In this document: piece by piece, positions 1 to 64,000 of the stretch
Numbering within the stretch: the first letter of the stretch is position 1
Layout: the number at the start of each line of letters is the position of its first letter
DNA from: an uncultured Planctomycetaceae bacterium
GTDB lineage: Bacteria; Planctomycetota; Phycisphaerae; SM23-33
Assembly (NCBI GenBank): GCA_964616985.1
Contig: CAZTVF010000005.1
Location: 6,771-70,770 of the forward strand
DNA length: 64,000 bases
Reading direction: 5' to 3'
The notes under the pieces: model-generated
What the model saw: the letters and a program-made list of their open reading frames with translations, nothing else
Told to the model about the DNA's origin: nothing
Database searches by the model: none
Made by a program: the position numbers and the translations under genes

Positions 1-457
1 CATCCGCTTCGTGGATGAGGTCGACGACGGCTTCCTTGGTCTGGCTCTGGCGCAGGAACTTGCGGAAGATGTCCCGCTGCACGTGCTTGAAGATCGTTTC
101 CATCGCCTGGAGGTGCTCATCGGGGCTGTCGGGGCTCGACAGCAGGAGGATGACCGAGTAGACGGGCTTGGCGTCCAGCGACGAGAAGTCGATGCCTTCG
201 CTGGAGCGGCCGATCGTCCCGATGGGCTTCTTGATGCCCTTGAGCTTGGCGTGGGGCAGGGCGACGCCCTTGCCGATGCCGGTGGTGGCCTGCGCTTCGC
301 GGGCGAGGATGGCCTTGGTGATGTCTTCCACGCTCTTTTTGGCAACGGCGCCGGCAGCGGCCAGCGCCTCAACCAATTCCACCACCGCCGCTTCGCGCGT
401 GGTCGCCTTCAATTCGGGGACGATCGCGTCGCTTACCATAATATCTGACAGCTTCAT
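1..457 (-). CDS. ptsN: PTS IIA-Ntr nitrogen regulatory protein (PtsN); N-terminus in window, runs off the left edge
   Basis: The minus-strand translation begins MKLSDIMVSDAIVPELKATTREAAVVELVEALAAAG and carries the phosphorylatable His in GKGVALPHAKL, typical of EIIA-Ntr. It lies directly downstream of hpf as in rpoN-hpf-ptsN clusters. It is absent from the ORF track because the gene extends past position 1. Confidence 0.7.
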   Translation of the reverse strand, partial: MKLSDIMVSDAIVPELKATTREAAVVELVEALAAAGAVAKKSVEDITKAILAREAQATTGIGKGVALPHAKLKGIKKPIGTIGRSSEGIDFSSLDAKPVYSVILLLSSPDSPDEHLQAMETIFKHVQRDIFRKFLRQSQTKEAVVDLIHEAD

Positions 458-525
458 GCATCGCTCCTGCTAACTGAGTACGCCCGCGCAGAGGCGGGCT
501 GGAACAACAGGTCTTCCAACCGCGG

Positions 526-855
526 CTACTCGCCGGCTTCAGACGTCTGCCCGTGCGAGGGGCCCTGACGGTCGCGCACCTTGTCTTTGTGCCGCCGAAC
601 CTGTTCGGAAATCTTGTGAAGGCACTGGTCGATGCACGTGTACATGTCCTCGTGGCGATCAGTGGCGACGAACTTGTTCTTCTTCTTGGCCGTGGCGACG
701 ATTTCCACCACGGACATGTCGGCTTGTTTATCCAGAATTACTTCGATCGACAGCAGGCTGTCGTAAAAACGCTCCAACTTGGACACCTTGGACGCCACAT
801 GCTCACGCAGGGTGTCGGTCACGTTCATGTGGCGAGCCTGAACCTGTATATCCAC
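526..855 (-). CDS. hpf: ribosome hibernation promoting factor / sigma-54 modulation protein (HPF/RaiA/YfiA family)
   Basis: 109 aa with a typical HPF fold signature (MDIQVQARHMNVTDTLREHVASKVSKLERF...VEIVATAKKKNKFVATDRHEDMY). It uses a GTG start preceded by AAGGAG and sits upstream of ptsN. Confidence 0.75.
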   Translation of the reverse strand: MDIQVQARHMNVTDTLREHVASKVSKLERFYDSLLSIEVILDKQADMSVVEIVATAKKKNKFVATDRHEDMYTCIDQCLHKISEQVRRHKDKVRDRQGPSHGQTSEAGE

Positions 856-1065
856 GCAAAAGCTCCTTTAAGAGCCCGTCGAGGGGCTCTCGCTTTGCGG
901 TGGTTTGTTCCGCCACCGCGCCGGTGCCAGACCATCCTAGTGACTGCCCCTGCGGGCGTCAAGTACTTGACAGGCAGCGAAGTTTCGCATAACACAGTTG
1001 CCGTCCTTTGTTTATTCCCACAGCCGATGCCCCCGCGGGGGCTCGTTCTTTTTGAAGAGGCTCCA

Positions 1066-2268
1066 ATGAAAGTCTTTGTCGTCAACTGCGGCAGCAGTTC
1101 CATCAAGTACCAGCTCTTCGACATGACCAATGAATCCGTCCTTGCCCGCGGCATCATGGAGCGGGTGGGCTCGGCCGACGCCAAGCTGGCCCACGTGGTC
1201 GGCGAGAAGAAGCATGAGAAGCAGGTGGCGGCCCCGAACCACACCGCCGGGATGAGGTTCATCCTGGAGGCCCTGGTCGACCCGCAGATCGGCGTGCTCA
1301 AGAGCATCGGCGAGATCAACGCCGTCGGCCATCGCGTGCTGCACGGCGGGGAGAAGATCTCGGCCACGTGCGTCATCGACGAGAAGGTCATCGCGGTGAT
1401 CAAGGAGAACTTCGTCCTGGGCCCCCTGCACAACCCGCCGAACCTGATGGGCATCGAGGCGGCGATGAAGGACATGCCGGGCGTGCCCAACGTGGCGGTT
1501 TTCGACACGGCGTTTTTCAGCACGCTGCCGCCCAAGGCCTACCGCTATGCCGTGCCCGAGGAGTGGTATCGCAAGCACCACGTGCGGCGGTACGGTTTCC
1601 ACGGCACGAGCCATCGCTACGTCACGCGCCGTTCGGCCCAGCTGCTGGACAAGCCCCTCGACCAGGTCAACCTGATCACCGTGCACCTGGGCAACGGGTG
1701 CTCGATGACCGCGGTGGCCGGGGGCAAGGCCATCGACCACTCCATGGGCATGACGCCGCTGGAGGGCCTGGTAATGGGCACGCGAAGCGGCGACATCGAC
1801 CCGGCCATCCTGCCCTACATGATCGGCCGAGCCAACCTCACCCCCGAGCAGATCGACACCATCCTCAACAAGTCCTCGGGCCTGCTGGGGCTCAGCGGCA
1901 TCAGCAACGACATGCGTGACCTGCTGGCCGCCGAGGCCAAGGGCGAGAAGTACGCCGAGCTGGCCCTGTCGGTGTTCGTCTACCGCATCCTGAAGTACAT
2001 CGGCTCGTATTACACGATCCTGCCGGCGCTGGACGCGATCGTGCTGACCGGCGGCATCGGCGAGAATTCGCTGCCGATCCGCCATCGCGTCTGCGAGGGC
2101 CTCTCGCGCCTCGGCGTCCGCCTGGACCCCCAGCGCAACGAACGCACCATCCGCGGCGTCCATGGCCCCATCTCGGCCGAGGGCTCGCCCCTGGCCGTCT
2201 GGGTCGTGCCCACCAACGAAGAACTCATGATCGCCCGCGACACCGCCGAAGCCGTGAAGAGACAGTAA
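1066..2268 (+). CDS. ackA: acetate kinase
   Basis: The translation from the internal ATG is MKVFVVNCGSSSIKYQLFDM...GFHGTSHRYV...VHLGNGCSMTAV, the canonical AckA N-terminus and motifs, 400 aa. The track ORF 553-2268 carries a spurious 171-aa N-terminal extension. Confidence 0.85.
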   Translation: MKVFVVNCGSSSIKYQLFDMTNESVLARGIMERVGSADAKLAHVVGEKKHEKQVAAPNHTAGMRFILEALVDPQIGVLKSIGEINAVGHRVLHGGEKISATCVIDEKVIAVIKENFVLGPLHNPPNLMGIEAAMKDMPGVPNVAVFDTAFFSTLPPKAYRYAVPEEWYRKHHVRRYGFHGTSHRYVTRRSAQLLDKPLDQVNLITVHLGNGCSMTAVAGGKAIDHSMGMTPLEGLVMGTRSGDIDPAILPYMIGRANLTPEQIDTILNKSSGLLGLSGISNDMRDLLAAEAKGEKYAELALSVFVYRILKYIGSYYTILPALDAIVLTGGIGENSLPIRHRVCEGLSRLGVRLDPQRNERTIRGVHGPISAEGSPLAVWVVPTNEELMIARDTAEAVKRQ

Positions 2269-2289
2269 AACCGGGAGCCATGCCCCGCA

Positions 2290-2650
2290 GCCGACGGGTG
2301 CCATGAGGTGCCATGGGTGCCATGCTTTTAGCCCCGCAGGGGCAAAAGCATGTTTACAGCGCACCCAATCACGGATGACGTCGGGGTCTGGAACGTGTGA
2401 CGACTGTCCCCCCGTTGGCGCGAAGAAAAGAGAAACCGGGGTCATCGTCTCATCCGCTCCGCCTCGCAAGTTCTGCCCACACGTCGCTATCGCTCGGCCT
2501 TTCTGCGCTGTAGACCCGGCATTTGCGGACGGCTGGGAGTGCGGCGCCGGTTGTATAAACATGCTTTTGCCCCTGCGGGGCTAAAAGCATGGCACCCGGA
2601 ATAGGAGCATGGCACCCGGAGCAAGAGCATGGCACCCGGAGCGCAGGCGT
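2290..2650. repeat. MITE-like element: ~40-bp terminal inverted repeats with subterminal short tandem repeats around a ~200-bp core
   Basis: The left arm GGGTGCCATGCTTTTAGCCCCGCAGGGGCAAAAGCATGTTTA (about 2318-2358) is the near-perfect reverse complement of the right arm (about 2556-2597). Outside the arms are 3x GGTGCCATG on the left and 3x GCATGGCACCCGGA on the right. Each arm is itself a 14-bp-stem hairpin followed by a T-run facing the core. Confidence 0.5.
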
Positions 2651-2805
2651 CAGACGCCTGTGCACGGGCAACACGCAGACTTTTCTCCGTCGCCGCCGTT
2701 TACTCCGTCGCCGGCGCGGAATTCCATTGCCTCCGGTTGCGGCGAAAGCTTTAATGGACGCTCAAGGATAGCACCGCCACGGAACGTCACGAAGGAGCCA
2801 ATGGA

Positions 2806-3861
2806 ATGCGCACCGACGTCAAGATTGGAATAACGACCGGCCTGGTCGTCTGCGTAGGCATACTGCTGTATTTCGTCTTCACCAACAACAAGGACACCCG
2901 GCCCGTCAGGAATCGCGATGGCGACGTGGGCCTGCGGTCCGACACGCCGCCGCTGGCCACGCCGCGAGGCGAGGTTCCTCGTTCGCCCCTGGCCGTGGCG
3001 TCGCCCACGCCCCAGCCCGTGCCCGCGCCGACGCCCGCCATCACCGTCAGCGAAGGCAACTCCAGCGTGGTCTCCACCGTCCGCCCCGACCGGCCTTCCG
3101 AGAGCACCGTCAACGTCACGCTGCACGACGCCAACAAGGCCGGCGATAGCATCGTGATCGACCCGCCGACGGCCGAGCCCAATAAGGATGTGCGAACGGG
3201 CGAGGCGGTGCTGCTGCCGGTGACTCCCGGCATCCGCGAGGGCGTCCGCAGCGGCGAGCCCAACGCGACCGCCGTCGCCCCCCGCACCACGGCCAATGAA
3301 GAGCCCGGGTCCGTGATGGTTGGCGCGGCCGGCGAAAAGTATTACATCGTCAAACGCGGCGACAACGGCCTGTGGGCCGTGGCCGAGAAGGTCTATGGCG
3401 ACGGCAAGAAGTGGGAACTGATCGCGGCGGTCAACCCGCCCGAGGTGTCGCGCAACCCGCTGCGTCCCGGCCAGAAGATCAGCCTGCCGGCCAATGCAGG
3501 CGTTGCCGAGGCCCCGCCGGTTCGCCCGCTGGCTTCGGCGGCCAGCACCTCCAAGCCTGCCGACGGCGAGAAGTACGTCGTCAAGTCGGGCGACACGGGT
3601 CTGGAAGCGATCGCCCGGAAAGTTTATAACGGCGATGGCACGCTTTGGCCTGCCATCGCAAAGGCCAACCCGAACGTGGACTCCGCCCGCCTTCGCGTCG
3701 GCCAGGAAATTATCATTCCTTCATTGAACGATGCAAAGCGGATGCTGGGGGTCGCGGCGACGGCGACATCCCGGCCGACCACCGAGCGGGCTCGAAGCAC
3801 GCCGACGGCCAGGCCCACGGAAAAACCCAAGGCCACCGACAGCGGCAAGAAGTTCGACTGA
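2806..3861 (+). CDS. membrane-anchored protein with two LysM peptidoglycan-binding domains
   Basis: It has an N-terminal TM helix (IGITTGLVVCVGILLYFVF), a Pro/Thr-rich linker, and two LysM repeats (YYIVKRGDNGLWAVAEKVYGDGKKWELIAAVNP and YVVKSGDTGLEAIARKVYNGDGTLWPAIAKANP). The RBS GAAGGAG lies 8 nt upstream. Confidence 0.7.
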   Translation: MRTDVKIGITTGLVVCVGILLYFVFTNNKDTRPVRNRDGDVGLRSDTPPLATPRGEVPRSPLAVASPTPQPVPAPTPAITVSEGNSSVVSTVRPDRPSESTVNVTLHDANKAGDSIVIDPPTAEPNKDVRTGEAVLLPVTPGIREGVRSGEPNATAVAPRTTANEEPGSVMVGAAGEKYYIVKRGDNGLWAVAEKVYGDGKKWELIAAVNPPEVSRNPLRPGQKISLPANAGVAEAPPVRPLASAASTSKPADGEKYVVKSGDTGLEAIARKVYNGDGTLWPAIAKANPNVDSARLRVGQEIIIPSLNDAKRMLGVAATATSRPTTERARSTPTARPTEKPKATDSGKKFD

Positions 3862-4038
3862 TCCCTCAAGGAGTAGCTGATTGGAATGAGCAGCTGGGCT
3901 TTCCGATCCGTCCGCCGGCCCGCCCGGCGGACGCGGTGGTCATGACATGGCCGCGGGGCGAACTCGCAAACCCCGGGCCCCAGCAGCTGCGCCTCATCCC
4001 GAGACGCGGAACACTCCCTGCATGAACGGAGACTGGGC

Positions 4039-5754
4039 ATGCTTCGGTACACTCTGATTTCACTGGCCACGGCGTTCGTCTTCCTGGGCATCAACTGCAC
4101 CCCCAAGCCGACCCCTCAGCAGCAACTGGAACAACAGGTCCGCGCGACCCACATGTCCGGCACGGTGGCGGAGTTCGCCATGTTCGAAGGCGCCGCCGAC
4201 CTGCCGGTGCAGGGGTATGGCGTGGTGGTGGGGCTGGGGACCAACGGGTCCCGCGAGGTGCCCGCGCACGTCAAGCCGTATCTTGTTGAATACCTTGGCA
4301 AGCTCGGTTTCGGCTCGGCCTCAAAGAACCTGCTCCATATGACCCCCAGCAAGGTGCTCAGCTCAACCGACACCGCGGTGGTGCTGATCGGCGGGGCCAT
4401 TCCGTTCGGCGCCCCGCCGGGCACGAAGTTCGACCTGTTCATCGAGGCGATGCCCAACACCCAGACCCGCAGCCTCTGGGGCGGCTGCCTGCTGCAATCG
4501 GAACTCCGCTTCGCCGATCGCGGCATGGCCATCCCCGGCGGCCCCACCCGTCCGCTGGCGGCGGGGCAGGGCGACGTATTCTGCAATCCCTTCGTGGACC
4601 CCAACGACGAGCGCGAGATGGTGAAGTGGCGTTCCGGCCGCGTCCTCGGCGGCGGCACGGTGGGAGTCCCCACGCCGATTCTGCTGGTCCTTCGCCAGCC
4701 GGACTACGCCCGGGCCGACCTGCTCCAGCGGCGGATCAACGAGGTCTTCGGCGCCAACGCCGTCGCCGTCGCCAAGGCCACCGGGCGCCGCGTCATCGAG
4801 ATCACCGTTCCCAAGGAATGGCACAAGGATTACCAGCATTTCCTGCAGCTGGTGCTGCATATCCCGCTGGATGCCTCGAGCAACTACGAGGTTCGGGCCC
4901 GCGATCTGATCCGCGCCATGGAAGCCCCCGACGCCCCTTGCCAGGACATCGCGATGATCCTCGAAGCCACCGGCCGGCAGATCGTGCCGATCCTCAAGAG
5001 CCACTACACCGACAGCAACCCCAACGTCGCCTACTTCTGCTCCCGCACGGGCGTGAGGCTGCGGGATGAGACGGCCGGGACGGTCGTCGTCCGCTTCGCC
5101 AAGACCCCTTCGCCGCTGCAACTGGAGGCGATCGGCGAATTGGGGAGGCGCAACGAGATCCTCGAAGCTCAGATGGTGCTGCATGACCTGCTGGACGATG
5201 ACAATATGAGCACCCGGATCGCCGCGTACGATGCTCTGGTCCGCCGCGGCGACCGGCGCCGTATCACCCGCCTGGACGTGGACAAGCAGTTCAAGCTCGA
5301 CATTGTCGAATGCCAGAAGACGCCTCTGATCTACGCCACGCAGACCGATCAGCCCCGCCTGGTCGTGTTCGGCAAGGCGATGCCTGTCAAACGCCCGATG
5401 TTCTTCAACACCTCCGACGACCTGGTCACCGTCCGCTGCAACGAGGGCGAGGAGAAGCTGACGGTCTTCCGCAAGACGTTCGACAACCGCTTCAGCGACA
5501 GCTACGAGGTGAACCCCGACGTGCAGTCGCTGGTGCTCAAGTTGGGGTCCCGCCCGATGATGGGCGACGACGGGTCGATCAAGGGCCTGGGGCTGAGCTA
5601 CTGCCAGCTGGTGGCGGTGCTGCACGGAATGTGTCAAAAGGGCGATATTCCCGCCAAATTCAACTTGCAAGAACTGGCCCCCTCGCCCACAATCTACGAC
5701 AGCAACGCACCGGTGATACCGCAGGCGGCACCGCCGGCGGAATCGCCGAAGTGA
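4039..5754 (+). CDS. flagellar P-ring protein FlgI homolog, enlarged to 571 aa, with a signal peptide
   Basis: The N-terminal region (VQGYGVVVGLGTNGS...TAVVLIGGAIPFGAPPGTKFDLFIEAMPNTQTRSLWGGCLLQSEL) follows the FlgI pattern (GYGLVVGL-G-GD ... PPF..G..IDV.V.S.G.A.SL.GG.LL). The C-terminus (LSYCQLVAVLHGMCQKGDIPAKF) resembles the FlgI C-terminal helix. This comes from manual pattern comparison only. Confidence 0.45.
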   Translation: MLRYTLISLATAFVFLGINCTPKPTPQQQLEQQVRATHMSGTVAEFAMFEGAADLPVQGYGVVVGLGTNGSREVPAHVKPYLVEYLGKLGFGSASKNLLHMTPSKVLSSTDTAVVLIGGAIPFGAPPGTKFDLFIEAMPNTQTRSLWGGCLLQSELRFADRGMAIPGGPTRPLAAGQGDVFCNPFVDPNDEREMVKWRSGRVLGGGTVGVPTPILLVLRQPDYARADLLQRRINEVFGANAVAVAKATGRRVIEITVPKEWHKDYQHFLQLVLHIPLDASSNYEVRARDLIRAMEAPDAPCQDIAMILEATGRQIVPILKSHYTDSNPNVAYFCSRTGVRLRDETAGTVVVRFAKTPSPLQLEAIGELGRRNEILEAQMVLHDLLDDDNMSTRIAAYDALVRRGDRRRITRLDVDKQFKLDIVECQKTPLIYATQTDQPRLVVFGKAMPVKRPMFFNTSDDLVTVRCNEGEEKLTVFRKTFDNRFSDSYEVNPDVQSLVLKLGSRPMMGDDGSIKGLGLSYCQLVAVLHGMCQKGDIPAKFNLQELAPSPTIYDSNAPVIPQAAPPAESPK

Positions 5755-5799
5755 TCCCAGGGACGACATCATTCGTTGCGTTAAGGAAGACGCCAGGAA

Positions 5800-8700
5800 A
5801 TGAAACTAAGAAAGCTGATCCTTTCGGGCTTCAAGAGTTTCGCGGACCGGACTGAATTCGACTTCGACGACGGCATCAGTTGCGTTGTCGGCCCCAACGG
5901 CTGCGGCAAGAGCAACGTGGTCGATGCCTTCAAGTGGGTCCTCGGGGAACAGTCGGCCAAGAGCCTCCGCGGTACGGAGATGATGGACGTCATCTTCAAC
6001 GGCTCGTCGGCGCGCAAGCCCGCGGGCATGGCCGAGGTCACGCTGGTTTTCGACAACAGCGACGGGCTGCTCCGCATCCCCAACTCCGGCGAGACCACGC
6101 CCCAGACGGCCATCTCCGTCACCCGCCGCCTATACCGCAGCGGGCAGAGCGAGTACCTCATCAACAAGCTGCCCAGCCGCCTGCGCGACATCCGCGAGAT
6201 GTTCATGGACACCGGCGTGGGCGTCGACGCCTACAGCGTCATCGAGCAGGGCAAGGTCGAGGTCTTCCTCCAGTCCTCGCAGGACGACCGCCGCGCCATC
6301 TTCGACGAGGCCGCCGGCATCAGCAAGTACAAGGCCCGCAAGAAGGAGGCCCTCCGCAAGCTCGAACGCGTCGAGCAGAACCTCCTCCGCGTCACCGACA
6401 TCCAGGCCGAGGTCGAGAAGCGCCTCCGCTCCATCAAGTACCAGGCCGGCAAGGCCCGCAACTACCAGGAATATAGCGAGCGCCTCAAGGACCTCCGCTC
6501 GCTGTTCTTCCAGGCGCAGTACCACACGCTGTCGGGCTCGCGCACGGAACTGCAGAAGAAGCTCGACGCCGCCACCGACAACCTCGGCCGCATCACGGCC
6601 ATGATCGAACAGCTGGAGACCGCCCGCCGCGGCGTGGAGGTCGAATCGGCGGACCTCGACGGCACGGCCCGCGAACTGCAGGGCCGCGTAGGCTCGGTCA
6701 CCGGCCAGATCTCCACCCGCAAGGAACGCGTCGAGATGCTGTCCTCGCGCGTGGGCGAGCTCGGCCAGCAGATCGTCGCCGCCGTCGCCCGCTGCGAGGA
6801 ACTCGAGGCCAAGATCGAGGCCTTCGACCAGGCGTTCAACGCCCGCCGCGAGGACCTCGTCCGCGTGGAGGTGCAGTCGACGGAGCTGGCGCAGAAGTGC
6901 GAAGCGGTCCGCATCGAGCACACGTCGAAGGAAGCGGACATCACCGAGCTGGCCGACCGGCTGGAAGATGAGAAGGCCGGCACGATCGACCTGCTCCGCC
7001 GCACCGCGCAGCTGCACAACGAAATCCAGTCTCACAGCATCCGCCGCGAGAATCTCGCCGGCCAGCAGACCCGCCTCAGCGGTCGGGCCGAGGAGATCGC
7101 CACGGCCCTGACGGCGCTGTTCGAGCAGCGGGCCGCCGTGGAGATCAAGGTGGCCGAAGTGCGCGAGGTGCTCACCGCCTCGCAGGCCCGCCTCGAAGAG
7201 ATCAAGCAGGCGGGCAAGGATCTCGACGCCACCCGCCAGGCCGCCCAGACCGAACTGGGCAACCATCGCGAGCAGCGCAGCGCCCTGCAGAGCCGCATCC
7301 AGGCCCTGCGCGAGATGCAGGCCCGCCGCGAAGGCGTCGCCGCCGGCGTCCGCAACGTGCTGGAGGCCGCCCAGAAGAACGAACTGCCCGCCATCCGCGG
7401 CATGCTCGGCGACTTCCTCCAGTCCGACGTGCAGCACGCACAGATCGTCGAGGCCGCCCTGGCCGGGGCCGACCAGTCGCTGCTGGCCGCCCGCTACGAC
7501 GACCTCGCCGCCGCCAGCGAAAAGATCACCAAGATCCTCGGCGGCAAGGGCGCCGTCGAAGTCCTCTGCCTCGACCGCCTCGAGACATTCACCCAGGACT
7601 TCGAGCTCGCCTCCTGTCCGCAGATCAACGGCCGCGTCATGGACTGGGTCACCTTCGACGGCGACCTCGCCCCGCTGATGTGGCGGCTGCTGGGCAAGAC
7701 CTACGCGGTGGCCACCATGGCCGACGCCGCGGCGGCCGCTGCCGTCGCGCCGCGCGGCTCGCGATTCGTCACCGCCGGCGGTGAAGTGCTTGAGGCCGAC
7801 GGCCGCGTGCGCCTCGGCGCCGCCAACCGCGGGGCCGGCGTCATCGCCCGCCGCAGCGAGATGGTCGAGCTGGAGGCCCGCGTGGCCCAACTCGATCAGA
7901 AAATCGAGGAGCTCCAGGCCCGCTGCCAGACCATGCGGTCGGAGCGCGAGCACCTGGAGGAACTGCAGCAGAAGATTCGCACGGCCATCTACGAGGCCAA
8001 CACCATCCGCGTCGAGTGCGTCAGCCGCCTGGGCGCCCTGAACGAGCAGGCCGGCAAGCTCGAGCGTGAAAAGCCCCTGGTGGCCGAGGACCTCAAGAAC
8101 CTCGCCCTGCAGGTGGAGCAGGCCGTCTCGCGCGAGCACCAGGCCCGCGAGAAGGCCGCCGAGCTGGAGGCCCTCAACGCCGAACGCCAGCAGGAGGTCG
8201 CCCGCCTGACCGAGGAGATCGCCGCCGCCCGCTCGCGGCAGGCCCAGCTGACCGCCCAGCTCACTGAGCACAAGGTGGCCCTGGCCCAGTCGCAGGAAAA
8301 GATCCTCTCGCTGAAGGAGGCGATCAACTCGCTCTCCCGCCAGCGCGAGCAGATGGCCAACGACATCACCTCCGGCCGCTCCGAGATCGAGCTCTCCCGC
8401 CATCGCCGCACCGAGGCCGAAGAAGGGATCAAGGCCGCCCAGGTCGAGTTGGAGCGCCTCTCGGCTGAGAAGGAGACCCTCGAGGGCGAGCTGCAGGACG
8501 TGGAAGAGACCCGCAAGGGCCTGTTCGAGAAGCTCGAGGAGATCCGCCGCCAGCTGACCGCCCAGCGAGGCGAGCACGACCAGGCCTCCAACAAGCTCAA
8601 CAAGAACCGCGTCGAGCTCAGCGAGGCCGATGTCCGCATCGAGAACCTCATCTCCCGAGCTTCGGACGAAATGCAGATGAACCTGCTGGAGCGGTTCGCC

Positions 8701-9423
8701 ACCTACCAGCACGACGAGGCCCGTGATTGGGCCGCCGTCGAGGCGGAGATCCACGACCTCAAGGGCAAGATCGAACGCCTGGGCAACGTCAACCTCGACG
8801 CCATCGCCGAGCAGGAAGAACTCACGCAGCGCCAGGAATTCCTCGGCGCGCAGCTGGAGGACGTGCGGACCTCGCAGAAGCAGCTGGCCGACCTGATCGA
8901 GAAGATCAACCAGGAAAGCCGCGACCTGTTCCTCAAGACCTTCGAGGCCGTCCGCGCGAACTTCCAGGAACTCTTCCGCAAGCTCTTCGGCGGCGGCAGG
9001 GCGGACATCTTCCTGATGACCCCCGAGGACGTGCTGGAAAGCGGCATCGAAGTCGTCGCCCGCCCGCCCGGCAAGGAAATGCGGAGCATCACGCTGCTGT
9101 CCGGCGGCGAGAAGACGATGACCGCGCTGGCGCTGCTGTTCAGCATCTTCCGTAGCCGCCCCAGCCCCTTCTGCATCCTGGACGAAGTGGATGCGGCGCT
9201 GGACGAGGCCAATAACCGCCGCTTCAACCTGCTGGTCAGCGAGTTCATCGGCACCAGCCAGTTCCTCGTCATCTCGCACGCCAAGCGCACGATGAGCATG
9301 GCCAGCGTGCTGTACGGCGTGACGATGCAGGAGCCCGGCGTCTCCCGCCGCATCAGCGTCAAGTTCGAGGACGTCGGCGAGAAGCTCGAGCACGACCTCA
9401 AGCCCGCAGCGGCGAAGAGTTGA
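5800..9423 (+). CDS. smc: chromosome segregation protein SMC
   Basis: 1207 aa. It has the Walker A GPNGCGKSN at the N-terminus, long coiled-coil arms, the C-terminal signature LSGGEKTMTALALLF, and Walker B ILDEVDAALD. Confidence 0.9.
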   Translation: MKLRKLILSGFKSFADRTEFDFDDGISCVVGPNGCGKSNVVDAFKWVLGEQSAKSLRGTEMMDVIFNGSSARKPAGMAEVTLVFDNSDGLLRIPNSGETTPQTAISVTRRLYRSGQSEYLINKLPSRLRDIREMFMDTGVGVDAYSVIEQGKVEVFLQSSQDDRRAIFDEAAGISKYKARKKEALRKLERVEQNLLRVTDIQAEVEKRLRSIKYQAGKARNYQEYSERLKDLRSLFFQAQYHTLSGSRTELQKKLDAATDNLGRITAMIEQLETARRGVEVESADLDGTARELQGRVGSVTGQISTRKERVEMLSSRVGELGQQIVAAVARCEELEAKIEAFDQAFNARREDLVRVEVQSTELAQKCEAVRIEHTSKEADITELADRLEDEKAGTIDLLRRTAQLHNEIQSHSIRRENLAGQQTRLSGRAEEIATALTALFEQRAAVEIKVAEVREVLTASQARLEEIKQAGKDLDATRQAAQTELGNHREQRSALQSRIQALREMQARREGVAAGVRNVLEAAQKNELPAIRGMLGDFLQSDVQHAQIVEAALAGADQSLLAARYDDLAAASEKITKILGGKGAVEVLCLDRLETFTQDFELASCPQINGRVMDWVTFDGDLAPLMWRLLGKTYAVATMADAAAAAAVAPRGSRFVTAGGEVLEADGRVRLGAANRGAGVIARRSEMVELEARVAQLDQKIEELQARCQTMRSEREHLEELQQKIRTAIYEANTIRVECVSRLGALNEQAGKLEREKPLVAEDLKNLALQVEQAVSREHQAREKAAELEALNAERQQEVARLTEEIAAARSRQAQLTAQLTEHKVALAQSQEKILSLKEAINSLSRQREQMANDITSGRSEIELSRHRRTEAEEGIKAAQVELERLSAEKETLEGELQDVEETRKGLFEKLEEIRRQLTAQRGEHDQASNKLNKNRVELSEADVRIENLISRASDEMQMNLLERFATYQHDEARDWAAVEAEIHDLKGKIERLGNVNLDAIAEQEELTQRQEFLGAQLEDVRTSQKQLADLIEKINQESRDLFLKTFEAVRANFQELFRKLFGGGRADIFLMTPEDVLESGIEVVARPPGKEMRSITLLSGGEKTMTALALLFSIFRSRPSPFCILDEVDAALDEANNRRFNLLVSEFIGTSQFLVISHAKRTMSMASVLYGVTMQEPGVSRRISVKFEDVGEKLEHDLKPAAAKS

Positions 9424-9495
9424 TCAGTTAATCAGTTAATCGGTTGATCGGTTGATCCGTGGATCAGTGGATCAGTTAATCAGTTGATCGGTGCA
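9424..9495 (+). repeat. array of nine tandem 8-bp iteron-like units (TCRGTKRA) directly after the smc stop
   Basis: The units read tcagttaa tcagttaa tcggttga tcggttga tccgtgga tcagtgga tcagttaa tcagttga tcggtgca with a strict 8-bp period. Confidence 0.6.
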
Positions 9496-9590
9496 TGGTG
9501 TATCCCAATCGATCGACAGTGATCCCCGATCTGGTCTATCCGACGATTTGGGTTTCCGCTCGCGATTTCGCGCACGGCGGCCCCTCCTGG

Positions 9591-9654
9591 GGTGGCGGCC
9601 TTCCCAGGCCGCCGCCAGATTGATGAGACGCAATGGTGGGCAAGCCTGCCCACC
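9591..9654. repeat. two REP-like hairpins: family 1 (GGTGGCGGCCTTCCCAGGCCGCCGCC) and family 2 (GGTGGGCAAGCCTGCCCACC)
   Basis: Both are perfect short palindromic stems (GGCGGCCT/AGGCCGCC and GGTGGGCA/TGCCCACC). Copies of the same sequences recur elsewhere in the window. Confidence 0.55.
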
Positions 9655-9670
9655 CTACGGTGGCTGATGC

Positions 9671-9720
9671 AACGATTCACTGATTCACTGATTCACTGAT
9701 CAACCGATTCACTGATTCCC
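9671..9720 (-). repeat. second 8-bp unit array (TTCACTGA x4-6), the inverted complement of the 9424-9495 array
   Basis: The sequence gattcactgattcactgattcactgatcaaccgattcactgattc fits the reverse complement (tYMacYga) of the first array's unit. The two arrays bracket about 175 bp containing the REP hairpins. Confidence 0.5.
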
Positions 9721-9781
9721 CACCGCGCGGCGATTATCGCTTTGCCAAACCCACCGCTTCTGCCGTATATCTTGCATATCT

Positions 9782-11101
9782 ATGCACAACGCAAACCCCA
9801 AGGTCGCGCTGGTGTCGCTGGGCTGCCCCAAGAACCTCGTCGATAGCGAGAAGATGCTCGCTACGCTGGCCGAGGGCGGCTGCGTCGTGGGCGCGCCCAT
9901 GGAAGACGCCGACGTCATCGTGGTCAACACGTGCGGCTTCCTCTCCTCCGCGCGCGAGGAATCGCTGGGCGTGATCCGCGAGGCCCTGGGGCTCAAGGAG
10001 GGTGGCCGCACGCAACGCGTGGTGGTCGCCGGCTGCCTGGTCAATCGCGACGCCAAGAAGCTCTTCAACATCGTCCCTGGCATCGACGCCATCGTCGGCG
10101 TGAACGACCGCGACGCAATCCTCGCCGCCGTGCGGGGGCAGCGGCGCGTGACCAAGGCCCATGCCTATGACGGCGGCATCCTCAGCGACGCCGGCCGCTT
10201 CCGCCTCACCCCTCGCCACACCGCGTATCTCCGCATCGCCGAGGGCTGTTCGCAGCGGTGCACCTTCTGCACCATCCCGGCCATCCGCGGGCCCTTCCGC
10301 TCCAAGCCCGTCGAGCAGATCGTGCAGGAGGCCCGCGAACTGATCGCCGACGGCGCGGTGGAACTCAACCTCATCGCCCAGGACACTACCAGCTTCGGCC
10401 GCGATCTCGAACAGGACCAGACGCTCGCCGGCCTGCTCCGCCGGCTGGACGCGCTGGACGGCGTGCAGTGGATCCGCCTGATGTACGCCTACCCGCGCCG
10501 CTTCACCGACGGCCTGATCGAGGCCATGGCCGAGTGCGAGCACGTATTGCCGTACGTCGATATTCCGCTGCAGCACATCTCGGACAGTGTCCTGCGCCGC
10601 ATGGGCCGCGGCGTCGGCCGCTCGGCCACCGATAAGCTCCTGGCGAAGATGCGCGACCGCATCAAGGGCCTGGTGATCCGCACGGCCTTCATCGTGGGCT
10701 TCCCGGGCGAGACGGAGGCGAACTTCCAGGAACTGCTGCAGTTCGTCAAAGATTTCCGCTTCGACGCCTTGGGCGTTTTCGAGTTCTCGCCCGAGGAAGG
10801 CGCACCCGCCGCCCGCCTGCCTCACGCGGTGGCGGCCGAGGTGAAAACCCATCGCGCCCGCCAGATCATGCTCGCCCAGCGCAAGATCGCGTTTGCCGCA
10901 AACCGCCACAAGATCGGCCGCTCGCTGCAGGTGCTTGTCGACGGCCCCGGCGGGGCGGGGCCGACGACCGGCCGCTATTATGGGCAGGCGCCGGATGTCG
11001 ACAGCGTTTGCCTGTTGACGAAACGCGTCCGGCAGGGACAATTGGTGTCCGCGAAGGTCGCGGGAACCGACGAGTACGACCTGGTAGTGGACCCGATGTA
11101 A
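9782..11101 (+). CDS. rimO: ribosomal protein S12 methylthiotransferase RimO (MiaB-family radical SAM)
   Basis: It has the KVALVSLGCPKNLVDSE N-terminal MTTase domain, the radical SAM CSQRCTFCTIP motif (CxxxCxxC), and a TRAM-like C-terminus. Confidence 0.8.
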   Translation: MHNANPKVALVSLGCPKNLVDSEKMLATLAEGGCVVGAPMEDADVIVVNTCGFLSSAREESLGVIREALGLKEGGRTQRVVVAGCLVNRDAKKLFNIVPGIDAIVGVNDRDAILAAVRGQRRVTKAHAYDGGILSDAGRFRLTPRHTAYLRIAEGCSQRCTFCTIPAIRGPFRSKPVEQIVQEARELIADGAVELNLIAQDTTSFGRDLEQDQTLAGLLRRLDALDGVQWIRLMYAYPRRFTDGLIEAMAECEHVLPYVDIPLQHISDSVLRRMGRGVGRSATDKLLAKMRDRIKGLVIRTAFIVGFPGETEANFQELLQFVKDFRFDALGVFEFSPEEGAPAARLPHAVAAEVKTHRARQIMLAQRKIAFAANRHKIGRSLQVLVDGPGGAGPTTGRYYGQAPDVDSVCLLTKRVRQGQLVSAKVAGTDEYDLVVDPM

Positions 11102-11103
11102 GT

Positions 11104-11781
11104 ATGAACTGGAAACTGCCCAACCAACTGACGATCGGCCGCATCGTGCTGGCGGCGATGTTCTTCGTGCTCCTGGGGATGTACGAGCCGGCACGGTGGT
11201 GGTCGAACTGGCTGATGAACGCCGCGTTCGTGATCTACCTCGTCGCGGGCATCACCGACATTCTCGACGGCTACCTCGCCCGCAAGTGGAACCTCACCAG
11301 CGCCTTCGGGCGCATCACCGACCCCTTCGTGGACAAGGTGCTGGTGGTGGGGGCCTTCGCGATGCTCGCGGGCTCCAACTTCGTGATGCAGGCGTCGGCG
11401 GCCGACGTGGAGCGGGGCCTGCCGCGCTGGATCACCGGCAACATGGCCACCGGCGTGCAGGCGTGGATGGTCGTGGTCATCATGGCCCGGGAGTTCATCG
11501 TCTCGGCCGTGCGCGGCTACAGCGAGTCGCAGGGCATCAAGTTCCCCGCGACGCCCGCCGGCAAGATCAAGATGTTCGTGCAGTCGTTCGCGATCTGCGC
11601 CGTGCTGTACCAGTTGGCGAACGCGCCGTCGGCGGCGTGGGCGATCTACCTCAAGGTGGGCTCGGTGTGGCTGTCGGTCATCATCACCGTGCTCAGCGGT
11701 CTGGCGTACGTGGGCAAGGCGCGGCACCTGTTGTCGAGCGACCACGTCGAGATCAGATCAAAGGATGACACCAAGCAATGA
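11104..11781 (+). CDS. pgsA: CDP-diacylglycerol--glycerol-3-phosphate 3-phosphatidyltransferase (CDP-alcohol phosphatidyltransferase family)
   Basis: It begins [17 protein letters not shown] and carries the CDP-OH-P-transferase motif [27 protein letters not shown] with multiple TM helices. It overlaps uppP by ATGA. Confidence 0.7.
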
Positions 11782-12767
11782 CACGCAAGGCATGGATGCC
11801 TGTGATCGTGGCCGTCGCCGCCGCGGCGATGCTGGCCGCTCCCGCAACCGCCGCCAAACCTGAGGCGACCTCGGCCCCCGCGTCGCAGCCGGTGCAGAAG
11901 ATCACCGTGGCGCAGGCGGCGATCCTGGGCGTCGTCGAGGGGATCACCGAATACCTCCCCGTCTCCTCCACCGGGCACCTCATCCTCGCCGGCAACTTCC
12001 TGGGCCTCAGCCACACCACCGACGAGCAGACGCTCCTGGGCCGCAAGATCCAGAAGGACCCCGCGCTGGACGCCTTCGACATCGTCATCCAGCTGGGCGC
12101 GATCCTGGCCGTGCTGGGCCTCTATCGCCGCCGCGTGGGGCAGATGTGCAAGGGCCTCGTCGGCCAAAGCCCCGACGGCCTGCGCCTGCTGGGCCTGCTG
12201 CTGCTGGCCTTCGTGCCCGCGGCCGTCGCGGGGCTGCTGCTGCACCACAAGATCGAGGAACACCTGTTCGCGCCCGTGCCGGTGACGTTCGCCCTGGTCA
12301 TCGGCGGGCTGTTGATGATCGTGGTGGAAGATCACTTCTGGCTGCGAAGCAGCACTCGCAAACGCACCACCGACGTGGGGTCGATGCAGTACTGGCAGGC
12401 GCTGGCAATCGGCATGGCCCAGTGCCTGTCGCTGTGGCCGGGAACGTCGCGCAGCATGATCACGATCATCGCGGCGCTGATCGTGGGACTGGACATGCTG
12501 ACGGCGGCTGAGTTCAGCTTCCTGCTGGCCCTGCCGACGCTGGGGGCGGCGACGCTGTACTCGGGCTACAAGCAATGGCACGAGCTGCTGCAGGTGGCCG
12601 GGCCGCTGGGGATCGCGGTGGGGCTGGTGGTCAGCGGCATCGTCGCGGCCATCGCCGTCAAGGGCTTTGTGCGATGGTTGACGCGTCACGGGCTGGTGCC
12701 GTTCGGCATCTATCGCATCCTGCTGGGCGCGGGGCTGTTCATCTGGTTCGTCGTGCTGGACAAGTAG
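11778..12767 (+). CDS. uppP: undecaprenyl-diphosphatase (BacA/UppP)
   Basis: It has the [18 protein letters not shown] signature and a polytopic membrane profile. A ~45-aa N-terminal extension suggests the true start may be further downstream. Confidence 0.75.
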
Positions 12768-12952
12768 TCGAGGCCGCCGGCGGCGGTCCCGGGGCGGCCT
12801 GCCGTCAACATAGCCGGCGCGTTGGCACCCGACGCCTGGCTATGCGTCGAACTCATGGGCGAACCCACCCCCGGGCGTCGCGTCGCGAGGGTCAATTGCT
12901 TTTGCCGTCGCCCTATGATAATGTCAACGCACCGAGGCCCACTGGGCCGGGA

Positions 12953-13483
12953 ATGATGAGTATGACCAAGACCAACACGCGGCTGGGCGTCTTTCCGGGG
13001 ACTTTCGATCCGATCACCAATGGCCACCTCGACGTCATCCGCCGGGGCGCTAAGCTTTTCGACGGCCTTATCGTCGCCGTCGGCGAGAACCCCGAGAAGG
13101 CCGCCATGCTCAAGCAGGAAGAGCGCGCGGAGATCATCCGCGAGGTGGTGGCCGACATCCCTAACGTGCGCGTCGAGGTATTCAGCGGCCTGACCGTCGA
13201 CTTCGCCCGCAAGGTGGGGGCGGCGGCGATGCTCCGCGGCATCCGCAACAGTTCCGACCTTCAATACGAGTTCCAGATCGCGCTGACCAATCGCGTGGTG
13301 GCTGGCGTGGAAACCGTATTCATCATGACCAGCACCGAATACGCGTTCACCTCCTCCTCGCTGATCCGCCAGATCGCCCGCATGGGCGGCGACGTGTCGG
13401 CCATGGTGCCGCCGCAGGTGTTGCCGCACATCCAGGCCCGCTGCCGGGGCGGCGGCAACGACGGGACGCTTCGCGAAACATGA
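12953..13483 (+). CDS. coaD: pantetheine-phosphate adenylyltransferase
   Basis: MMSMTKTNTRLGVFPGTFDPITNGHLDVIRRG matches the (T/H)xGH nucleotidyltransferase motif. The start was set by codon counting within track ORF 12575-13483. Confidence 0.8.
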   Translation: MMSMTKTNTRLGVFPGTFDPITNGHLDVIRRGAKLFDGLIVAVGENPEKAAMLKQEERAEIIREVVADIPNVRVEVFSGLTVDFARKVGAAAMLRGIRNSSDLQYEFQIALTNRVVAGVETVFIMTSTEYAFTSSSLIRQIARMGGDVSAMVPPQVLPHIQARCRGGGNDGTLRET

Positions 13484-15723
13484 GGATCGCCAAGGGGACA
13501 TTCCTTCTGCTGGGCGCGATGGCGCTCGCGGCAGCGGCCTTGGCCGCCGACGCGCCGCCGGCGGCGGCCACCGCGCCTGCCCCGGCCATCGCCGACCTCC
13601 CCATCCGCATCGGCGGGCACGTTCGCGTGCTCGCGCCGCTGCTGACGCACGAGACCTCCGCGCCGCAGGCTCGCCAGGAACTGCTGGCCCTGCAGGAATC
13701 GTTCTTCTCGACGCTCGGGTCGTTCGCCGATGACGAGGACCTCGAACTGCGGCTGCGAACGCTGGCCTCGCTGGAGGATGGCATCCTGGAAGTGCGCGTC
13801 GCGAGGATCCTGGCGATCCTGCCCCTGGAGCAGGCGGATAAGATGCTGCGGTTCCGCAAGGCCCAGCCTCGGCTGTTCGCCGAGATGTTCAGCCAGGACT
13901 GGTCCCGTCGCACGAAGGCGATGAAGCAGCTCGCCAAGGCGACCGACCCGCAGAAACTGGCCGAGCCGCTGGTGATCATGTCGCTCCGCCATCCCGACTC
14001 GCAGCTGGTGGCGCAGGCGGCGCTGGCCGCCGGCCGCCTGGGATATGATTCGCCCGCCATCACCGAGGCATTGATCGAGGTGGCGCTGCAGGACGATAAC
14101 GACAACGGCTACCTGGTCGATCCGGACGGCACGCGGACCTCCTCGTGGATGGCGGCGCTGTCGGCGCTTCGCGATATCAACAGCGCCCAGGCGGCGCCGG
14201 TGCTCGCCTCGCTGCTGATCTCCAACAAGAGCAACTGGGGCAACTACGAGCGCTATGCCTCGGTGGCCGAGGCGCTGGCCAACAGCAACGAGATTCGCGT
14301 CCTGCCCGCGCTCATCGCCAGCCTCGACAACCGCCGCACGGCCAACTACAGCTGGTCGAACGGCGACTCCTCCGGCGGCACGAGCCTGTGCGACTACGCG
14401 TTCTACGCCGTGCTCCGCCTGACGGGACAGGCGGGGCAGGAGTACGCCTTCATTGTCAATTCGAACTATGGCAATACCAACATGGGCTTCAGCGACGAGA
14501 AGAGCCGCCGCGTTGCCTACGACCGTGTGAAGCAGTGGTGGGCTGCCCACAAGGATGAGCCGCCCTACAAGACGATGGAGCCGCTGGAGATCAAGCCGAT
14601 GAGCCGCCCCGGCAACAAGGCCGCGACGGCCAGTTCGGCCCCGGCGACGATGGCCGCGTCGGCCCCAGCCCCGGCGTCCATGCCTGCCCCCGTCCTGCCC
14701 CCCAGCCTGGCCGCGTCGGTTGCGGAGTACCTCAGGCCGCTGGCCCGGCAGTGCGCGGCGCCCAATCTCCACGTTCGTCAGGCCGCCCAGCGGGCGATCG
14801 CCGACCTTGAGGATGTGTACCTGCAGTCGCTGGTCGAGGCCGCGCGGGAAGGCGAACCGGCCCTGCGCGACAAGGTGCTGGACCTGCTGGCCGAGGCGTT
14901 CGCGGAGGGGACGATCCAGTCGACACTTTGCCGCCTGCCGGCGGCGCAGAAGGCGAAGATGTTCGCCTTGCTCCAGGATTCGCCCAAGGCGGCGCGGGAC
15001 ATGTTCTCGTTGAACAGTTCGGCCAAGGCCGAGGCGATGAAGACGCTGTTGGCGCGGCCGGACCCCAACACGCTGGCCGAGCCGCTGCTCCTGCTGACGT
15101 TGAAGGACCCCGCACCGTTCGTCCAACGGTTCGGCATCTCGCTTGCCGCCACCGGGCGCTATCGCAGCGACGAGAGCATAGATGCCCTGCTGTGCATGCT
15201 GCTGGCGATCTCGCAGGATGAGTGGAACCAGGCGGCCTACAACAGTGATCGCCCGCTGCGCAAGCTGCTCGAAGCGCTGACGAAGATCGGCAGCCCCCGT
15301 GCGGCGCCAGTCCTGCTGGGCATGCTCAACGTCAACGAGTACAACCGGGCGGCCCTGCTGATCGAGCCGTTGGTGGCGACCGGGCAGAAAGGCATGATCC
15401 CCGCGCTGATAGGCCGGCTGAACAACACCAGCGTCTACAGCACTCACTCCATGAATAACAAGAGCGTGACGCTGGCCAGCAGCGATACGGCGCTGGTGGT
15501 CCTGCTGCGGCTGACCGGCCAGGACATCAAATCGTACGGTCTGGAATCCATCGACAGCGGCGTCAAACTGTACGGGTTCAAGGACGAAAAGACCCGCAAA
15601 GACGCGATCAAGAAATTCCGCGACTGGTGGGCCGCCAACAAGGACCAGGCTCCCTATAAAGACATCAAGCCCATCGGCGCCCAGACACTCACCGGCGCCG
15701 ACGGTCGGCAGCAGGGGGACTAG
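13480..15723 (+). CDS. secreted HEAT/ARM-repeat protein with internal duplication (hypothetical)
   Basis: It has a signal peptide (MRIAKGTFLLLGAMALAAAALAA). Two homologous modules are present (...PQKLAEPLVIMSLRHPD... and ...PNTLAEPLLLLTLKDPAP..., and ...KDEPPYK... twice). Confidence 0.45.
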   Translation: MRIAKGTFLLLGAMALAAAALAADAPPAAATAPAPAIADLPIRIGGHVRVLAPLLTHETSAPQARQELLALQESFFSTLGSFADDEDLELRLRTLASLEDGILEVRVARILAILPLEQADKMLRFRKAQPRLFAEMFSQDWSRRTKAMKQLAKATDPQKLAEPLVIMSLRHPDSQLVAQAALAAGRLGYDSPAITEALIEVALQDDNDNGYLVDPDGTRTSSWMAALSALRDINSAQAAPVLASLLISNKSNWGNYERYASVAEALANSNEIRVLPALIASLDNRRTANYSWSNGDSSGGTSLCDYAFYAVLRLTGQAGQEYAFIVNSNYGNTNMGFSDEKSRRVAYDRVKQWWAAHKDEPPYKTMEPLEIKPMSRPGNKAATASSAPATMAASAPAPASMPAPVLPPSLAASVAEYLRPLARQCAAPNLHVRQAAQRAIADLEDVYLQSLVEAAREGEPALRDKVLDLLAEAFAEGTIQSTLCRLPAAQKAKMFALLQDSPKAARDMFSLNSSAKAEAMKTLLARPDPNTLAEPLLLLTLKDPAPFVQRFGISLAATGRYRSDESIDALLCMLLAISQDEWNQAAYNSDRPLRKLLEALTKIGSPRAAPVLLGMLNVNEYNRAALLIEPLVATGQKGMIPALIGRLNNTSVYSTHSMNNKSVTLASSDTALVVLLRLTGQDIKSYGLESIDSGVKLYGFKDEKTRKDAIKKFRDWWAANKDQAPYKDIKPIGAQTLTGADGRQQGD

Positions 15724-15744
15724 GGCGTCTTACAGGGGGGGGCT

Positions 15745-15805
15745 CCCAGCGGGAAGAAGCAGCGAGCCGCAGAACGGCAAAACAAGGAATTTCGAATACT
15801 GAAGT
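15745..15805 (+). repeat. copy of a dispersed ~60-bp 3'-end element (GAAGAAGCAGCGARCMGCAGAAC.GCARAACAAGGAATKTCGAATACTGAAGTGAAAGACAA)
   Basis: The same element occurs twice in tandem inside the 3' end of the transporter ORF at 46900-47090. Here it sits 20 nt after the stop of the HEAT-repeat gene. Confidence 0.55.
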
Positions 15806-15904
15806 GAAAGACAATGGGTCAGGAAAAGGTTCCTGACTGGCTGACCCCTTTTCCTCCTTGAGGGGCAATGCGAACGTCTGCCGCAGTGGAACGCGCTGAT
15901 GTTG

Positions 15905-16120
15905 TGTCATGGGTCCCGTAGGGACCGCTGAAGCTAGCCCAGCACTTTAGTGCTGGGTCAGGGGGCCGAGCGCACTTGAGTCCCGTAGGGACGATTGAAA
16001 CGTTTCAGTCGTCCCTGCGGGACTCAGAATGCGGGGAATACCTGCGTTTCCCCAGCACTGAAGTGCTGGGCTATTCTCAGCCGTCCCTACGGGACGCAGT
16101 AGCGGAAAAGCCATCCCACG
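15905..16120. repeat. cluster of short perfect palindromes in the convergent intergenic spacer
   Basis: GTCCCGTAGGGAC, CGTCCCTGCGGGACT/AGTCCCGTAGGGACG and CGTCCCTACGGGACG occur together with CCCAGCACTTTAGTGCTGGG and CCCAGCACTGAAGTGCTGGG and TGAAACGTTTCA. They are arranged as two inverted super-units. Confidence 0.5.
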
Positions 16121-16209
16121 CGCCCCGTCGGGTTCTGCGTGACGCACGCGACCTGGCCCCGAGGAGGCGGGATGCATAGACCGCCCGGATGGATCGCTCA
16201 GGTGGGATG

Positions 16210-16228
16210 GTGGGCAAGCCTGCCCACG
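16210..16228. repeat. REP family 2 copy (GGTGGGCAAGCCTGCCCAC)
   Basis: It is identical to the core at 9635-9654. Confidence 0.5.
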
Positions 16229-16577
16229 CTGCCCAAACGGTTTGGGCCGGCCAAGGGCGTCGGGCGGCGAGAAGCGGGTGGCGTTCGGAATCCCGTGAAG
16301 AACATTTGTTGTGGAGGGGGGCGGCTTGGCTTGGGGGGCGTCGTTACATATTCATGATAATGAATACGAATGAGTGGAAATAAAATCGGCGTCAGGGGAG
16401 GGGAGCCTGACGCCGTAAACTCGGTCAATAGAGGGACTCTTTTGACCGAGGAGCCTCACCGTAACGCGCCACTTCTATTTATAACGCAGAATTGGGATGT
16501 GTCAAGAAAATGAGAGAAAAAAAGTGGCATAGTAACCATTGATCCGCCGCCCGCCAGTTGAGGACGGACAGGGCCAC

Positions 16578-17219
16578 TCACTCCGCGTTTGCTGTTCCGT
16601 AAAGCCCGGTCCCAGCGATATATGCGCCCACGGCGTCGGGAACCCAATGTCGTATCGACAGGCCCGTCGCCCGCCGCCGGCGGATTTCGGTGGACGAGAT
16701 ATCGATCAGCGGCGTGGCCACCACGTTCTCCCTCAGCCGCTGCACAGCCTGCAGGCCCAGGGAATCAGCCAAGTTGTGAAACACGATATCGAGCTTCGCG
16801 TCCCAGGGGGGTCTGACGGCCACCAGCAGCGTGGCCAGGTCGAGCACGTCTTTCACCCGGTGCCAGCTTGGCAGATCCGCCAGCATGTCGGCGCCGATGA
16901 CCCAGTTCAACTGCGTCTGCGGGCCGTACTGCTGCCGCAGGAAGCACAGCGTGTCGTAGGTGAAACTTCGGCCGGGGCGATGGATCTCGATCTCGCTGAT
17001 CTCGAAGATGTCGTCCCCTTCGGTCGCCAGGCGGAGCATCGCCAGGCGGTCTGCCGCCGACGCGCGGGCGGGGCCCTTGTGAGGCGGCAGGCCCGAGGGC
17101 ACCAGCACGATCTTGCCGATGCCCCTGTGCTCGGCCAGCGACCGCGCGACGATCAGGTGCCCGTTGTGCACCGGGTCGAACGTGCCGCCGAAACAGACGA
17201 TGGATTTCGCTTCGGTCAT
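16578..17219 (-). CDS. nadD: nicotinate-nucleotide adenylyltransferase
   Basis: It starts MTEAKSIVCFGGTFDPVHNGHL (HxGH motif) and ends ISSTEIRRR. The track ORF has a 31-aa spurious extension. It overlaps the DUF58 gene stop by ATGA. Confidence 0.75.
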   Translation of the reverse strand: MTEAKSIVCFGGTFDPVHNGHLIVARSLAEHRGIGKIVLVPSGLPPHKGPARASAADRLAMLRLATEGDDIFEISEIEIHRPGRSFTYDTLCFLRQQYGPQTQLNWVIGADMLADLPSWHRVKDVLDLATLLVAVRPPWDAKLDIVFHNLADSLGLQAVQRLRENVVATPLIDISSTEIRRRRATGLSIRHWVPDAVGAYIAGTGLYGTANAE

Positions 17220-18112
17220 TTTCCCTGTCGCTGGGCGAGGAATTCGAGGAGGGCCTTGTCGAAGGTCATGGCGTTGTCGACGGTGATGAAATCCGCCCGC
17301 ACGCTCTGGCACTGCCGCTTGTACTCATCGATGAACGCCTGAATTTCCTTGAGGTACGACGCGCGGATCGCCTGCGGGTCGACCTCGATCGTCTCGCCGG
17401 TCTCGGGCTCCTCGAACCGCACCTGCCCGTCGAACTCGAACGTCAATTCGCTGTGGTCGAGCACCTGGAAGATGATCATGTCGTGCCCGCGGTACTTGAG
17501 GTGATGCAGCGCCTTGATCACTTCCTCCTGCCCGGCCAGCAGGTCCGACAGCAGGATGATCAGCCCGCGTTTCTTGATTCGTCCGGCCACGTCGTGCAGC
17601 GCGGCGGCCAGGTTCGTCTTCGCCGACGGCCGCGTCCGCGCGAGGATCGACAGGATATTCATCAGGTGCGACCGCTTGCTCTTGGGCGGCAGGAAGCCTC
17701 GCACCTTCTCGTCAAAGGTCACCAGGCCCACCGAGTCCTGCTGATGCACCATCATGTACCCCAGTGCCGCGGCCAGCGAGATGGCGTAATCCATCTTGCT
17801 CATCCGGCCGCCGGTGGCGTACGCCATCGACCCCGAGCAATCGACCAGCAGGTATGCGTCGAGGTTGGTCTCGGCCTGGTACTTCTTGATGTAGAAGCGG
17901 TCGGTCTTGCCGTACACGCCCCAGTCGATCTGGCGAATGTCGTCGCCGGGCACGTACTTGCGGTGCTCGGAGAACTCCACCGAGAAGCCGTGGTATGGCG
18001 AGGCATGCAGGCCCGAGAGGAACCCCTCGACGATGAATCGCGCCTTGAGGTCCAGCCGCACCACCTGCTGGATCACGTCCGGACGCAGATACTGTTCGAT
18101 GTTCAGTGACAT
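17216..18112 (-). CDS. DUF58-family protein (vWA-like; normally MoxR-associated)
   Basis: YHGFSVEFSEHRKYVPGDDIRQIDW and LLVDCSGSMAY (MIDAS-like DxSxS) are typical of DUF58. Confidence 0.7.
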   Translation of the reverse strand: MSLNIEQYLRPDVIQQVVRLDLKARFIVEGFLSGLHASPYHGFSVEFSEHRKYVPGDDIRQIDWGVYGKTDRFYIKKYQAETNLDAYLLVDCSGSMAYATGGRMSKMDYAISLAAALGYMMVHQQDSVGLVTFDEKVRGFLPPKSKRSHLMNILSILARTRPSAKTNLAAALHDVAGRIKKRGLIILLSDLLAGQEEVIKALHHLKYRGHDMIIFQVLDHSELTFEFDGQVRFEEPETGETIEVDPQAIRASYLKEIQAFIDEYKRQCQSVRADFITVDNAMTFDKALLEFLAQRQGK

Positions 18113-18234
18113 CGTCTCAGAGTGTACCCCATCGCAAGGGCGGAAGGAAGTGCGGCGCGTGGCTTGGCGGCTGCGTTCGCGTGACGCCCAGATTCGGTGG
18201 GCCCCACCTGGACGTCCAGCCCCCGTAAGCTTCT

Positions 18235-18400
18235 GAACATGTCAGCCCATGGCGGAAACCATGGGATTCGGGGCCGCGTGTCTGCAAGCCCCGGCAGGGG
18301 CGACATACGCGTCGTCCGGTGTCGCCCCTGCCGGGGCTCAGGAAAACGCTCAACTGACCTCATCGACCCACGGCTTCCGCCGTGGGCTAACATGTTTGAG
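18235..18400. repeat. composite palindromic element: two inverted ~30-bp hairpin units flanking an 18-bp-stem hairpin
   Basis: AACATGTCAGCCCATGGCGGAAACCATGGG (18235-18264) and its inverted relative CCCACGGCTTCCGCCGTGGGCTAACATGTT (18369-18398) flank GCCCCGGCAGGGGCGACA...TGTCGCCCCTGCCGGGGC. Confidence 0.45.
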
Positions 18401-18514
18401 GACCGCTTTGCTCAAACGCGTGCCCGCCGGGGGCCGGTACAGGACAGAGCCTTGCCGCGGCAACGGATTCGTCCAGAAACAACGGCCACGCCTGTCACGA
18501 ACGTGGGATCGTTC

Positions 18515-20158
18515 TCACTTCGCCAGGAACGCCTCGATGGCGGCGGCGCAGGCGTCGAGCGAGACGCGGCCGGTCTGTGGATTGCCGCGGACGCCGCCGA
18601 TCCACTCGATGGGCTTTTCCATGAAGTACGTCTCGTGCACCTTGTACATCATCTGGTAGCAGAAGCGTTGTGCGTCCAGGACCATCGCCTCGCGTGCAGC
18701 CGGCGGCAGGTCGGACGACAGTCCCGGCCACGTCTTGCCCGCGGCGAGATTGACGGCCGCCAAGGCCGTCACCACCGTGGTGGGGGCCTGGCCCTGGGCG
18801 GCGAACCCGCCGGCTTCATCCAGGGGGCTGTCGATCGGCACCGGCAGCGGCAGGGCGGTTGTCACGCCCTCCCAGTTGCGCGTCTCGGCCAGGCCCGCGC
18901 GGATCATCCAGCAGGCGGACAATGCATCCTGGGCCACCAGCTTGGGCGGCGGCTGTATGGCGGGGGCGTTTGACTCGGCCAGTCGCGACAGGGCCAGGCC
19001 CGCCAGTGTCGCGTTGAGCAGCGAGGCCGGCTGCGTGCTCGAGCGGTCCAGCGTCGCCGTCGGCCAGCCGTCGCGTAAGGCCCGGCGCATCGCGGCAGCC
19101 AGCTTGGCCCGCACCGCGGCGATCTGGTCGTTGGGCTTGAGCTCGCCGATGGCCAGCAGCATCAGCGCCGTCGCCGCCAGCTGGTCGTCCTCGGCCTCGG
19201 TCATCAGGAATGCCCCGCCGGCTTCTTCGCGCAGGCAGGTCATCGCGTAGTGCATCGCCGCGTTGACGGTCTTGGAATAGTCCTCGCGGCCGGTGGCCTT
19301 GGCCAGGCGGGCGAGGGCGTAGGTGGCGTACATGTGCTCGCGGAGGCTGGGCTGGGCCAGCGGGGCGATGAACTGGCCGCTGGTGTCCTGGCTGCGGACG
19401 AGGAAGTCGGCCACCAGCGACGCCCCCGTGCGGACGGCGTTGGGGTCCATCGCGCCAAACGGCTGCAGGGCCTTGCCGCGATACAGCCACACCACCTTCT
19501 CCTGCGGATAGCTGACGAACTGCGCCACCGAGAACGCCGACCATCGTATCGGCATGCGGACATTCTCGGGCTTGACCGGCAGCTGGGCGATCGCGAGGTT
19601 GCGGATTCTCGACGGCGTGAGGCCGTCCTGCAGCTGGGCCGAGGGGAACACGAAGGATTCATCGACGCCCCGGGTCGCCTTCACGCCGGTCAAGCCAGGC
19701 ATGGCCAGGCGGGCGAAGGCCTCGGCGTTGCCGTCGATGGGCACCGTCGCGGTGAATACCTCCAGGTCCAGCGTCGTCGCATCGAGGACGGCGGGCGTGA
19801 CCTTGTCCGGCAGAGGCTCCGCGCCGCGCATCACCTCCAGGGCGGCCGCGATCACGTTGCGACCCAACTCGCGCCCTTGCTGAATGCTCGTGGCGGCAAC
19901 GACGCCATCCTTCCGCAATGTCAGGCGGGCGGAATAGGGGCGCTTCGCCAGGGCCGCCAGCCGATCGGGGATGAACTGCTTGTCGGCGGGCGCTCGCGTG
20001 CGGAGATACTCGCTCATTGCCGACCTCGCCAGGTCCAGCAGGGCCGTGCCATCGCCAAGGCCAAGCTCGGGGACGGGGGGCAGCGGGTCGGCCGGCGCCT
20101 GTGAATACGCCGCAGAGCTCAGCAAAAGGACGATTACCATCGGAATGGTTTTGGCCAT
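18515..20158 (-). CDS. secreted hypothetical protein (alpha-helical repeat fold?)
   Basis: It has a signal peptide (MAKTIPMVIVLLLSSAAYSQAP). No motif was confidently recognised. The start was set at the second in-frame Met. Confidence 0.35.
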   Translation of the reverse strand: MAKTIPMVIVLLLSSAAYSQAPADPLPPVPELGLGDGTALLDLARSAMSEYLRTRAPADKQFIPDRLAALAKRPYSARLTLRKDGVVAATSIQQGRELGRNVIAAALEVMRGAEPLPDKVTPAVLDATTLDLEVFTATVPIDGNAEAFARLAMPGLTGVKATRGVDESFVFPSAQLQDGLTPSRIRNLAIAQLPVKPENVRMPIRWSAFSVAQFVSYPQEKVVWLYRGKALQPFGAMDPNAVRTGASLVADFLVRSQDTSGQFIAPLAQPSLREHMYATYALARLAKATGREDYSKTVNAAMHYAMTCLREEAGGAFLMTEAEDDQLAATALMLLAIGELKPNDQIAAVRAKLAAAMRRALRDGWPTATLDRSSTQPASLLNATLAGLALSRLAESNAPAIQPPPKLVAQDALSACWMIRAGLAETRNWEGVTTALPLPVPIDSPLDEAGGFAAQGQAPTTVVTALAAVNLAAGKTWPGLSSDLPPAAREAMVLDAQRFCYQMMYKVHETYFMEKPIEWIGGVRGNPQTGRVSLDACAAAIEAFLAK

Positions 20159-20211
20159 GGGCATACTATAGATGATGACGTCGAGGCAGGGCAATTGCAT
20201 TATTCAAGGGT

Positions 20212-20233
20212 CGGCGGCCTTCCCAGGCCGCCA
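20212..20233. repeat. REP family 1 copy (GGCGGCCTTCCCAGGCCGCCACC)
   Basis: It matches the hairpin repeat seen at 9591, 32058, 43796, 43838 and 50598. Confidence 0.5.
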
Positions 20234-20672
20234 CCACAGCCGTCTGCAGTTGGCGGCCCAGGAAGGTCGCCACCCCGAATCACAACCGTCGTCGCGAGCG
20301 GTCTGCTGAGTCGCGAAATGGGCATCGCTCGGCTGCTCAGGGCCTCTGGAGCCTTCATCACCGGTTTTACGGCCGGTAAGCCCAAGAGGGCAAAAAATCT
20401 TTAACGGATTGCCGGACAAGAAGATACATCGAAAACTGCGACTTTTCGTCTGGGTTTGGCCGTGCAATTCCAACGATTTGAGGTGATGATCCCTAATCAC
20501 AAAATCCTTAGCTTGCCGATTTATAAGCTAAGACGAGCCCGTTGGGCTCGCCGGCGATCCGTTCAACGCCGGGGAAAACTGGACCGGTGCGGAATCGCAG
20601 TATGAGGCCGCTTCCGGCGTACACTTAGGCTAAGTCCCCTTAGTTTGGACAGGACGCGCTGGAGAAAGGCAA

Positions 20673-23339
20673 ATGGCTGTCGTTACCTACGATGACCGCA
20701 GCTTCCTCATCGACGGCCGCCGCGTCTGGCTGGTCAGCGGAGCCGTGCATTACTTCCGCACCCCGGCGGCGTTATGGCAGGATCGTCTGCTTAAGGCAAA
20801 GCGTTGCGGCCTCAATTGTATCAGCACTTCGATTCCCTGGAACTTCCACGAGACGGCCGAGGGCCGGTGGAACCTCACGGGGGATCATGACTTGGCGGCC
20901 TTCGTGCGCCTGGCGGGCGATCTGCGCCTGTACGTCATCCTCAAGCCCGGCCCCTACGTCGGCGCCGACTGCGACAACGGCGGCCTGCCCGGCTGGCTGA
21001 GCACCAAGACCGGCATCGGCTATCGCACGAGCAACGCCACGTACACTCATTACTATGACAAGTACTTCCGGCAGGTGCTGCCTCGCTTGGCCGACCTGCA
21101 GGTGACGCACGGCGGCAACATCATCCTGATCCAGAACGAAAGTCACTACGACAACACGGTGATGCCCGACCGGCTGAGCTATCTCGAGTTCGTCAGTCAG
21201 CTCTTCCGCCGCAGCGGCTTTGACATCCCCATCATCACCTGCAACGACATCTCGGCCCCGCCCGTTCCCGGCGCGGTGGAGACCGCCGCCGGCTATGGCA
21301 CCGCCGAGCTGAAGCGACTGCGCCAGCGTTCGGGCAACGGCCCGATGATGATCAGCGAGTTCCGCCCCGCCCCGGCCGACTGCTGGGGAGAGGCGCACGC
21401 GAAGAGTGACCCGCGCGAGCTGGCCCGCAAGGCGCTGGAAGCCTTGGGCTGCGGCGCGATGTTCGACTATTACACTTGGCACGGCGGGACGAACTTCGAT
21501 TTCTGGACCGCTCGCAGCGACCGCGGCCCCGCGGCCTACCTCACCACCAGCTACGACGGCGACGCGCCGCTGGCTGAGGGCGGCGGGCTGACCGAAAAGT
21601 ATTACTTCAGCCGCCTGGCGAACCTGCTGGCCAACCACATGGGCCCCTTCATCGCCGGCTGCACCATGGACGCCCCGGGCGTGACGGTGCAGGACTGCAC
21701 GCAGACGTTCAACATCTCCGGCCCCGCCGGCCGCTGGGCCGTGATCACCAACAACGGGCGGTATGACATCAAGACCGCCCGCGTCGCCTTGCCCGATGGC
21801 CTGGAGCTCGATGTGTCGCTGGAGCCCCTGGGTGCGGTGGCGATCCCGGTGGGCGTCACCCTGAGCCCGACGGTGGTGATGGACTTCGCAAACCTCATGC
21901 CGCTGGGCCTGTTCAACGACCGCTACCTGGTCTTCCACGGGCCGGCGGGCTTCGCGGGCAAGATCAGCCTCAACGGCACGGTGCTGGCTGTCGCCGTGCC
22001 CGCGGGGGAGACGCCCACGCTCGTCGAGGCGCAGGGCCTGACGGTCGTGGTGATGAACAGCGACCTGGCGATGCGGACCTGGGCCATGCCTGACGGCGTG
22101 GTGGTGGGCCCGCAGTTCGTCGGCGCCACCATCGAGCAGGCCTCCGCCGCGCCGCACGCCAAGGACTGCATGCTGCTGCCGCTGGAAGATAAGCCCAGCC
22201 GCCTGTCCGTCACCCACACCCGCGCGGGCTCGCCCCCGCACATCACGCTGGGCGCGTGGAAGCGTCTGGCCGTGTGCGTCGAGCCCGTCGCGCAGGACCT
22301 GCAGTGGCAGGCCATGCCCGGCCCGCGCGACGTGGACCAGATCGGCATTCATCACGGCTACGCGTGGTATCGGATCGTGCTGGACCAGCCGCGCCCGCGC
22401 AAGGTGCGACTGTACCTGCCGGAGTGCGAGGACCGCGCGACGCTGTTCCTCAACGGCGAACTCATCGGAACCTGGGGCCGCGGCGCCGACGCCGAGCGCG
22501 AGCCCATCGGCGTCTCGCTGGGCAAGGGCGCCAATACGCTGGTGGCCCTGGTGGACAACCTCGGCCGCTTCAGCGATGAGCCCAACCTCGGCGGGCGCAA
22601 GGGCCTCTTCGGCCACATGTACGACGCCAAGGCGATCAAGCCTCTGAAGTTCAAGGTCAAGGCCGACGGCAGCTTCACGCGGCGACTGGTGCCCCGGCAG
22701 CATTCGCACCTGGCCGGCGCGTTGGAGAAGATGCCGATGGTCTCGGCCGAGCTCTCGATCCCGCTGACGCAGATCACGCCCCTGCACCTTTCGTTCCATG
22801 GCGTGCCGCACGCGGTGGCCATCCTGTGCAACGACCGCATGGTGAAGTTCTTCCCCCAGCCGCCGGCCGGCGAGAACTTCGGCGACGTGCTGCTGGCGGC
22901 CGAGCTTCGCAAGGGAAAGAACAACCTCCGCGTGCTGCTGTGGGGCGACGTGAAGCCCGAGGCGATGGGAAACTTCGGCCTGCACGCGATGGAAGAAAAC
23001 CTCACCGAAAACGCCGCCTGGAGCTTCCGCACCTGGTCGCTGCCGCATGGCGGCGGGCACGTGGTGGGCAAGGACCAGCCGGCGTGGTATGTCACGCCGT
23101 TCAAGTACAAGCCTACGGACGAGCCGCTGTTCCTCCACATCATCGGGGCCAAGAAGGGCCAGATCTTCCTCAACGGGCACAACGTCGGCCGCTTCTGGAC
23201 CGTCGGCCCGCAGGAGCACTACTACCTGCCGGCGTGCTGGCTGAAGGAAGAGAACGAACTGATGATCTTCGAGGAAGGTGGGCTAATCCCCGCTAAGAGC
23301 AGCCTCGAATTCCGCCCCCAGGGGCCGTACCACAAGTAG
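20673..23339 (+). CDS. beta-galactosidase, glycoside hydrolase family 35
   Basis: The N-terminus (FLIDGRRVWLVSGAVHYFRTPAALWQDRL...GLNCISTSIPWNFHE...LYVILKPGPYVGADCDNGGLPGWL) is the GH35 TIM-barrel signature. 888 aa with beta-sandwich C-terminal domains and an RBS GGAGAAAGG. Confidence 0.8.
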   Translation: MAVVTYDDRSFLIDGRRVWLVSGAVHYFRTPAALWQDRLLKAKRCGLNCISTSIPWNFHETAEGRWNLTGDHDLAAFVRLAGDLRLYVILKPGPYVGADCDNGGLPGWLSTKTGIGYRTSNATYTHYYDKYFRQVLPRLADLQVTHGGNIILIQNESHYDNTVMPDRLSYLEFVSQLFRRSGFDIPIITCNDISAPPVPGAVETAAGYGTAELKRLRQRSGNGPMMISEFRPAPADCWGEAHAKSDPRELARKALEALGCGAMFDYYTWHGGTNFDFWTARSDRGPAAYLTTSYDGDAPLAEGGGLTEKYYFSRLANLLANHMGPFIAGCTMDAPGVTVQDCTQTFNISGPAGRWAVITNNGRYDIKTARVALPDGLELDVSLEPLGAVAIPVGVTLSPTVVMDFANLMPLGLFNDRYLVFHGPAGFAGKISLNGTVLAVAVPAGETPTLVEAQGLTVVVMNSDLAMRTWAMPDGVVVGPQFVGATIEQASAAPHAKDCMLLPLEDKPSRLSVTHTRAGSPPHITLGAWKRLAVCVEPVAQDLQWQAMPGPRDVDQIGIHHGYAWYRIVLDQPRPRKVRLYLPECEDRATLFLNGELIGTWGRGADAEREPIGVSLGKGANTLVALVDNLGRFSDEPNLGGRKGLFGHMYDAKAIKPLKFKVKADGSFTRRLVPRQHSHLAGALEKMPMVSAELSIPLTQITPLHLSFHGVPHAVAILCNDRMVKFFPQPPAGENFGDVLLAAELRKGKNNLRVLLWGDVKPEAMGNFGLHAMEENLTENAAWSFRTWSLPHGGGHVVGKDQPAWYVTPFKYKPTDEPLFLHIIGAKKGQIFLNGHNVGRFWTVGPQEHYYLPACWLKEENELMIFEEGGLIPAKSSLEFRPQGPYHK

Positions 23340-23454
23340 GCGTCCGGCGGCACGCGAGATTTCTTCGCCCCGCCGATGCTCGGCTATCGCTCGCCTTTCG
23401 GCGCTGTTCGATAGTTGATGCCGGGCGAAGCCGGTTTCACATGGCACCTCGTCT

Positions 23455-23500
23455 GCGTGTCCGGCCGAGCATGCCGGCGCGGGTACGCTTCGGCATGGCA
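23455..23500. repeat. single copy of the 37-bp hairpin unit (CATGCCGGCGCGGGTACGCTTCGGCATGGCACC)
   Basis: The same unit is repeated x3 at 47253-47370. Confidence 0.5.
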
Positions 23501-23545
23501 CCCCTCGGTATCATCTGGTAGGATGCCCTCATCAGGAGCATCCTT

Positions 23546-26152
23546 ATGTCTTTGAATTCCCGCTTCCGTTCGCTCGCGTTGGTCGTCTCGTTCGTCTGTC
23601 TTCTGTTCTCTTCCCGCGCATTCGCCGGCGGGGGGCCTGAGGGCGTCGCGGTGGTGGTCAACGCCGAGAGCTGGGCCTCGCAGGCGGTCGCCAACGAGTA
23701 CATCCACCTGCGGAAGATCCCGCCGCTCAACGTCATCTACCTCAGCGGCCTGCCCACCTTCGAGACCATCGGCGTGGAGGACTTCCGCGAGAAGATCCTC
23801 AAGCCCGTGATGCTCACGCTGGCGCAGCGAGGCGTGGCCCCGCAGATCGACTGCATCACCTACTCCAGCGACATCCCTTACGCAGTGGAAGCCCGCGCCG
23901 ACGCCAACAAGGACCAGATGGACAAGCTGTTCCCCGGCATGGCCCGATTCCTGGCCACCGAGGCATCGATCAACTCGATGACGTACCTGTACGAGCTGGT
24001 GCTGGCCAAGGATATCCATTACTTCGACCTGGGCATCAACTGGTATTTCCCCTCCGAGCCTCGCGGCGCGGGCCGGCGTGAGAAACGCTGGAGCGACGCC
24101 GAGGGCAAGGACGGCCAGGCGGTCGAGGCCTTGCTGCGCGAGAAGAAGTACGCCGAGGCCCTGCCGCTGCTGGAGAAGCTCCGGGCGGCGCATCCCGACA
24201 GCGCCGACGTGGCTTATCGCGTTGCGCTGTGCAGCGCCCAACTGAAGAAGATGGACGACGCCCTCGCCGCCCTGGAATCGGCGGTGGAGCACGGGTACAC
24301 CAACTGGCCGCGCGTCGAGAATGCCGAGGAATTCAGGGCCCTGCGCGGCAAAGAAGCGTTCACCGCACTGATCGAGAAGATGAAGAAGGCCAAGCCCGCC
24401 GTGCCCGTCCCCGATGCCCGCGCCTTCGACTCCAACATCGCCTGGAAATCGCCGCGCGATGGCGGCCAGCAGCACTACGTGCTCTCGACCATGCTCGCCG
24501 TGACCAGCGGCCGCGGAAACTCGGTCTCCGAGGCCCTGTCGCAATTGCGGCGCAGCGCCTCGTGCGACGGCGTCAAACCTGCGGGCACCGTCTATTTCAT
24601 GGCCAACAGCGACGTGAGATCGACCACGCGCGAGTGGGCCTTCACGGCCGCCGCCGCCAAGCTCAACGCCATGAGCGTTCCGGCCGACATCATCTGGGGC
24701 GTCCTGCCCCAGAAGAAGAAGGTGGCCGGGCTGGTGGTGGGGGCCGCCGATTTCAACTGGGGCGCGTGCGGCAGCAGCATCGACGCCGGCGCCATCTGCG
24801 AGCACCTCACCAGCTACGGCGGCATCATGCGAGACAGCGGCCAGACGCCGCTGACGGAGTTCCTCCGCGCCGGGGCCGCCGGCGCCAGCGGCACGGTCAC
24901 CGAACCCTTCGCCATCCAGGCGAAGTTCCCCTCGCCGTTCATCCAGGTCTACTATGCCCAGGGCGCCAGCCTCGCCGAGGCGTTCTACATGTCCGTCTCG
25001 GGGCCGTACCAGCTGCTGATCGTGGGCGACCCGCTCTGCCAGCCGTGGGCGACGATCCCTGACGTGCAGGTGAAATCGCCCTCGGAGCCGGTCAAGGGCA
25101 CGCTGAAACTCGAGGCGTCGGTGAAGCAGAAGGACCTGCCGATCGCGTCGTACGAGCTCTTCGTCGATGGCAGGCGAACGGCATCGTCCCCGTCTTCGCC
25201 GCTGGAACTCGACACGACCAAGCTCAGCGACGGCTACCACGAGATCCGCGTCGTCGCCATCGCCGCCAATGCCGTGCGAACGCAAGGCCGCGAGATATTC
25301 CCCATCGTCGTCGCTAATGGCGCCGGCGAACTGAAGATCACCGGCCCCGAGCAGAAAGAGATCGCGTATGACGGCCCGCGGTTCTCCATCGCCGGCCGCA
25401 TGGCCGGGGCCAAGCGGATCGTCTTCACCTTCAACGGCACCGAGATCGGACGGCTCAACAGCGGCGACGGCAAGATCGAGGTCGATCCGCGTCAACTCGG
25501 CCAGGGGCCGGTGAAGATTCACGCCACCGCCACCGTCGAGGGCGAGAAGGGCGAGGTCACCGTCGCCGCGGCCCCCCTGGAACTGACGATCATCCCGCCG
25601 TTCCCGCTGGAGGCGGTGAAGCTTGCCGAGGGCGCGAAGCTGGCCAAGGGCGTGCAGATCACGCTTGAAAAGGGCGAGAAGGTCGTCGTCGAGCAGGCGA
25701 TTCCGAACTGGCTGGCGGCCGCCGGCGTGAAGGCGAAAGAGAAGTTCGTCATTGAAGGTTATCTTCAGGCGTCGGCCGACGACGTGTACCAGTTCCAGGT
25801 TAACGCGGCCTCGCCGCTGGCGCTGGAGGTGGATGGGGTGGCCCTGCGCCCCAGCGGCGCGGCGTGGAAGTTCGCCCCGGTGACGCTGGCCAAGGGCCTG
25901 CACAAGTTCACCGCCCGCGGGACGGCATCGGACAAGCTTGACGTCGAGATCCGTTTCGGCGGCAGCGGGGCGTACAACATCCTGGGCTGCTGCCAGCACG
26001 TCGCCATCGAGGGCGAGCGCGTGATTCAGCCGCCCGCGCCCAAGAGCCAACCCGCCAGCGCCAGCAAGCCCGCCACCGCACCGGCGACCGGGCCCGCGGC
26101 CAAGACAGCGACCGCGCCATCGACGGCGCCATCGAGTCAGTCCGCGAAATGA
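23546..26152 (+). CDS. secreted TPR-repeat protein with C-terminal beta-sandwich repeats (hypothetical)
   Basis: It has a signal peptide and a TPR segment (KKYAEALPLLEKLRAAHPDSADVAYRVALCSAQLKKMDDALAALESAVEHGY). The long C-terminus has Ig-like repeats and a Pro/Ala/Thr-rich tail. Confidence 0.45.
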   Translation: MSLNSRFRSLALVVSFVCLLFSSRAFAGGGPEGVAVVVNAESWASQAVANEYIHLRKIPPLNVIYLSGLPTFETIGVEDFREKILKPVMLTLAQRGVAPQIDCITYSSDIPYAVEARADANKDQMDKLFPGMARFLATEASINSMTYLYELVLAKDIHYFDLGINWYFPSEPRGAGRREKRWSDAEGKDGQAVEALLREKKYAEALPLLEKLRAAHPDSADVAYRVALCSAQLKKMDDALAALESAVEHGYTNWPRVENAEEFRALRGKEAFTALIEKMKKAKPAVPVPDARAFDSNIAWKSPRDGGQQHYVLSTMLAVTSGRGNSVSEALSQLRRSASCDGVKPAGTVYFMANSDVRSTTREWAFTAAAAKLNAMSVPADIIWGVLPQKKKVAGLVVGAADFNWGACGSSIDAGAICEHLTSYGGIMRDSGQTPLTEFLRAGAAGASGTVTEPFAIQAKFPSPFIQVYYAQGASLAEAFYMSVSGPYQLLIVGDPLCQPWATIPDVQVKSPSEPVKGTLKLEASVKQKDLPIASYELFVDGRRTASSPSSPLELDTTKLSDGYHEIRVVAIAANAVRTQGREIFPIVVANGAGELKITGPEQKEIAYDGPRFSIAGRMAGAKRIVFTFNGTEIGRLNSGDGKIEVDPRQLGQGPVKIHATATVEGEKGEVTVAAAPLELTIIPPFPLEAVKLAEGAKLAKGVQITLEKGEKVVVEQAIPNWLAAAGVKAKEKFVIEGYLQASADDVYQFQVNAASPLALEVDGVALRPSGAAWKFAPVTLAKGLHKFTARGTASDKLDVEIRFGGSGAYNILGCCQHVAIEGERVIQPPAPKSQPASASKPATAPATGPAAKTATAPSTAPSSQSAK

Positions 26153-26217
26153 ATCGCCGGGATCGCGGTGCTGACGCCACGCACTCGCCCGATGCAAGAC
26201 AGGAGACGCCTGTGAAG

Positions 26218-27729
26218 ATGCGCCACGCCGTAGTCGCGATGCTGTGCTGCACGCTCGTCTCATCGGCAGCGGCCTCCGCGGCCGACAACGTCATCTACGT
26301 CAACAACCAGACGGGCTCCGATGCCTTCGACGGCCGCTCGCCCGCGCCCGCCGATGGCAAGCGTGGCCCCGTGGCCACCATCATGGCCGGTGTGGCAAAG
26401 GCGGCCGTCGGCGGCGTGGTGTCGATCGCCAACACGGGCAAGGACTATCGCGAGTCGGTGAGCATCGAGAAGTTCGGCAAGGGGCGGGCGGCCACGCCGC
26501 TGGTGATCGAGGGCAACGGCGCGGGCGTAACCGGCCTGCTGGAGGTGCCCGCCGCGCGGTGGACGCTGGAGAAGGACGACCTTTACTACTTCGAGAACAA
26601 GCTCTCGGACGACCCGCCGAAGTACGGCCCGATGCCCAACAGCAACTGGCTGGGCTTCCTGAAGCACCAGGGCTGGTTCCCCGAGCCGCAGGCCCCGCGG
26701 ATCTTCTTCCTCGACGGCAAGGAGGCGCCCGACAGCCTCACGCTGGAGGGCATCCAGCCGGGCGGCTTCTTCTATCAGACCCAGGGCAAGCCGCGTCGCG
26801 TGTACTTCCGCCTGCCGCCCGGCGGCAAGCTCGCCGACTGCCGCATCGAGATGCCGCTGAACACCGGCGTGTTCGTGAGCGATGACTACGTGGTCGTTCG
26901 CAACCTCGCCTCGCGCCATTCGCAGGACGACGGCTTCGCGGGCTTCTGGGGCCAGGCGGTAGTGTTCGAGAACGTCAATGGCTCGTTCAACTGCGACCAG
27001 GGCATCTCGTTCCACGGCACTAGCAGCACGCTGATCGACGGCGGCCTGTTTGAACGCAACGGGGGCGGCGGCATCGTGGACGTGATGTCGTGCGTCAGCG
27101 TCTATCGCCGCGCGGTCTCGCGCGATAACCTCATCTCCGGCGCGCTGCTGCAGGGCACGGCCCACAGCATGCTGGGCTGCCAGTTCTTCGGCAACGCCGG
27201 CCCGCAGGTGAGCGTGGGCGCGGGCACGACGACGAACCTGACCAACTGCCTCGTCATCGGCAGCGACGCCAACGGCCGGCGGAGCCCCGGCGTGGTCATG
27301 CACTACGGGCGGCTGGACCGATGCACCCTCGTGCGGTGCAGTGTGGGCCTGCAGGTGCCCCAGCGGCCGGGCGGGCTGGGGGCGTCGCTCCGCAACAGCA
27401 TCGTCCGCGACTGCAACGTCGCCGTCTCCATCCAGCCCGATCACCTGGGCTCGTTCCGCATGGCCAACAACATCATCGAACTGGGCGTGATGTCGATCGG
27501 CGATCAGAAGGGCAAGGCTGCGAACTGGCAGGATTTCGCCGCCGCCAACAAGCTCGGCAGCGACAACGTCATCGATGCCCCCGAACTGGAGGGCCCCACG
27601 TTCCTGCTCCCCAAGGATTCCGTGCACGCGACGGCGGGCGAAAACAAGACCACCCCCGGCGCGTCGGTGCAGCCTTACGCCGGGTGGAAGTCGCTGGGCG
27701 ATGCCCCGACGACGCAGCCGTCGCCGTGA
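26218..27729 (+). CDS. secreted right-handed parallel beta-helix (pectate-lyase-fold) repeat protein
   Basis: It has a signal peptide from MRHAVVAMLCCTLVSSAAASAA. Repeated NxG-rich coils (VFENVNGSFNCDQGISFHGTSSTLIDGGLFERNGGGGIVDV...) are typical of PbH1 repeats. An alternative start at 26149 overlaps the upstream stop. Confidence 0.55.
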   Translation: MRHAVVAMLCCTLVSSAAASAADNVIYVNNQTGSDAFDGRSPAPADGKRGPVATIMAGVAKAAVGGVVSIANTGKDYRESVSIEKFGKGRAATPLVIEGNGAGVTGLLEVPAARWTLEKDDLYYFENKLSDDPPKYGPMPNSNWLGFLKHQGWFPEPQAPRIFFLDGKEAPDSLTLEGIQPGGFFYQTQGKPRRVYFRLPPGGKLADCRIEMPLNTGVFVSDDYVVVRNLASRHSQDDGFAGFWGQAVVFENVNGSFNCDQGISFHGTSSTLIDGGLFERNGGGGIVDVMSCVSVYRRAVSRDNLISGALLQGTAHSMLGCQFFGNAGPQVSVGAGTTTNLTNCLVIGSDANGRRSPGVVMHYGRLDRCTLVRCSVGLQVPQRPGGLGASLRNSIVRDCNVAVSIQPDHLGSFRMANNIIELGVMSIGDQKGKAANWQDFAAANKLGSDNVIDAPELEGPTFLLPKDSVHATAGENKTTPGASVQPYAGWKSLGDAPTTQPSP

Positions 27730-28824
27730 TTACATCCCGCACGCCTGCTTGAGGCGGCCGACGAAGTAGAGGAAGTCGCTGTAGCTCACGTCGTGCGGCA
27801 GGCCGTGGTCAAACCAGGGCACCAAGCCGCCCGCCTGCACCGTCCGAGCGATTTTGTCCATCTCGCGATCGATCGCGCCCCGCCCAGCCGCCAGCGCCTT
27901 TTTGTCCACGCCGCCCAGCATCAGCAGCCGGGGGTATCGCTTGCGGTATTCCCACACGTCCATGCCCGCCTGCGCCTCCATGGGCACCACGCCGTCGATG
28001 CCCGCCTCCAGCCAGATCGGGATGAGTTCATCGATATAGCCGTCGCTGTCGAGCACGATGAACGGAATGCCCTTCTGTCGCAGCTTGGCCACCATGCGGC
28101 GGTAGCGGGGGAGCATGAACTGCCGCACCTGCGGCGCGCCCAGCAGCGGGGCGGTCTTGTAGGCCATGTCCTCCCACAGGCAGACGGCGTCGGGCACGAA
28201 GTCGCTGAACATCGCGTCGCACAGCCGCTCGAACAGGTCCACCACCGTCTCCATCATCTCCTCGACCAGTGCGGGGTCGTCATAGAAGAGGTAGCTCGTC
28301 GCCTCCACGCCCATCATCTCGCGGATGGAGCCATACAGGCTGCCCGCGCGATCCATGTACACGATCAGGGGGGCCGTGCGCTGGCGCCAGGCTTCCTTCT
28401 GCCTCGCCCAGGCGTCCCCGACGCGGGCCTCGTCCCAGGCGATGCGGCCACGGTACTTGTCCCAATCGGCCCGCGAGGTCACGGGGAAGCTTTCGAAATG
28501 GGGCATCGACTTGTAGTTGTCCTTCTTGAACTCGGTGCAGACGATGCCGTTGTGGTTGACGTACGTGACCTTGTCTTCCGTCTCGCCGAGCACCTTCCGC
28601 TCGAAGGGCGGATACACCCAGATGCTGGCGGCGGGGCCTGACCAGAGGTGATGCTGCAGCCCCAGGTGGTCGATGAGGCGGGGGATGTCCTGTACGCCGG
28701 CGGGCATGCCCTCGCCGCGCCACCGCTCCAGCGTGCTGGGCCAGATGCCCCCCAACGTCGCCAGCGTGCGGCCGGGCGTCTGGAACCGCATCGCCCCCAG
28801 GAACGTCTCTCTCGCATTGTTCAT
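27730..28824 (-). CDS. uroporphyrinogen decarboxylase (URO-D) family protein, paralog 1
   Basis: It has a TIM-barrel UroD/MtaA-like pattern (...GVDKKALAAGRGAIDREMDKIARTVQAGGLVPWFDHGLPHDVSYSDFLYFV). It is a paralog of the ORFs at 39152-40141 and 41803-42804. Confidence 0.55.
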   Translation of the reverse strand: MNNARETFLGAMRFQTPGRTLATLGGIWPSTLERWRGEGMPAGVQDIPRLIDHLGLQHHLWSGPAASIWVYPPFERKVLGETEDKVTYVNHNGIVCTEFKKDNYKSMPHFESFPVTSRADWDKYRGRIAWDEARVGDAWARQKEAWRQRTAPLIVYMDRAGSLYGSIREMMGVEATSYLFYDDPALVEEMMETVVDLFERLCDAMFSDFVPDAVCLWEDMAYKTAPLLGAPQVRQFMLPRYRRMVAKLRQKGIPFIVLDSDGYIDELIPIWLEAGIDGVVPMEAQAGMDVWEYRKRYPRLLMLGGVDKKALAAGRGAIDREMDKIARTVQAGGLVPWFDHGLPHDVSYSDFLYFVGRLKQACGM

Positions 28825-28937
28825 GGCACTTCCCTTTGCGGCCATCAGGGCCGGGGACGAAGCCTAACCCCTCTCGCCGGGCGAGGTCAAGAATTGTCTG
28901 TTGACGCGGGGGAGCTTGTCGCGGTACGATTGGATGC

Positions 28938-28955
28938 GATGAATACGTATTCATC
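28938..28955. promoter_or_regulatory. perfect 18-bp palindrome GATGAATACGTATTCATC in the divergent UroD-like/IclR promoter region; candidate IclR operator
   Basis: It is perfectly self-complementary with an extra half-site GATGAATC 4 bp downstream. It lies about 20 bp upstream of the IclR-family gene start. Confidence 0.5.
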
Positions 28956-28976
28956 ATAGATGAATCGAGGCCGCGT

Positions 28977-29750
28977 GTGCCGGGCAGCCAGACAATTCAA
29001 TCGGTGGAGCGGGCGATGGACGCCCTTGAGCGCATCGCGCAGGCGCCGCAGGGCCTGACGCTGGCGGCGCTGGCGGCGGGGCTGGGCCTCAAGCCGCCCA
29101 CCGCGCACGCGATCCTGCGGACGCTCGCCGCCCGCGGCTACCTCCGCCGCCTGGACAAGCCCGCGCGGTACGCGATCGGGCCGGCTGCGGCGGCCTTGGC
29201 TGCGGCGGGCGCGCCGCTCCCCTGGCGCCAGGCCGCCCACGAGGCCATGGCCCGCCTCGCACGCCAGTTGCCCAAGGCCACCGTCGTCCTGGTGGAGGCC
29301 GTTGGCGGAGAGCTGATGACGACGCGGCGGATGAGCCCCGAGCAGCCGGGCGTCCTCCAGAAGCCCTCCCACCAGGTCATGTCGCCCTATTCCTCCGCCT
29401 CCGACCTGGCTTTTCTCGCCTTCGCGCCGGCCGATGCCGCGGCCAGCCATTGCCGCCGCTACCCCTTTGCCGAGTACGGCGCGCACCAGTGGCGCGGTGA
29501 GGCCGAGCTGGAGACCTTTCTCCAGCGGGCCCGCCGCCTGGGATACGCGCTGCGGGTGGACGCATTCTACCTCCTTCGGGCGGCCGCTCCGCTTCTGTCG
29601 CCCGAGGGCGAGCTGCTGGCGATGCTGGGGGTCTCGGCCCCCAAGGCCGGGATGACGCCGGCGATGAAGAAGAACATGATCGCCCGCCTGCTGGCGGCGA
29701 CCTCTGCGATCCATCAATCACTCAAACTTACCGCACAGGAGATCTCATGA
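28977..29750 (+). CDS. IclR-family transcriptional regulator
   Basis: It has an N-terminal wHTH (SVERAMDALERIAQAPQGLTLAALAAGLGLKPPTAHAILRTLAARGYL) and an IclR-type C-terminal effector domain. It uses a GTG start. Confidence 0.7.
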   Translation: MPGSQTIQSVERAMDALERIAQAPQGLTLAALAAGLGLKPPTAHAILRTLAARGYLRRLDKPARYAIGPAAAALAAAGAPLPWRQAAHEAMARLARQLPKATVVLVEAVGGELMTTRRMSPEQPGVLQKPSHQVMSPYSSASDLAFLAFAPADAAASHCRRYPFAEYGAHQWRGEAELETFLQRARRLGYALRVDAFYLLRAAAPLLSPEGELLAMLGVSAPKAGMTPAMKKNMIARLLAATSAIHQSLKLTAQEIS

Positions 29751-30757
29751 CGCTGACATCGGAATTCATCAAGAAGGAAGCACTCGCGCTGGGCGCCGAC
29801 GCCGTCGGCATCGGCAGCATCGATCGCTGGGCGGGGGCGCCCCTCCAGCAGGACCCGCGGCAGATCATGCCCGAGGCGCGGTCGGTCATCGCGCTGGCCT
29901 TTCGCGTGATGCGCGGCAGCCTGCGCGGCATCGAGGAGGGCACGTTCTTTTCAAACTATTCCGCTATGGGATACGGCGGCATCACGTACCTGTACATGCC
30001 GATGACGGTGATCAACGTCGCCAAGATCATCGAGGACGTCGGCTACGAGGCCATCCCGTATGGCCACCAGAGCGACTGGCGCGGCATCGATAACGTCGGG
30101 CAGACGTATGACCATTTCAGCCGTCCCGTCGCCCCCGGCCGCGCGGCCCCGGACGTGGCGGTGCATCTCCGCATCGCGGCGTACCTGTGCGGCCTGGGCG
30201 AGATCGGCTTCTCGAAGATGCTCCTGACGCCGCAGTTCGGGCCCCGGCAGCGCGTGGGCATCATCCTGACCGAGGCCGAACTGGAGCCCGACCCGATCTA
30301 CGCGGGCCCGCCGCTGTGCAACCGCTGCCTGGCGTGCGTCCGCGAGTGCCCCGGCAAGTGCTTCGACCCCTCCAAGACCGTGAAGGTCACGCTGGCCGGT
30401 CGCGAGGTCGAGTGGATGGACATCGACTGCAACGCCTGCGACGTCGCCTTCCGCGGCGCGGTGGTGGACGATTCGACGCCCCCGCAGGAGTCGTACATGG
30501 ACACCTTCGGCCACCGCACGCGGCCGGGGTCGTGGTCGCCGTTCTACAAGAAGCCTCGCAACCTCTACAACACCGGCCAGGCCGTCTGCGGCTCGCGAGG
30601 CTGCACGCGTGCGTGCATGATCTCGATGGAGTCTCGCGGGGTCGTGGCCAACAAGTTCCACCAGCCCTTCCGGCGGCGCAAGCCCTGGAGCATCGACTGG
30701 TCGCAGCCGCCGGCGGACGGTGAATCCACGGATGGTCTCAAGAGCGACACGGACTGA
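29747..30757 (+). CDS. QueG/reductive-dehalogenase-like iron-sulfur protein (DUF1730-like N-domain plus 4Fe-4S ferredoxin motif), paralog 1
   Basis: LGADAVGIGSIDRW...PEARSVIAL...YLCGLGEIGFSKMLLTPQFGPRQRVGIILTEAELEPDPI...PLCNRCLACVRECPGKC follows the QueG order (LGFDLVGI/ARSVI/LGWIGKN..ELEPD/CxxCxxCxxxCP). Additional Cys clusters lie downstream. Confidence 0.5.
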   Translation: MTLTSEFIKKEALALGADAVGIGSIDRWAGAPLQQDPRQIMPEARSVIALAFRVMRGSLRGIEEGTFFSNYSAMGYGGITYLYMPMTVINVAKIIEDVGYEAIPYGHQSDWRGIDNVGQTYDHFSRPVAPGRAAPDVAVHLRIAAYLCGLGEIGFSKMLLTPQFGPRQRVGIILTEAELEPDPIYAGPPLCNRCLACVRECPGKCFDPSKTVKVTLAGREVEWMDIDCNACDVAFRGAVVDDSTPPQESYMDTFGHRTRPGSWSPFYKKPRNLYNTGQAVCGSRGCTRACMISMESRGVVANKFHQPFRRRKPWSIDWSQPPADGESTDGLKSDTD

Positions 30758-30823
30758 AAGGGCGATGCGACCGGGCAAGCAGGGCGGCTCACCGTCGGTC
30801 GGTAGTAGTGCCCTGCAATACAA

Positions 30824-30944
30824 TATGTGAATGCGTGTGGCGGCGGCTTGCCGTTCGGCGCTGTCAGATATGGGTGACGGCATGGGCTTCTACAGCGCCG
30901 AACGGCAAGCCGGCGCCAAAGCCTTGCTCCAAGACTGAACCGTG
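30824..30944. repeat. ~115-bp long-stem hairpin element, copy A (21-23-bp perfect inverted repeat around a 29-nt loop)
   Basis: The stems are GGCGGCTTGCCGTTCGGCGCTGT ... ACAGCGCCGAACGGCAAGCCG. The conserved flanks are ATGTGAATGCGT upstream and CGCCAAAGCCTTGCTCC..AACCGTG downstream. The second copy at 33229-33350 has the loop reverse-complemented. Confidence 0.6.
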
Positions 30945-30970
30945 GAAAACTAATACAAGAGGTGAACGGG

Positions 30971-32014
30971 ATGAGCCTGAGCAGTGCGGACATCAAGAGG
31001 CGTGCGATGGAGCTTGGCGCCGACCTCGCCGGCATCGGGAACATCGAGCGATGGCAGGGGGCGCCGCGCCAGATGGACCCGCTGCAGATCATGCCCGAGT
31101 GCCGCAGCATCATCGTCATGGGCTTCCGCGTGCACCGCGGCACGCTGCGCGGCATCGAGGAGGGCACGATGTTCAGCAACTACGCGGCCATGGCGTACGG
31201 CGGCATCACGTACCTCCGCATGCCGCCGGTCATGTGGGGCCTGGCCGACATGATCGAGGATGAGGGCCACGAGGCCGCACCCATCGGCCAGATCGACTGG
31301 TGGCGAAGCTACGACGACGCCGGGCGCGTGTGGAAGGGCTTCAGCCGGCCTGTTGCCGAGGGCAAGGCCGCACCCGACGTGTCCATCCACACCCGCGTGG
31401 CCGCCTACCTCGCCGGCCTGGGCGAGTTCGGCTGGAGCAAGGTCTTCCTCACGCCGCAATTCGGCCCCCGGATGCGGTTCGGCATCGTGCTGACCGACCT
31501 GGAAGTGGAGCCGGATCCGATCTACGCCGGCCCGCCGCTGTGCAATCGCTGCATGGCCTGCGTCCGCGAATGCCCCGCCAAGGCCATCAGCCCCGACAAG
31601 AGCACCAAGGTCGTCCTGGCCGGCCACGAAGTGGAGTACGGCGAGTTCGACGCCATCCGCTGCTGCAACGTGTTCGGCGGCGGGGAGATTCCCGACGACC
31701 AGGCCTCGATCAAGAATGAGGATATTTACTCCTCCTGGCTGGGGCTCAAGTCCGTCCGGGGCTCGCACACGCCGTTCTGCAAGAAGCCCTCGCCCGTCTA
31801 TTGGACCGGCCAGGCCATCTGCGGCGGCAAGGGCTGCGTGCGGGCGTGCATGATGTCGCTCGAGGCCCGCAAGGCCGTGGGCAACCAGTTCAAGTCGCCC
31901 TTCCGCCGGCGCAAGCCGTGGTCCGTCGACTGGACGAAGGACGCCCCCGCAATCGAGGATCCCATCGCCGATTACCGTCCCCCGGCCGACCGCCCGGCCG
32001 AGGACTTTAGCTGA
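30971..32014 (+). CDS. QueG/reductive-dehalogenase-like iron-sulfur protein, paralog 2 (tandem duplicate)
   Basis: It is about 60% identical to the upstream ORF over its full length (MSLSSADIKRRAMELGADLAGIGNIERWQGAP...CNRCMACVRECPAKA). It has an RBS AGAGG. Confidence 0.5.
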   Translation: MSLSSADIKRRAMELGADLAGIGNIERWQGAPRQMDPLQIMPECRSIIVMGFRVHRGTLRGIEEGTMFSNYAAMAYGGITYLRMPPVMWGLADMIEDEGHEAAPIGQIDWWRSYDDAGRVWKGFSRPVAEGKAAPDVSIHTRVAAYLAGLGEFGWSKVFLTPQFGPRMRFGIVLTDLEVEPDPIYAGPPLCNRCMACVRECPAKAISPDKSTKVVLAGHEVEYGEFDAIRCCNVFGGGEIPDDQASIKNEDIYSSWLGLKSVRGSHTPFCKKPSPVYWTGQAICGGKGCVRACMMSLEARKAVGNQFKSPFRRRKPWSVDWTKDAPAIEDPIADYRPPADRPAEDFS

Positions 32015-32023
32015 AAACTGGCG

Positions 32024-32083
32024 TGGCGGCCTTGCGGGGCCGCCGCCAGAGCCCTGAGGGTGGCGGCCTTCGCAGGCCGCCGC
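32024..32083. repeat. two adjacent REP family 1 copies (variant GGCGGCCTTGCGGGGCCGCCGCC, then GGCGGCCTTCGCAGGCCGCCGCC)
   Basis: This is the sequence immediately after the Fe-S paralog 2 stop codon. Confidence 0.5.
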
Positions 32084-32148
32084 CCGTCATATGAGCAGCG
32101 ACAGAAGGCATAGCGCGATCGAACGCTTGACGCAACCGTAGAAGGCAC

Positions 32149-33204
32149 ATGATGACCAAGACAAGCGACAGCACGTTCCCGCGGTTCTCGGTCGGCTACC
32201 AGCTCGCCGAGGAGGGCGAAGAGTCGTTCGTTGACATCGTGAGCGACTACCGGCCGCACGTGGCGGAGGTGTACTTCCCGTGGGCCGCCATGCCCTCGGG
32301 GCGGGCCTCGCTGACCGAGCGGCGGGGCTACGTCGATTGGTCCGGCCAGGGGCGCCTGGAAGCTGACCTCAAGGCGCTGCGCGCGATGGGCGTGCGGCTG
32401 AACGTGCTGTTCAACGCGAACTGCTACGGCGGCAAGGCCGTCAGCGAGTACCTGCAGAACCAGGTAGCTTCGGTGATGGAACGCCTGCAGGAAGTCTGCG
32501 GCGGGGCCGACGTGGCCACCACCTGCTCGCCCGCCATCGCGCGGCTGATCAAGACGCACTTCGCCGCCACGCGGACGCGGGCGTCGGTCAACATGCGGAT
32601 CGGCACGGTGCAGGGCATGCAGTACGTGGCCGACATCTTCGACGAATTCTGCGTGCAGCGCGACTACAACCGCGACCTTGGCCGCCTGCGCCAGCTGCGC
32701 CAGTGGGCCGACGCGCACGGCAAGAGCCTGTCGATCCTGGTCAACAGCGGGTGCCTCGCCTTCTGCAGCGGGCAGACGTTCCACGACAACCTCGTCGCGC
32801 ACGAGCGCGAGGTGGATGAGAGCGTCAACGTCGCCGGGTGGTCACCCACGGTGTGCTGGGGGCTGCTGAAGGACAAGGCGAATTGGCCGGTGCTGCTGCA
32901 GTCCACGTGGGTCCGCCCCGAGGACATCGGCCAGTACCGCGGCCTGGTGGACATGGTCAAGCTGGCCACGCGGATGCACCAGCGGCCGCGGATGGTGATC
33001 GCCGCGTACGTGCGGGCCCGCCACCATGGAAACCTGCTGGACCTGATGGAGCCCGCCTTCTCGCCCGCGATCGCCCCGGCCGTCATCGAGAACGACCGCA
33101 TGCCCGCGGACTTCTTCGAGCGCACCAGCCAGTGCGATCGCCAATGCGACCGCTGCGGCTACTGCGCCGAGGCGCTGTCCAAGGCGCTGGTGACCCCGGA
33201 GTGA
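32149..33204 (+). CDS. hypothetical protein (Cys-rich C-terminus CDRQCDRCGYC; possible TIM-barrel enzyme)
   Basis: It is a 351-aa ORF with coding-like composition followed by a hairpin element. No confident family assignment was possible from the sequence alone. Confidence 0.3.
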   Translation: MMTKTSDSTFPRFSVGYQLAEEGEESFVDIVSDYRPHVAEVYFPWAAMPSGRASLTERRGYVDWSGQGRLEADLKALRAMGVRLNVLFNANCYGGKAVSEYLQNQVASVMERLQEVCGGADVATTCSPAIARLIKTHFAATRTRASVNMRIGTVQGMQYVADIFDEFCVQRDYNRDLGRLRQLRQWADAHGKSLSILVNSGCLAFCSGQTFHDNLVAHEREVDESVNVAGWSPTVCWGLLKDKANWPVLLQSTWVRPEDIGQYRGLVDMVKLATRMHQRPRMVIAAYVRARHHGNLLDLMEPAFSPAIAPAVIENDRMPADFFERTSQCDRQCDRCGYCAEALSKALVTPE

Positions 33205-33228
33205 GAGCTCGTAGTTCGTAACACTCCA

Positions 33229-33350
33229 GTATGTAAATGCGTCTGGAGGCGGCTTGCCGTTCGGCGCTGTAGAAGCCCCAGGGCGTCACCCATACCTGAC
33301 AGCGCCGAACGGCAAGCCGCCGCCAAAGCCTTACTCCCAGATTCAACCGT
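33229..33350. repeat. ~115-bp long-stem hairpin element, copy B (loop inverted relative to copy A)
   Basis: It has the same stems and same-orientation flanks as copy A. Its loop AGAAGCCCCAGGGCGTCACCCATACCTG is approximately the reverse complement of the copy-A loop CAGATATGGGTGACGGCATGGGCTTCTAC. Confidence 0.6.
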
Positions 33351-33359
33351 GCAGGATTA

Positions 33360-34769
33360 CTACGCCTTCACCGGCGGGCGGGTGAAGGGGCGGCGGGGCA
33401 GGGAGGTCGCCGTCTGGTATCGCCCGGGCGTGATGTGCTCTTCACCGATCACGCCGCCAGCGGCGAGCAGGTGCTGCTGCAGCATCGCGACGGGAAGCTG
33501 GCGGGGCGTGACGCCCTGGCGGATGGAAAGAGCCGCCGCGGCGCCGGCGGCCTCGCCCGTGCCCGCGCACTGGGCCATCACCCGCGTGGAGCCCAGGGCG
33601 ACGTGCGTGACGCTGATGCAGCGCCCGGCCACGAGGATGTTCTCGATCTTCCGCGGGACCAGCACGCGGTAGGGGATGTGGTAGCGGAAGCCCGTTCGCG
33701 GCCGCCACGTCGTGCCGTCCATGCCGGGCCCGTCGATGCGGTGGATGTCGATGAAGAACGAGCCGTAGCAGATGTTGTCGTCGAAACGGCACTCCTTCAT
33801 GATGTCCTGCTCGGTCAGGACGTACTCGCCCATGATCCGCCGCGACTCGCGCAGGCCGATCGTGTTGGGCGTCGAGACAAGGTAGCACTCCTCCATGCCG
33901 GCGACGTACTTGCGGAAGACGTCGATGCAGTGGAAGGCCTGGCGTCGGGCCTCGATGGTCGCGCGCGTCAGGTCCTCGGCCTTGGTCGTGTCGATGCCGT
34001 TGACGTGCGTGAAGTTGATGCCCACGAAGTGCGGCTGCGACGAATTCCACCAGAAGCCCATGATGCAGTGCTGAAAGGGCTCCATGTCGCCGTTCTGCTG
34101 GGCCTTCTCCCACACGTGGTTCATGCCGTAGCTCTGCTTGCCGTCGGGCCCGACGCGCCACGCCTCGACCTTCGCCCAATCGACGCCGCCGATGGTGAAC
34201 ATCAGCGTGACGGGCTGGCACTTGTGGTCGCCGGGGCGGCCGACTTCAAACTCGCAGCCGGCCGAGGCGGCGAGGTCGCCGTCGCCGGTGCAGTCGACGA
34301 GGCGCTTGGCGAAGACGGCCTGGCGGCCGGTCTTGTTCTGGATGACCGCCCCGACGGCGGCGCCGTCGCGGACGATCGCGCCGCACAGGAAGGTGTGGTA
34401 GAGGATCTCAACTTTCGACTCGAGCATCATCCGCTCGAGGAGGAACTTGAGCCCCTCGACGTCGAAGAACGCGCCGCCGGGGTAGCGGTCGCCGAAGCCC
34501 TCGTCGCAGACGCGGTCGACGATCTCAGCGGCGATGCCGCCGACGATGCGGTCCTGGTCGCCCCAGCTGGAGTAGATGGCCATGTAGCCGTGCCCGCCGG
34601 CCCCGGCCACGCCGCCGAGGCAGTTGAACTGCTCGACCAGCAGCGTGCGCTGCCCCAGCCTGGCCGCCGCCAGCGCCGCAGCCACGCCCGCCGGCCCGCC
34701 GCCGGCCACCACAACGTCATACTCGCCCTTGACGGGCAGTTCCCTGGCCTCTTCGAAATACCGCTGCAT
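33360..34769 (-). CDS. FAD-dependent oxidoreductase (FAD_oxidored / glucose-inhibited-division-like Rossmann family)
   Basis: It has the dinucleotide-binding motif YDVVVAGGGPAGVAAALAAARLG and a C-terminal GTGEAAGAAAAL motif. The start was set at MQRYFEE. Confidence 0.65.
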   Translation of the reverse strand: MQRYFEEARELPVKGEYDVVVAGGGPAGVAAALAAARLGQRTLLVEQFNCLGGVAGAGGHGYMAIYSSWGDQDRIVGGIAAEIVDRVCDEGFGDRYPGGAFFDVEGLKFLLERMMLESKVEILYHTFLCGAIVRDGAAVGAVIQNKTGRQAVFAKRLVDCTGDGDLAASAGCEFEVGRPGDHKCQPVTLMFTIGGVDWAKVEAWRVGPDGKQSYGMNHVWEKAQQNGDMEPFQHCIMGFWWNSSQPHFVGINFTHVNGIDTTKAEDLTRATIEARRQAFHCIDVFRKYVAGMEECYLVSTPNTIGLRESRRIMGEYVLTEQDIMKECRFDDNICYGSFFIDIHRIDGPGMDGTTWRPRTGFRYHIPYRVLVPRKIENILVAGRCISVTHVALGSTRVMAQCAGTGEAAGAAAALSIRQGVTPRQLPVAMLQQHLLAAGGVIGEEHITPGRYQTATSLPRRPFTRPPVKA

Positions 34770-34771
34770 GC

Positions 34772-36070
34772 TCACTCCTTGCACTTGAGGAAATCAGCCG
34801 CCATCTTGCCGGTGAGGGACTTTCCCGGGGTCCTGGCGGCGAGATCCTCGAGAAATTTAGCCATATCGGGCTTCAGTACGCCTTTGTCGCTGAAGAAGCC
34901 GGGGCCGCCCTTCTGGGCGAAGGCGCCGGCGAAGACGCCCAGTGTCGCCACTGCCGCCGAGGCCTTGGGTTCCTTCTTCGCCGCGGCCAGGGCGTCGGCG
35001 ACCTCCTTGGCCTTGGGATGGCCGTTGAGCTGCCGCGTGAAGATGGGCCCGTAGTACGCGCTGAGCGACGGGTCATGCTGGGCAAGCTCCTTCGTCAGCT
35101 CGACGACCTTGTCGACCCGGGCCTCGATGACCTTCTGCAGAGCGACGGCCTTTTCCTTCACATCGGCGGGGAGCTTCTCATCGGCGACGACTTTAGTGAT
35201 AGCGGCGCTGGCCTTGCCCAGTTCCAGAGCGTTGGCTTGGGCAACGATGGGCTTGAGCTCCTTCTGCGTGTAGTCCGGCGCGTAGAGGAAGGCGCAGAAG
35301 GCCAGGTCGCTGCGGCGAAAGACCCACGCGGAGGCATCGATGTCTTCGCCGGAGATGGAATGTCCCTTGCCTTTCTGGATGTGCAGGTAGATATCCGGGT
35401 TCGTGGCGCCCTTGGCGGCGCGGCCGAAAAGCTCCTGCGCTCGCTGCGGCTGGGAGGCCCCCAGCGTAGGCCGGCCGGCGTTCCACTCCTCGGTGCCCAA
35501 GGCGATCAGCCAGCTCAGCCGCGGGCAGGCGCCGGAGACGGACGTCCAGAGGTTGGAGCTGTACGGGGCCGAGTGGTTGAACTGGAAGCCGGGGGCGTCG
35601 CCCTTGCCGTACTTGTCCAGGAACAGGCCATGGATGAGCCCGCCGCCGGAGAAGGAACTGATCACGCCGCGGCCGGGGATGATCTTGTAGTCCGCCTGCA
35701 CCTGGGCGATCGCTTCGAGGGCAACCTTGAGCTTGCCGTCGGAGTCTTTGGCGTTATCCCCGTCGAGGTACGACATCTTGATGCCGATGAGATTGAACTT
35801 GTCGAGGAACTGGCCCGGCCCGTAGCCGCTAGCGGCCTCGGCGTTGCCCTTGCCCTGGCCGTGGAAGAAGATGTAGATGCCGGCCGGGTTGTCGGCGCTG
35901 TACGTCTTGGGGACGTGGACCCAGTACTGGTAGTCGGGGTTGGCGGTCGTGAACTTGAACGAGCCCGTCTTGCCCGCGTTTTCCGACGGTTTGGGCCCGC
36001 CCAGCAAGGGGGAGGCGGTGAGGCACAGGATGGCCAGGAGCGTGACAAGGAACGCGGGGGGCAAACGCAT
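34772..36070 (-). CDS. secreted alpha/beta-hydrolase (esterase-like)
   Basis: It has a signal peptide (MRLPPAFLVTLLAILCLTASPLLG), GIYIFFHGQGKG and a SFSGGG nucleophile-elbow-like motif. The assignment is tentative. Confidence 0.45.
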   Translation of the reverse strand: MRLPPAFLVTLLAILCLTASPLLGGPKPSENAGKTGSFKFTTANPDYQYWVHVPKTYSADNPAGIYIFFHGQGKGNAEAASGYGPGQFLDKFNLIGIKMSYLDGDNAKDSDGKLKVALEAIAQVQADYKIIPGRGVISSFSGGGLIHGLFLDKYGKGDAPGFQFNHSAPYSSNLWTSVSGACPRLSWLIALGTEEWNAGRPTLGASQPQRAQELFGRAAKGATNPDIYLHIQKGKGHSISGEDIDASAWVFRRSDLAFCAFLYAPDYTQKELKPIVAQANALELGKASAAITKVVADEKLPADVKEKAVALQKVIEARVDKVVELTKELAQHDPSLSAYYGPIFTRQLNGHPKAKEVADALAAAKKEPKASAAVATLGVFAGAFAQKGGPGFFSDKGVLKPDMAKFLEDLAARTPGKSLTGKMAADFLKCKE

Positions 36071-36096
36071 TGGTTTCTCCGGTGATGGCGTCGCAG

Positions 36097-38946
36097 TTAC
36101 TTCGCCGGGGCCGAAGTGGGCGGCTCGGCGGCAGGCGTCATTATAACGCGTCCCATCCGCTCGGGCACGTGGTTATTGTTGCTGTGGACGGGCGACCACA
36201 TGGATCGTTCCATGCCGTACATGTGACGCGTGCGGATGACGTTGAAGGCAATCTTCTGCCCGGTGGCGGCGTCCTTAACGCCCAAGGTCTTCCAGGGGAT
36301 GGCGACTGTGAGCGTCCAGGACGTGGCGTCCTTGTCCGCGTGGACCTGCCAGGGGCCGTTCCAGTTGGCGTCCCAGACCTCGCCCTCGTACTGCGTGCCG
36401 ATGGAATTGGCGACGAACTGGAAATAAGTCATGGCACCGGCGTTGGGGTCGACGAAGATCTCGACACTGTCCTCGTTGTACACCGCCCCGTCGTGCTGCG
36501 TGACAGATGGCCTCATGTTCGCCAAGATCTTCTTATCTTCGAAACAACGGATGCTGAGGTATAGGGCATTGGCGTCGTGCAGCAGCCGCACCTCAGTGGG
36601 CTGGGCCGCGTTGGCGTCCCCCGTGGCGTTGACGAAGCCCGGCAGGGCCGACGCCTTCGCCCAGGCAGGGTCTTTGAGGCCATCCTCGATCTTGGGCCCC
36701 TTGGCCACCGCCGGGCACAGGGCGCGGGGCTGGCGGGCCAGCGCGACCGCTCGCGCGTCGATATTCACCGGCGGCTGCACCAGCGCGTTGGCGTCGGCTG
36801 CGAGGCCGACCGATACCACCGGGTGCGGCTGGACTTCGGCCGGGTTGCCTTCAAAGGCCAGGGCGAAGGACACCTCCCGCGATTCGCCCGCGGCAAGGTT
36901 GGCCTCCGCCCGCAGGGGCGAGACCTTCCAGCGGCAGTTGGCTGGCAGCGTCCACACAGCCGCCTGCGCCGCCGGCTGGGATGTCGCATTCCGCAGCGGC
37001 ACCTTCACGGTACCGCAGACGGCGCCCGTTTCATCGCTGACGGCGAAGTCGCGGGCCGTCAGCGGCCGGACATATTGCAGCCCGCCGCCCGGTGGGACGT
37101 CGATCACCACGCGGATGCCGGCCGTGGACAACGGTTGCCGATCGGCGTTGAGCGGGCGACGCTGCGCCGAACGTCCGCCACGCGCGACCTTTCGGTCGGT
37201 GGCTGCCGGCCCGGCGGGGTCTACGGCCGGGCTGAAGGCATAGTAGTCCTTGGCGTACCAGTCGGCACACCAGTCCAGGCCTCCGTGCATGCCGTAGAGG
37301 CCCCAGGGGTTGGGCAGCGGCATCACGTCGAAGTCGTGCTGCAGGGCCGGCTTGTCCCCGAACGACCATCGCTCTGGCGTGCCGGCGCGGGCGGCGTATT
37401 CCCACTGCGCCTCCGTCGGCAGATGTGCGCGCAGGCCCGTCTGCAGCGAAAGGCGGCGGCAGAAATCGGCCGCCTGCTGCCAAGTCAACTCGGCGGGCAT
37501 CCTCGCCGCCGCCTGCTCGATCGCCGTCACCACGCTCGGCGACAGCTTGACGTCTGTGGCCTGGCCGCTGACACCATCGGGCGTCTGGCCGGGAAGGTGC
37601 CCCATCACAGCGCAGTACTGCGCACCGGTCAAGCGGGAGGCGCTGATGTAGAAAGGCTTCGACAGCGTCACTTCGTGCTGCGGTCCTTCATCGGCCTCTC
37701 GCTGGGCCTCGTCGGCGGGCGAGCCCATCGTGAACTTTCCCGCGGGCACGAGCACCAGCGGCATCAGCACGCCTCCGGCCAACTCGAGGGATTCGGCCTT
37801 CGGAGCATTGGGGCCGCAGGCCAGGGCGGCCGCCGCCTGCATCATGGCGGCACGCGCGATGGCCGCCAGGCGAGGATTGGCGCCCGCGGAGGCCTCCACC
37901 GTTTTGAGGGCCTCCACGGCGGTCGGCGAGCCAAGCACTGAAAGGACGCGGACCGAGCGCAGGGAGGTCATCTCCTTGGCCTGCACCTGCACGGCCTCAC
38001 GGTCCAGCAGTTCCTGCAGGCGCGCGCGGACCTCTTCGGACTCGGTAGTCTTGAGGGCTTCTCGCAGCAGCGGGGCGGCGACAGGTCCGATCTTGGCGAG
38101 GGCGTCCGACGCGGCCTTGCGATTGGCGAACTCATCGGCGTCCAGCTGTGTCACGAGCTTGGCGACCATGGCGGCATCGACCCCGCCGCTGGCATGCTTG
38201 GCGGCGATGAACTTCGCCGCCGCGTCGCCGGCGGCCACGAGGGACCATTGCGCATCGATCCCAACCGGCGCGGGCTCGCCCAGCCTGGCCCACAGCACTT
38301 CCATCTGCGATTTGGTAAGGTCCACGACCGCGGCGATGGCTTCGACCCGCACGTTGTCCAGCCCCCAGGCGATGATGCTACCGCCCGCGCCCTGGCCTTC
38401 GCAGACGAGGTTCGCTTCGGGGGCCTCGTGCGGCAGGACGACACTGACCTGGTGAATCGTGTTGTAGCTGGGCTCGTGGCCCCGGCTGTTGAGGGAGAGC
38501 TTGTCCCTGGCCGCCGGCTTGGGGTTGAGCTCATCGATCAACGTGAGGCTGCCGGCCGTCGCATCGGATCCCGTGAAGGTCAGACGTGTCAGCAGCTGTC
38601 CGCCGCCCGTGCGAAGCGACCACGACGAACTGCTGGAGGGAAAGCTCATCAGCATGTATACATCGAGCGTCATCCGCAGGAACTTGTGCGGCGGGAGATT
38701 GTGAAGCGAAAGGGTCGGCCCCGCGTTCTCGAAGCGGCCCAGGAAGGTCCGCTTGATCCCGGAGGCGTTCTCGCGGCGGTCGCTGGACCACTCGCTGCCG
38801 ACGCCGGCGGCGAAGTTGGATTCATAGACGAGCGTCTCGCCGCTGGTTCGCGACGAGGCTGCCGCCTTGGGGGCCTGCGCCTCGGCGGCCGAGAACACCG
38901 CCGCCAGCAGCGCGAAAGCACAAACGCTCCAACCTGCGATCCGCAT
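36097..38946 (-). CDS. secreted multidomain protein with formylglycine-generating-enzyme (FGE/SUMF1 sulfatase-maturase) domain and C-terminal CBM9/DOMON-like domain
   Basis: It has a signal peptide. The FGE block reads LVPAGKFTMGSPADE...GPQHEVTLSKPFYISASRLTGAQY...WQQAADFCRRLS...LPTEAQWEYAARAGT...WGLYGMHGGLDWCADWY. The C-terminus ...DANALYLSIRCFEDKK...YNEDSVEIFVDPN...YFQFVANSIGTQYEG... resembles CBM9. Confidence 0.6.
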   Translation of the reverse strand: MRIAGWSVCAFALLAAVFSAAEAQAPKAAASSRTSGETLVYESNFAAGVGSEWSSDRRENASGIKRTFLGRFENAGPTLSLHNLPPHKFLRMTLDVYMLMSFPSSSSSWSLRTGGGQLLTRLTFTGSDATAGSLTLIDELNPKPAARDKLSLNSRGHEPSYNTIHQVSVVLPHEAPEANLVCEGQGAGGSIIAWGLDNVRVEAIAAVVDLTKSQMEVLWARLGEPAPVGIDAQWSLVAAGDAAAKFIAAKHASGGVDAAMVAKLVTQLDADEFANRKAASDALAKIGPVAAPLLREALKTTESEEVRARLQELLDREAVQVQAKEMTSLRSVRVLSVLGSPTAVEALKTVEASAGANPRLAAIARAAMMQAAAALACGPNAPKAESLELAGGVLMPLVLVPAGKFTMGSPADEAQREADEGPQHEVTLSKPFYISASRLTGAQYCAVMGHLPGQTPDGVSGQATDVKLSPSVVTAIEQAAARMPAELTWQQAADFCRRLSLQTGLRAHLPTEAQWEYAARAGTPERWSFGDKPALQHDFDVMPLPNPWGLYGMHGGLDWCADWYAKDYYAFSPAVDPAGPAATDRKVARGGRSAQRRPLNADRQPLSTAGIRVVIDVPPGGGLQYVRPLTARDFAVSDETGAVCGTVKVPLRNATSQPAAQAAVWTLPANCRWKVSPLRAEANLAAGESREVSFALAFEGNPAEVQPHPVVSVGLAADANALVQPPVNIDARAVALARQPRALCPAVAKGPKIEDGLKDPAWAKASALPGFVNATGDANAAQPTEVRLLHDANALYLSIRCFEDKKILANMRPSVTQHDGAVYNEDSVEIFVDPNAGAMTYFQFVANSIGTQYEGEVWDANWNGPWQVHADKDATSWTLTVAIPWKTLGVKDAATGQKIAFNVIRTRHMYGMERSMWSPVHSNNNHVPERMGRVIMTPAAEPPTSAPAK

Positions 38947-39034
38947 GAGATGGCTCCGTAGAGGTGATGCCCCTATTCTCTAGCCACCCCTGGACGAAAT
39001 GCAAGGAAATAGATTACGCGTGGGGCCAGAAATC

Positions 39035-39134
39035 GGAAGCACGAAGCCCAAAAACTCGAAGCACGAAGCCCAAAAACTCGAAGCACGAAGCACGAAATCC
39101 GAAACAAGCCCGAATACGGGTTCGGATTTCGTGC
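39035..39134 (-). terminator. candidate terminator region for the upstream minus-strand gene: tandem 22-bp repeats plus a 14-bp-stem hairpin
   Basis: GAAGCACGAAGCCCAAAAACTC occurs twice, then GCACGAAATCCGAA-(18-nt loop containing the CCCGAATACGGG sub-hairpin)-TTCGGATTTCGTGC. On the minus strand the hairpin is followed by GAGTTTTTGGG. Confidence 0.35.
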
Positions 39135-39151
39135 TTCGGATTTCGGATTTC

Positions 39152-40141
39152 TCAGGCGCCTCCAGCGGCGACAAACGCCTCGTAGGCCCAGTCGTCCCAC
39201 TCGTTCTTGACGCCGATGCCGGGCAGGTCGGGATAGTTCTTGGCGATCAGGCCGCCGCGGAACGTATCCACCATGCGGCGCGTCTCGCGCTCGATCAACT
39301 CGCGGTCGCCCGTCGGCAGCACCTTCTGGATATCGCATGGCGAGTACAGCCCAACGCCGTGCTTGCGCAGTTTGGCCGCCAGGGCCGGCAGATCGTACAC
39401 GGCCGGCTGATCGAACTGCAGGCAGTCGATGCCCGCCTCGCACAGGTCGTCCACCAGGGCCCAGTTGTAGCCGCACGAGTGCTGGATCACCTTCATGCCG
39501 TACTGATGGGCCTTGCCCGTGAGACGCTCGTACAGCGGGCGGAAGATGTCTCGCCACATGGCCGGGCTCATCAGGGTGCGGTCCTGGATGCCCAGGTCCT
39601 CGCAGAACATGATGCCGTCAACGCCGGCCTTGCCGTACTGCTCGATCACGCCCTCCAGCATCGTGGTGACGCGGTCGTGGAGGATGTCGATGCGCTCGCG
39701 TTCCTCGATGAGGTCGAGGAAGTAGATCTCCATCTTCCGCAGGTAGCGGCAGGTGGCGAAGGGCCAGCCGGGCATCCAGCCCAGGCGGAAGCGGTCGGTA
39801 CCCGAGGCGGCCAGGTCGCGGGCGCCCTGGAAGAAGGCGGGGTTGGCCAGGTCCGGCAACTGCAGGCCCTCGAGCTTGTCCCACGTGTCCAGGGCGGGCT
39901 TGAAGATCTCGCCGCCCTGCGACATGCCCGAGATGCGGTGCCACACGTTGCCCCAGGCGTCGGTGCGAAACTCGATCTCGCCCTCCGTCCACACCTCGGC
40001 TTTGAAGCCATCGTTGACCCCGCAGCCGGCGAAGTCGTTGCGGCGGTCGCGGTCGAAGTTCAGGCCGATGCGCTCTTCGCAGCGGCACTCGATGTTCTGG
40101 CGAATCACTTCACGCGGGGTCAAGGGCATCGCGGGCTCCAT
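39152..40141 (-). CDS. uroporphyrinogen decarboxylase (URO-D) family protein, paralog 2
   Basis: It is homologous to 27730-28824 and 41803-42804 (...IFRPLYERL...GMKVIQHSCGYNWALVDDLCEAGIDCLQFDQP...). Confidence 0.55.
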   Translation of the reverse strand: MEPAMPLTPREVIRQNIECRCEERIGLNFDRDRRNDFAGCGVNDGFKAEVWTEGEIEFRTDAWGNVWHRISGMSQGGEIFKPALDTWDKLEGLQLPDLANPAFFQGARDLAASGTDRFRLGWMPGWPFATCRYLRKMEIYFLDLIEERERIDILHDRVTTMLEGVIEQYGKAGVDGIMFCEDLGIQDRTLMSPAMWRDIFRPLYERLTGKAHQYGMKVIQHSCGYNWALVDDLCEAGIDCLQFDQPAVYDLPALAAKLRKHGVGLYSPCDIQKVLPTGDRELIERETRRMVDTFRGGLIAKNYPDLPGIGVKNEWDDWAYEAFVAAGGA

Positions 40142-40189
40142 TCGTTTCAGGCTGTGGTTGCAGGGATTATCCGCTCCCCGGCGCGCCGG

Positions 40190-41761
40190 TCAAGCCTTCC
40201 TCGCGGCCGAGTCGCTGCGGCCATAGGCGTGCAGCCGGAATCGGCACAGGGTGAGGCGGTCGTGCAGCACCACGCCGGTGCCGTGGCAGGACTCGTCGCC
40301 GTTGAGGCGGCGGGTGGCAAGGAACTCGCCGCTGGCATAGCGGCCCTCGTCCGATTCCAGGATCTCCGCCGCGACCAGCGAGCCGTCCGTCGGCTCGGAG
40401 GTGAAGATGATGTTGTAGCCCATGGCCAGGAATACCCCGCCGCCAAGCGATACCAGCAGGGCCGAGCCGGGCACGGCACACTCGGCCAGCTTGCGGCTGG
40501 TCCGCGGCCGCAGGCGGAAGCCATCCAGTTCCACCATCCACGACTCGTCATCGGCCTGTTGCAGGAAGCCCGCGGTCCTGCCCTGGGCCGCCGCCTCGGC
40601 CAGGGGCGGCCCCATCTCTCGAAGTGCGGCATACACGTCGGCCAGCGGGTGGGGGGCCTTCATTGCGTCAATGCCGAACGGCGCGAACCCGATGGCCCCG
40701 TGCTGCCCGATCGCGTAGAGGCACTTGGCCGCGGCGGCGGGCGTGGCGTTGGTCTCGGGGACGAACAGCGGGTTGTCCTCGCGGGCATAGTCGGCCGCGT
40801 GGTGGCGGAAGTCAGGCTGGTAGATGTCCGGCGCCAACAGGGCGATGCTCGGCGCCGCGGCCCGCCAGATTTCGTACACCTTGGTTACCGGCCCGCCGCT
40901 GGGATACTGTCCGGGCTTGTAGCCCGGCCCGGCGATCAGCCACGCGTTGGCGTACATCGGCAGGTCGTACTCGGCCTTGCCCGCGCGGGCCATCTGCTCC
41001 ACGTACCGCGCCACGTGCCAGGCCATGAATACTTCGTCGGCCTCGCCCGCGAAGACCTCGGCCCACGTGCCCTGCATGCGTGCGCCCGCGGCATCCCACG
41101 CGTCGCGGATGGGCGCACTGAGCCGGTCGCGGCGCCGGGCCAGGTGCGACATCAACTCCGCCGGCACGGCCTGGGCGAACGCCGCCTCGGCCGCGGCCGA
41201 GCGGTCGCGGGCGATCGACAGCACGCCTGTCTCGTTCTCCACCTGCACCATCAGCACGGTGTGGCGGTCGGCGTCGATCTGGCCGATGCGTCTCATCACC
41301 GCCGCGAACGCCCGGGCGTCGGCGGCCAGCACGGCGGGGCTGAACATGCTCAGCGTCCAGCTGGGCTTGCCCGCTTCGCCCTCGGCACGGGGGAATCGCT
41401 TGAGGTCGGTTTTCACCCACGCGGGGGCGTAGCAGGAGATCGCGTTCTTCATCGCCCCGAACCACAGGAACACCAGGTGCAGCCCGCGGCTGCGGCACGA
41501 CTCGACGATGCCCTCGAGCAGCGTGAAATCGAACCGGCCTTCGACGGCCTCGACGAGGTCCCAGTACAGCGGCAGGATGGCCAGGTTGGAGTTTAGGCTC
41601 ACCAGGCCGTCGAGCACCGGCTGGATGTACTCGAGGTTGGACCCCGAGCTGTTGTTCGTCTGCCCGCCCAGCAGGATGCTCGGCCGCCCTTCAATCACCA
41701 GTTTGCCTCGCCCGCCGGCGGTCTGTGCGGGCGGGATGATCTTGATCCAGTCGTGGCTCAT
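40190..41761 (-). CDS. clan GH-A glycoside hydrolase (GH35/GH42-like TIM barrel), 523 aa
   Basis: The catalytic acid/base-like block HTVLMVQVENETG matches the GH35-type QxENE motif, and the upstream FDFTLLEGIVESCRSRGLHLVFLWFG is TIM-barrel-like. The track ORF 40190-42736 carries a spurious 325-aa extension, and the start was set at MSHDWIKII. Confidence 0.5.
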   Translation of the reverse strand: MSHDWIKIIPPAQTAGGRGKLVIEGRPSILLGGQTNNSSGSNLEYIQPVLDGLVSLNSNLAILPLYWDLVEAVEGRFDFTLLEGIVESCRSRGLHLVFLWFGAMKNAISCYAPAWVKTDLKRFPRAEGEAGKPSWTLSMFSPAVLAADARAFAAVMRRIGQIDADRHTVLMVQVENETGVLSIARDRSAAAEAAFAQAVPAELMSHLARRRDRLSAPIRDAWDAAGARMQGTWAEVFAGEADEVFMAWHVARYVEQMARAGKAEYDLPMYANAWLIAGPGYKPGQYPSGGPVTKVYEIWRAAAPSIALLAPDIYQPDFRHHAADYAREDNPLFVPETNATPAAAAKCLYAIGQHGAIGFAPFGIDAMKAPHPLADVYAALREMGPPLAEAAAQGRTAGFLQQADDESWMVELDGFRLRPRTSRKLAECAVPGSALLVSLGGGVFLAMGYNIIFTSEPTDGSLVAAEILESDEGRYASGEFLATRRLNGDESCHGTGVVLHDRLTLCRFRLHAYGRSDSAARKA

Positions 41762-41802
41762 GCGTGCTCCGTTGATGACGTTAATGAGGCTTGGCCGAGG
41801 GG

Positions 41803-42804
41803 TTAGTGCCGGGTGCTCCCGGCCAGTTGGCAGTAGTGTTTGAGCAGGCGGACGTAGGTGTGGAAGTCGGCGAGGCTGACGCCGGGCGGGGTCTGGTGGT
41901 CGGTGGAGGGAAGGAAACCGCCGCTGCGCATGACGGGCAGGAGGCGTTCGCACTCGGCCGTGATGGCGGCCTCGCCCAGGTGCGTGACGGTCTTGTCGAA
42001 GCCGCCGATCATCCGCCACGTGGGGTAGAGGCGGCGGAGTTCGGCCACGTCCACGCCGGCCATCCGCTCCAGCGGCAGGCAGCCTTCGATGCCGGCCGCC
42101 TGCATCCAGGGCACGACGGGCATGACGTCGCCGTCGGTGTCGACCATGGGGATCACGCCCGCCTGCTTGAGCCGCGGCACGATGCGGCGGTAGCGGGGGG
42201 CGATGAACTCGTCGAACTGCTCGCGGCTGAGCATCGGGCCGTGGTTGTAGGAGAGGTCCTCGGCGAAGGTCAGCACGTCGGGGGCGAGGATCGCCAGCAC
42301 CTGGTCGAGGACGGCATTGTTCCAGCGGCACAGGTCGTCGTTGATGCGGTGCATGAGGGCCGGCTGGTCGTAGAAGGCGAAGAGGTGGGGCTCGACGCCG
42401 AAGATCTCGCGCGGGAACCAGAAGAAACCGTCGATCTGCATCCAGACCACGACGTCGCCCGTGGCCTGGGCGGCGGCGATGCGGCGGAGATTGGCCGTAT
42501 CCAGAACGGGCGCCTGCCGCAGCGTGGGCGCGACGACGCGTTCGTAGTCGGCCTCGCTGTCGATGTAGCCCGCGCTGCGGGGCCTGTCGGCCGGGCGGGG
42601 CAGGGTCCACCGCGGGCTGATCCACACCCATTCGTTGACGGCCAGGCCGAAGTGCCGCAGCGTGTCCTCGCGCGAGAGCTTGGGCAGCCCCTCGCCGCAC
42701 CATCGCTCGAGCGTCTTGTCCCACCAGGAAATCCATTCCATCGCCGGCAGGGCGCCCGCCGGCTGGAAGTTCATGAGGGCCTTGAACTGCTGGCGGATGT
42801 TCAT
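41803..42804 (-). CDS. uroporphyrinogen decarboxylase (URO-D) family protein, paralog 3
   Basis: It is the third homolog (...FDEFIAPRYRRIVPRLKQAGVIPMVDTDGDVMPVVPWMQAAGIEGCLPLE...). It overlaps the nucleoside hydrolase stop by ATGA. Confidence 0.55.
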   Translation of the reverse strand: MNIRQQFKALMNFQPAGALPAMEWISWWDKTLERWCGEGLPKLSREDTLRHFGLAVNEWVWISPRWTLPRPADRPRSAGYIDSEADYERVVAPTLRQAPVLDTANLRRIAAAQATGDVVVWMQIDGFFWFPREIFGVEPHLFAFYDQPALMHRINDDLCRWNNAVLDQVLAILAPDVLTFAEDLSYNHGPMLSREQFDEFIAPRYRRIVPRLKQAGVIPMVDTDGDVMPVVPWMQAAGIEGCLPLERMAGVDVAELRRLYPTWRMIGGFDKTVTHLGEAAITAECERLLPVMRSGGFLPSTDHQTPPGVSLADFHTYVRLLKHYCQLAGSTRH

Positions 42805-43718
42805 CGTGTGGCCTCCGCTCCCATCACGGTCGAAAGGAACAGCTCGCGCAGGCCCGGCGCGTTGGCTTCGGTGGTGACGTGGATGCTGGCGCCGTTGCTG
42901 CCGGCGACGGTCATGCCGCGGGTGCAGTCGCCGCGCGTCTCCACGCGGATGGACATCGGCTGCGTCTTATAGAACGTGCGGTCGAAGGCGTGCACCATCG
43001 GGAACAGGTCGTACATCACCGGCCCGGGTTTCCAGTTCTGGCCCGGATGCCACACGTCGATCGCCTTGCCCATCGCGATCGCCAGGGGGGAACGGCTGCG
43101 GCGGAAGACGTCGCATTCGGCCATCGTCAGCGTGAACTGTCGCGTCACGCTCCAGGTGCCCATGTGGATCGGCACGCCGCTGGTCAGCACGATGTCCGAC
43201 GCGACGTAGTCGTACGCCACGTTATGCTCGCAGCGGTTGAGGACCATTTCACCGCCCATCATGGCGATGTATTGGATCTTGCCCGCAATGTCGGGCCGCC
43301 TCCGCAAGGCCGTCGCGATGTTCGTCAGCGGGCCGATGCACGCCAGCACGATCTCGCCCGCGTTCTGCTCCACGGTGCGGATGATGAGGTCCACCGCGTC
43401 CTGCCCGGAGGGATCGTCGATCGCTTCCTCGGGCAGGGCGAAGGCGTAGTGGTTCATCGACCGCGACATGTCGTGCTGCTCGGCGAGCTCCTGGGGGCCC
43501 ACCGGCCGCAGGGGCAGTTCCATGCCCGCCGCTACGGGGATGTCATCGCGGCCGAGATATCGCAGCAGTCGCTTGACCAGCCTCACCCGCTTGTCGCTGG
43601 GCCAAGTGACGGTCGTGATCGCCTTGATCTGGAGCTCCGGGCGGAGCGCCGCGAACCATATCGCCAGGAGGTCGTCGATGTCCTGGCCCGGATCAGTGTC
43701 GATGAGAATTCTCTGCAT
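42801..43718 (-). CDS. inosine-uridine-preferring nucleoside hydrolase family protein
   Basis: The N-terminal ILIDTDPGQDIDDLLAI is the IUNH aspartate-cluster signature. Confidence 0.75.
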   Translation of the reverse strand: MQRILIDTDPGQDIDDLLAIWFAALRPELQIKAITTVTWPSDKRVRLVKRLLRYLGRDDIPVAAGMELPLRPVGPQELAEQHDMSRSMNHYAFALPEEAIDDPSGQDAVDLIIRTVEQNAGEIVLACIGPLTNIATALRRRPDIAGKIQYIAMMGGEMVLNRCEHNVAYDYVASDIVLTSGVPIHMGTWSVTRQFTLTMAECDVFRRSRSPLAIAMGKAIDVWHPGQNWKPGPVMYDLFPMVHAFDRTFYKTQPMSIRVETRGDCTRGMTVAGSNGASIHVTTEANAPGLRELFLSTVMGAEATR

Positions 43719-43795
43719 GCGATGATTGTACGGGAAGACAGGCGATTGGGGAATTCCCGTCAGACCTCATTGGGGAAATACCCGTCCGATCTCAT

Positions 43796-43864
43796 GGGTG
43801 GCGGCCTTCCCAGGCCGTCGCCTGCAGCGCCCGTCTTGGGTGGCGGCCTTCCCAGGCCGCCGCC
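43796..43864. repeat. two REP family 1 copies (GGGTGGCGGCCTTCCCAGGCCG(T/C)CGCC) 15 bp apart
   Basis: They lie in the divergent intergenic spacer between the nucleoside hydrolase and aroA. Confidence 0.55.
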
Positions 43865-43928
43865 TCTTGCCAGACGTATTCTTGCAGAGACCGCCGCTCC
43901 CGCATACCATGTCGATACGAGGTGATCG

Positions 43929-45209
43929 ATGGATCTGATTGTCGGAAACTCCCCGAACTTGCATGGCACGGTGAAGATCCCGGCCAACAAGAGCCACTCG
44001 TTCCGCGCGCTGATCATGGCGGCGCTGGGCGAGGGCACCAGCCGGATCGTGAACCCGGCCGTGTCCAATGACTGGATGCTGGGGACCGAGGCGCTGGAGA
44101 TGTTCGGCGCGCGGATCGAGCCCAAGGCCAACGCCGTGTGGGAAGTCACGGGCACCGCGGGCAAACTCACCACGCCCGAGGATGTAATCAACTGCGGCAA
44201 CAGCGGCATTATCCTGCGATTCTTCACCGCCCTGGCCGCCTGCTGCGAGGGGTACACTGTGCTGACGGGCGACGAGTCGCTGCGGCACATCCGCCTCTGC
44301 CAGCCGCTCATCGACGCGATCAACGCCCTTGGCGCGTTCGCCGTGTCCACCAAGGGCGACGGGCATGCCCCGCTGGTGGTCCGGGGGCGGCTTCGCGGTG
44401 GCAGCGCCGAGATCGACGGCATGGACTCCCAGCCGGTGTCGGCCCTGCTGATTGCCTCGGCCCTGGCCGACGCCCCGACCGAGCTGATCGTCCGCCGCGC
44501 GGGCGAGAAGCCGTGGGTGGGCATGACGCTGGCGTGGATGGACCTGTGCAAGGCCGAGTACTCCAACACGAACTTCGAACACTATCGCGTCCGCGGCAAG
44601 AGCCGCTGGCACGCCTTCGAGAGCCACATCCCGCTGGACTGGTCGGCGGCGCTGTACCCCATCGCCGCGGCGGTGCTGACGCCCAACAGCGAGGTTCACA
44701 TCCCGGGCCTGGACTACCGCGACACGCAGGGCGACAAGATGGTCGTCGACGTGCTGCGGAAGATGGGGGCCCAGATCGACACGGCCGACCGCTCGGTGGT
44801 GGCGCGTTCCAGCACGCTCAAGGGCATGACCATCGACTGCAACGACTTCATCGACCAGTTCATGCTGCTGGCCGTGATCGGCGCCTGCGCCGAGGGCGAG
44901 ACCGTTCTCACCAACGCCGAGGTCTGCCGCTACAAGGAATGCGACCGCATCACCGAGATGCGAAAGGCGCTGCAGGCCATGGGGGCCAACGTCGAGGAAC
45001 GCCCTGACGGCCTGGTGATCCGCAAGAGCCAACTGCACTCCGCCCGCCTCGACAGCCGAGGCGACCATCGCATGGTCATGACCATGGCCGTCGCCGGCCT
45101 GTTGGCCGAGGGCGAAACCATCATCACCAAGCCCGACTGCGTGAAGAAGACCTTCCCCCATTTCGTCGAGCAGATGCAGCAACTGGGTTGCGACATGCAA
45201 ATGTCCTGA
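43929..45209 (+). CDS. aroA: 3-phosphoshikimate 1-carboxyvinyltransferase (EPSP synthase)
   Basis: LHGTVKIPANKSHSFRALIMAALGEGTSRI, the (L)KSxS motif, and a 426-aa length match the EPSPS class II pattern. Confidence 0.85.
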   Translation: MDLIVGNSPNLHGTVKIPANKSHSFRALIMAALGEGTSRIVNPAVSNDWMLGTEALEMFGARIEPKANAVWEVTGTAGKLTTPEDVINCGNSGIILRFFTALAACCEGYTVLTGDESLRHIRLCQPLIDAINALGAFAVSTKGDGHAPLVVRGRLRGGSAEIDGMDSQPVSALLIASALADAPTELIVRRAGEKPWVGMTLAWMDLCKAEYSNTNFEHYRVRGKSRWHAFESHIPLDWSAALYPIAAAVLTPNSEVHIPGLDYRDTQGDKMVVDVLRKMGAQIDTADRSVVARSSTLKGMTIDCNDFIDQFMLLAVIGACAEGETVLTNAEVCRYKECDRITEMRKALQAMGANVEERPDGLVIRKSQLHSARLDSRGDHRMVMTMAVAGLLAEGETIITKPDCVKKTFPHFVEQMQQLGCDMQMS

Positions 45210-45299
45210 GAAAAGCTGCTTGCGTCACCGCAGGCCGACGTGCGAGAGAGCTTTTTGGGAGTAATTTCGCGAAGTTTTTCGAGTCCTGCGAAATTGCTC

Positions 45300-45326
45300 T
45301 TGACCGATTCGCCCTTTCTCTATAAT
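45300..45326 (+). promoter_or_regulatory. sigma-70-like promoter for the tRNA (TTGACC - 15 nt - TATAAT)
   Basis: The -10 hexamer TATAAT lies 15 nt upstream of the tRNA 5' end and the spacer is 15 nt, slightly short. Confidence 0.35.
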
Positions 45327-45341
45327 GTTACCAATCCGTTC

Positions 45342-45414
45342 GCGCCGCTAGCTCAGTTGGTAGAGCAGGTGACTCTTAATCACCGGGTCGTAGGTTCGAC
45401 TCCTACGCGGCGCA
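45342..45414 (+). tRNA. tRNA-Lys (anticodon CTT)
   Basis: The manual fold gives acceptor GCGCCGC/GCGGCGC, a D-arm GCTCAGTTGGTAGAGC, an anticodon stem GGTGA/TCACC with loop CTCTTAA (U33, anticodon CUU, A37), a T-arm GTAGG-TTCGACT-CCTAC, and discriminator A. The CCA is not encoded. Confidence 0.8.
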
Positions 45415-45417
45415 CGT

Positions 45418-45452
45418 AAAGACCGGCCCGAAAGGCCGGTCTTTGTTTTTTG
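45418..45452 (+). terminator. rho-independent terminator after tRNA-Lys
   Basis: AGACCGGCC-CGAAA-GGCCGGTCT is followed by TTGTTTTTTG. Confidence 0.65.
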
Positions 45453-45580
45453 TGGGGAAGGCTGTTGCCCGGCGGGAGCCTGCGCTCGTGCCCGTCCGGC
45501 GTGTGTGCGGCAGCGACGATCATGCGTGCCGCGGCGTTTGCCACTTGGCATTGCCGGGGCGGTCGGGTAAATTCCCGCCC

Positions 45581-47092
45581 ATGATCAAGAATACATTTCT
45601 GCGGAGCTACGCACTGTCGCTGGTGCTGATCGGGGCCATCGTGGTCGGGTCGCTCGTGGGCCTCGTGTTTCCGACCGCCACGACAAACTTCCCCATCCAG
45701 TGGCACGACACGTCCTTCAACACGTGGCTGCTCACCAGCGTCATCAAGCCGTTTGGCGACGTCTTCCTCAACGCATTGTTCACCGTGGTCGTGCCGCTGG
45801 TGTTCTTCTCGATCTCCTCGGCTGTCGCGGGCATGGTGAGCACGAAGCGGCTGTTTCGCATCCTGGGCTGGATGATGGTCGTCTTCATCATCACCGGCGT
45901 GATCGCATCGCTGCTGATGGTGGCCGGGGTGAAGCTGTTCCCGCCGGCCGAGGGCGTGCACCTGACGGTGCAGGCGGGGGCGGCCGTGCAGAAGATGAGC
46001 ACATCCGACCAGATCGTCAGCGCCGTCAGCACGTCGGACTTTGTGAACCTGCTGTCGAAGAGAAACATGCTCGCCCTGATCGTCTTCGCGGTGCTGGTGG
46101 GGCTGGCCGCATCGGCGGCGGGCGAGAAGGGAAGGCCCTTCGCGAACTTCCTCGCCTCCGGCAGCGAGGTGTTCATGAAGGTGATCTCGCTGATCATGTA
46201 CTACGCGCCGCTGGGGCTGGCGGCGTACTTCGCGTACCTGGTGGGGGTGTTCGGGCCGGACCTGCTGACGGACTACGCGCGGGCCATGGCGCTATACTAC
46301 CCGCTGTGCATCGCGTACTTCTTCATCGCCTTCACGCTGTATTCCGGCCTGGCCGGCGGGGGCTTGGGCGTGCGGAGGTTCTGGGGCAACATCGTGCCGG
46401 CATCGCTGACGGCGATGGGCACCGGCAGCAGTTTCGCCACGATCCCGGTGAGCCTTCAGGCGGCCGACCGCATCGGCACGCCCCGCGAGGTGAGCGAGGT
46501 GGTGATCCCCATCGGCGCGACGATCCACATGGACGGCTCGTGCCTGGCGGCGGTGCTGAAGATCGCCTTCCTCTTCGGCATCTACCAGATGCCTTTTCAG
46601 GGCTTCGAGACGATCGCCATCGCGGTGGGCATCGCGATCCTCAGCGGCACGGTGATGAGCGGCATCCCGCAGGGCGGTTTCACGGGCGAGATCCTGATCG
46701 TGGCGATGTACGGCTTCCCGCCCGAGGCGCTGCCGATCATCTCGATGATCGGCACGCTGGTGGATCCGCCGGCCACGATGGTCAACGCCGTCGGCGACAA
46801 CGTCGCCAGCATGCTTGTCGCCCGCCTCATGGGCGGCAAGGGGTGGATGCAGGCCGGCAATGCGCCCCAGGCCGATGCGAACGTGTGCTGCGTCCGGGCC
46901 GCCGCGAATGACGAAGAAGCAGCGAACAGCAGAACCGCAGAACAAGGAATGTCGAATACTGAAGTGAACGGCAACGCGCCTCAGGCCGATGCGAACGTGT
47001 GCTGCGTCCGGGCCGTCGCGAATGGCGAAGAAGCAGCGAACAGCAGAACCGCAGAACAAGGAATGTCGAATGCTGAAGTGAAAGACAAATAG
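45581..47092 (+). CDS. dicarboxylate/amino acid:cation symporter (DAACS; SstT/GltP-like) with a repeat-derived C-terminal tail
   Basis: It has a polytopic profile and DAACS motifs (...SSFATIPVSL..., ...GATIHMDGSCL...). The start is MIKNTF by codon counting. The last ~80 aa are encoded by two tandem copies of a dispersed element. Confidence 0.65.
   Translation: MIKNTFLRSYALSLVLIGAIVVGSLVGLVFPTATTNFPIQWHDTSFNTWLLTSVIKPFGDVFLNALFTVVVPLVFFSISSAVAGMVSTKRLFRILGWMMVVFIITGVIASLLMVAGVKLFPPAEGVHLTVQAGAAVQKMSTSDQIVSAVSTSDFVNLLSKRNMLALIVFAVLVGLAASAAGEKGRPFANFLASGSEVFMKVISLIMYYAPLGLAAYFAYLVGVFGPDLLTDYARAMALYYPLCIAYFFIAFTLYSGLAGGGLGVRRFWGNIVPASLTAMGTGSSFATIPVSLQAADRIGTPREVSEVVIPIGATIHMDGSCLAAVLKIAFLFGIYQMPFQGFETIAIAVGIAILSGTVMSGIPQGGFTGEILIVAMYGFPPEALPIISMIGTLVDPPATMVNAVGDNVASMLVARLMGGKGWMQAGNAPQADANVCCVRAAANDEEAANSRTAEQGMSNTEVNGNAPQADANVCCVRAVANGEEAANSRTAEQGMSNAEVKDK
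46850..47090 (+). repeat. tandem duplication (about 114 bp x2) of a dispersed element, in-frame with the transporter 3' end
   Basis: Units starting GCGCC(C/T)CAGGCCGATGCGAACGTGTGCTGCGTCCGGGCC... are about 95% identical. Each ends with the ~60-bp core also found at 15745-15805. Confidence 0.6.
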
Positions 47093-47252
47093 ATTGAAGA
47101 ACCAAACTTGTCTGGGGGTGCGAAGGCGTCACCGGGTCAATTCTCGTCTGGCGGCAAATGGAACCCGGCGGCCGGGGCGGCATATCCATCGTCCTTTATG
47201 TCCCGTCTGTGCCGCCCGAAACTCGTTTGGGAGTGCGAGCCGCATTCCAAGC

Positions 47253-47370
47253 GAGCATGCCGGCGCGGGTACGCTTCGGTATGGCACCGGCGAGCATGCC
47301 GGCGCGAATACGCTTCGGCATGGCACCGGCGAGCATATCCGGCGCGAGTACGCTTCGGCATGGCACCCAT
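47253..47370. repeat. three tandem copies of a 37-bp hairpin unit (GGCACCGGCGAGCATGCCGGCGCGRRTACGCTTCGGCAT)
   Basis: This is a direct triplication with a few substitutions. Each unit contains the inverted repeat CATGCCG...CGGCATG. A single copy lies at 23455-23500. Confidence 0.6.
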
Positions 47371-47380
47371 CGCCGGGCGA

Positions 47381-48025
47381 TCAGAAGATGTCCGTGGCCC
47401 CCAGCTGCTGCGCGAGCTTTTCGATGGCCTGCCGCAGGAGCTTGACCTCGTCCTCGAGCTTGTCCACCCGTTCGGCCACCGCAGGGTCGGGCGGGGCGGC
47501 CTCGGTGGGCGCAGGGGCACTTGACGATTCCAGCGGGTGAAGTTCGGGGCACAGAAGCTGCGCGTACCGCGTGGCCCGGCCGCCCGCGACGGGCCTGACC
47601 AGCGGCTCGGGGCGGTCCATCATGTGGGCCAGCGTGTTCTGCACCACCTCCAGCGATTCCAGCGGGTGCATCCGCGACGCGCGGCCGCGAAGCTCGCCCA
47701 CCGTCTGCGGACCGCGAAGGAGCATCTCCGTCAGGATCACCAGCTCGGTCACCCCGACGCCCAGCGACTCATTCGCACTGTGCTTGTACTTCATCACGCG
47801 GCTGCCGAGGGTGTCGGCGTAGATGACCAGCTTCTTGTCCCGCAGGCCGTCCAGGGCCCGCACGACACGGTCCTCATCGATCGTGATCATCGGATCGCGA
47901 TTGCTCTTCTGGTTGCAGCCATTGATGATCGCGTTGAGCGACATGGGGTACTGTCCCGGCGTGGTCAGTTCCTTCTCCACCAACACACCCAGCACACGGC
48001 ACTCATCCGGGGTCAACTGAATCAT
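47381..48025 (-). CDS. YceH/DUF480 (UPF0502) family protein
   Basis: MIQLTPDECRVLGVLVEKELTTPGQYPMSLNAIINGCNQKSNRDPMI is the characteristic N-terminus. The start was set at the second Met of the track ORF. Confidence 0.65.
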   Translation of the reverse strand: MIQLTPDECRVLGVLVEKELTTPGQYPMSLNAIINGCNQKSNRDPMITIDEDRVVRALDGLRDKKLVIYADTLGSRVMKYKHSANESLGVGVTELVILTEMLLRGPQTVGELRGRASRMHPLESLEVVQNTLAHMMDRPEPLVRPVAGGRATRYAQLLCPELHPLESSSAPAPTEAAPPDPAVAERVDKLEDEVKLLRQAIEKLAQQLGATDIF

Positions 48026-48090
48026 TCCTGCCTCCGGTTGGTTTATACGATCTGTTGCGGCGAATGACACACGAATCCGCAAGGCGGCCG

Positions 48091-50109
48091 CTACTTCGCC
48101 GGCGCCCATCCCGGCAGCGAGACATTTCCACGTCGAATGGGGGCGTAGACCCGCGAGGCCGCGGTTTTCATCGGCCCCGGCGTCAGGATGTTGACCACCC
48201 GGCCGGATTGGAGCACGATCTCGTCGCGGGGGTCGCCGGTGAGGTCCTGCACCATCGCCATCGCGCCGTTGGCACGGTTAGGGCAGGGCACGTCGAACTT
48301 CACCAGCTTGCGTCCGGTTGCATCGTAGAGTCCCAGGGCATCCTGCGAGCCCATCAGCAGGATATGCTCCCACCCGTCGCCGGTCCAGTTGACGGGGCAA
48401 TGCATCGCGCCGAGGTAGTCGCACTGCAGCGTGCCCAGGCGTTTGCCGGTGGCCGAGAAGACGGCCATGTAGCCGTACGTGCCCCAGCGGCTGTTGGTGA
48501 GCACCTGCAGGCCGTCGTGATCCTCGAGCAGCCGGCCCACCTGGCACCACTGCACGTGCCCCAGGCGGTGGATGGCGAGCGTGCGGCCGGTGCGGGCGTC
48601 GACGACGGCGTTGCCGTTGCAGCCGAGCTGCAGGTGCGCGACGGGGCCGATCTCGCTGTCGGCGTCGAAGAACCCCATGGCGACGGAATCCACGTGGTCG
48701 GGCCGGTGATAGTGCCCGGGCTGGTAGAGAAGGTCCGCATCCTCCCACTGCCAGATCACCTTGCCGTCGTGCGACAGCAGCGTGGGCCCGGCGAGGACCT
48801 CCTCGCGGCCGTCGCCGTTGACGTCGCAGAAGGCGAAGCTTCGCGAGTGCCCGAACGGCGGCAGGATCCGCTTCTCCCACAGGATGTCCAGTTTGCGCGA
48901 GACGGCCCAGCAGCGAAAGCCCGCGCCGCCGCTGGTGGGCAGTTCCTCGCGGAGGAAGAACTCGCCGGCCAGGGGCGCCCCCGAGAGGTTGGCGACGCAC
49001 TCGCCCACCGGCACGACGATGGCCTTGGGGTCATCCGACGCGGGCGTCTTGAGGCGGCGGACGATGCGGCCGGTGGGGCCATCGACCAGCACGTGCTCGT
49101 CGCCCAGGCGGCCGAAGATGTCGTTGAGGCCGTCGGCGCGCGGCGCGGCGATACAGGAGGTCAATTCGCCGGCGAGCCGCCAGATCTCGCGGCCGCGAAG
49201 GTCCATGCACAGGGTCGCGCCCGCGCCGCCGGCCTCGCTGCCGGAGCCGATCAACTGGGCCTCGTCGCGCCGGGCCAGGCGGGCGGCGAAGGTGACGGCG
49301 GCGATGGGCTCGGCCAGGGTGAAAGTCGAATGCACGACGGGCTCGGGCATGCGCTGCGCCATGGCCGCGCGGCGGTCTTCCTCCCGGGCCTGCTGGGCAG
49401 CGAAACGTCGCACCGCGGGGCCGTCGGCGCGGATCACGAGCTGGTCGACGTACGCCGCGGCGTTGGTCCGCACGCCCGCCAGGCCGCGTTCGAAGCGGTC
49501 GTCGGTGACGGCAAAGACGCGCCGGCCGTCGAGGCTGGCCTCGAGGCGGTCGCCTCGGCAGGAGAGTTCGAGGCAGTACCAGGCGCCCATTTCGGGCTTG
49601 ATGCAGGTGGAGGCGAGTTCGAGCCACTCGTCGTCGCTGCGGCGGATGAGGGCGAGCTTGCCGTCGGCCTGGATGCACAGGAAGTAGTACTGGCGGACGT
49701 TGAGCATGCGGGCGACGATGCCGACGGCGGCGATGCGGTTGTCGACGCGGTCCTCCAGCGGTCGCGTGCGGTCCGACAGCAGCGCGACCCGCGCGCGGAC
49801 GATGCAGTCGGGCGGCACGGGTTGACGAGTCACCAGCGAGCGGTCGAATCGCGTGCCGTCCCAGCCCGCGCGGGCGTCAGCCTCCAGGTCGAAGTGCAGC
49901 ACGGGGCGGTTGCTGTGCCCGTGCAGCACGGGGCCCTGCGGAAGGTGCGCCACCTTCATGAGGCTGTAGTGCTTCCAGTATGCCGGCGGCACGGTGGGGG
50001 CAACCCATTCCGTGAAGCAGGCGTCAACGTCGGCGCTGGGCTCCATCGGGTTCAGCACCCAGCCCTGGGGGCAGTTGTCCAGGCGAAGCTCGAGGTGACA
50101 CTGATTCAT
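48091..50109 (-). CDS. LamG-like (concanavalin-type) domain plus FG-GAP/VCBS repeat protein
   Basis: FG-GAP-like repeats are present (FCDVNGDGREEV, FFDADSEIG, LTGDPRDEIVL). The N-terminal jelly-roll-like segment reads YYFLCIQADGKLALIRR...LSCRGDRLEASLDGRRVF. The start is uncertain (50109 or 50130). Confidence 0.45.
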   Translation of the reverse strand: MNQCHLELRLDNCPQGWVLNPMEPSADVDACFTEWVAPTVPPAYWKHYSLMKVAHLPQGPVLHGHSNRPVLHFDLEADARAGWDGTRFDRSLVTRQPVPPDCIVRARVALLSDRTRPLEDRVDNRIAAVGIVARMLNVRQYYFLCIQADGKLALIRRSDDEWLELASTCIKPEMGAWYCLELSCRGDRLEASLDGRRVFAVTDDRFERGLAGVRTNAAAYVDQLVIRADGPAVRRFAAQQAREEDRRAAMAQRMPEPVVHSTFTLAEPIAAVTFAARLARRDEAQLIGSGSEAGGAGATLCMDLRGREIWRLAGELTSCIAAPRADGLNDIFGRLGDEHVLVDGPTGRIVRRLKTPASDDPKAIVVPVGECVANLSGAPLAGEFFLREELPTSGGAGFRCWAVSRKLDILWEKRILPPFGHSRSFAFCDVNGDGREEVLAGPTLLSHDGKVIWQWEDADLLYQPGHYHRPDHVDSVAMGFFDADSEIGPVAHLQLGCNGNAVVDARTGRTLAIHRLGHVQWCQVGRLLEDHDGLQVLTNSRWGTYGYMAVFSATGKRLGTLQCDYLGAMHCPVNWTGDGWEHILLMGSQDALGLYDATGRKLVKFDVPCPNRANGAMAMVQDLTGDPRDEIVLQSGRVVNILTPGPMKTAASRVYAPIRRGNVSLPGWAPAK

Positions 50110-50310
50110 GCCAAACCTTTCCTGAGTCATGCGACTACGGGCTCCCGCGGGAGCTCGGATCGCCGCAGTGGCGGCTGCACGGCCTATAGTTCTGAAAGGC
50201 AAGAGGGCCGGCGTCGAATCTATGATGCTCGCGGGCGTGGGTCAACGCATTTTGATTTGCCGCCACGCGCGCCGCGGACGATAATCTCGCACCAATCGAA
50301 AGGATCACCC

Positions 50311-50577
50311 ATGACCAAAGAGAAGCACACAATCCTCGGCGTCCACATCACCGACCGTCTCAAGGAAGCCGTCGAGGTGCAGAAGCTGCTGACCGAGTAC
50401 GGCGACCAGATCAAGATGCGCCTGGGCCTGCACGAGGTGGGCAAGGGCGTTCAGCGCAACGGCCTGCTGCTGCTGGAGATGATCGAGCCCGACCTTCGTA
50501 TCCAGGAACTCTGCGACAAGCTCAACGCCATCGAGGGCGTCGAAGTCCAGTCGATGGTCTTCTACCACCAGGCGTAG
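50311..50577 (+). CDS. TM1266-like small ACT/RHH-fold regulatory protein (the family annotated as putative iron-only hydrogenase system regulator)
   Basis: Over its whole 88-aa length it follows the TM1266 pattern as recalled from memory (ILtIvVeDR..A..V..LL......I..RlG.......ngLLLLEM.......I.eL..KL..IeGVeV). It has the RBS AAAGGA. Confidence 0.5.
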   Translation: MTKEKHTILGVHITDRLKEAVEVQKLLTEYGDQIKMRLGLHEVGKGVQRNGLLLLEMIEPDLRIQELCDKLNAIEGVEVQSMVFYHQA

Positions 50578-50597
50578 AACCGCATGATGCTTGATGG

Positions 50598-50668
50598 GGT
50601 GACGGCCTTCCCAGGCCGCCGCCGGGCGGTCTGTTGGTGGCAGCCTGGGAAGGCCGCCTCCCTGGCCG
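50598..50668. repeat. REP family 1 copy plus an inverted degenerate copy
   Basis: GGTGACGGCCTTCCCAGGCCGCCGCC ... GCAGCCTGGGAAGGCCGCC. Confidence 0.5.
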
Positions 50669-50672
50669 CGAG

Positions 50673-51512
50673 TTATCGCACGATCCCCAGCTCCCTCAGC
50701 AGCCGGGGCTGCACGGGCAGCTGGGCCAGCAGGGCGAGCAGTCGCTGCCGCGCGGGCGGGAAAGAGCCCCCGATGCGGCGGGCGAGGATGAGCTCGTTCT
50801 TGAGGCTGTGTTCCCAGCCGACCAGTTCGGTCACGGTCACCTGGTAGCCCGAGGCCTCCAGCGTCAGGGCCCGCAGCACGTTGGTAAGGTGGCTGCCGAA
50901 CTCGCGCCGGTGGATCGGGTGCGCGTACAGCTCCGCCAGCGGACCTTCCTTGAGTTTCGCCAGCTGCTGGGCCACCTCTGCCTGGCAGCAGGGCACGACG
51001 GCGATATAGTCGGCCTTGGCCCGCAGGCCCTGCAGCAGGGCGTCGTCGGTGGCCGTGTCGCACGCGTGCAGCGCCACCAGCATGTGCACACGCTCGGGCA
51101 GCGGCGCTTCCGCCGCCAGCGCCCGCTGGCATCGCAGCCGCCCGAACCCCAGTCTTGTCGCCAGGGCGTTCGCCTGCTCCACCAGTTCCGGCCGCGACTC
51201 GACGCCGATGATTCGCCCGGTGGCGTGCTGGCGGAGGTAGAGGTCGTACAGCAGGAAGCCCAGGTAGGACTTTCCCGAGCCCACGTCGACGATGGCGGGG
51301 TCGGGGAAGCGTTTGAAGATGTCGTCCAGCGCCGGCCGCAGCAGCGTGATGAGGTGGTTCACCTGCTTGAGCTTGCGGCGGGCGTCGGCGTTGAGGTCGC
51401 CGGCCGGGGTGAGCAGGTGCAGTTGCTGCAGCAGCTCTCGCGACTGCGACGGCAGCAGCTCCTGCTCCACCTGCGGTGCGGGGACGGCGGCGCGTGGTTT
51501 CTTTGTGGGCAT
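50673..51512 (-). CDS. class I SAM-dependent methyltransferase (putative)
   Basis: It has a motif-I-like IVDVGSGKSYLG and an acidic motif-II region, 279 aa. It lies 16 bp downstream of the B12-rSAM gene on the same strand. Confidence 0.45.
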   Translation of the reverse strand: MPTKKPRAAVPAPQVEQELLPSQSRELLQQLHLLTPAGDLNADARRKLKQVNHLITLLRPALDDIFKRFPDPAIVDVGSGKSYLGFLLYDLYLRQHATGRIIGVESRPELVEQANALATRLGFGRLRCQRALAAEAPLPERVHMLVALHACDTATDDALLQGLRAKADYIAVVPCCQAEVAQQLAKLKEGPLAELYAHPIHRREFGSHLTNVLRALTLEASGYQVTVTELVGWEHSLKNELILARRIGGSFPPARQRLLALLAQLPVQPRLLRELGIVR

Positions 51513-51528
51513 GCCTTGAGTATACCGT

Positions 51529-53100
51529 TCAGTCGGCCCTGGTGGCGAGGTCCTCAGGGGCGACGCGGGGCGAGGTGGCGGCGCACTCGGGTTTGTCGCT
51601 TGTGGCGTTAGGGGGCGTGTCGGCGCCCTCGGGGTAGGGATAGAAGCCGAACTCTCGAAGAAGCTCCAGCTTGGGCAGAACGTTATTCGCCAGGTCCACG
51701 TGGAAGAAGCCCGGGAAGATGTCGGGGTTGTCCATGATCAGCTGGAAATACTCGCGGTGGCGGGGCGGGATCTCAATCTCGCCGCCGCGCGAGACCTCGT
51801 GCCCGGTGAACACGAACTCCGGCAGCAGCCACGGGCAGAACTCCAACTTCACGCGGCCGGCCCAGTCGCGGTAGACCTGCGTCTGCGGCAGCAGGCTCAG
51901 CAGGCTGGGCAGGATGCGGGCGCCCATCATGCGGAAGGCGATCATCTGGAACAGCGACTGGCGGAAATCGTCGATCGTCTCAAATGGGAAACCCCACACG
52001 AAGAACGTGTCCACCCGCGGGAACAGCGGCACGGCCTTGGGCACGATCTCGAGGCTCTGGGCCGACGTGAAGCCCTTGCGGATCTCGGCCAGCACCTTGT
52101 CGCTGCCCGACTCGATGCCGAACCGCATCTCCATGCAGCCGCACTGCGACATCGCCCGCATCATCTCTTCGTCCATGAGATTCACGCGGCCGAACGCCTT
52201 CCACCGCAGGGGCAGGTTCGTGGCGGCGAGTTCGCGGCAGAACTCCATCACGTGCCGTTTGCCCGAGACGAAGAATTCATCCTGGAAGAGGAACAGGTCC
52301 ACGCCCGCCTGCTCGTGCAGATGTTTCATCTCGGCGACGATGTTGGCGGGGGAGCGGGAGTGGCTTTCGAGATTCCACACCGGGGCGACCGAGCAGAAGG
52401 TGCAGGGGTACGGGCAACCGCGGCTGGTCATCATGCCGTAGCCGGCGTATCGCTTGATGTCGATCTTGTGCCACGCCGGGAAGCCGATGGCGTCGAGGTC
52501 GGTGATCCGCGGGCGGTCGGGATTGTGAATGACCTCGCCGCCGGCGGTACGGTAGGAAATGCCGCGAACGCCGCCGAGGTCGCCGCCGGCCTGGATCGTC
52601 CGCAGCAGATCGATGCCGGTAAGCTCGCCCTCGCCGCGGCAGATGACGTCGATCCAGGGGAATCGCTGGAGGATCTGGGCTTCGACGGCCTTGGAGCCCA
52701 CGCCGCCCAGCACGAGGATGCGATCGGGGTAGCGCTGGCGGAGGGCCTTGGCGGCCAGGATGGTGAACGGCAGCAGATTGGCCATGCACGACAGGCCGAT
52801 CACGCGTGCCGGATTCGACAGGAAAGAGAGGAAGACCTGCATGTCGAACGGTTCGTCGCTGTCTACGACCTGGTAATCGCGGAAGTCGACCTCCAGCCCG
52901 GCGTCCTCCATCGCCCTGGTCAGGTACAGGCAGCCCAGCGGCACGTGTAGCTCCCGCTCGATCTCCTGGCCGTAACGCATGAACAACATATTGAGGTTGA
53001 TTAACGTGATATCGGCCACTCGATGAACTCCTGGCGTCCCGGCGGGGGCTAATCCGCGCGACGCCACCGATTCTACCGCGTTGCGGTGCTGAAAGACCAC
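51529..53100 (-). CDS. B12-binding domain radical SAM protein (class B radical SAM, likely methylase)
   Basis: It has an N-terminal cobalamin-binding-like Rossmann segment (ITLINLNMLF...VIGLSCMANLL...ILVLGG) and the radical SAM core MMTSRGCPYPCTFCSV (CxxxCxxC). An alternative GTG start lies near 53020. Confidence 0.7.
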   Translation of the reverse strand: MVFQHRNAVESVASRGLAPAGTPGVHRVADITLINLNMLFMRYGQEIERELHVPLGCLYLTRAMEDAGLEVDFRDYQVVDSDEPFDMQVFLSFLSNPARVIGLSCMANLLPFTILAAKALRQRYPDRILVLGGVGSKAVEAQILQRFPWIDVICRGEGELTGIDLLRTIQAGGDLGGVRGISYRTAGGEVIHNPDRPRITDLDAIGFPAWHKIDIKRYAGYGMMTSRGCPYPCTFCSVAPVWNLESHSRSPANIVAEMKHLHEQAGVDLFLFQDEFFVSGKRHVMEFCRELAATNLPLRWKAFGRVNLMDEEMMRAMSQCGCMEMRFGIESGSDKVLAEIRKGFTSAQSLEIVPKAVPLFPRVDTFFVWGFPFETIDDFRQSLFQMIAFRMMGARILPSLLSLLPQTQVYRDWAGRVKLEFCPWLLPEFVFTGHEVSRGGEIEIPPRHREYFQLIMDNPDIFPGFFHVDLANNVLPKLELLREFGFYPYPEGADTPPNATSDKPECAATSPRVAPEDLATRAD

Positions 53101-53273
53101 TCTTCAGTAGACGCTCGATTGCCCGGAAGGATTCCCCGCCGGCCCCAAACTTCGCCACGCGTGTTCCTGAAGTACGACAGATTGTTCGGATTGTGCCCTA
53201 GCCGCGCCACGATGTATCGCATATCGTGATGGCGGTGGCGAGTGATCGAAATGACGAGTGATTGGATTGCATT

Positions 53274-54218
53274 ATGATCGATGAAGTTCCCCGCGGCGTC
53301 TGGCCGGTCATGCTGACGCCATTTCGGGATGACGGAAGCGTGGACTGGCCCGGCGTGGATGCCCTCACCGACTGGTACATCGCCAGCGGCGTCGCGGGGC
53401 TGTTCGCCGTCTGCCTGTCCAGCGAGATGTACCACCTGTCGCCGCAGGAGCGAGTGCAACTGGCGGCCCGTGTCGTCCAGCGATCGGCCGGTCGCGTGCC
53501 GGTCGTTGCCGCGGGCGCCTTTGGGGACTCGCTGGAGCAACAGGCCGCGGCGGCCCGGAGGATCGCCGATACCGGCGTGGCGGCCGTGGTGCTCACTGCC
53601 AACCAGCTGGCGGCCGAAACGGGATCGGATGCCGCCTGGCAGGAGAACGCCGAGGCGATGCTCGATGCCTGTCCATTGATCCCGCTGGGGCTGTACGAGT
53701 GCCCCGTGCCCTATCATCGCACGCTGAGCGCGGAATTGACCGGCTGGGCCGCACAAACCGGGCGGTTCCTGTTCTTGAAGGACACCTGCTGCCGGCGCGA
53801 CCAGCTCGAGGCAAAACTGAAGCGGCTGGACGGTTCGCCGCTGCGTTCGTACAACGCTCACTGCCCGACGTTGCTGCATTCGCTCTGCACGGGCGGGGCC
53901 GGCTACAGCGGCATCGCGGCCAACTTCTACCCCGAGCTGTTCGTCCGCCTGTGCGCCCAGTTCGCGGATCGCCCAGCCGAGGCCAGCCGCCTGCAGCGAT
54001 TCCTTACGCTGGCCGACCTGACGATCCGCATGCGGTACCCGGCGTCAGCCAAGCGGTATCTTGGCCTGCTGGGCCTGCCGATCGGCTCGTTCTGCCGCCT
54101 GCCGATGCCCGCGCCCCGCGCCGATGATGATGAGGAAATGATGCTGGCGAACCTGCGGCAAGCCGTTGACGAGATGAAGGACGAGTTGGGGTGTCGCACG
54201 AAGGCCGCGCAGCGATAG
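53274..54218 (+). CDS. dihydrodipicolinate synthase / N-acetylneuraminate lyase family (class I aldolase) protein
   Basis: WPVMLTPFRDDGSVDW...GVAGLFAVCLSSEMYHLSPQER follows the DHDPS/NAL N-terminal pattern. It lies next to sialidase-like genes. Confidence 0.6.
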   Translation: MIDEVPRGVWPVMLTPFRDDGSVDWPGVDALTDWYIASGVAGLFAVCLSSEMYHLSPQERVQLAARVVQRSAGRVPVVAAGAFGDSLEQQAAAARRIADTGVAAVVLTANQLAAETGSDAAWQENAEAMLDACPLIPLGLYECPVPYHRTLSAELTGWAAQTGRFLFLKDTCCRRDQLEAKLKRLDGSPLRSYNAHCPTLLHSLCTGGAGYSGIAANFYPELFVRLCAQFADRPAEASRLQRFLTLADLTIRMRYPASAKRYLGLLGLPIGSFCRLPMPAPRADDDEEMMLANLRQAVDEMKDELGCRTKAAQR

Positions 54219-54230
54219 CGAGGAGAGACC

Positions 54231-55313
54231 ATGGGAGCCCCCGGGAACGTTCAGCACGTGAAGGTGTATTCGGAGCAGGGCAAGTTTGCCGGCTGGCCGG
54301 CCAACAGCGGCCTGTGGGCCTGGGGCAACGAACTGCTGGTCGGCTTCGCGTTGGCCGATCACGACGAAAGCCAGAAAGGCCACAAATACGCCTACCAGAC
54401 GGCGCGTCAGCAGTTTGCCCGCAGCCTCGACGGCGGCCAGACATGGACGCTCGAGGACGCATTCGGATGCGGGATCACGGCCCTGTCGCAGGACCACGTC
54501 GCCGTCGCCAACGCCGCCGCGCCGGGGGATTGCCCCGGCAACTGCGACTTCACCCACCCGGATTTCGCGATGACCTTTCGCCGGGCCAACGATGTAGACG
54601 GCCGATCGCATTTCTATGTGACGAGCGACCGTGGCCGGGCCTGGAAGGGGCCGTACGCATTTCCAAACCTGGGCAATCCGGGCATGCTCGCACGCACCGA
54701 CTATTTTGTTGAAGGCCCCCGCGCGATGCTGGCGATGTTGACGGCGTCCAAGACGAACCGCCAGGAAGGGCGCGTCGGCTGCGCCCGCACCTGCGACGGC
54801 GGCCGCTCGTGGCAGTGGGTTTCGTGGGTGGATGAGGAGCCCAAAGGTTACGCGATCATGCCGGCGACGGTGAGGCTGGCGACGGGGCGGCTGGTGTGCG
54901 TCGTGCGCCGCCGGGGCGATAATCGCTGCTGGCTGGCGGGCTACATCTCCGAAGACAACGCCGCGACCTGGCGGCGCATCGCCGACCCCGCTCCCCAGAC
55001 CGGGCACGGCGGCAGCCCCGCTGCGCTGGTCGTCTTGGCCGACGGCCGGCTGTGCCTCGCCTACGCCGTGCGGGGCACGAGCCCCCAGGACGCATCCCGC
55101 ATCTGCGTGCGGTTCAGTGCTGACGGCGGCGAAGGCTGGGGCGAGGAAATCGTCATTCGCGGCAACGATGGCGCGAACTGGGACATCGGCTATCCGCGGA
55201 TCGCACAACGCCCCGACGGCAAGGTGGTGGTATTGTATTACTACAATCACGGCTGGATCGAATCGCCCTCCTACCGCTACATCGCGGCGACACTGTTCGA
55301 TCCGCAAGCCTGA
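54231..55313 (+). CDS. BNR/Asp-box repeat exo-alpha-sialidase-like protein
   Basis: It has four Asp-box motifs (SLDGGQTW, TSDRGRAW, TCDGGRSW, SADGGEGW) and the RBS GAGGAGAG. Confidence 0.6.
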   Translation: MGAPGNVQHVKVYSEQGKFAGWPANSGLWAWGNELLVGFALADHDESQKGHKYAYQTARQQFARSLDGGQTWTLEDAFGCGITALSQDHVAVANAAAPGDCPGNCDFTHPDFAMTFRRANDVDGRSHFYVTSDRGRAWKGPYAFPNLGNPGMLARTDYFVEGPRAMLAMLTASKTNRQEGRVGCARTCDGGRSWQWVSWVDEEPKGYAIMPATVRLATGRLVCVVRRRGDNRCWLAGYISEDNAATWRRIADPAPQTGHGGSPAALVVLADGRLCLAYAVRGTSPQDASRICVRFSADGGEGWGEEIVIRGNDGANWDIGYPRIAQRPDGKVVVLYYYNHGWIESPSYRYIAATLFDPQA

Positions 55314-55360
55314 TCGCTGGTGGACCTGATTGCAGGAACGCCGTAGCCGGAGAACCCGAC

Positions 55361-57733
55361 ATGGAGAAGATTGTCTACTCACGTGAGGTGCCCGTCCGCT
55401 GGAATGTGGACGTGGCCGTCGTCGGGGGCGGCATGGCCGGCGTGTGCGCCGCCTGCGCCGCGGCCGATAGCGGCGCGACGGTGGCGCTGGTCGAACGCTT
55501 CGCCTCCACCGGGGGCATGATGACCAACGGCGGTGTCAACAACTTCAGCGGCGAGACGGGCGGGCAGGGCCGCGTTTTCGACGAGATCATCGCGCATCTC
55601 GGCGCCTTCGGCGCCATCGCGCCGTACAAGCCGTGGGTCCCTTTTGGCCCCGAGCGGGGCTTCGACCACGAGATCCTCAAGAGCGTGCTCCAGGAAGTCC
55701 TGCTGAGGCGGGGCGTGATGCTGCTGCTGCATAGCCGGTTTGTGGATGTGGCCGGGGCGGCCGACGGGCGGATCGACAGCGTTGTGCTGCGGGGCAATTC
55801 CGGCCCCGAGGCGTTGCGGGCGAAGCAGTTCATCGATTGCACCGGCGAGGGTGAGCTCGCCCACATGGCCGGCTGCGAGACGATGAAGGGGCGGCCGGGG
55901 GACGAGCTGCAGCTGCCGATGAGCCTGATGTATTTCGTGCGCGAGGTCGATGACGCGGACCGCGCCGCCCAAGTGCCCGAGGGCTGGCAGGAGCAGATCG
56001 TGGTCGAGGCCGACCTGCCGATGACCAGCATCTGGGCGAACGGCCCGCGCAGCAAGGCGATCAAGATCAAGGTGATCGGCCACGATTCGACCGACACCGA
56101 GAGCATCAGCCGGGCCGAGATCGCCGCCCGGCGTCGGATGCTGCAGGTGCTCGATTTCCACCAGCGGCGTTCGGGCAAGCCGTGGCGGCTGGCGTATGCC
56201 TCGCCCATCATCGGCATCCGCGAGGGGCGGCGGGTCGTCGGCGAGTACGTCCTCACCGAAGCCGATGTCCGCTCCGGGCGGGCCTTCGACGACGGCGTGG
56301 CCGTGGGGAGCTACTACCTCGACGCCCACGAGCCGACGACCGACAAACGTGTCAGCACGATCGCCGACCGGGAGCAGGCGCGGGTGCCCCCTTACCACAT
56401 CCCGCTGCGCAGCCTGGTCGCGCGGGACGCCCGCAACCTCTGGATGGCCGGGCGGAACATGTCGGCCGACTACTTCGCGCTCAGCTCGGCCCGCGTCTCG
56501 CCCACGTGTGCGATGATGGGCCAGGCCGCCGGCGTGGCGGCGGCCATCGCCGCACAGCGTGGTCTTGCGGCCCGCAACGTGCCGGCGGGGGAGGTGCGGC
56601 GGGTGCTGCTCGACCGCGACGCTAATCTGAACACCACTGGGCGCCCATCGTCGCCGCCACGGATCGCCAATCCCGGATATGACGCGAGCACCGCCCGCCC
56701 GCTGCCGGTCGAGCGGACGTGGCTGTATCAGCCGGCGACTGAATGGACCTATTCCCACCACCCGCACCTGGCCCACTTCAATGGCCGCTATGTGGCCGTG
56801 TGGTCCAATGGGCGGCAGGATGAGGACGGGCCCGGCCAGCGCGTGCTTTGCGCCACTTCGACCGACTTCCGCCAATGGACGACGCCGACGCCGCTGCTGG
56901 ATACGCAGCCGGGCAAGCATACGGAACTGGTGCTGACCGCGGCGGGGCTCCATCGGCACGCGGGCAACCTCGTCGCGTACATCGCCTGCTACGAGTGGTG
57001 CCCCGACGCCCTGGTCGACGGCCGGCGGCAGAAGGGCATCCGGAAGCACTTCGACAAGACGCTGCTGACGATGACGACGGCCGACGGCGTGCACTGGGCG
57101 GGGCCCGCGGATCTGCAGATGGGCATCGTGCCCAACCATGGCCCGCAGCGCACGGCGTCGGGCAGGCTCATCATCAGTTGTGATAGCACGTTCCCATTCA
57201 CGGACGACCAGGCGGGGCTGGGCGGGTGGCAGATGAGCGGCATCCGCCCGTGCGACATGCCGCCGGGCGTTCACCTGTGCGAAGGGTCGTTCTACCAGAC
57301 CGACGACGGCGTGCTGCACATGCTGCTCCGCAGCGACACCGCCCGCTTGTGGCTGACCGAGAGCCGCGACGACGGCGTGACGTGGTCGGCGCCGGTGCCC
57401 ACGCAATTCACCGACAACGCCACCAAGTTCCACTTCGGTCGCCTGCCGGATGGGCGATTCTACTACGTCGGTTGTCCGGATCCCGAGCCGCCATGGCAAC
57501 GTTGTCCGCTGGTGCTGTCGCTGTCGCGTGACGGCGTCCAGTTCAGCCGTCACTTCATTCTCGCCGGCGCCGACACGCCCTACACCCGCCGCCGCGACGG
57601 CGTGTGCAAGGGCGGCGACTACGGCTACCCCCACACGCTGATCCACGGCGATGCGCTGCACGTCATCGTCTCGCGACGCAAGGAAGCCGTCGAAGTGTTG
57701 AGCGTGCCGCTGGCGGCCCTGGGCGCTGAGTGA
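55361..57733 (+). CDS. fusion protein: N-terminal FAD-dependent oxidoreductase domain plus C-terminal BNR/sialidase-like domain
   Basis: The N-terminus VDVAVVGGGMAGVCAACAAADSGATVALVERF...GQAAGVAAAIAAQ is homologous to the stand-alone FAD protein at 33360-34769. The C-terminus has Asp-boxes (TTADGVHW, SRDDGVTW, SLSRDGVQF). It is one uninterrupted 790-aa ORF. Confidence 0.55.
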   Translation: MEKIVYSREVPVRWNVDVAVVGGGMAGVCAACAAADSGATVALVERFASTGGMMTNGGVNNFSGETGGQGRVFDEIIAHLGAFGAIAPYKPWVPFGPERGFDHEILKSVLQEVLLRRGVMLLLHSRFVDVAGAADGRIDSVVLRGNSGPEALRAKQFIDCTGEGELAHMAGCETMKGRPGDELQLPMSLMYFVREVDDADRAAQVPEGWQEQIVVEADLPMTSIWANGPRSKAIKIKVIGHDSTDTESISRAEIAARRRMLQVLDFHQRRSGKPWRLAYASPIIGIREGRRVVGEYVLTEADVRSGRAFDDGVAVGSYYLDAHEPTTDKRVSTIADREQARVPPYHIPLRSLVARDARNLWMAGRNMSADYFALSSARVSPTCAMMGQAAGVAAAIAAQRGLAARNVPAGEVRRVLLDRDANLNTTGRPSSPPRIANPGYDASTARPLPVERTWLYQPATEWTYSHHPHLAHFNGRYVAVWSNGRQDEDGPGQRVLCATSTDFRQWTTPTPLLDTQPGKHTELVLTAAGLHRHAGNLVAYIACYEWCPDALVDGRRQKGIRKHFDKTLLTMTTADGVHWAGPADLQMGIVPNHGPQRTASGRLIISCDSTFPFTDDQAGLGGWQMSGIRPCDMPPGVHLCEGSFYQTDDGVLHMLLRSDTARLWLTESRDDGVTWSAPVPTQFTDNATKFHFGRLPDGRFYYVGCPDPEPPWQRCPLVLSLSRDGVQFSRHFILAGADTPYTRRRDGVCKGGDYGYPHTLIHGDALHVIVSRRKEAVEVLSVPLAALGAE

Positions 57734-58067
57734 TGACCGTGCCTGCCGGGCAGGACGTTACCGGTGGGAACTTTGCCATAGCTCCCGGATGCGTTGGGCG
57801 ATGCCGATGTAGTCGTCGAAGCTGGATGGCTTGAGCAGGTATGCCCCTTCCTGCAGGTCGAAGAGGGAGACGAGGTCGCAGTCGACGACCCCGACGGTGA
57901 CATCGGTCGTCGGCCGCACGCGGGTGGCTCGCGAACGCGGCCTCTGGCGATCGACGATGCCCAATGCGGGGGCGCTTCCACTTGTCGACAACAACTCTCC
58001 GCGCGGAGCGTACAGAGGAGTGTGCCGGTAGGATTGCGGCACACCGACATCAACAACGACTGGGGCA

Positions 58068-59024
58068 ATGATGAACGGCGCTCACGTATTCAAGGTCCTT
58101 TTGGTCGAGGACAACCCGGGGGACGCCCGCCTGATTGAGATGGCTCTCAGAACGCCGGCGGCTGCATTCCGTCTGATTCACGTCGAGACCCTGGCCGCAG
58201 CCTTGAAGGAGATCCGCCAGTCGCCATATGACTTGGTCCTGCTGGACCTGCATCTTCCCGACAGCGATGGCAGCGAGACCTACGAGAATATTCTGGCCGG
58301 TACGCATCAGGTGCCGATCGTCGTCCTGACCAGCCAGGAGGACGATGTGCTCGCGATGAAAGCAATCGCCGCCGGGGTGCAGGACTACCTGGTCAAAGGC
58401 TCAATCAGCGAATTCGCGATGAGGCGATGTCTACGCTACGCGCGGGAACGTAAGCGACTGGAATTGGAGCTCCAGAAGGCGAACGAGACCCTTGAGCAGC
58501 GCGTGAAGGAGCGGACGGCCGAACTGGAGAAATCGGTCACGCTGCTGGGCCAGGAGATGACCGAGCACACCCGCGCCGACGAAGAGGCCGAGGAGGCCCG
58601 GAAGCGGTTCTACGAGATTCTCGACGAACTGCCCATGGTGTTCTGGATCGCCAGCGCCGACTCCATGCAGACCATCCATTGCAGCCGCCACTATGAAGAA
58701 GTCACCGGCCGCTCCTCCGACTCGTCCGGCAACCGCGGCTGGGCCGAAGCGATCCATCCCGACGACCGACCGGCGGTAGTGGCCGAGTTCGACAATTGGC
58801 TTCACCAGGCCCAGAGGGGCCATATGCCTCCCCTGGAGCAGAGCTTCCGAGTTCAGGGCGTCAACGGCCGCACGTTGCCGTTCCGCTGCCGCACGTTCGG
58901 CATCTGGGAGGCCAACGGGTCGCTCCGGTACATCTGCGGGATCGGCGAAGAGCGACCCGTCGAGGAAGCAGCCGGGGGCACGGCGTCCCGCTGGCAGAAA
59001 CTGAGACACGTTCTTTCGAAGTAG
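58068..59024 (+). CDS. response regulator with REC receiver domain plus PAS domain
   Basis: The REC domain reads KVLLVEDNPGDARLIEMAL...DLVLLDLHLPDSDG...PIVVLTSQEDDVLAMKAIAAGVQDYLVKG. A coiled-coil linker and a PAS-like C-terminus follow (MVFWIASADSMQTIHCSRHYEEVTG). Confidence 0.7.
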   Translation: MMNGAHVFKVLLVEDNPGDARLIEMALRTPAAAFRLIHVETLAAALKEIRQSPYDLVLLDLHLPDSDGSETYENILAGTHQVPIVVLTSQEDDVLAMKAIAAGVQDYLVKGSISEFAMRRCLRYARERKRLELELQKANETLEQRVKERTAELEKSVTLLGQEMTEHTRADEEAEEARKRFYEILDELPMVFWIASADSMQTIHCSRHYEEVTGRSSDSSGNRGWAEAIHPDDRPAVVAEFDNWLHQAQRGHMPPLEQSFRVQGVNGRTLPFRCRTFGIWEANGSLRYICGIGEERPVEEAAGGTASRWQKLRHVLSK

Positions 59025-59094
59025 GTGGTGAACTGCCGATGACGCCCGGCCGCGACGCGTCACACCCCCGACAAAATCACATTCGGCCCCCGAC

Positions 59095-59141
59095 AGCGGG
59101 CGATGGGATTCGAACCCACGACAGCTAGCTTGGAAGGCTAT
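59095..59141 (-). other. tRNA-Gly(UCC) 3'-half remnant (anticodon stem-loop through discriminator); candidate att site of an integrated element
   Basis: The minus strand reads ATAGC-CTTCCAA-GCTAG / CTGTC / GTGGG-TTCGAAT-CCCAT / CGCCCGC-T. That is an anticodon loop with UCC, a canonical T-loop, and the Gly-type acceptor CGCCCGC+U. No D-arm or 5' acceptor strand lies upstream, so it is a fragment. Confidence 0.5.
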
Positions 59142-59324
59142 GAGCATAGCGCGCAAGGGGATGAATCCACCGATACTTGCAGCGCGGCCCCCGGCAGTGC
59201 CAACCAATCTGCCAACCATTCCGCGCAAGAACTGGCCGAAATCGTCAAGGCTTGGCCTACGCTCCCCGACGCCGTCAAGGCTGGTATCCTGGCGATGGTC
59301 AAGGCCAGCGGGACGGCGAGGTGA

Positions 59325-59730
59325 GACCGTGAGGACGCCGACGCCAACGACTGGCCCAGACCAAGGCAGAACCCGCGGCAGCAATGGCCGCTTTCGCAAA
59401 GGCAACCCCGGCGGGCCGGGCAACCCTCACGTCGGCAGCGTCGCGGCCTTTCGGGCCGCGCTCTTCGAGGTCGTAACCGAGAAGGACATCGTGGCCGTCT
59501 GGCGGAAGCTTGTAGCCCTGGCCAAGGCCGGCGAGCCCTGGGCCATCAAGGAGTTCCTGGACAGGACGCTGGGCAAGGCCGTGCAGGCGGCTGAGGTGCG
59601 CGATGAGCCCGATGAGGAGAAGCGGTCCGTGAGGACCTGGGCCGAGATCATGCGACCCTACACGAATATTCGCCTGCCCCTGCCGCCAGGCGTGCCGCGT
59701 CCCCACCCAGGCCCAGAACGCCGGGCATGA
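59325..59730 (+). CDS. phage/mobile-element-type small protein (DUF5681 / terminase-small-subunit-like Gly-Pro box), hypothetical
   Basis: FRKGNPGGPGNPH resembles the KGxSGNPxGRP box of that family, from memory. It is followed by DIVAVWRKLVALAKAGEPWAIKEFLDRTLGK. A possible GTG start lies just after the stop of a 73-aa ORF (59103-59324, ...ELAEIVKAWPTLPDAVKAGILAMVKA). Confidence 0.3.
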
Positions 59731-60079
59731 CCACCCCTGTCGCACCCCTATGTCATCATGCGGCTGTCTCGAGCTTGCGGGCTGAGCCAGTTTGATGGAT
59801 AATCCCCCGGCCACCAGTCTTCGTGATTGCCGGGGAACATAGTTTTCGAACGAGTCGGCAGCGAAGTACGGGGCCTCAAGGCCGCTATGCAATGACAACT
59901 GCCTACCATGCACGCTATTACGCCTTCAGATACAGCCAGTAGCGCCGTCCTGCGCGAATGGCTGCGGGACGTGATCGGCTCGCAGAAACGATCCGGCGCA
60001 GCTGGAAGTGTTTGTCGGTTGCGGCGGCCAGGTCTTTCCGGCGGGAACACCCCGCTCTTGAAGTGATGAACAAGAAGGA

Positions 60080-62389
60080 GTGAAGTGGATCGTGGATCAA
60101 ACAATGCAAAACAAGATCGTCTCCTTCATCTGGGGCATCGCCGACGATGTGCTGCGCGACCTGTTCAAACGCGGTAAGTATCCGGACGTGATCCTGCCGA
60201 TGTGCGTCATCCGACGCATGGACGCGGTGCTCGAACCGACCAAACAAGAGGTGCTCGGCACCAAGAAGATGCTGGACGAGAGCGGCATTACCGAGCAGCG
60301 CGCGGCCCTCTGCGAGGCGGCGGGACAGGCCTTTTACAACACCTCGCGCTTCACCCTGCGCGACCTGAAGTCGCGCGGCAGCCAGCAGCAACTCCTTGCC
60401 GACTTCGAGGACTATCTCAACGGCTTCTCGCCCAACGTCCAGGACATCATCGAAAACTTCAAATTCCGCAACCAGCTATCCACACTGTCGAAGGCCGATG
60501 CACTGGGTACGCTGATCAGCAAGTTTCTCGACCCCGATATTGACCTCTCCCCGGCCGGCATCGACAACCACTCGATGGGCACGGTCTTTGAGGAGCTGGT
60601 CCGCAAGTTCAACGAGGAGAACAACGAAGAGGCGGGCGAGCACTGGACGCCGCGCGATGCCGTGCGGCTGATGGCGAACCTCGTCTTCCTGCCAATCGAG
60701 GCGAAGCTCAAATCCGGCACCTACCTGCTCTACGACTGCGCGTGCGGCACCGGCGGCATGCTGACCGTGGCGGAGGAGACGCTCACGGCCATCGGCGCGA
60801 AGCGTAAGCGGCAGATCAAAAGCCTCCTCTACGGCCAGGAGATCAACCCCGAGACCTATGCTGTCTGCAAGGCGGACATGCTGCTCAAAGGCGAAGGCGA
60901 GAGCGCCGACCACATCGTCGGCGGCGCGGAATGGTCCACGCTCCAGCACGACGCCTTCCCGGCGCAGGAGTTCGACTTCATGCTCGCCAACCCGCCCTAT
61001 GGCAAGAGCTGGAAGAAGGACCTCGAAGCGATGGGTGGCAAGGATGGCATGCGCGACCCGCGGTTCAAGGTGATGCTCGCCGACGAGGAGTTGTCGCTCG
61101 TCACCCGCTCCAGCGACGGGCAGATGCTCTTTCTGGCCAACATGGCGTCGAAAATGAACGGCAGGTCGGCACTGGGCAGCCGCATCGCCGAGGTCCACAA
61201 CGGCAGCTCGCTCTTCACCGGCGACGCGGGCCAGGGCGAGAGCAACATCCGCCGCTGGCTCATTGAGAACGACTGGCTGGAGGCCATCGTCGCCCTGCCG
61301 CTCAACCTCTTCTACAACACCGGCATCGCCACCTACATCTGGGTGCTGTCGAACAGGAAGCCCGAGCATCGCAAGGGCCAGGTCCAGCTTATCGATGCGA
61401 CCCAGTGGTTCAAGCCGCTTCGCAAGAACCTCGGCAAGAAAAACTGCGAGCTCTCGCCCGAAGATATCGAACGTATCAGCCGCACCTTCCTTGAGTTTAA
61501 GGAAACGCCCGAGTCGAAGAGATTCGTCAACGCCGCCTTCGGGTACTGGAAGGTCACGGTCGAGCGCCCGCTGCGCCTGCACAGCCAGCTCTCGCTCAAG
61601 GCCATCGAGACGCTGCGGTTCGCCTCCGGCGACGAAGACGTGCGCGCCGCACTCTATGAGGAGTTCGGCGACGACCTCTTCACGAAGTTCGCCAAGATCT
61701 CTTCCTCGCTGGAAAAACGCCTCGCTGACTGGGGCGACGATGAGGACGACGATGAAGAGGGCGGCAGCGCCAAGAAGGGCATGCCCGAGAAGAAGAAAAA
61801 GAAACTGCTCGACCCCAGGACCTGGGAGCGAGACGGGCGCCTCGTCGAGACGGCCACGGCACTTCGCACGGCGCTGGGCGATAAGCTCTTTAAGGATCAT
61901 AACATCTTCCGCGATCGCGTGGATGCCGCGATCGAGAAGGTCGACCTCAAGCTCCCCGCCGGCGACCTGAAGCAGATACTCAAGGCCGTGAGCTGGCGAG
62001 TCGAGACCGCGCCGCCGGTGATCGCCAAGGTCCACAGGCCGGGCAAGGCGACGGTGGATCCGCTGCACGGCCGCTACGCCTCGCCCGTCGGCGACCCGAA
62101 ACTCGTGCTGGAATACGAACCCGACTCCGATCTGCGCGACACCGAGCAGGTGCCGCTCCTGGAAGAAGGCGGCATCGAGGCCTTCTTCCGCCGCGAGGTG
62201 CTGCCGTACACGCCCGACGCGTGGATCAAGGAGGACGCCACGAAGATCGGCTACGAGGTGAGCTTCACCCGCCATTTCTACAAGCCGCCGCCGCTGCGCA
62301 CGCTGGAGGAGATTAGCGCCGACATCCTCGCCATCGAGAAAGAGGCCGGGGGGCTGCTGGATGGGCTATTGAAGGGGGTCGCGAGGTGA
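60080..62389 (+). CDS. hsdM: type I restriction-modification system DNA methyltransferase subunit HsdM
   Basis: It has the HsdM N-terminal domain (IVSFIWGIADDVLRDLFKRGKYPDVILPM), the SAM-binding motif LLYDCACGTGGML, and the catalytic FDFMLANPPYG (NPPY). It runs 769 aa with an acidic C-terminal insert. The start is ambiguous (GTG 60080 or 60092, ATG 60104). Confidence 0.85.
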   Translation: MKWIVDQTMQNKIVSFIWGIADDVLRDLFKRGKYPDVILPMCVIRRMDAVLEPTKQEVLGTKKMLDESGITEQRAALCEAAGQAFYNTSRFTLRDLKSRGSQQQLLADFEDYLNGFSPNVQDIIENFKFRNQLSTLSKADALGTLISKFLDPDIDLSPAGIDNHSMGTVFEELVRKFNEENNEEAGEHWTPRDAVRLMANLVFLPIEAKLKSGTYLLYDCACGTGGMLTVAEETLTAIGAKRKRQIKSLLYGQEINPETYAVCKADMLLKGEGESADHIVGGAEWSTLQHDAFPAQEFDFMLANPPYGKSWKKDLEAMGGKDGMRDPRFKVMLADEELSLVTRSSDGQMLFLANMASKMNGRSALGSRIAEVHNGSSLFTGDAGQGESNIRRWLIENDWLEAIVALPLNLFYNTGIATYIWVLSNRKPEHRKGQVQLIDATQWFKPLRKNLGKKNCELSPEDIERISRTFLEFKETPESKRFVNAAFGYWKVTVERPLRLHSQLSLKAIETLRFASGDEDVRAALYEEFGDDLFTKFAKISSSLEKRLADWGDDEDDDEEGGSAKKGMPEKKKKKLLDPRTWERDGRLVETATALRTALGDKLFKDHNIFRDRVDAAIEKVDLKLPAGDLKQILKAVSWRVETAPPVIAKVHRPGKATVDPLHGRYASPVGDPKLVLEYEPDSDLRDTEQVPLLEEGGIEAFFRREVLPYTPDAWIKEDATKIGYEVSFTRHFYKPPPLRTLEEISADILAIEKEAGGLLDGLLKGVAR

Positions 62390-63768
62390 TCGCCGATCTC
62401 AAGCCATATCCGGAATACAAGGAGTCGGGGTTGCCCTGGCTTGGTGGAATCCCGCGGCATTGGGACGCCGGGCCGGGTTTCGCGGCTTTCCGTGAAAAGC
62501 AGGTCAAGAATACCGGGATGCGAGAGAAGACCGTGCTCTCGTTGAGCTACGGTCGCATCGTGGTGAAACCGCCCGAGAAACTGCACGGCCTCGTGCCGGA
62601 ATCTTTTGAGACCTACCAGGTTGTTGACCCCGGCGACATCATCATCCGCTCGACTGATCTGCAGAATGACTGGAACAGCCTGCGGGTTGGGCTTGTTCGC
62701 AATCGCGGCATCATTACATCCGCCTATCTTTGCTTCCGCACGACGGGTACGCTCCATCCTGAATACGGCTACCAGCTTCTTCATGCCTTCGATTTGATGA
62801 AGGTGTTTTATGGCTTGGGCTCGGGCCTGCGCCAGAATCTTGATTTCGGCGACTTCAAGCGGATGCTCATATTCTTGCCATCGCCCGCGGAGCAGGCGGC
62901 GATTGTGCGGTTTCTGGACTGGGCGAACGGGCGGCTGGAGCGGGCGATCCGGGCGAAGCGAAAGGTGATCACGCTGCTCACGGAGCAGAAGCAGGCCATC
63001 ATCCACCGCGCCGTCACCCGCGGCCTCGACCCCTCCGTTCCCCTCAAACCATCCGGCATCCCCTGGCTCGGGGACATTCCGCAGCATTGGGAGATTTCGC
63101 GCAGCAGGAGGCTGTTTTCTGCTCGAAAAAATCTTGCATTGCCCGACGACGTGCAACTTTCAGCAACTCAGGCATATGGGGTGATTCCACAGGCTGACTT
63201 TGAAAAGAAGGTCGGGCGACGAGTTGTAAAAATCTCTATGCATTTGGAGAAGCGTCGTCACGTTGAAAGAGATGATTTCGTTATCAGCATGAGGAGCTTT
63301 CAGGGAGGGCTCGAACGTGCATGGGCGCCAGGAGCCATCAGGTCCTCATACGTCGTTTTGAAGTCAGAGCAGAACGTTGATGTTGGTTTTTTCGCCTACC
63401 TATTCAAATCACGCGGCTATATCGGCGCCTTGCAGGCAACTGCCGATTTCATTCGAGACGGACAAGACCTCAATTTCGGGAATTTTTGCCGAGTCGATCT
63501 ACCATTGATCCCGCTAGAGGAGCAGAGGACAATCGCGCAGTTCATTGCCAGCGCGACGGTGGGTATCGACACAACTCGTTTCCGCCTCGAACGCGAGATC
63601 GAGCTCCTCCGCGAATACCGCACCCGCCTCGTCGCCGACGTAGTGACCGGCAAACTCGATGTGCGCGAGGCAGCCGCGCGGTTGCCCGAGGAGCCCACTC
63701 CCGACGCCGCGGTTTCCGACGAAGATTTGCCCGACGACGTGGAACTTGAACCCGAGGCCACCGAATGA
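62386..63768 (+). CDS. hsdS: type I restriction-modification specificity subunit HsdS (two target-recognition domains)
   Basis: It has conserved HsdS spacer regions (LPSPAEQAAIVRFLDWANGRLERAIRAKRKVITLLTEQKQAIIHRAVTRG and LPLIPLEEQRTIAQFIASATVGIDTTRFRLEREIELLREYRTRLVADVVTGKLDV) around two TRDs. It overlaps hsdM by ATGA. Confidence 0.8.
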   Translation: MIADLKPYPEYKESGLPWLGGIPRHWDAGPGFAAFREKQVKNTGMREKTVLSLSYGRIVVKPPEKLHGLVPESFETYQVVDPGDIIIRSTDLQNDWNSLRVGLVRNRGIITSAYLCFRTTGTLHPEYGYQLLHAFDLMKVFYGLGSGLRQNLDFGDFKRMLIFLPSPAEQAAIVRFLDWANGRLERAIRAKRKVITLLTEQKQAIIHRAVTRGLDPSVPLKPSGIPWLGDIPQHWEISRSRRLFSARKNLALPDDVQLSATQAYGVIPQADFEKKVGRRVVKISMHLEKRRHVERDDFVISMRSFQGGLERAWAPGAIRSSYVVLKSEQNVDVGFFAYLFKSRGYIGALQATADFIRDGQDLNFGNFCRVDLPLIPLEEQRTIAQFIASATVGIDTTRFRLEREIELLREYRTRLVADVVTGKLDVREAAARLPEEPTPDAAVSDEDLPDDVELEPEATE

Positions 63769-64000
63769 ACGCGCAGGAACTTACCGCCCTGTTGGATCGC
63801 CTTCGCCGTGAACCGCACGAGACGGAGTGGCTGGAGTTCAAGGAGAACCAATATGAGCCGCAGCTTCTCGGCGAGTATCTCTCCGCGCTGGCCAACGCGG
63901 CCTGCCTGGCCGGCAAGCCGCGAGGCTACCTTGTGTTTGGCGTCCAGGATCAAACCCATGCCGTGGTGGGCACGCTGTTCGACCCCCACGCGGCCAAGGG
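63765..64000 (+). CDS. AlbA_2 (Schlafen/divergent-AAA-like) DNA-binding domain protein, N-terminal part (runs off the window)
   Basis: ETEWLEFKENQYEP...YLSALANAACLAGKPRGYLVFGVQD matches the ExxLEFKE hallmark of the AlbA_2 domain commonly encoded inside type I R-M loci. It overlaps the hsdS stop. Confidence 0.45.
   Translation, partial: MNAQELTALLDRLRREPHETEWLEFKENQYEPQLLGEYLSALANAACLAGKPRGYLVFGVQDQTHAVVGTLFDPHAAK

Follow-up and report, generated by a model that had tools for sequence, protein, structure and literature searches.

Two hairpin elements with mutually inverted loops look like an ordinary REP/REPIN-type palindrome with a flipped spacer and are unlikely to form a programmed switch

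Gene context and anatomy of the two copies

Two copies of a hairpin-forming element, A and B, bracket a pair of genes in the window (the whole stretch of DNA that was analyzed, 64 kb in length), which belongs to Planctomycetota, class Phycisphaerae. The features of the locus, each with the evidence by which it was delimited, are as follows.

23388-23407, plus strand: degenerate solo copy of the 20-mer with 3 mismatches and, like the metagenome family, with TCGAT after it (19-mer search, sequence)
29747-30757, plus strand: gene P1 (paralog 1), located upstream of copy A and coding for a QueG/RdhA-like 4Fe-4S protein
30805-30956, plus strand: element copy A as a whole, i.e., left flank, hairpin and right flank (direct-repeat families D4 and D5, segment alignment)
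30838-30864, plus strand: left arm of copy A, with the 20-mer core GGCTTGCCGTTCGGCGCTGT at 30845-30864 (inverted repeat I4, exact 19-mer match)
30865-30891, plus strand: loop of copy A, 27 nt, CAGATATGGGTGACGGCATGGGCTTCT (sequence and alignment to the reverse complement of loop B)
30892-30918, plus strand: right arm of copy A, with the reverse-complement core ACAGCGCCGAACGGCAAGCC at 30892-30911 (inverted repeat and 19-mer)
30971-33204, plus strand: gene pair P2-G3, bracketed by A and B (P2, 30971-32014; G3, PrtC/U32-like, 32149-33204)
32023-32084, plus strand: a different small REP-like hairpin, GGCGGCC-N6-GGCCGCC, in two copies (direct-repeat family D11)
33211-33363, plus strand: element copy B as a whole (repeat families, segment alignment)
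33244-33270, plus strand: left arm of copy B, with its core at 33251-33270 (inverted repeat I3, 19-mer; confirmed in the Logan contig L127)
33271-33298, plus strand: loop of copy B, 28 nt, AGAAGCCCCAGGGCGTCACCCATACCTG, the reverse complement of loop A (sequence and alignment)
33299-33325, plus strand: right arm of copy B, with its core at 33299-33318 (inverted repeat and 19-mer)

Copy A sits between the paralogous genes P1 and P2, and copy B between the stop codon of G3 (plus strand) and the stop codon of a convergent gene for a FAD-dependent oxidoreductase (minus strand). A first-pass annotation had placed both elements right after the stop codons of plus-strand genes. Their location downstream of these genes is correct, but the hairpins begin 81 nt (A) and 40 nt (B) past the stop of the upstream gene. 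P1 is orthologous to a 337-aa gene of the loci L125/L126 (88% amino-acid identity), and the P2-G3 pair, which is orthologous to P2′-G3′ of locus L123 (85–88% nucleotide identity), stands where L125/L126 have the native partner gene of P1. Elements A and B are both missing at the orthologous loci L125/L126, L123 and L124 of close relatives. The hairpins mark a change of gene order, with A and B bracketing a two-gene segment that replaces the native neighbor. A possible source of the two direct copies was Campbell-type integration, with a P2-G3 circle entering at a resident element. This scenario was rejected, as the donor and the resident loops would have had opposite orientations and a flip would still be required. 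The intergenic region of P2 and G3 also contains the two GGCGGCC-N6-GGCCGCC hairpins, which are not present in the ortholog L123.

The homologous unit shared by A and B comprises ~152 nt and not the ~115 bp that had been given at first. Its 27-nt arms show 96% complementarity, and their perfectly paired core comprises 21 bp in copy A and 23 bp in copy B, in agreement with the first description of a perfect stem of 21–23 bp. The flanks of both copies align in direct orientation (30805-30837 with 33211-33243, and 30919-30956 with 33326-33363), with local alignment scores of 14 and 20, while shuffled sequences score ~6 on average (p < 0.0005). Alignment of the left flank with the reverse complement of the right flank gave no significant palindromy (p = 0.39–0.59). 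As the flanks are direct and non-palindromic, they provide a real orientation reference, and an inversion of the whole element, or an effect of palindromic flanks, is ruled out by these alignments. Within this frame the loops are inverted. Loop A and the reverse complement of loop B share 24 matches over 27 and 28 nt, with one 1-nt indel. Their global alignment score of 19 was not approached by any of 20,000 shuffles (mean −4.6, maximum 11), while the two loops in direct orientation score −9. This confirms what had been noticed at first sight, namely a loop that is flipped between stems and flanks of the same orientation. With direct flanks and an inverted loop, the breakpoints must fall within the arms.

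The arms are under constraint: of their 54 positions, 2 differ between A and B (none of the 46 that belong to the 23-nt core), as opposed to 19 of 71 positions in the flanks (Fisher p = 0.0005). The loops differ at 4 of 28 positions (14%), namely by three substitutions and one indel, a divergence which, judged from the sequences, looks like that of old, fixed states. The flanks diverge by 24–30%, but the difference between loop and flank divergence is not significant (p = 0.29). The stem 19-mer occurs in the window four times, i.e., once in each arm, and additionally as one degenerate solo copy, whereas 0.05 occurrences would be expected by chance. A and B are the only full copies in the 64 kb. 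The solo copy lies after a GH35 gene within a small local hairpin (CTATCG...CGATAG) and, like all other copies of the 20-mer in the window, is intergenic. In neither A nor B is a direct target-site duplication seen next to the arms or at the ends of the 152-nt homology.

A 20-nt repeat unit in metagenomes and its relation to known repeats

The 19-mer was found as an exact match in 109 metagenome contigs, which belong to several organisms and range from 48 to 73% GC. In total 176 half-sites were detected when up to 4 mismatches were allowed. Since the contigs were selected for an exact match to one of the arms, any comparison of the conservation of doublets and singlets is biased. Forty-three doublets exhibit the majority polarity, with discrete spacers of 11–12, 26, 31 and 39–44 nt, and eight, including A and B, the minority polarity. 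Doublet spacers overall fall into discrete classes between 11 and 61 nt, and one pair of sites that are 150 nt apart was also counted. A further ~70 sites are solo copies. A coding-frame criterion based on GC3/GC2 places 78 of 82 paired arms outside of genes, and likewise 59 of 77 solo sites (~86% together). Doublets are present in both orientations relative to genes. Two solo units are contained in frame in the GH3 glycosidase gene of contig L063, where they appear as insertions relative to the solved structure 7zb3. The 20-mer GGCTTGCCGTTCGGCGCTGT is a widespread, multi-genome and mostly extragenic repeat unit.

Only the 20–21-mer is conserved across the metagenome copies, and both doublets and solo copies in other genomes have unrelated flanks. 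Loops and flanks of the window copies showed no homology to any of the metagenome copies, so the tie of A and B to the family is given by the 20-mer alone. Unrelated flanks are also the reason why flips of the spacer are invisible in most REP dimers. A second discordance between loop and flank was nevertheless seen in an unrelated genome, in which the loops of contigs L027 and L045 match directly while the sole shared flank matches in inverted orientation. A scan of a genome collection with the pattern GCCGTTCGGCGC-N(24-50)-GCGCCGAACGGC, which detects the minority polarity only, yielded 13 palindromes, all of them unrelated; the corresponding pattern for majority-polarity doublets is GCGCCGAACGGCAAGCC-N(10,50)-GGCTTGCCGTTCGGCGC. 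A BLAST search with element A against plasmids and phages gave nothing relevant, and a scan of viral contigs gave only two chance matches, both within coding sequence. The stem 14-mers did not occur in any paper in the literature searched. Neither a family entry nor the sequence itself is present in Rfam or in that literature, and the repeat probably represents a new REP/REPIN-like family for Planctomycetota (Phycisphaerae and relatives) with an unusually well-conserved 20-nt core.

REPs are known to form head-to-head and tail-to-tail dimers with spacers of 20–100 bp (Di Nocera et al., 2013, PMC3733652), and the same source describes them as mostly located downstream of genes and thought to act as RNA elements. 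The present family resembles REP/BIME sequences (PMC3733652) in being a short unit with many copies, mostly extragenic and often downstream of genes, with some copies within genes. Likewise, both solo copies and inverted dimers of either polarity are found, some spacers are conserved and others variable, and the dimers are able to fold into one large stem-loop. Unlike the tagged REP families with their stems of 8–9 bp, however, the 20-mer has an internal stem of 3–4 bp (only GCC-GUUC-GGC plus one G-U pair), and no GTAG or CGTC tag adjoins the stem. The 20-mer is not a textbook REP unit, as its internal stem is short and an adjacent tag is missing. Both copies carry a GTAGT at their outer left edge, at a distance of 33 nt from the stem. 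It was rejected as a tag of the element, since its ACTAC mirror is present at the right edge of B only and the palindromy of the flanks is not significant. Further differences to REP/BIME sequences are the exact 20-mer shared by contigs of very different GC and the lack of an Rfam entry.

REP doublets form hairpins (Bertels and Rainey, 2011, PMC3116915), and REPINs are mobilized by RAYT transposases. In common with REPINs, the inverted doublet folds into a long hairpin together with its spacer, the spacers have discrete length classes, solo copies resemble decayed or half elements, and presence varies among close relatives. In contrast to the REPIN-RAYT system, no RAYT (Y1/HUH) gene was found in the window or in the fetched loci. 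As a small non-autonomous palindromic repeat the element is also similar to bacterial MITEs and Rickettsia palindromic elements (RPEs), and the in-frame copies in the GH3 gene of L063 are reminiscent of the latter. Yet, it differs from MITEs in that the inverted arms come with neither a target-site duplication nor a visible parent insertion sequence with matching terminal repeats, and from RPEs in that the window copies lie outside of genes.

Inverted loops as such are known from other systems. Small hairpin-loop "flip-flop" inversions are described for plastid genomes (e.g., PMC6342102 and PMC12371153). Such inversions are attributed to recombination or template switching in the hairpin. These changes, in which perfect short inverted repeats enclose a short loop that is reverse-complemented amid otherwise collinear sequence, are the nearest mechanistic analog of A and B, although they concern single-copy organellar loci across taxa and not paralogous copies in one bacterial chromosome. 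The flip/flop termini of parvoviruses and poxviruses (e.g., PMC8956199) likewise form two isomers with the same stem and mutually reverse-complementary loops. These isomers are produced at the termini of linear genomes when hairpins are resolved during replication, whereas A and B are internal chromosomal hairpins with no known resolvase or nickase. Invertons, i.e., recombinase-driven invertible promoters, also have inverted repeats around a segment that exists in either orientation. In A and B, however, this segment has 27–28 nt, carries no promoter and has no recombinase nearby, and the two orientations occur at two loci instead of one.

Folding, enzyme searches and independent assemblies

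The 81–82-nt hairpins of A and B have predicted minimum free energies of −55 to −64 kcal/mol, and the elements with their flanks reach z-scores of −4.7 to −7.3. A duplex of loop A and loop B was calculated at −38.5 kcal/mol, so kissing of the two loops would be energetically possible. This favorable value is, however, an automatic outcome of the complementarity of the loops. The idea that the element is a canonical terminator finds no support, as a U-tract is absent after either hairpin; a scan for intrinsic (Rho-independent) terminators yielded none at A or B. The arms are followed by CCAAAGCC on the plus strand and by CACACGC or CAGACGC on the minus strand. A search of the window copies and 15 metagenome loci against Rfam 15 gave no family match at either gathering or permissive E-values, and only generic hairpin (miRNA-precursor) matches far under gathering scores were returned.

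None of the 38 ORFs of the 64-kb window contains a recombinase, invertase or transposase domain, including Y1_Tnp, and no transposase was found between two 20-mer units in the fetched loci. A phmmer search of all fetched DNA with IS200 TnpA and the E. coli RAYT as queries gave no match either, which is a weak negative. No promoter-like sites were detected between positions 30600 and 33500.

The same genome is contained at 100% identity in two independent sequencing runs, SRR12261225 and SRR21799890. The Logan contig L127 (SRR12261225) ends in CTGGAGGCGGCTTGCCGTTCGGCGCTGTAGA, where the left arm specific to B runs on into the first 3 nt of its loop, oriented as in the window. The contig L128 breaks at 33318, within the right arm of copy B. 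Short-read assemblies break at such hairpins, as seen from these two independent assemblies that both end inside element B. The orientation of loop A is known from a single assembly. The strings that distinguish the two loop orientations are GGAGGCGGCTTGCCGTTCGGCGCTGTAGAAG and GGAGGCGGCTTGCCGTTCGGCGCTGTCAGGT for locus B, and GTGTGGCGGCGGCTTGCCGTTCGGCGCTGTCAGAT and the same prefix ending in GCTGTAGAAG for locus A. An all-against-all comparison of the loci revealed no two contigs with the same hairpin locus in different states.

Origin of the inverted spacer

With a probability of roughly 0.55, A and B are copies of a ~150-bp member of an undescribed REP/BIME/REPIN-like family, in which the spacer has been flipped passively between the arms. 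The 20-nt unit GGCTTGCCGTTCGGCGCTGT would be the functional core of this element, and in the window two such units would face each other tail to tail about the spacer of 27–28 nt. Single-stranded DNA or RNA of the element would fold into a very stable hairpin. As the arms are perfect inverted repeats, the spacer would be without a fixed polarity. Considering the two end states, which are all that the locus offers, the inversion may have come about by intramolecular recombination between the arms, by replication template switching across the hairpin, or by gene conversion or single-strand annealing with another copy that was aligned by the palindromic arms. All of these routes would leave the flanks unaltered, and one flip after A and B split from their common ancestor would lead to the present state. 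The inversion would be a passive by-product of the palindrome and not a regulated switch. The elements probably spread by some form of transposition, and by analogy with REP elements the hairpin might act in mRNA as a 3′-end barrier or partial terminator. The first-pass annotation had also proposed a unit, mobile or structured, in which either orientation of the loop is tolerated. This proposal is supported by the family evidence, the multi-genome extragenic 20-mer and the lack of the elements at orthologous loci. The pair A/B does not overturn the current understanding of such repeats but provides a clean natural example of a palindromic-repeat spacer that is inverted with its surroundings undisturbed.

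It is possible, though unlikely, that no inversion in place ever occurred and that the inner hairpin of 81–82 bp alone is mobile. It would then have entered two pre-existing copies of a ~70-bp repeat, or replaced a hairpin resident in them, in opposite orientations. The unrelated flanks of 20-mer doublets and solos in other genomes point in this direction, as do the solo units that are able to insert anywhere, even in frame within a gene, the single flank that L027 and L045 have in common, and the nominally lower divergence of the loop compared to the flanks. The last difference lacks significance, however, and such nested insertion requires two independent events at the identical position of a diverged target. 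An empty target or a further copy of either flank is absent in the window and in the fetched loci, and the junctions of arms and flanks show no target-site duplication.

Rather improbable as a sole account is selection for an RNA element, i.e., a structured 3′-UTR or intercistronic stabilizer in which the stem alone matters and repetition reflects convergent or duplicative recruitment instead of mobility. The close downstream position of A and B relative to plus-strand genes, the extreme stability of the hairpins and a loop that drifts while the arms stay conserved would all fit. On the other hand, the arms are kept as an exact sequence across genomes of differing GC, which goes beyond mere pairing, and solo units, which are incapable of forming the long hairpin, are common. 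Doublets that occur in either polarity and point either way relative to genes, as well as the missing U-tract, speak against it too. A role of the RNA is compatible with the reading as a REP-like palindrome with a passively flipped spacer, which it complements and does not replace.

An extension of the mobile-repeat idea, in which the flip/flop state is a trace of propagation of the family through a single-stranded hairpin or cruciform intermediate, appears quite doubtful. A dedicated nickase or resolvase (RAYT-like HUH or another enzyme) would process this intermediate, and each round could place the spacer either way round between the invariant recognition arms of 20 nt. If true, this would constitute a chromosomal bacterial analog of the flip/flop hairpin termini of parvoviruses and poxviruses, and it would explain the exact cross-genome 20-mer, both doublet polarities and the in-frame solo units.

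An assembly artifact, by which one loop, most likely that of A, was misoriented and A and B are plain direct repeats, is very unlikely. A short-k de Bruijn assembler is unable to orient a spacer between inverted arms that are longer than k, and the window originates from a metagenome-assembled contig of 79,060 bp. The Logan assemblies stop within or beside the hairpin, so this region is hard to assemble, and A (plus) and B (minus) have a common 30-nt string over the arm and the loop start. The perfect arms of just 21–23 bp are, however, below the usual final k and far below read length. The loops differ at four positions and are thus distinct sequences, assembled separately and each together with the flanks of its own copy. 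In addition, a 31-mer of an independent run links the B-specific arm mismatch to the loop start, and other metagenome contigs give the second case of loop-flank discordance.

Least credible is a programmed micro-inversion switch, in which a site-specific recombinase flips the loop on demand and thereby alters an RNA or DNA signal (e.g., kissing loops in two transcripts): the segment is indeed flanked by perfect inverted arms, the loops are complementary on the same strand and both copies lie in or beside the same operon-like gene cluster, but promoter-like sites are missing between 30600 and 33500 and a recombinase among the 38 window ORFs, the three substitutions and one indel between the loops are expected of long-fixed states, the Logan contig at locus B agrees with the orientation of the window, and relatives that keep the genes have no elements. 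Known recombinase-driven invertible elements are far longer than a loop of 27–28 nt. Of the original proposal that recombination between the stem arms acts as a switch, the location of the breakpoints inside the perfect arms stands while the regulated switch finds no support. A flipped loop alone, without population data, is no ground for calling an element a regulatory switch, and what is present at this locus looks like an ordinary REP/REPIN-type palindrome with a flipped spacer.

Anatomy and loop orientation of the hairpin repeat

The first-pass annotation had described two copies of a hairpin repeat, here A and B, with flanks in the same orientation and loops that are reverse complements of each other, and this description was borne out by reading of the sites, by a repeat finder and by alignments of loops and flanks. 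In both copies the arms are 27 nt long and show 96% complementarity, including a perfectly paired core of 21 bp in A and 23 bp in B. The left flanks (30805-30837 and 33211-33243) as well as the right flanks (30919-30956 and 33326-33363) can be aligned in direct orientation. Outside these flanks the similarity ends, so that the repeated unit comprises about 152 nt. The 64-kb window contains only these two full copies.

Parts of copies A and B, from site reading and the repeat finder (window positions)
30838-30864, left arm of copy A
30865-30891, loop of copy A, 27 nt
30892-30918, right arm of copy A
33244-33270, left arm of copy B
33271-33298, loop of copy B, 28 nt
33299-33325, right arm of copy B

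The alignment of loop A with the reverse complement of loop B has 24 matching positions and a single 1-nt indel. Its global score is 19; 20,000 shuffles averaged -4.6 and never exceeded 11, and the two loops in direct orientation score -9. As palindromic flanks combined with an inversion of the whole element could imitate direct flanks, flank palindromy was tested, and it was ruled out (left flank vs. reverse complement of the right flank, p = 0.39-0.59); direct comparisons between the flanks of A and B gave p < 0.0005. With the flanks being non-palindromic, the inversion is restricted to the inner hairpin, with breakpoints within the arms. The flipped loop is a real and non-random feature of this pair.

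An independent check covers loop B alone: in the Logan contig L127 (SRR12261225), the terminal 31-mer contains the B-specific arm variant TGGAGG... running into AGA, with which loop B begins in the window. L127 and L128 (SRR21799890) are independent, 100% identical Logan assemblies of the window's genome, which end at window positions 33273 and 33318, respectively, in or beside the arms of B. The hairpin of element B breaks short-read assemblies.

Possible origin of the inverted loop, and gene order around the elements

Inverted repeats are prone to instability, and hairpin-loop inversions occur in plastid DNA; on this basis three routes to the flip may be proposed, each of which would leave the flanks unchanged. 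Perfect inverted arms render the polarity of the spacer arbitrary. An intramolecular crossover between the arms could flip the spacer, a replication template switch at the hairpin could do the same, or the spacer could be converted by another copy or by a single-stranded copy annealing via the palindromic arms. A second case of discordance between loop and flank was found in a genome other than that of the window: at 1978-2060 of metagenome contig L027 and 67-149 of L045 the 43-nt loops align directly, while the single flank in common (CTCTTGCCCATTCCCGC) is inverted between the two. This pair supports the idea that loop polarity is free in the family of repeats that share the conserved 20-nt core of the arms (20-mer). 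The main alternative to a flip, an 81-bp hairpin inserted twice, once per orientation, into a repeated 70-bp target, appears less likely, as it requires the identical insertion point twice and as neither an empty target nor an additional flank copy turned up among the fetched loci or within the window.

The gene order in the window is [IclR-P1]-A-[P2-G3]-B, with P1 and P2 being paralogous genes for QueG/RdhA-like 4Fe-4S proteins and G3 encoding a PrtC/U32-like protein. The best named matches of AroA, with 73-76% identity, place the window in Planctomycetota, class Phycisphaerae. The region 28977-33363 was compared for gene order with contigs carrying orthologous loci (L123, L124 and L125/L126). 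These related contigs keep the genes and lack elements A and B. The IclR-P1 pair of L125/L126 shows 82.5% DNA identity and is followed, 9 nt past the P1 stop, by the start of the next gene; in L123, 8 nt separate P2' from G3' (85-88% DNA identity for the pair), and L124 has IclR, G3 and a single paralog, with no element. The P1 ortholog in the relative is directly trailed by its own G3-like partner, and P2-G3 is orthologous to a different pair. A and B flank the 2.3-kb P2-G3 pair, which occupies the place of P1's native partner gene. As P1 and P2-G3 are orthologous to different arrangements, the A-B segment seems to have been inserted, or to have replaced other DNA, where the gene order is broken.

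The 20-mer family in metagenomes

The window contains four arms and one degenerate solo copy of the 20-mer (23388-23407), and nothing more. This solo copy (GCTCGCCTTTCGGCGCTGT followed by TCGAT) is intergenic, lies after a GH35 gene and is framed by a short local inverted repeat (CTATCG...CGATAG). A metagenome scan with the 19-mer GCTTGCCGTTCGGCGCTGT, an exact match to one arm, yielded 109 contigs with a GC content of 48 to 73%, most of them from samples Ga0114951 and Ga0105099 and the remainder from several further samples. With mismatches allowed, 176 half-sites were counted. They include 43 inverted doublets arranged as ACAGCGCCGAACGGCAAGCC-spacer-GGCTTGCCGTTCGGCGCTGT, with spacer classes of 11-12, 26, 31 and 39-44 nt, eight doublets in the opposite, window-type polarity (including the two window copies), and about 70 solo sites, some of which are chance matches within genes. 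The pattern used for the genome collections covered the minority polarity only. Judged by coding frame, 78 of the 82 paired arms fall between genes, as do 59 of the 77 solo sites; the genes around them are ordinary housekeeping genes.

A position-by-position profile limits conservation over the whole set to a 20-21-mer; within individual samples it reaches further. The arm in Ga0114951 is prolonged outward to about 32 nt (GTCCGNNATCGA + ACAG...) and the spacers of this sample follow a polar consensus (...CACAGGG.CAAGAC.TGGTCGAG), whereas the window arms are prolonged on the opposite side (GCCGCCA). The window copies have no loop or flank in common with any of the metagenome copies. Between A and B, 2 of 54 arm positions differ (0 of 46 in the 23-nt core), compared to 19 of 71 in the flanks (p = 0.0005) and 4 of 28 in the loops. 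The constancy of the arms together with the identity of the 20-mer across genomes points to selection acting on the arm sequence as such, a recognition site being one example; if pairing were all that is selected, both would be unexplained.

Two units were found inside a gene.

Solo units within a coding sequence (contig L063)
59-2479, minus strand, GH3 beta-glucosidase/xylosidase gene with two in-frame solo units
377-396 and 1148-1167, the solo units

Each in-frame unit is about 42 nt long and translates to SNSAERQATSSxQG. In a HMMER alignment the second falls opposite gaps in the solved enzyme 7zb3; at the first the alignment is out of register, and the additional residues were recognised with the help of the flanking conserved motifs LLKNDG..LPL and IGPNA. 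The 20-mer is stop-free in all six frames. These in-frame units show that the unit can be inserted into DNA, a likeness to the Rickettsia palindromic elements. In contig L073 (GC content 73%), 20-nt units (ACAGCGCCGAACGGCAAGCG, ACAGCGCCGAACGACGAGCG, ...) follow one another head to tail, not inverted, at 942-1021; there are at least four of them, and they have diverged.

Possible roles and relation to known repeats

The first-pass annotation had also offered an inversion switch or a terminator, and the element is probably neither, since no recombinase, invertase or transposase domain was found among the 38 ORFs of the window and no promoter-like site in the scanned region 30600-33500, the invertible segment has only 27-28 nt, the divergence between loops A and B amounts to 14%, and no U-tract follows hairpin A or B. 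Its further suggestion of a mobile or structured unit tolerating either loop orientation is supported by the extragenic 20-mer family and the absence of A and B from orthologous loci. The hairpins have computed stabilities of -55 to -64 kcal/mol, with z-scores of -4.7 to -7.3 for the elements including flanks. With A probably lying inside a P1-P2-G3 transcript and B between convergent genes, such stability makes a REP-like influence on mRNA 3' ends plausible. The computed pairing between loops A and B (-38.5 kcal/mol) is a trivial consequence of their complementarity.

According to a published account, REP dimers consist of short extragenic units, solo or head-to-head/tail-to-tail with 20-100-bp spacers, which fold into one large stem-loop, with some copies being intragenic (PMC3733652). 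The 20-mer family resembles them in its extragenic location, its solo units and both dimer types, its large stem-loop and some intragenic copies, and the account of REPINs likewise matches its pattern (PMC3116915). However, the 20-mer has neither a proper stem-loop of its own nor a GTAG or CGTC tag, and thus lacks one defining feature of tagged REPs; the lack of target-site duplications separates it from MITEs. No Rfam family was matched, the stem sequence did not appear in the literature searched, and plasmid, phage and viral collections yielded nothing related. By pattern the repeats can be filed as a new REP/REPIN-like family, at most a candidate for the RAYT-linked class. The flipped spacer is a tidy example of a known instability, and the family is new while its kind is familiar.

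A second small REP-like family (GGGTGGCGGCCTTCCCAGGCCGCCGCC; 7-bp stem, 6-nt loop) is more frequent in the window than the 20-mer element and occurs as single copies, direct pairs and inverted pairs. One hairpin of this family occupies in L123 the position of element B.

Sites of the GGGTGGCGGCCTTCCCAGGCCGCCGCC family (window positions)
9594-9613
20208-20276
32023-32084
43797-43864
50597-50662

An Acido-Lenti-1 RNA (Rfam) was identified at 16051-16096 (54.9 bits; gathering threshold 37), its host here appearing to be a Phycisphaerae genome, and is preceded at 15977-16026 by a 25-bp near-perfect palindrome with which it has the motif CCGTAGGGACG in common. At 39030-39150, downstream of the gene for a 949-aa protein, lies a low-complexity array of tandem and inverted repeats (AAACTCGAAGCACGAAGC..., TTCGGATTTCGTGCTTCGGATTTCGG); it is similar to tandem arrays (TTCGCACTACGCAC, AATTCGCGATTCGCG, CCGGCTACCGGCTAC) that flank the 20-mer doublets in Ga0105099 contigs. 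In the Ga0114951 contigs L027, L085 and L109 a hairpin motif (CACCCCCAAGCGGAARRGARTCCGCTTGAGGGTG) recurs 40-70 nt from 20-mer doublets.

Follow-up and report, generated by a model that had tools for sequence, protein, structure and literature searches.

Introduction

REP/BIME, ERIC, Correia and MITE sequences are dispersed intergenic hairpin repeats that form imperfect palindromes. Rickettsia palindromic elements (RPEs) are whole palindromic units inserted inside genes, at dozens of copies per genome. Translation of RPEs within genes is said to have been described by Ogata et al. in Science in 2000. In the IVS of 23S rRNA, long terminal inverted repeats form a stem, heptameric repeats lie in the stem region and an S23p / PF05635 ORF is carried, and RNase III cuts the stem of the Coxiella IVS (PMC4990558). 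In this study, we analysed a stretch of 64,000 nucleotides from an uncultured Planctomycetaceae bacterium, here called the window, in which a transporter ORF continues past the family's usual end through two tandem units, each closed by a short dispersed core. Like an RPE, this core is repeat DNA read in frame; its relatives in metagenomes share features with both the intergenic hairpin repeats and the IVS.

Results

The transporter belongs to the sodium:dicarboxylate symporter family (SDF/DAACS) and is encoded on the plus strand at 45581-47092, an ATG-started entry of the ORF list with 503 aa and a stop. Pfam SDF (PF00375) matched it over the full length of the profile (E=1.1e-89; aa 13-415; profile positions 2-386 of 387), and 5838 homologs were found with E<=1e-10. 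The AlphaFold model was confident to about aa 425, with pLDDT values mostly of 80-97 in the body. According to a preliminary description of this DNA, the protein is as long as is usual for the family by about aa 420, which agrees with the end of the Pfam match at aa 415 and with the 400-455 aa of the listed homologs. The protein is an ordinary SDF/DAACS carrier whose stop is no longer where its relatives stop. Members of the family end soon after the last helix, at about 400-455 aa, and this one runs on; the over-long end is the anomaly under study and leaves SDF membership unaffected.

Downstream of the transporter lies a convergent DUF480 gene on the minus strand (47381-48109; Pfam DUF480 E=2.2e-52), and the repeat-rich spacer between the two contains the tail. 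A tRNA and Acido-Lenti-1 were the sole Rfam matches in the window. The same spacer holds three tandem 39-bp hairpin units (47251-47367), called by Tandem Repeats Finder (TRF); they are a separate repeat family of this genome, with an extra 97%-identical copy at 23466-23502.

The tail consists of 80 codons and a TAG (46850-47092, plus strand) that are missing from homologs. Inside the transporter ORF, TRF reported a period of 114 bp with 2.0 copies (46855-47082; score 421). Unit 1 occupies 46855-46968 (TRF) and unit 2 occupies 46969-47082 (TRF and alignment), both on the plus strand and each of 114 bp, or 38 codons. The two are identical at 109/114 positions and lie within the ORF, in line with the tandem units of about 114 bp and 95% identity that had been described. 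Translation likewise gave the repeated peptide once per unit, and the core of about 60 bp that was said to close each unit was found as a purine-rich core of 56-62 nt. Each unit is made up of 58 nt of GC-rich sequence and 56 nt of the element. The mean hydropathy of the tail was -0.71, compared with +0.94 in the transporter body. Its peptides include TAEQGMSNTEVNGNAPQADANVCCVR, and the translated arms are short strings of the EQGxSNxEV, EPQNKE and FCGSAV type; similar strings may be common in small hypothetical proteins of metagenomic origin.

Three copies of the core were found in the window, all at gene 3' ends. Copy B (46913-46968, plus strand) is a solo arm of a heptad hairpin repeat, seen as its GAA-rich strand and cut at the duplication junction. 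Copy C (47027-47088, plus strand) is a full 62-nt solo arm that reads in frame as EEAANSRTAEQGMSNAEVKDK, with the stop next at 47090. Both lie past the conserved transporter end, in a convergent spacer. Copy A, located by blastn and by pattern scan (15753-15814, plus strand), is a non-coding solo arm in the convergent intergenic region after a HEAT-repeat gene (13480-15723, plus strand; 747 aa; Pfam HEAT_2 E=4.4e-9). A third core after this gene had been given at 15745-15805, 20 nt after the stop; the copy is there, but its coordinates are 15753-15814 and it starts 29 nt after the TAG (15721-15723). Copies A and C were identical at 56/62 positions and copies B and C at 55/56, and blastn gave 91% for B against A. 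The GC content of cores B and C was 0.46-0.47 against 0.66 for the window, so the core is AT-richer, as had been claimed, and its purine content was 0.73. A 33-nt core pattern with <=3 mismatches matched exactly 3 window sites, with 0 expected (100 shuffles), and no further arm was present on either strand within the window. The DNA after copy A (ATGCGAACGTnTGCnGC) was also compared with the GC-rich half of the unit; 2.8% of random window segments reached the same local alignment score of 24, and the apparent homology was rejected as chance.

A 24-nt core motif had matches in at least 120 metagenome contigs, whose GC content ranged from 35 to 62%. Among the 124 matches listed, 94 had an inverted partner within 3 kb, and 109 of the elements were spanned by no long ORF. 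Complete members form a hairpin stem of about 30 bp, and the 71 short-loop members had a median MFE of -33 kcal/mol and a median z-score of -5. The arms are heptad arrays, (GAAnnnn)n / (nnnnTTC)n, with regular pairing only at the GAAN:NTTC tetramers. Elements measured about 80-200 nt and showed mosaic composition and nested insertions; one subfamily had sharp borders and unrelated flanks, and therefore dispersal. Members were mostly intergenic, at gene 3' ends, and the flanking gene pairs were co-directional in 48 cases, convergent in 19 and divergent in 4. Solo arms were found among the metagenome members too, and at least seven members carried a PF05635 gene in the loop, in either orientation.

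For the family elements, no target-site duplication, empty site, transposase or RAYT partner was identified. Full members gave no Rfam match at E<=0.1 (28 family loci, gathering and permissive scans), and the 21 family loci scanned for rRNA contained none. A scan for the core in a genome collection that does not include the genome of the window returned one match, in a Bacteroidia MAG, while a repeat search of viral contigs, plasmids and phages returned no match. The literature searched by sequence strings and by PF05635/TIGR02436/S23p held no description of such a hairpin family. The family, found neither there nor in Rfam 15, is a more novel lead than the tail.

The core is linked to this family by a 27-nt near-identical stretch and by an 11-nt outer motif with a 7-nt gap, and the metagenome members were selected with a pattern that came from the window. 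The arm motif GAACAAGGAATnTCGAATnnTGAAG is present in all three window copies, but this test is circular, since these copies were the source of the pattern. The outer motif (TTCTGCGGTT; TTCTGCGGTTC) lies outside the search pattern; it follows the right arm in 41 of 92 cases, and the complementary sequence is found next to the window copies. Beside the arm, copies B and C have GAACCGCAGAA, the exact complement of TTCTGCGGTTC, with one 7-nt heptad missing, and copy A has a diverged outer motif, GAACGGCAAAA. On these shared motifs, we identify the core as apparently one arm of a widespread inverted-repeat hairpin family.

The fold z-scores of the three window copies were -0.2, +2.2 and +0.6, and -1.5, +1.3 and -0.5 in a second analysis, so that these copies fold no better than shuffled sequence, against the family median of -5. 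Because the partner arm is absent and the z-scores lie between -1.5 and +2.2, the window copies are solo arms and not complete members of the hairpin family. The Rfam 15 covariance models gave nothing credible on the core at E<=10. No intrinsic terminator was called inside the core, and the calls elsewhere in the window, apart from one next to copy A, were weak and near the shuffle expectation in number. The suggestion that the core acts as a terminator, or as a structured RNA, is not supported, because the window copies lack both the partner arm and a stable fold, and nothing in the analysis points to the programmed extension that had also been proposed. Directly after copy A is an 8-bp stem-loop (15818-15837) that was called terminator-like on the minus strand and whose stem is present in both folds. 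It is followed on the minus strand by T-rich sequence and, 8 nt further down the plus strand, by a CCCCTTTTCC run; this stem-loop is possibly a bidirectional terminator.

These data bear on an RNA- or DNA-level role, in which the core would be kept as a single-stranded (GAAnnnn)n array, bound by a protein or small RNA near the 3' end of the transcript, or would contribute to a bidirectional terminator along with the small hairpin beside it, and its translation would be incidental. Several observations fit such a role. The DNA is 90-98% identical among the three copies and the encoded peptide is free to change; 27 nt are nearly invariant across contigs of very different GC content; and in the family alignment GAAN:NTTC tetramers recur every 7 nt with variable spacers. 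Moreover, all three copies are on the sense strand just past gene ends, copy A being followed by its terminator-like hairpin and copy C by a weaker AGACAA...TTGTCT stem. We nevertheless judge this role unlikely. The window copies fold at the shuffled level, Rfam had no match even at permissive thresholds, and what the family conserves is the paired hairpin, absent here; in addition, part of the left-arm conservation among the metagenome members is a product of the search pattern, and this genome supplies two loci only.

To compare the tail with relatives, we counted the residues after GG(R/K)xW. There are 81 here, whereas the median in 106 homologs was 6 and the highest count 27. The tail was absent from all 119 listed homologs (73-90% of the query covered), which answers the comparison of tail presence in relatives that the preliminary description had put forward. 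A phmmer search of the tail against 1.84 billion representative proteins gave 0 matches at E<=0.001. A word-based protein search with the tail also gave no match, a weak result because the transporter itself was not recovered either. The closest homologs are 70% identical to the transporter and lack synteny, and the DNA downstream of them, at three loci, held nothing tail-like.

We then consider coding constraint. In the ORF frame, unit 1 and unit 2 differ at 5 positions, 2 synonymous and 3 non-synonymous, and copies A and C in the transporter frame differ by 1 synonymous and 5 non-synonymous changes; both are very small counts. GC3 was 0.38-0.42 in the core and 0.94 in the transporter body. 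The first 19 codons of each unit had GC1/2/3 values of 0.72/0.56/0.83, which is coding-like, so part of the "tail" may be native C-terminus. The AlphaFold pLDDT of the tail was 31-59, mostly <50.

If this lineage had evolved and duplicated a genuine cytoplasmic domain at the C-terminus, with a regulatory or interaction function, this would agree with the 80 intact codons, the in-frame duplication, the coding-like GC3 in the first half of each unit and a low-confidence AlphaFold helix at aa 435-454. Such a domain is nevertheless highly improbable, given that no relative exists among the representative proteins searched, that the differences between copies are mostly non-synonymous, that a repeat element also present in non-coding DNA makes up half of each unit, and that the tail is modelled at such low pLDDT. 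It had been said beforehand that a repeated tail kept in orthologs under purifying selection would be a genuine domain; no homolog has a comparable tail. The tail is a lineage-specific add-on with no coding-type constraint. Hydrophilic and placed after the last transmembrane helix, it is most likely disordered and selectively neutral, and we infer that it is translated and harmless.

An independent Logan assembly (L129; SRR12261225) was identical across the copy A locus; the same organism is present in SRR21424289 and SRR21799890 as well. Searches for a second assembly of the tail, made from the transporter, DUF480 and EPSP synthase genes, gave nothing or contigs ending before the tail. There is a slim chance that metagenome assembly wrongly produced the tandem duplication or removed the stop, and that the real tail is of normal length or a single unit. 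The window does come from a metagenome-type contig, the identical protein is a singleton from one 79-kb contig, and same-organism assemblies break at nearby repeats (L128 at 40 nt after the DUF480 stop, L129 in Acido-Lenti-1), all of which, with the lack of a second assembly of the tail, would suit an artefact. However, the units can be told apart by their 5 differences, which are well spread, and the usual error of assemblers with tandem repeats is to collapse them, not to create them. The exact reproduction of the copy A locus also argues against an artefact, and a single-unit ORF would read through the core all the same.

Discussion

We consider it probable that the transporter ORF ran into a decayed solo arm of a hairpin repeat, that an in-frame duplication of 114 bp came next, and that the resulting tail has no function. 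The transporter frame would have passed its usual stop into the repeat-rich spacer that it shares with the DUF480 gene, where the 62-nt purine-rich (GAAnnnn)n array would be an orphaned arm of the hairpin family. Of the three frames through the arm, the ORF frame is the sole open one, and the ORF therefore continues until it meets the TAG at 47090. The tail would then have been doubled by a tandem duplication at the end of the gene, which covered about 19 GC-rich codons and the arm and, at 114 bp or 38 codons, is in frame. Because the unit has no stop in that frame, one core copy was already read through before the duplication.

The preliminary description had proposed that a repeat element was inserted, duplicated and read through. 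This stands in so far as the tandem duplication includes a dispersed element of a family found at gene 3' ends, but the duplicated piece is 114 bp of the gene's 3' end rather than the element by itself. The arm may have inserted into the end of the gene, or the stop may have been lost before a pre-existing element; the two routes are equally possible. We infer the order of events, and also the ancestral gene end, the best homologs being non-syntenic and 70% identical. A recent frameshift was rejected as the cause, as the other two frames have no stop near the usual C-terminus.

The gain of the tail is ordinary genome wear and has little consequence for the transporter gene itself. The locus shows cleanly how a conserved membrane protein can acquire a new, probably disordered tail from repeat DNA and a small duplication, and it carries a caution for annotation, in which the final 80 residues should not be taken for a domain. 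The more useful by-product is that the core led to a large hairpin family of highly conserved sequence in environmental bacteria. We tentatively suggest, at somewhat short of even chances, that the core is what remains of an element from a widespread extra-ribosomal, IVS-like hairpin class with near-identical heptad arms over GC contents from 35 to 62%, sited directly 3' of genes and sometimes carrying PF05635 cargo. If this is true, the elements would spread as selfish DNA or serve as RNase III or protein-binding sites, and they would occasionally supply host proteins with new C-terminal peptide sequence.

With known cases of stop-codon loss and tandem duplication, the locus shares an ORF that runs to the next in-frame stop in the former 3' flank, followed by in-frame duplication; it differs in that the lost stop is not locatable here and insertion of an arm into the gene end would serve equally well. 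The metagenome family resembles REP/BIME, ERIC, Correia and MITE repeats in being composed of imperfect palindromes of about 80-200 nt, with sharp borders, after gene ends or between convergent genes. Unlike those repeats, its arms are heptad arrays in which only the GAAN:NTTC tetramers are regularly paired, and the window copies have no inverted repeats.

The family also resembles the 23S rRNA IVS, with an inverted-repeat stem, heptameric repeats and a loop that is either short or of 361-513 nt and then encodes a PF05635/TIGR02436 four-helix-bundle protein. The metagenome elements, however, lie outside rRNA genes and beside protein genes (21 loci scanned), and the window has no rRNA, PF05635 gene or paired stem (PF05635-like sequence by tblastn: none, best E=0.65). 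In comparison with RPEs, the tail involves one arm only, at the extreme 3' end of the gene, and two loci. It is like them in that a normally non-coding short dispersed repeat is read in frame and gives a conserved protein a hydrophilic segment that is missing in its relatives.

Tandem units at the 3′ end of the transporter gene

The ORF of the SDF/DAACS transporter (likely start ATG 45581, stop TAG 47090-47092, plus strand) encodes 503 aa and is the sole long plus-strand ORF there. Tandem Repeats Finder showed a repeat at 46855-47082, contained within this ORF, with a period of 114 bp, 2.0 copies and a score of 421. The two units (46855-46968 and 46969-47082) were identical at 109 of 114 positions, confirming the tandem units that a preliminary description had placed in the gene. 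Each unit comprises a GC-rich part of 58 nt (GC 0.72) and a purine-rich, AT-richer core of 56 nt (GC 0.46, purines 0.73); past unit 2, the core extends by 6 bases (AGACAA) before the stop. We refer to the tail cores as copy B (46913-46968) and copy C (47027-47088).

A non-coding copy A (15753-15814) matched copy C at 56 of 62 positions and begins 29 nt past the TAG of the gene for a 747-aa protein matching Pfam HEAT_2. The preliminary description was thus right about a non-coding core after the HEAT-repeat gene, and its position (15745-15805) and distance from the stop (20 nt) are corrected here. Allowing up to 3 mismatches, a core pattern of 33 nt had exactly 3 sites in the window (0 expected from shuffles), and neither blastn nor an HMM trained on related arms found a further core copy on either window strand. 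Overall, the initial observation was confirmed. That the tail is an assembly artefact we consider very unlikely; the copy A locus was matched base for base in an independent Logan assembly (L129).

The tail as an add-on to the transporter

The Pfam SDF match covers aa 13-415 of the transporter. Excluding identical sequences, the best 119 homologs shared at most 70-73% identity with it and were 400-455 aa long, with query coverage of 73-90%. In 106 of the 119, a median of 6 and a maximum of 27 residues followed the conserved GG(R/K)xW motif, compared with 81 in the window transporter, so none of these relatives has a comparable tail. No match to the 80-residue tail (46850-47092) emerged when phmmer was run exhaustively against 1.84 billion representative proteins (E ≤ 0.001). 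The AlphaFold model, built with 43 sequences, was confident to about aa 425, while pLDDT in the tail was 31-59 and its sole predicted structure was a low-confidence helix at aa 435-454. Mean hydropathy was −0.71 in the hydrophilic tail versus +0.94 in the body. The absence of a counterpart in homologs and the dispersed core within the units support the view that the tail is an add-on made of a repeat and its duplication; that it is a real domain is very improbable.

We then compared the copies in the transporter frame. Units 1 and 2 differ at 5 positions, 2 synonymous and 3 non-synonymous (A/V, D/G, T/A), and 5 of the 6 differences between non-coding copy A and copy C are non-synonymous. Third-position GC was 0.94 in the gene body and 0.38-0.42 in the core. 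On these small numbers, the tail peptide gives no sign of selection. The GC-rich half of the unit was mildly coding-like (GC by codon position 0.72/0.56/0.83), and its beginning, QAGNAPQAD, resembles short native tails of some homologs, such as WMDQAPDPAA in homolog P0004. Part of this half may therefore be the original C-terminus, although such small numbers do not make this firm. The unit holds no stop in the ORF frame, indicating that one core copy was already read through before the duplication; both other frames through the core contain stops.

A family of hairpin repeats in metagenomes

In 185,579 species genomes, a 23-base core pattern had a single site, in the Bacteroidia MAG JBKQUY010000016. 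The imperfect hairpin there (2040-2170) belongs to the family and separates a 644-aa ORF, thrS-like by eye, from the ORF that follows. With a slightly looser pattern of 21 bases, at least 120 contigs of JGI metagenomes matched (GC 35-62% among the matches listed). Plasmid, phage and viral collections contained no copy of the family. In the metagenome matches listed, the core motif makes up the left arm of imperfect inverted repeats whose consensus is (GAACCGCAGAA)TATCGAATATCGAACAAGGAATtTCGAATgATGAAGT - loop - CTTCGaCATTCATTATTCCTTGTTCGATATTCTGCGGTTC. A partner arm lay within 3 kb in 94 of 124 of them, with loops mostly of 2-90 nt, and 71 short-loop members had a median folding energy of −33 kcal/mol (median z-score −5).

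The arms are heptad arrays. In an alignment of 58 metagenome hairpins, pairing recurs every 7 nt at GAAN:NTTC tetramers, with 3-nt spacers that are often mismatched, so that 4 bp and an internal loop alternate periodically; this pattern looks more like a candidate protein-binding array than a simple duplex. Most listed elements (109/124) had no spanning ORF of at least 100 aa. Their flanking gene pairs were co-directional in 48 cases, convergent in 19 and divergent in 4, and the median distance to a stop was about 70 nt. A composite subfamily of about 200 nt (23 metagenome loci, e.g. L054:4409-4802) runs from (T)AATGCAGGCC, which often abuts or supplies the upstream gene's stop, to CTAAGAnnCTAA. 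Its borders are sharp and its flanks unrelated, and some members contain nested insertions (in L006, L022 and L072, one of about 100 nt in the right arm); these features show dispersal.

Loops of 361-513 nt form one cluster and encode proteins of 117-130 aa in either orientation. They match PF05635, the 23S rRNA intervening-sequence protein, and TIGR02436, a four-helix-bundle protein. Heptad-arm inverted repeats enclose the gene at L014, L023, L031, L069, L085, L099 and L100, and four PF05635-bearing loci share a loop length of exactly 364 nt. No rRNA was found in 21 family loci scanned, and no Rfam family matched the family loci even at E ≤ 0.1. The PF05635-bearing loci have an intervening-sequence architecture outside rRNA.

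The window copies as solo arms

In copies B and C, GAACCGCAGAA directly adjoins the arm, outside the 27 nt that served for the search, and copy A has a diverged version of it. Among the matches listed, its complement TTCTGCGGTT followed 41 of 92 family right arms, while GAACCGCAGAA preceded only 4 of 123 left arms, indicating that the window copies correspond to right arms on the minus strand. They lack one heptad (GATATTC) relative to family right arms. Neither a partner arm nor a PF05635 gene was found in the 64-kb window; the metagenome matches include solo arms too.

The core folded no better than shuffled sequence (z = −0.2, +2.2 and +0.6; second run −1.5, +1.3 and −0.5), and no Rfam family matched it at gathering or permissive thresholds. 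These results give no support to the core being a terminator, as suggested earlier, or a structured RNA. Function of the GAA array at the RNA level as a single strand is unlikely.

Genomic surroundings of the copies

The spacers that contain the two core sites are convergent and crowded with further repeats. Copy A is flanked by the HEAT gene and a cytidylyltransferase-like gene, and has a small hairpin and two Acido-Lenti-1 motifs (RF01687) beside it. One motif (15912-15957, minus strand) scored 35.5 bits, just below the 37-bit cut-off, and the other (16051-16096, plus strand), inverted relative to it, scored 54.9 bits. The two motifs and the near-perfect 50-nt hairpin between them (15976-16027) make up a composite palindrome of about 185 nt (15912-16096), some 100 nt downstream of copy A. 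The spacer with copies B and C separates the transporter from a DUF480 gene and also contains, next to them, three tandem copies of a 39-bp hairpin unit, GCGAGCATGCCGGCGCGAGTACGCTTCGGCATGGCACCG (47251-47367). A single copy, 97% identical, occurs at 23466-23502, and the unit is a second REP-like repeat dispersed in this genome.

At 45342-45440, immediately upstream of the transporter, a tRNA gene (70 bits) precedes a GC-rich hairpin and a T run (aaagaccggcccgaaaggccggtctttgtttttt); a promoter of the transporter's own is therefore probable in the 140 nt preceding the ATG. Short Logan contigs (L125-L130; SRR12261225, SRR21424289 and SRR21799890) encoded proteins identical to window proteins, indicating the same organism in other samples. 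Two of them stop at or just short of repeats, L129 inside an Acido-Lenti-1 motif and L128 some 15 nt ahead of the 39-bp units.

Origin of the tail and comparison with known systems

The best-supported reading, which we consider likely, is read-through of a decayed solo arm followed by duplication. The transporter's normal stop would have been lost or never reached, either by insertion of the arm into the gene end or by stop loss before the arm. Translation would then have run through the arm in its only open frame, and a 114-bp in-frame tandem duplication would have doubled the gene end. This would yield a normal carrier whose C-terminal appendage is disordered and selectively neutral. No syntenic relative was found, and insertion and stop loss are equally possible routes. 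The original proposal, that a repeat was inserted, duplicated and read through, is partly supported: the evidence bears out an add-on built by repeat and duplication, and gives no support to a terminator or structured RNA.

The tail finding itself is ordinary. Rickettsia palindromic elements are translated inside genes, and the tail resembles them as a repeat read in frame within a gene; it also resembles ordinary stop-loss extensions. The core may, somewhat short of an even chance, point to an uncatalogued, widespread family of hairpin elements like intervening sequences. We found no description of the family in the literature searched, and identified no transposase, target-site duplication or empty site for it. 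The intervening sequences of 23S rRNA have a terminal inverted-repeat stem, heptameric repeats and an S23p/PF05635 ORF in the loop, and are excised by RNase III in Coxiella (PMC4990558). The repeat family shares their inverted-repeat stem, heptads and PF05635 ORF in the loop, but lies outside rRNA genes and so departs from their defining location. In size, position and mosaicism, it resembles REP/BIME, ERIC, Correia and MITE repeats.

Follow-up and report, generated by a model that had tools for sequence, protein, structure and literature searches.

Lineage-specific fusion of an FAD_oxidored flavoprotein to a putative GH143-like beta-propeller in a three-gene operon

The window, a 64,000-nucleotide stretch of DNA, carries a three-gene operon whose last gene encodes a PF12831 flavoprotein and a sialidase-fold beta-propeller in a single polypeptide. 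This fusion is a recent, lineage-specific join of two once-separate genes and, judged by its sequence relatives, arose independently of a large FAD_oxidored::BNR_2 family. Since the same two families have been fused independently many times, the pairing gives experiments a starting point for finding out what a very common orphan flavoenzyme family does.

Gene structure of the operon

The three ORFs of the region 53274-57733 are co-directional and are separated by gaps of 12 nt and 47 nt, which contain GGAG-type Shine-Dalgarno sequences (Table 1). They fit the initial annotation, which described an aldolase, a four-Asp-box BNR protein and a 790-aa ORF combining an FAD domain with a propeller; both Pfam domains of the latter were found. 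The first gene has another possible start, a TTG at 53262. The domain matches of the three proteins are far beyond chance. The aldolase matches PF00701 (DHDPS) over its full length (E 8e-22) and BNR1 matches PF13088 (BNR_2; E 7.6e-15). The closest PDB sequence to BNR1 is 5hx0 (Dfer_1899), a protein without an assigned function. The fusion matches PF12831 (FAD_oxidored) with aa 17-416 over the full-length model (E 3.5e-93), BNR_2 with aa 476-768 (E 3.5e-24) and Beta-prop_BT_1020 (PF24067) with aa 459-511. None of the three operon proteins has a signal-peptide-like N-terminus, as judged by eye and without a predictor, and they appear to be cytoplasmic.

Two details of the earlier description were revised. 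The stand-alone FAD copy placed at 33360-34769 exists, but lies on the other strand and is longer, and the plus-strand translation of that interval has no Pfam match. Both propellers had been described as Asp-box proteins: BNR1 has four canonical boxes (aa 65, 131, 187 and 296), whereas the propeller of the fusion has one (SRDDGVTW at aa 668), the others being degenerate.

Table 1. Features of the operon and the flavoprotein paralogue in the window
Feature	Position (nt)	Strand	Remarks
DHDPS-family gene	53274..54218	+	314 aa, first gene of the operon, ATG start
BNR1, stand-alone sialidase-fold propeller	54231..55313	+	360 aa
FAD_oxidored::GH143-like propeller fusion (putative class)	55361..57733	+	790 aa, one uninterrupted ORF
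FADn domain, PF12831 flavoprotein	55361..56632	+	aa 1-424, single GGGMAG dinucleotide motif at aa 22-27
Linker/junction TTGRPSSPPRIANPGYDASTARP	56633..56701	+	aa 425-447; exact join 'PPR' at nt 56654-56662
BNR2c domain, beta-propeller of the putative BT1020/GH143-like clade	56702..57730	+	aa 448-790
FADpar, stand-alone FAD_oxidored paralogue	33360..34784	-	474 aa, subfamily differs from FADn

The fusion junction

In frame and with codon precision, three residues link the native C-terminal end of the FAD protein to the native start of the propeller. The sequence preceding the join (...NLNTTGRPSS) is the native C-terminal tail of the unfused orthologues, and IANPGYDASTARPLPVER is the native N-terminus of the unfused propellers (MxxxxI[TA]NxGY..A.RLPVER). 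Residues 436-444 have a pLDDT <50 in the N-domain model.

Merging of two adjacent genes by an assembly or sequencing error could also produce a single ORF. The continuity of the ORF comes from this one assembly, and no independent contig carrying the same junction was found. However, the join has no stop remnant, and no ATG, GTG or TTG is present in any frame within about 40 nt of it, so that one indel or substitution cannot restore two genes. The composition is smooth across the join. Together with the exact apposition of native termini, these properties make such an error very improbable.

Among homologues of the whole protein, the 120 that score best are all FAD-only proteins about 440 aa long (identity up to 79%; the FAD half is 78-79% identical to unfused proteins). 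The 120 best for its C-terminal half are all propeller-only, with a length of about 375-385 aa and an identity that reaches 71% in the unfused 382-aa P0121. The fusion is lineage-specific because these closest homologues of each half are unfused. A search of 1.84 billion representatives turned up no orthologous fusion; its top full-length score, 471 bits, was to a 451-aa FAD-only protein.

Recurrent association of the two families

A separate FAD_oxidored::BNR_2 family gives 950 matches at E<=1e-30; both domains are present in 119 of the top 120. Its members (P0256, P0290, P0440; about 725-845 aa), labelled merely 'FAD-dependent oxidoreductase' or 'predicted neuraminidase', have the same domain order and superfamilies as the window's fusion. 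Identity to the window's halves is 35-42% for the FAD domain, with the common motifs LPMS, LPMT, REGRR, YxxDxH and GR, and about 25% for the propeller. The propeller of the fused family belongs to another subfamily, with strong PF13088 scores; hhalign aligns it with BNR2c at 99.1% probability, matching His, Arg, Arg and Tyr, with the Glu equivalent five residues off. As the nearest relatives of the window protein are all unfused, its fusion is a separate event. Genes of the large family are often solitary, with AraC, sulfatase or GH2 genes beside them and no aldolase nearby, unlike in the window; the aldolase link is therefore not universal.

In at least 15 other loci, orthologues of the two halves stand close together as separate genes, an arrangement seen in many PVC-group genomes. 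FADn and BNR2c orthologues lie a few kb apart in L016, L021, L022, L023, L028, L030, L035, L039, L043, L093, L104, L107, L110 and L116. An FAD gene in L021 overlaps by 4 nt with the start of a BNR_2::BNR2c double propeller, and the gene order in L018 is BNR_2-FAD-FAD-sulfatase-DHDPS-BNR_2-BNR1. BNR2c or FAD orthologues are also adjoined by orthologues of BNR1 (38-51% identity; L055, L056, L018, L021, L043, L066) and of the aldolase (47-69%; L042, L011, L018). FADpar, which matches PF12831 with E 1.7e-116 and is 36-38% identical to the fused FAD half, has relatives that directly abut BNR2c orthologues (L040, L048, L086) or stand in tandem with FADn orthologues (L001/L002, L018, L046, L065). Propellers of these kinds have other fusion partners as well: BNR1 is fused to BNR2c in P0246 and P0253, to a beta-lactamase in L021 and probably to an FGE, and a sulfatase is fused to BNR_2 in L005. 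The functional coupling of flavoprotein and propeller, initially proposed from the window alone, is well supported because a separate fused family exists and the unfused orthologues are neighbours.

The C-terminal propeller

Both domains of the fusion are modelled with high confidence (pLDDT 90.8 for the N-domain and 93.3 for BNR2c). BNR2c superimposes onto GH33 sialidases and KDNase with TM 0.70-0.75 at 11-16% identity (Foldseek), and its strand pattern looks like five regular blades and a reduced sixth (domain residues 141-194). Its top PDB sequence match is BT1020 (5mqr; E 7.5e-10 with the single sequence, 1.2e-15 with the family profile). Its sequence thus places BNR2c, in all probability, among the sialidase-fold propellers of a GH143-like clade, its closest likeness being to the enzyme that takes the acidic sugar Dha off pectin.

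The putative catalytic residues are H466, D487/E488/D489, E641, R657, R714 and Y756; in domain numbering, H22/H23, E44/D45, E197, R213, R270 and Y312 are invariant in 58 family members. The sialidase residues looked for in the fold, an Arg triad, Tyr and Glu, were largely recovered: the Glu, two Arg and the Tyr are invariant and sialidase-like in spacing (E to R 16, R to R 57, R to Y 42, resembling those of GH33), but the first Arg of the triad, that of the RIP motif, is His (SHHPHL) throughout the family. The six-bladed fold, the Asp-boxes, the Glu...Arg pair 16 residues apart, the Arg and the Tyr are common to GH33 exo-sialidases, fungal KDNases and BNR2c.

BT1020 and BNR2c share the N-terminal motif 'W-T-Y-x-H-x-P-x-L', in which His replaces the GH33 Arg, the Arg of 'R-x-P-L' and the Tyr of 'Y-P', and the profile alignment matches R714 and Y756. 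Overall similarity is low; the alignment is limited to the N-terminal motif and the last blades, and the Glu equivalent lies outside it. BT1020 is bifunctional, as the window's fusion would be, and has two active sites that act in sequence on one side chain; its propeller is described as five-bladed, and GH143 is reported to retain the Tyr-Glu nucleophile pair (PMC6811678). The partner domain is a glycosidase in BT1020 and a flavoprotein in the window, and BT1020 belongs to a Bacteroides PUL, whereas the window's genes lie in a PVC-type genome and their products appear to be cytoplasmic.

GH181/GH33 PDB entries line up with BNR2c at E641...R657. The second-best PDB matches, 8axi/8axs/8axt/8hls/9eob ('sialidase domain-containing protein / exo-alpha-sialidase'), which we take to be Akkermansia-type GH181 sialidases, align over about 60-70 residues with the strand-loop-strand bearing E641 and R657 and with the next Asp-box; they are 576-601 aa long, carry extra modules and lack a flavin domain.

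The flavin domain

The structural likeness of the flavin domain is restricted to the generic FAD-binding core (Foldseek; TM <=0.47, 172-294 of 444 residues aligned). The top neighbours include urocanate and fumarate reductases; with these and the geranylgeranyl reductases (GR2-type flavoproteins) the alignments cover 246-294 of the 444 residues, identity is 11-19% and TM <=0.47. The substrate-binding part of FADn is unrelated to theirs, and therefore no function is transferable. None of its structural relatives is informative, and any reaction assigned to the domain is therefore a guess. The literature searches found neither biochemistry on any PF12831 protein or this propeller subfamily nor a characterised FAD_oxidored::propeller architecture. 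Arg, His and Asp are conserved at many positions of the FAD family. Victivallis, Clostridiales and Brocadiia MAGs, all from anaerobe lineages, contain FADn orthologues; for this reason an O2-independent flavin reaction is proposed.

The aldolase and the substrate

By sequence, the first gene most probably encodes a class I aldolase or dehydratase of the DHDPS/NanA superfamily. In alignments with DHDPS enzymes of solved structure, its K169 falls on the Lys that forms the Schiff base ('flflKdt' vs 'ivgvKda') and its Y141 on the catalytic Tyr, and Pro stands at the position of the DapA Arg in 'YNVPGR'. All NCBIfam equivalog scores are far under the cut-offs (bits/cut-off: dapA 62.7/206, KdgD 35.6/374, nanA 18.7/382, a second NanA model 27.8/281), and a NanA identity is not supported.

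The initial annotation had read the cluster as a sialic-acid-like catabolic one, and on that reading two GH33-type sialidases and a NanA lyase would handle Neu5Ac, with the FAD domain oxidising the free sugar or its product. The sialidase fold, the GH33 and GH181 matches around E641...R657, the adjacent DHDPS/NanA-superfamily gene, the SASA-type esterase and SSF transporter genes of some related loci, and the names 'exo-alpha-sialidase' or 'predicted neuraminidase' given to relatives by some sources all favour it. The pairing of a hydrolase with a DHDPS-superfamily Schiff-base enzyme is also that of nan operons. However, the best characterised relative of the propeller is a GH143 Dha-hydrolase and not a GH33 enzyme, to which identity is low; the RIP Arg is an invariant His; the NanA models fail; and the unit includes a flavoenzyme. 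No nanE, nanK, nagA or nagB-like (ManNAc-processing) genes are among the annotated neighbours, and the genes that recur there encode sulfatases, fucosidases, esterases and further propellers. Oxidation of the released sugar would moreover not be needed for lyase cleavage and might block it. The sialic acid label is not supported, and a Neu5Ac cluster is improbable.

The substrate is likely a Kdo/Dha-type ulosonic acid on complex glycans, a context indicated by sulfatases, GH29, GH140/GH141-like genes, SASA esterase, DUF4838 and AraC regulators. The neighbourhoods are heterogeneous across loci, and the sugar could therefore be another one.

Proposed pathway and alternatives

By combining these observations, it is possible to propose, with middling confidence, how the operon might work. 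In the cytoplasm it would complete the degradation of oligosaccharides that have been imported and that bear, as their cap, a Kdo/Dha-type acidic sugar, a 2-keto-3-deoxy (ulosonic) one. The flavoprotein, on a flexible tether of roughly 20 residues, would act on the same sugar residue as the propeller. In the preferred order an O2-independent oxidation by the flavin domain would alter or unmask the terminal residue, which the propeller would then cleave; this order is suggested because sulfatase::propeller and esterase-fold::propeller fusions in sister loci provide a parallel. The propeller would be a GH143-like retaining exo-glycosidase with Tyr756/Glu641 as the nucleophile pair, Arg657, Arg714 and His466 gripping the anomeric carboxylate, and Asp/Glu487-489 as the acid/base. 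BNR1 may be a second exo-hydrolase of other linkage or sugar specificity. The DHDPS-family enzyme, through a Schiff base on Lys169, would split or dehydrate the released keto-deoxy acid into pyruvate and a shorter sugar.

The flavin domain might instead act after hydrolysis, the fusion serving substrate channelling. If the propeller is of the intramolecular-trans-glycosidase type and forms an anhydro or 2,3-ene product, the flavin domain could be the NanOx-like isomerase or hydratase that handles it; or it could dehydrogenate the keto-deoxy acid once released, or the fragment that the aldolase makes from this acid. The coupling evidence fits this equally, the structural neighbours reduce alpha,beta-unsaturated carboxylates, and the conserved Arg, His and Asp suggest an acidic substrate. 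There is also a precedent in Ruminococcus gnavus, where the product of an intramolecular trans-sialidase, 2,7-anhydro-Neu5Ac, is processed by the oxidoreductase NanOx before a lyase acts. NanOx, however, is an unfused, NAD-dependent Gfo/Idh/MocA protein in a compartment different from that of the sialidase, and an anhydro-sugar in the window's system is hypothetical. Furthermore, the structural likeness is confined to the FAD-binding core, the other N-terminal partners of propellers (sulfatase, esterase-fold) act before glycoside cleavage, and many FAD::propeller genes have no aldolase nearby. We think that the flavin more probably acts on the still intact glycoside than oxidises the released sugar, and a post-hydrolysis role on the whole seems rather unlikely. 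We consider it more doubtful still that the propeller lacks catalysis and serves as a binding or scaffold module feeding glycans to the flavoenzyme, or that the fusion is a recent neutral or degenerating accident. The uniqueness of the exact fusion to this lineage, the missing first triad Arg, the single remaining canonical Asp-box and the internally deleted propeller gene copy in the locus of the closest relative (L002) would agree with these ideas. Against them, the window protein keeps every residue that does not vary among 58 unfused propellers and 62 FAD proteins, including the candidate catalytic Tyr, Glu and Arg, of which Tyr and Arg are common to BT1020; GC3 is similarly high in both halves (0.90 and 0.88); and the independent fusion of the same families persists in hundreds of clusters.

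Organization of the operon

The initial annotation placed three co-directional genes at 53274-57733, and these were recovered on the plus strand by ORF calling and Pfam. They encode an aldolase of the DHDPS family, a stand-alone propeller (BNR1) and a fusion protein, in which a PF12831 flavin half (FADn, residues 1-424) precedes a C-terminal propeller (BNR2c, residues 448-790). The intergenic gaps are 12 and 47 nt, and GGAG-type ribosome-binding sequences precede the second and third starts, an arrangement that looks operon-like. A scan for promoters and terminators gave nothing above chance, with one weak promoter-like site over the first start codon. Exactly four canonical Asp-boxes were counted in BNR1, as had been claimed; BNR2c has one canonical box and several degenerate ones. 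None of the three proteins has a signal-peptide-like start when the N-termini are judged by eye, and the module is therefore taken to be cytoplasmic. A single protein of cytoplasmic appearance tethers two modules that look catalytic, within an operon that also contains a second propeller and a Schiff-base enzyme.

A stand-alone copy of the flavin enzyme had also been described at 33360-34769. Such a gene does exist, but on the minus strand, at 33360-34784; the plus strand translation of 33360-34769 is without any domain.

Features of the window around the fusion operon and the FAD_oxidored paralogue
Feature	Length (aa)	Position	Strand	Domains and remarks
FAD_oxidored paralogue	474	33360-34784	-	PF12831 (E 1.7e-116); 36-38% identical to FADn
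ORF	432	34772-36070	-	no Pfam match; overlaps the FAD paralogue by 13 nt
FGE-sulfatase and CBM9 protein	949	36097-38946	-	PF03781
URO-D-like gene		41803-42804	-	PF01208; 52% homologue in locus L066
tRNA-Lys(CTT)		45342-45415	+	
FG-GAP / rhamnogalacturonan-lyase-PL11-C-terminal-like protein	703	48091-50202	-	about 3 kb upstream of the operon
B12-binding radical SAM gene		51529-53100	-	abuts the operon on the opposite strand
DHDPS-family protein (aldolase)	314	53274-54218	+	PF00701; alternative TTG start at 53262
BNR1, BNR_2 protein	360	54231-55313	+	PF13088
Fusion protein	790	55361-57733	+	one uninterrupted ORF; PF12831 aa 17-416 (E 3.5e-93); PF13088 aa 476-768 (E 3.5e-24); PF24067 aa 459-511
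Response-regulator/PAS protein		58068-59024	+	immediately downstream of the operon
Type I restriction-modification HsdM methylase		60080-62389	+	

The join between the two halves

Alignment with unfused relatives shows that the join is codon-precise and runs end-to-end between native termini. The sequence '...ANLNTTGRPSS' in the fusion corresponds to the natural C-terminus of the stand-alone FAD proteins, which terminate in 'GRPTS' and two to four further residues. It is followed by the three residues 'PPR' (nt 56654-56662) and then by IANPGYDASTARPLPVER, which matches the stand-alone propeller N-terminus 'MxxxxI[TA]NxGY....A.RLPVER'. The N-domain model ends in nine disordered residues, suggesting that the halves are joined by a flexible, Pro/Ser/Gly-rich tether of about 20 residues.

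The same join was not found in an independent assembly, either by the GTDB genome scan or by a metagenome scan with a junction-spanning peptide, and the single ORF might be regarded as an assembly artefact. This reading is hardly credible. There is no stop-codon remnant at the join, and no ATG, GTG or TTG within about 40 nt of it, in any frame, that could start a separate propeller gene; thus, two genes cannot be restored by any one indel or substitution, be it natural or introduced in sequencing. The composition and GC3 are even across the join (GC3 of 0.90 in the FAD half and 0.88 in the propeller half), and none of the residues invariant among 62 FAD relatives and 58 propeller relatives has been lost from the two halves.

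Distribution of the fusion

With the whole protein as query, word-index searches gave FAD-only proteins of about 440 residues (up to 79% identity) for each of the best 120 homologues; with the C-terminal half, each of the best 120 was a propeller-only protein of about 375-385 residues (up to 71% identity). No orthologous fusion was found in an exhaustive HMMER search of 1.84 billion representatives, where the top match is a 451-residue FAD protein (471 bits), and the GTDB genome scan yielded no instance of the same fusion. This particular fusion is, as far as these searches reach, lineage-specific. The metagenome scan gave four matches apparently spanning the join, which were rejected as the same fusion: none of the four has an FADn match upstream of the propeller. 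L113, the one among them whose ORFs were examined, carries a secreted-type N-terminal extension, and the sole FAD match of another (L086) is a paralogue-type gene downstream. An FAD-stop-start-propeller adjacency, considered as the direct precursor, was not seen in the nearest relatives either; PHP or unknown genes lie downstream of the FAD genes of P0001, P0002 and P0005.

Long proteins matching both halves were nevertheless returned by the exhaustive HMMER search (P0256, P0262, P0290, P0320 and P0354), and their Pfam architecture is FAD_oxidored::BNR_2. With P0256 as the seed, 950 proteins were retrieved at E<=1e-30, and both domains are present in 119 of the best 120. The members of this large fused family are labelled only 'FAD-dependent oxidoreductase' or 'predicted neuraminidase'. 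Among themselves, their FAD halves share 43-61% identity, against just 35-42% with FADn, and their propellers, about 25% identical to BNR2c, belong to a different BNR_2 subfamily. Together, the lineage-specific fusion and the distant fused family show that the two superfamilies have been covalently joined at least twice independently.

The FAD_oxidored::BNR_2 architecture as such is common and abundant in databases, and the window therefore shows no new kind of protein. What it adds is a second, independent case of fusion and the setting of a compact operon, which together strengthen the inference that PF12831 enzymes act on the sugar of the propeller. The co-occurrence of the two domains, which had been named as a point to check, is borne out by the second fused family and by many adjacent gene pairs.

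The C-terminal propeller

The AlphaFold model of BNR2c is confident (pLDDT 93.3, pTM 0.92) and resembles the six-bladed propellers with Asp-boxes of the GH33 family, as judged by Foldseek and by the box count. Its TM scores are 0.70-0.75 to GH33 sialidases (NanA and the M. viridifaciens sialidase) and to a fungal KDNase, at 11-16% identity, and the top Foldseek match is the uncharacterised Dfer_1899. From its DSSP pattern, the model would have five regular four-stranded blades and one reduced blade (domain residues 141-194), and six blades are present in the sialidases that match its fold best.

Among solved structures, BT1020 (5mqr) is closest to BNR2c in sequence, ranking first both by phmmer (E 7.5e-10) and by family profile (E 1.2e-15), ahead of 8axi-type sialidases, NanB and NanC. 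The similarity to this founding member of GH143 is thus significant. The Pfam model PF24067, named 'BT_1020-like N-terminal beta propeller', matches BNR2c at a borderline 27.5 bits against a cut-off of 27. GH143 was founded on the N-terminal domain of BT1020, a Dha-hydrolase that serves in the degradation of rhamnogalacturonan-II; this domain has been reported to be a five-bladed propeller and to keep the Tyr-Glu nucleophile pair of sialidases (PMC6811678).

In an alignment of 58 members, the invariant domain residues (full-length numbering in brackets) include H22/H23 (466/467), E44/D45 (488/489), R50, E197 (641), R213 (657), R270 (714), Y312 (756) and K330/E331. Residues D487/E488/D489, with Y756 and E641, are invariant or near-invariant at a GH33-like spacing, which refers to sequence positions only. 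The stretch from E641 to R657 aligns with the Glu...Arg strand pair of sialidases. R714 aligns with 'FRWPL' and Y756 with 'QYPRG' of BT1020, and the Glu-bearing strand lies outside the BT1020 alignment. We take the spacing Glu-16-Arg-57-Arg-42-Tyr to match GH33 numbering closely.

The GH33 arginine triad is incomplete. R657 and R714 are present and invariant, and the first Arg position is occupied by His. At the position of the 'RIP' motif, BNR2c has SHHPHL (H466/H467 invariant), BT1020 has NHQPML and the large fused family has CHA[SP]TL. From its position and spacing, SHHPHL is presumably the equivalent of the GH33 (F/Y)RIP motif. A profile-profile alignment of BNR2c with the propellers of the large fused family (99.1% probability, E 1.7e-18) puts the His, the two Arg and the Tyr in register. 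The sialidase-like label of the initial annotation thus holds to the extent that the catalytic residues are not all lacking: the candidate Tyr, Glu and two Arg are invariant, and His replaces the first Arg of the triad. Judged from these residues, the BNR2c domain looks catalytic. Its one clear departure from GH33 is at the first triad Arg. It is best filed as GH143-like and not as a GH33 member.

The flavin half and the aldolase

FADn matches PF12831 over its full length (313.6 bits against a cut-off of 27, model positions 1-416 of 416). Its model is confident (pLDDT 90.8) and begins beta-alpha-beta, and the dinucleotide fold carries a single GGGMAG at residues 22-27 and, as the acidic residue expected where the second strand ends, an E45 that is invariant in 62 sequences; this is the predicted flavin site. 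There is no second dinucleotide-binding domain in FADn. The motifs LPMS, LPMT, KxK, GxREGRR, YxxDxH, YxIPxR, GR and SxR are common to the FADn family and the fused clade, and the many conserved Arg, His and Asp residues would fit an acidic substrate. Orthologues of FADn are present in Victivallis, Clostridiales and Brocadiia MAGs. As these lineages are anaerobes, their possession of the gene argues against an obligate oxidase or monooxygenase. A literature search found no paper characterising any PF12831 member or the FAD_oxidored-propeller architecture, and no solved PF12831 structure describing function.

Tandem FAD_oxidored::FAD_oxidored proteins of about 800 residues (P0339 and P0370) mirror tandem gene pairs that place an FADn-type gene after a paralogue-type one (L001/L002, L018, L046 and L065). 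Judging by these pairs, the two FAD subfamilies may work together.

The aldolase matches the TIM-barrel family PF00701 over its full length (model positions 3-280 of 289). K169 and Y141 align with the Schiff-base Lys and the catalytic Tyr of three solved DHDPS enzymes, and the Lys and Tyr expected of a class I aldolase of the DHDPS/NanA superfamily are thus both present. The label of a NanA-type lyase did not survive, since all equivalog models score far below cut-off: for NanA, TIGR00683 gives 18.7 bits against 382 and NF003164 27.8 bits against 281; for DapA, TIGR00674 gives 62.7 bits against 206. The DapA motifs are altered as well, with Pro in place of the Arg of 'YNVPGR' and 'CLSSE' in place of 'GTTGE'. 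By these scores and motifs, the aldolase is neither DapA nor NanA. It is a member of a subfamily that travels with these propellers. Weak matches to 5-dehydro-4-deoxyglucarate dehydratase models would agree with a substrate of the keto-deoxy aldaric or ulosonic kind but do not prove it.

Gene neighborhoods in other genomes

Unfused orthologues of FADn and BNR2c lie within a few kb of each other in nine genomic loci (L016, L021, L022, L023, L028, L030, L035, L039 and L043) and five metagenomic loci (L093, L104, L107, L110 and L116). A BNR2c or BNR1 gene is present in the fetched flanks of 12 of the 23 loci with an FADn orthologue, and genes of the subfamily of the FAD paralogue directly adjoin a propeller gene in L040, L048 and L086. 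The FAD gene of L021 shares 4 nt with the start of a 710-residue double propeller (classical BNR_2::BNR2c), in an operon that also contains a beta-lactamase::BNR1 fusion, an FG-GAP protein, an MFS transporter and RhaA. In L018, a locus of a Clostridiales MAG, the order is BNR_2-FAD-FAD-sulfatase-DHDPS-BNR_2-BNR1, all in one direction. Orthologues of the aldolase (47-69%) adjoin BNR2c or FAD genes in L042, L011 and L018, those of BNR1 adjoin BNR2c in L055 and L056, and P0246 and P0253 are BNR1::BNR2c fusions. By these fusions and adjacencies in unrelated genomes, all four components of the operon are linked pairwise.

Other recurrent neighbors are sulfatases, GH29 fucosidases, SASA-type esterases, a polysaccharide deacetylase, DUF4838, AraC regulators and ABC/SSF/MFS transporters. 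Around the closest orthologues of the propeller, there are in addition GH140-like apiosidase, GH141-like and GH123-like genes and a sulfatase::BNR_2 fusion; families of the RG-II type (GH140-like apiosidase, GH141_M) are found in only some of the related loci. Such a set of neighbors is the signature of complex, decorated, acidic glycans and not of a Neu5Ac operon. Beyond FAD, BNR and DHDPS, clustering of the neighbors, intended to narrow down the substrate, gave a heterogeneous picture, and no consistent partner genes were found around the large fused family.

The propeller clade is highly modular. The sulfatase::BNR_2 protein near the closest orthologues has 745 residues (L005, 4303-6540), and the beta-lactamase::BNR1 (776 residues) and BNR_2::BNR2c (710 residues) fusions of L021 occupy ORFs 5036-7366 and 11260-13392. 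Eight proteins of about 650-680 residues (P0279, P0324, P0325, P0329, P0330, P0335, P0346 and P0374) carry an unannotated N-domain of about 320 residues before a BNR2c-type propeller; these N-domains are mutually related and have no Pfam match at E<=1e-5 and none to the proteins of the window. In L002, the locus of the closest relative of the FAD half (78%), a 75% identical, internally deleted propeller gene (910-1404, P0368, 151 residues) has its first 110 or so residues joined to its last 40 or so and lies upstream of two FAD genes. This suggests that the propeller-FAD module is being reshuffled in that lineage.

A possible mechanism

By combining these observations, it is possible to outline how the operon might work. 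BNR2c would be a retaining exo-hydrolase for an anomeric-carboxylate sugar (ulosonic, of the Kdo/Dha type), and the aldolase would degrade the released keto-deoxy acid. The flavin half would act on the glycoside before hydrolysis, unmasking or activating the terminal residue by an O2-independent oxidation. We regard this scheme as a whole as evenly balanced between right and wrong, and the flavin-first order within it as tentative. That order is favored by the other N-terminal partners of these propellers (sulfatase, beta-lactamase-fold esterase and probably an FGE-like domain), which are pre-hydrolysis decoration enzymes. Also in its favor, the FAD::propeller pair often occurs without any aldolase, suggesting that the pair is the core unit, and the canonical sequence from hydrolase to lyase needs no redox step between the two. 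The flavin half might instead act after hydrolysis, which we think unlikely.

A classical sialidase/NanA cluster would account for the GH33-like fold of BNR2c and its alignment with sialidases from E641 to R657, and is improbable in view of the scores of the aldolase, the His at the first triad position and the neighboring genes. That the propeller is non-catalytic, or its fusion a meaningless accident, would agree with the incomplete triad and with the rarity of this join; the invariant residues and the repeated joining of the two superfamilies make this a very doubtful explanation too. Returning to the flavin-assisted scheme, the cluster would, by analogy, work like a nan-type or RG-II-type 'exo-ulosonidase plus Schiff-base lyase' module, with a flavoenzyme partner for which, to our knowledge, no characterised counterpart exists. 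In concept, the closest precedent is the trans-sialidase/NanOx pair of R. gnavus, which differs in that its enzyme is an unrelated NAD enzyme and is unfused.

In Planctomycetota, Verrucomicrobiota, Lentisphaerota and related phyla, few unannotated enzyme families are as common in glycan loci as PF12831, and the fusion protein as a query gives 12,199 matches in the representative set at E<=1e-3, both halves counted. The repeated fusion, the side-by-side genes in unrelated genomes and the dedicated Schiff-base aldolase narrow the substrate of the flavoenzyme to the sugar of the GH143-like hydrolase. The finding, which is purely computational, is a solid and testable lead for this orphan family. 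Should hydrolysis turn out to depend on the flavin step, this would represent a new enzymatic logic for the most recalcitrant pectic and algal glycans. A more far-reaching and rather speculative possibility, to which we give little weight, is that the PF12831 flavoproteins form a class of redox enzymes missing from the known carbohydrate-processing repertoire. In pairs with GH143-like propellers, they would carry out a two-step, flavin-assisted removal of resistant acidic sugars (ulosonic-type, possibly substituted) from complex glycans of plants, algae or bacteria, and this O2-independent oxidative unmasking or activation, coupled directly to hydrolysis of the glycoside, would be widespread in the PVC superphylum and other glycan specialists.

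Other features of the window

The response-regulator/PAS protein, the HsdM methylase and the tRNA-Lys(CTT) have no apparent link to the fusion operon. The FAD_oxidored paralogue is the last gene of an apparent minus-strand operon at 33360-38946. FGE-domain ORFs, such as the one in this operon, recur in related loci, and a BNR1 match falls inside the same long ORF in L037 (1366-4539) and L043 (108-2672), suggesting FGE::BNR1 fusions there.

URO-D genes adjoin BNR2c orthologues in the locus of P0122 and in L006. Together with the radical SAM gene, they hint at corrinoid-dependent methyl-group chemistry in these loci, possibly sugar O-demethylation. In L021, an FG-GAP protein of 845 residues is encoded directly upstream of the FAD gene, and the FG-GAP protein may be another recurrent partner.
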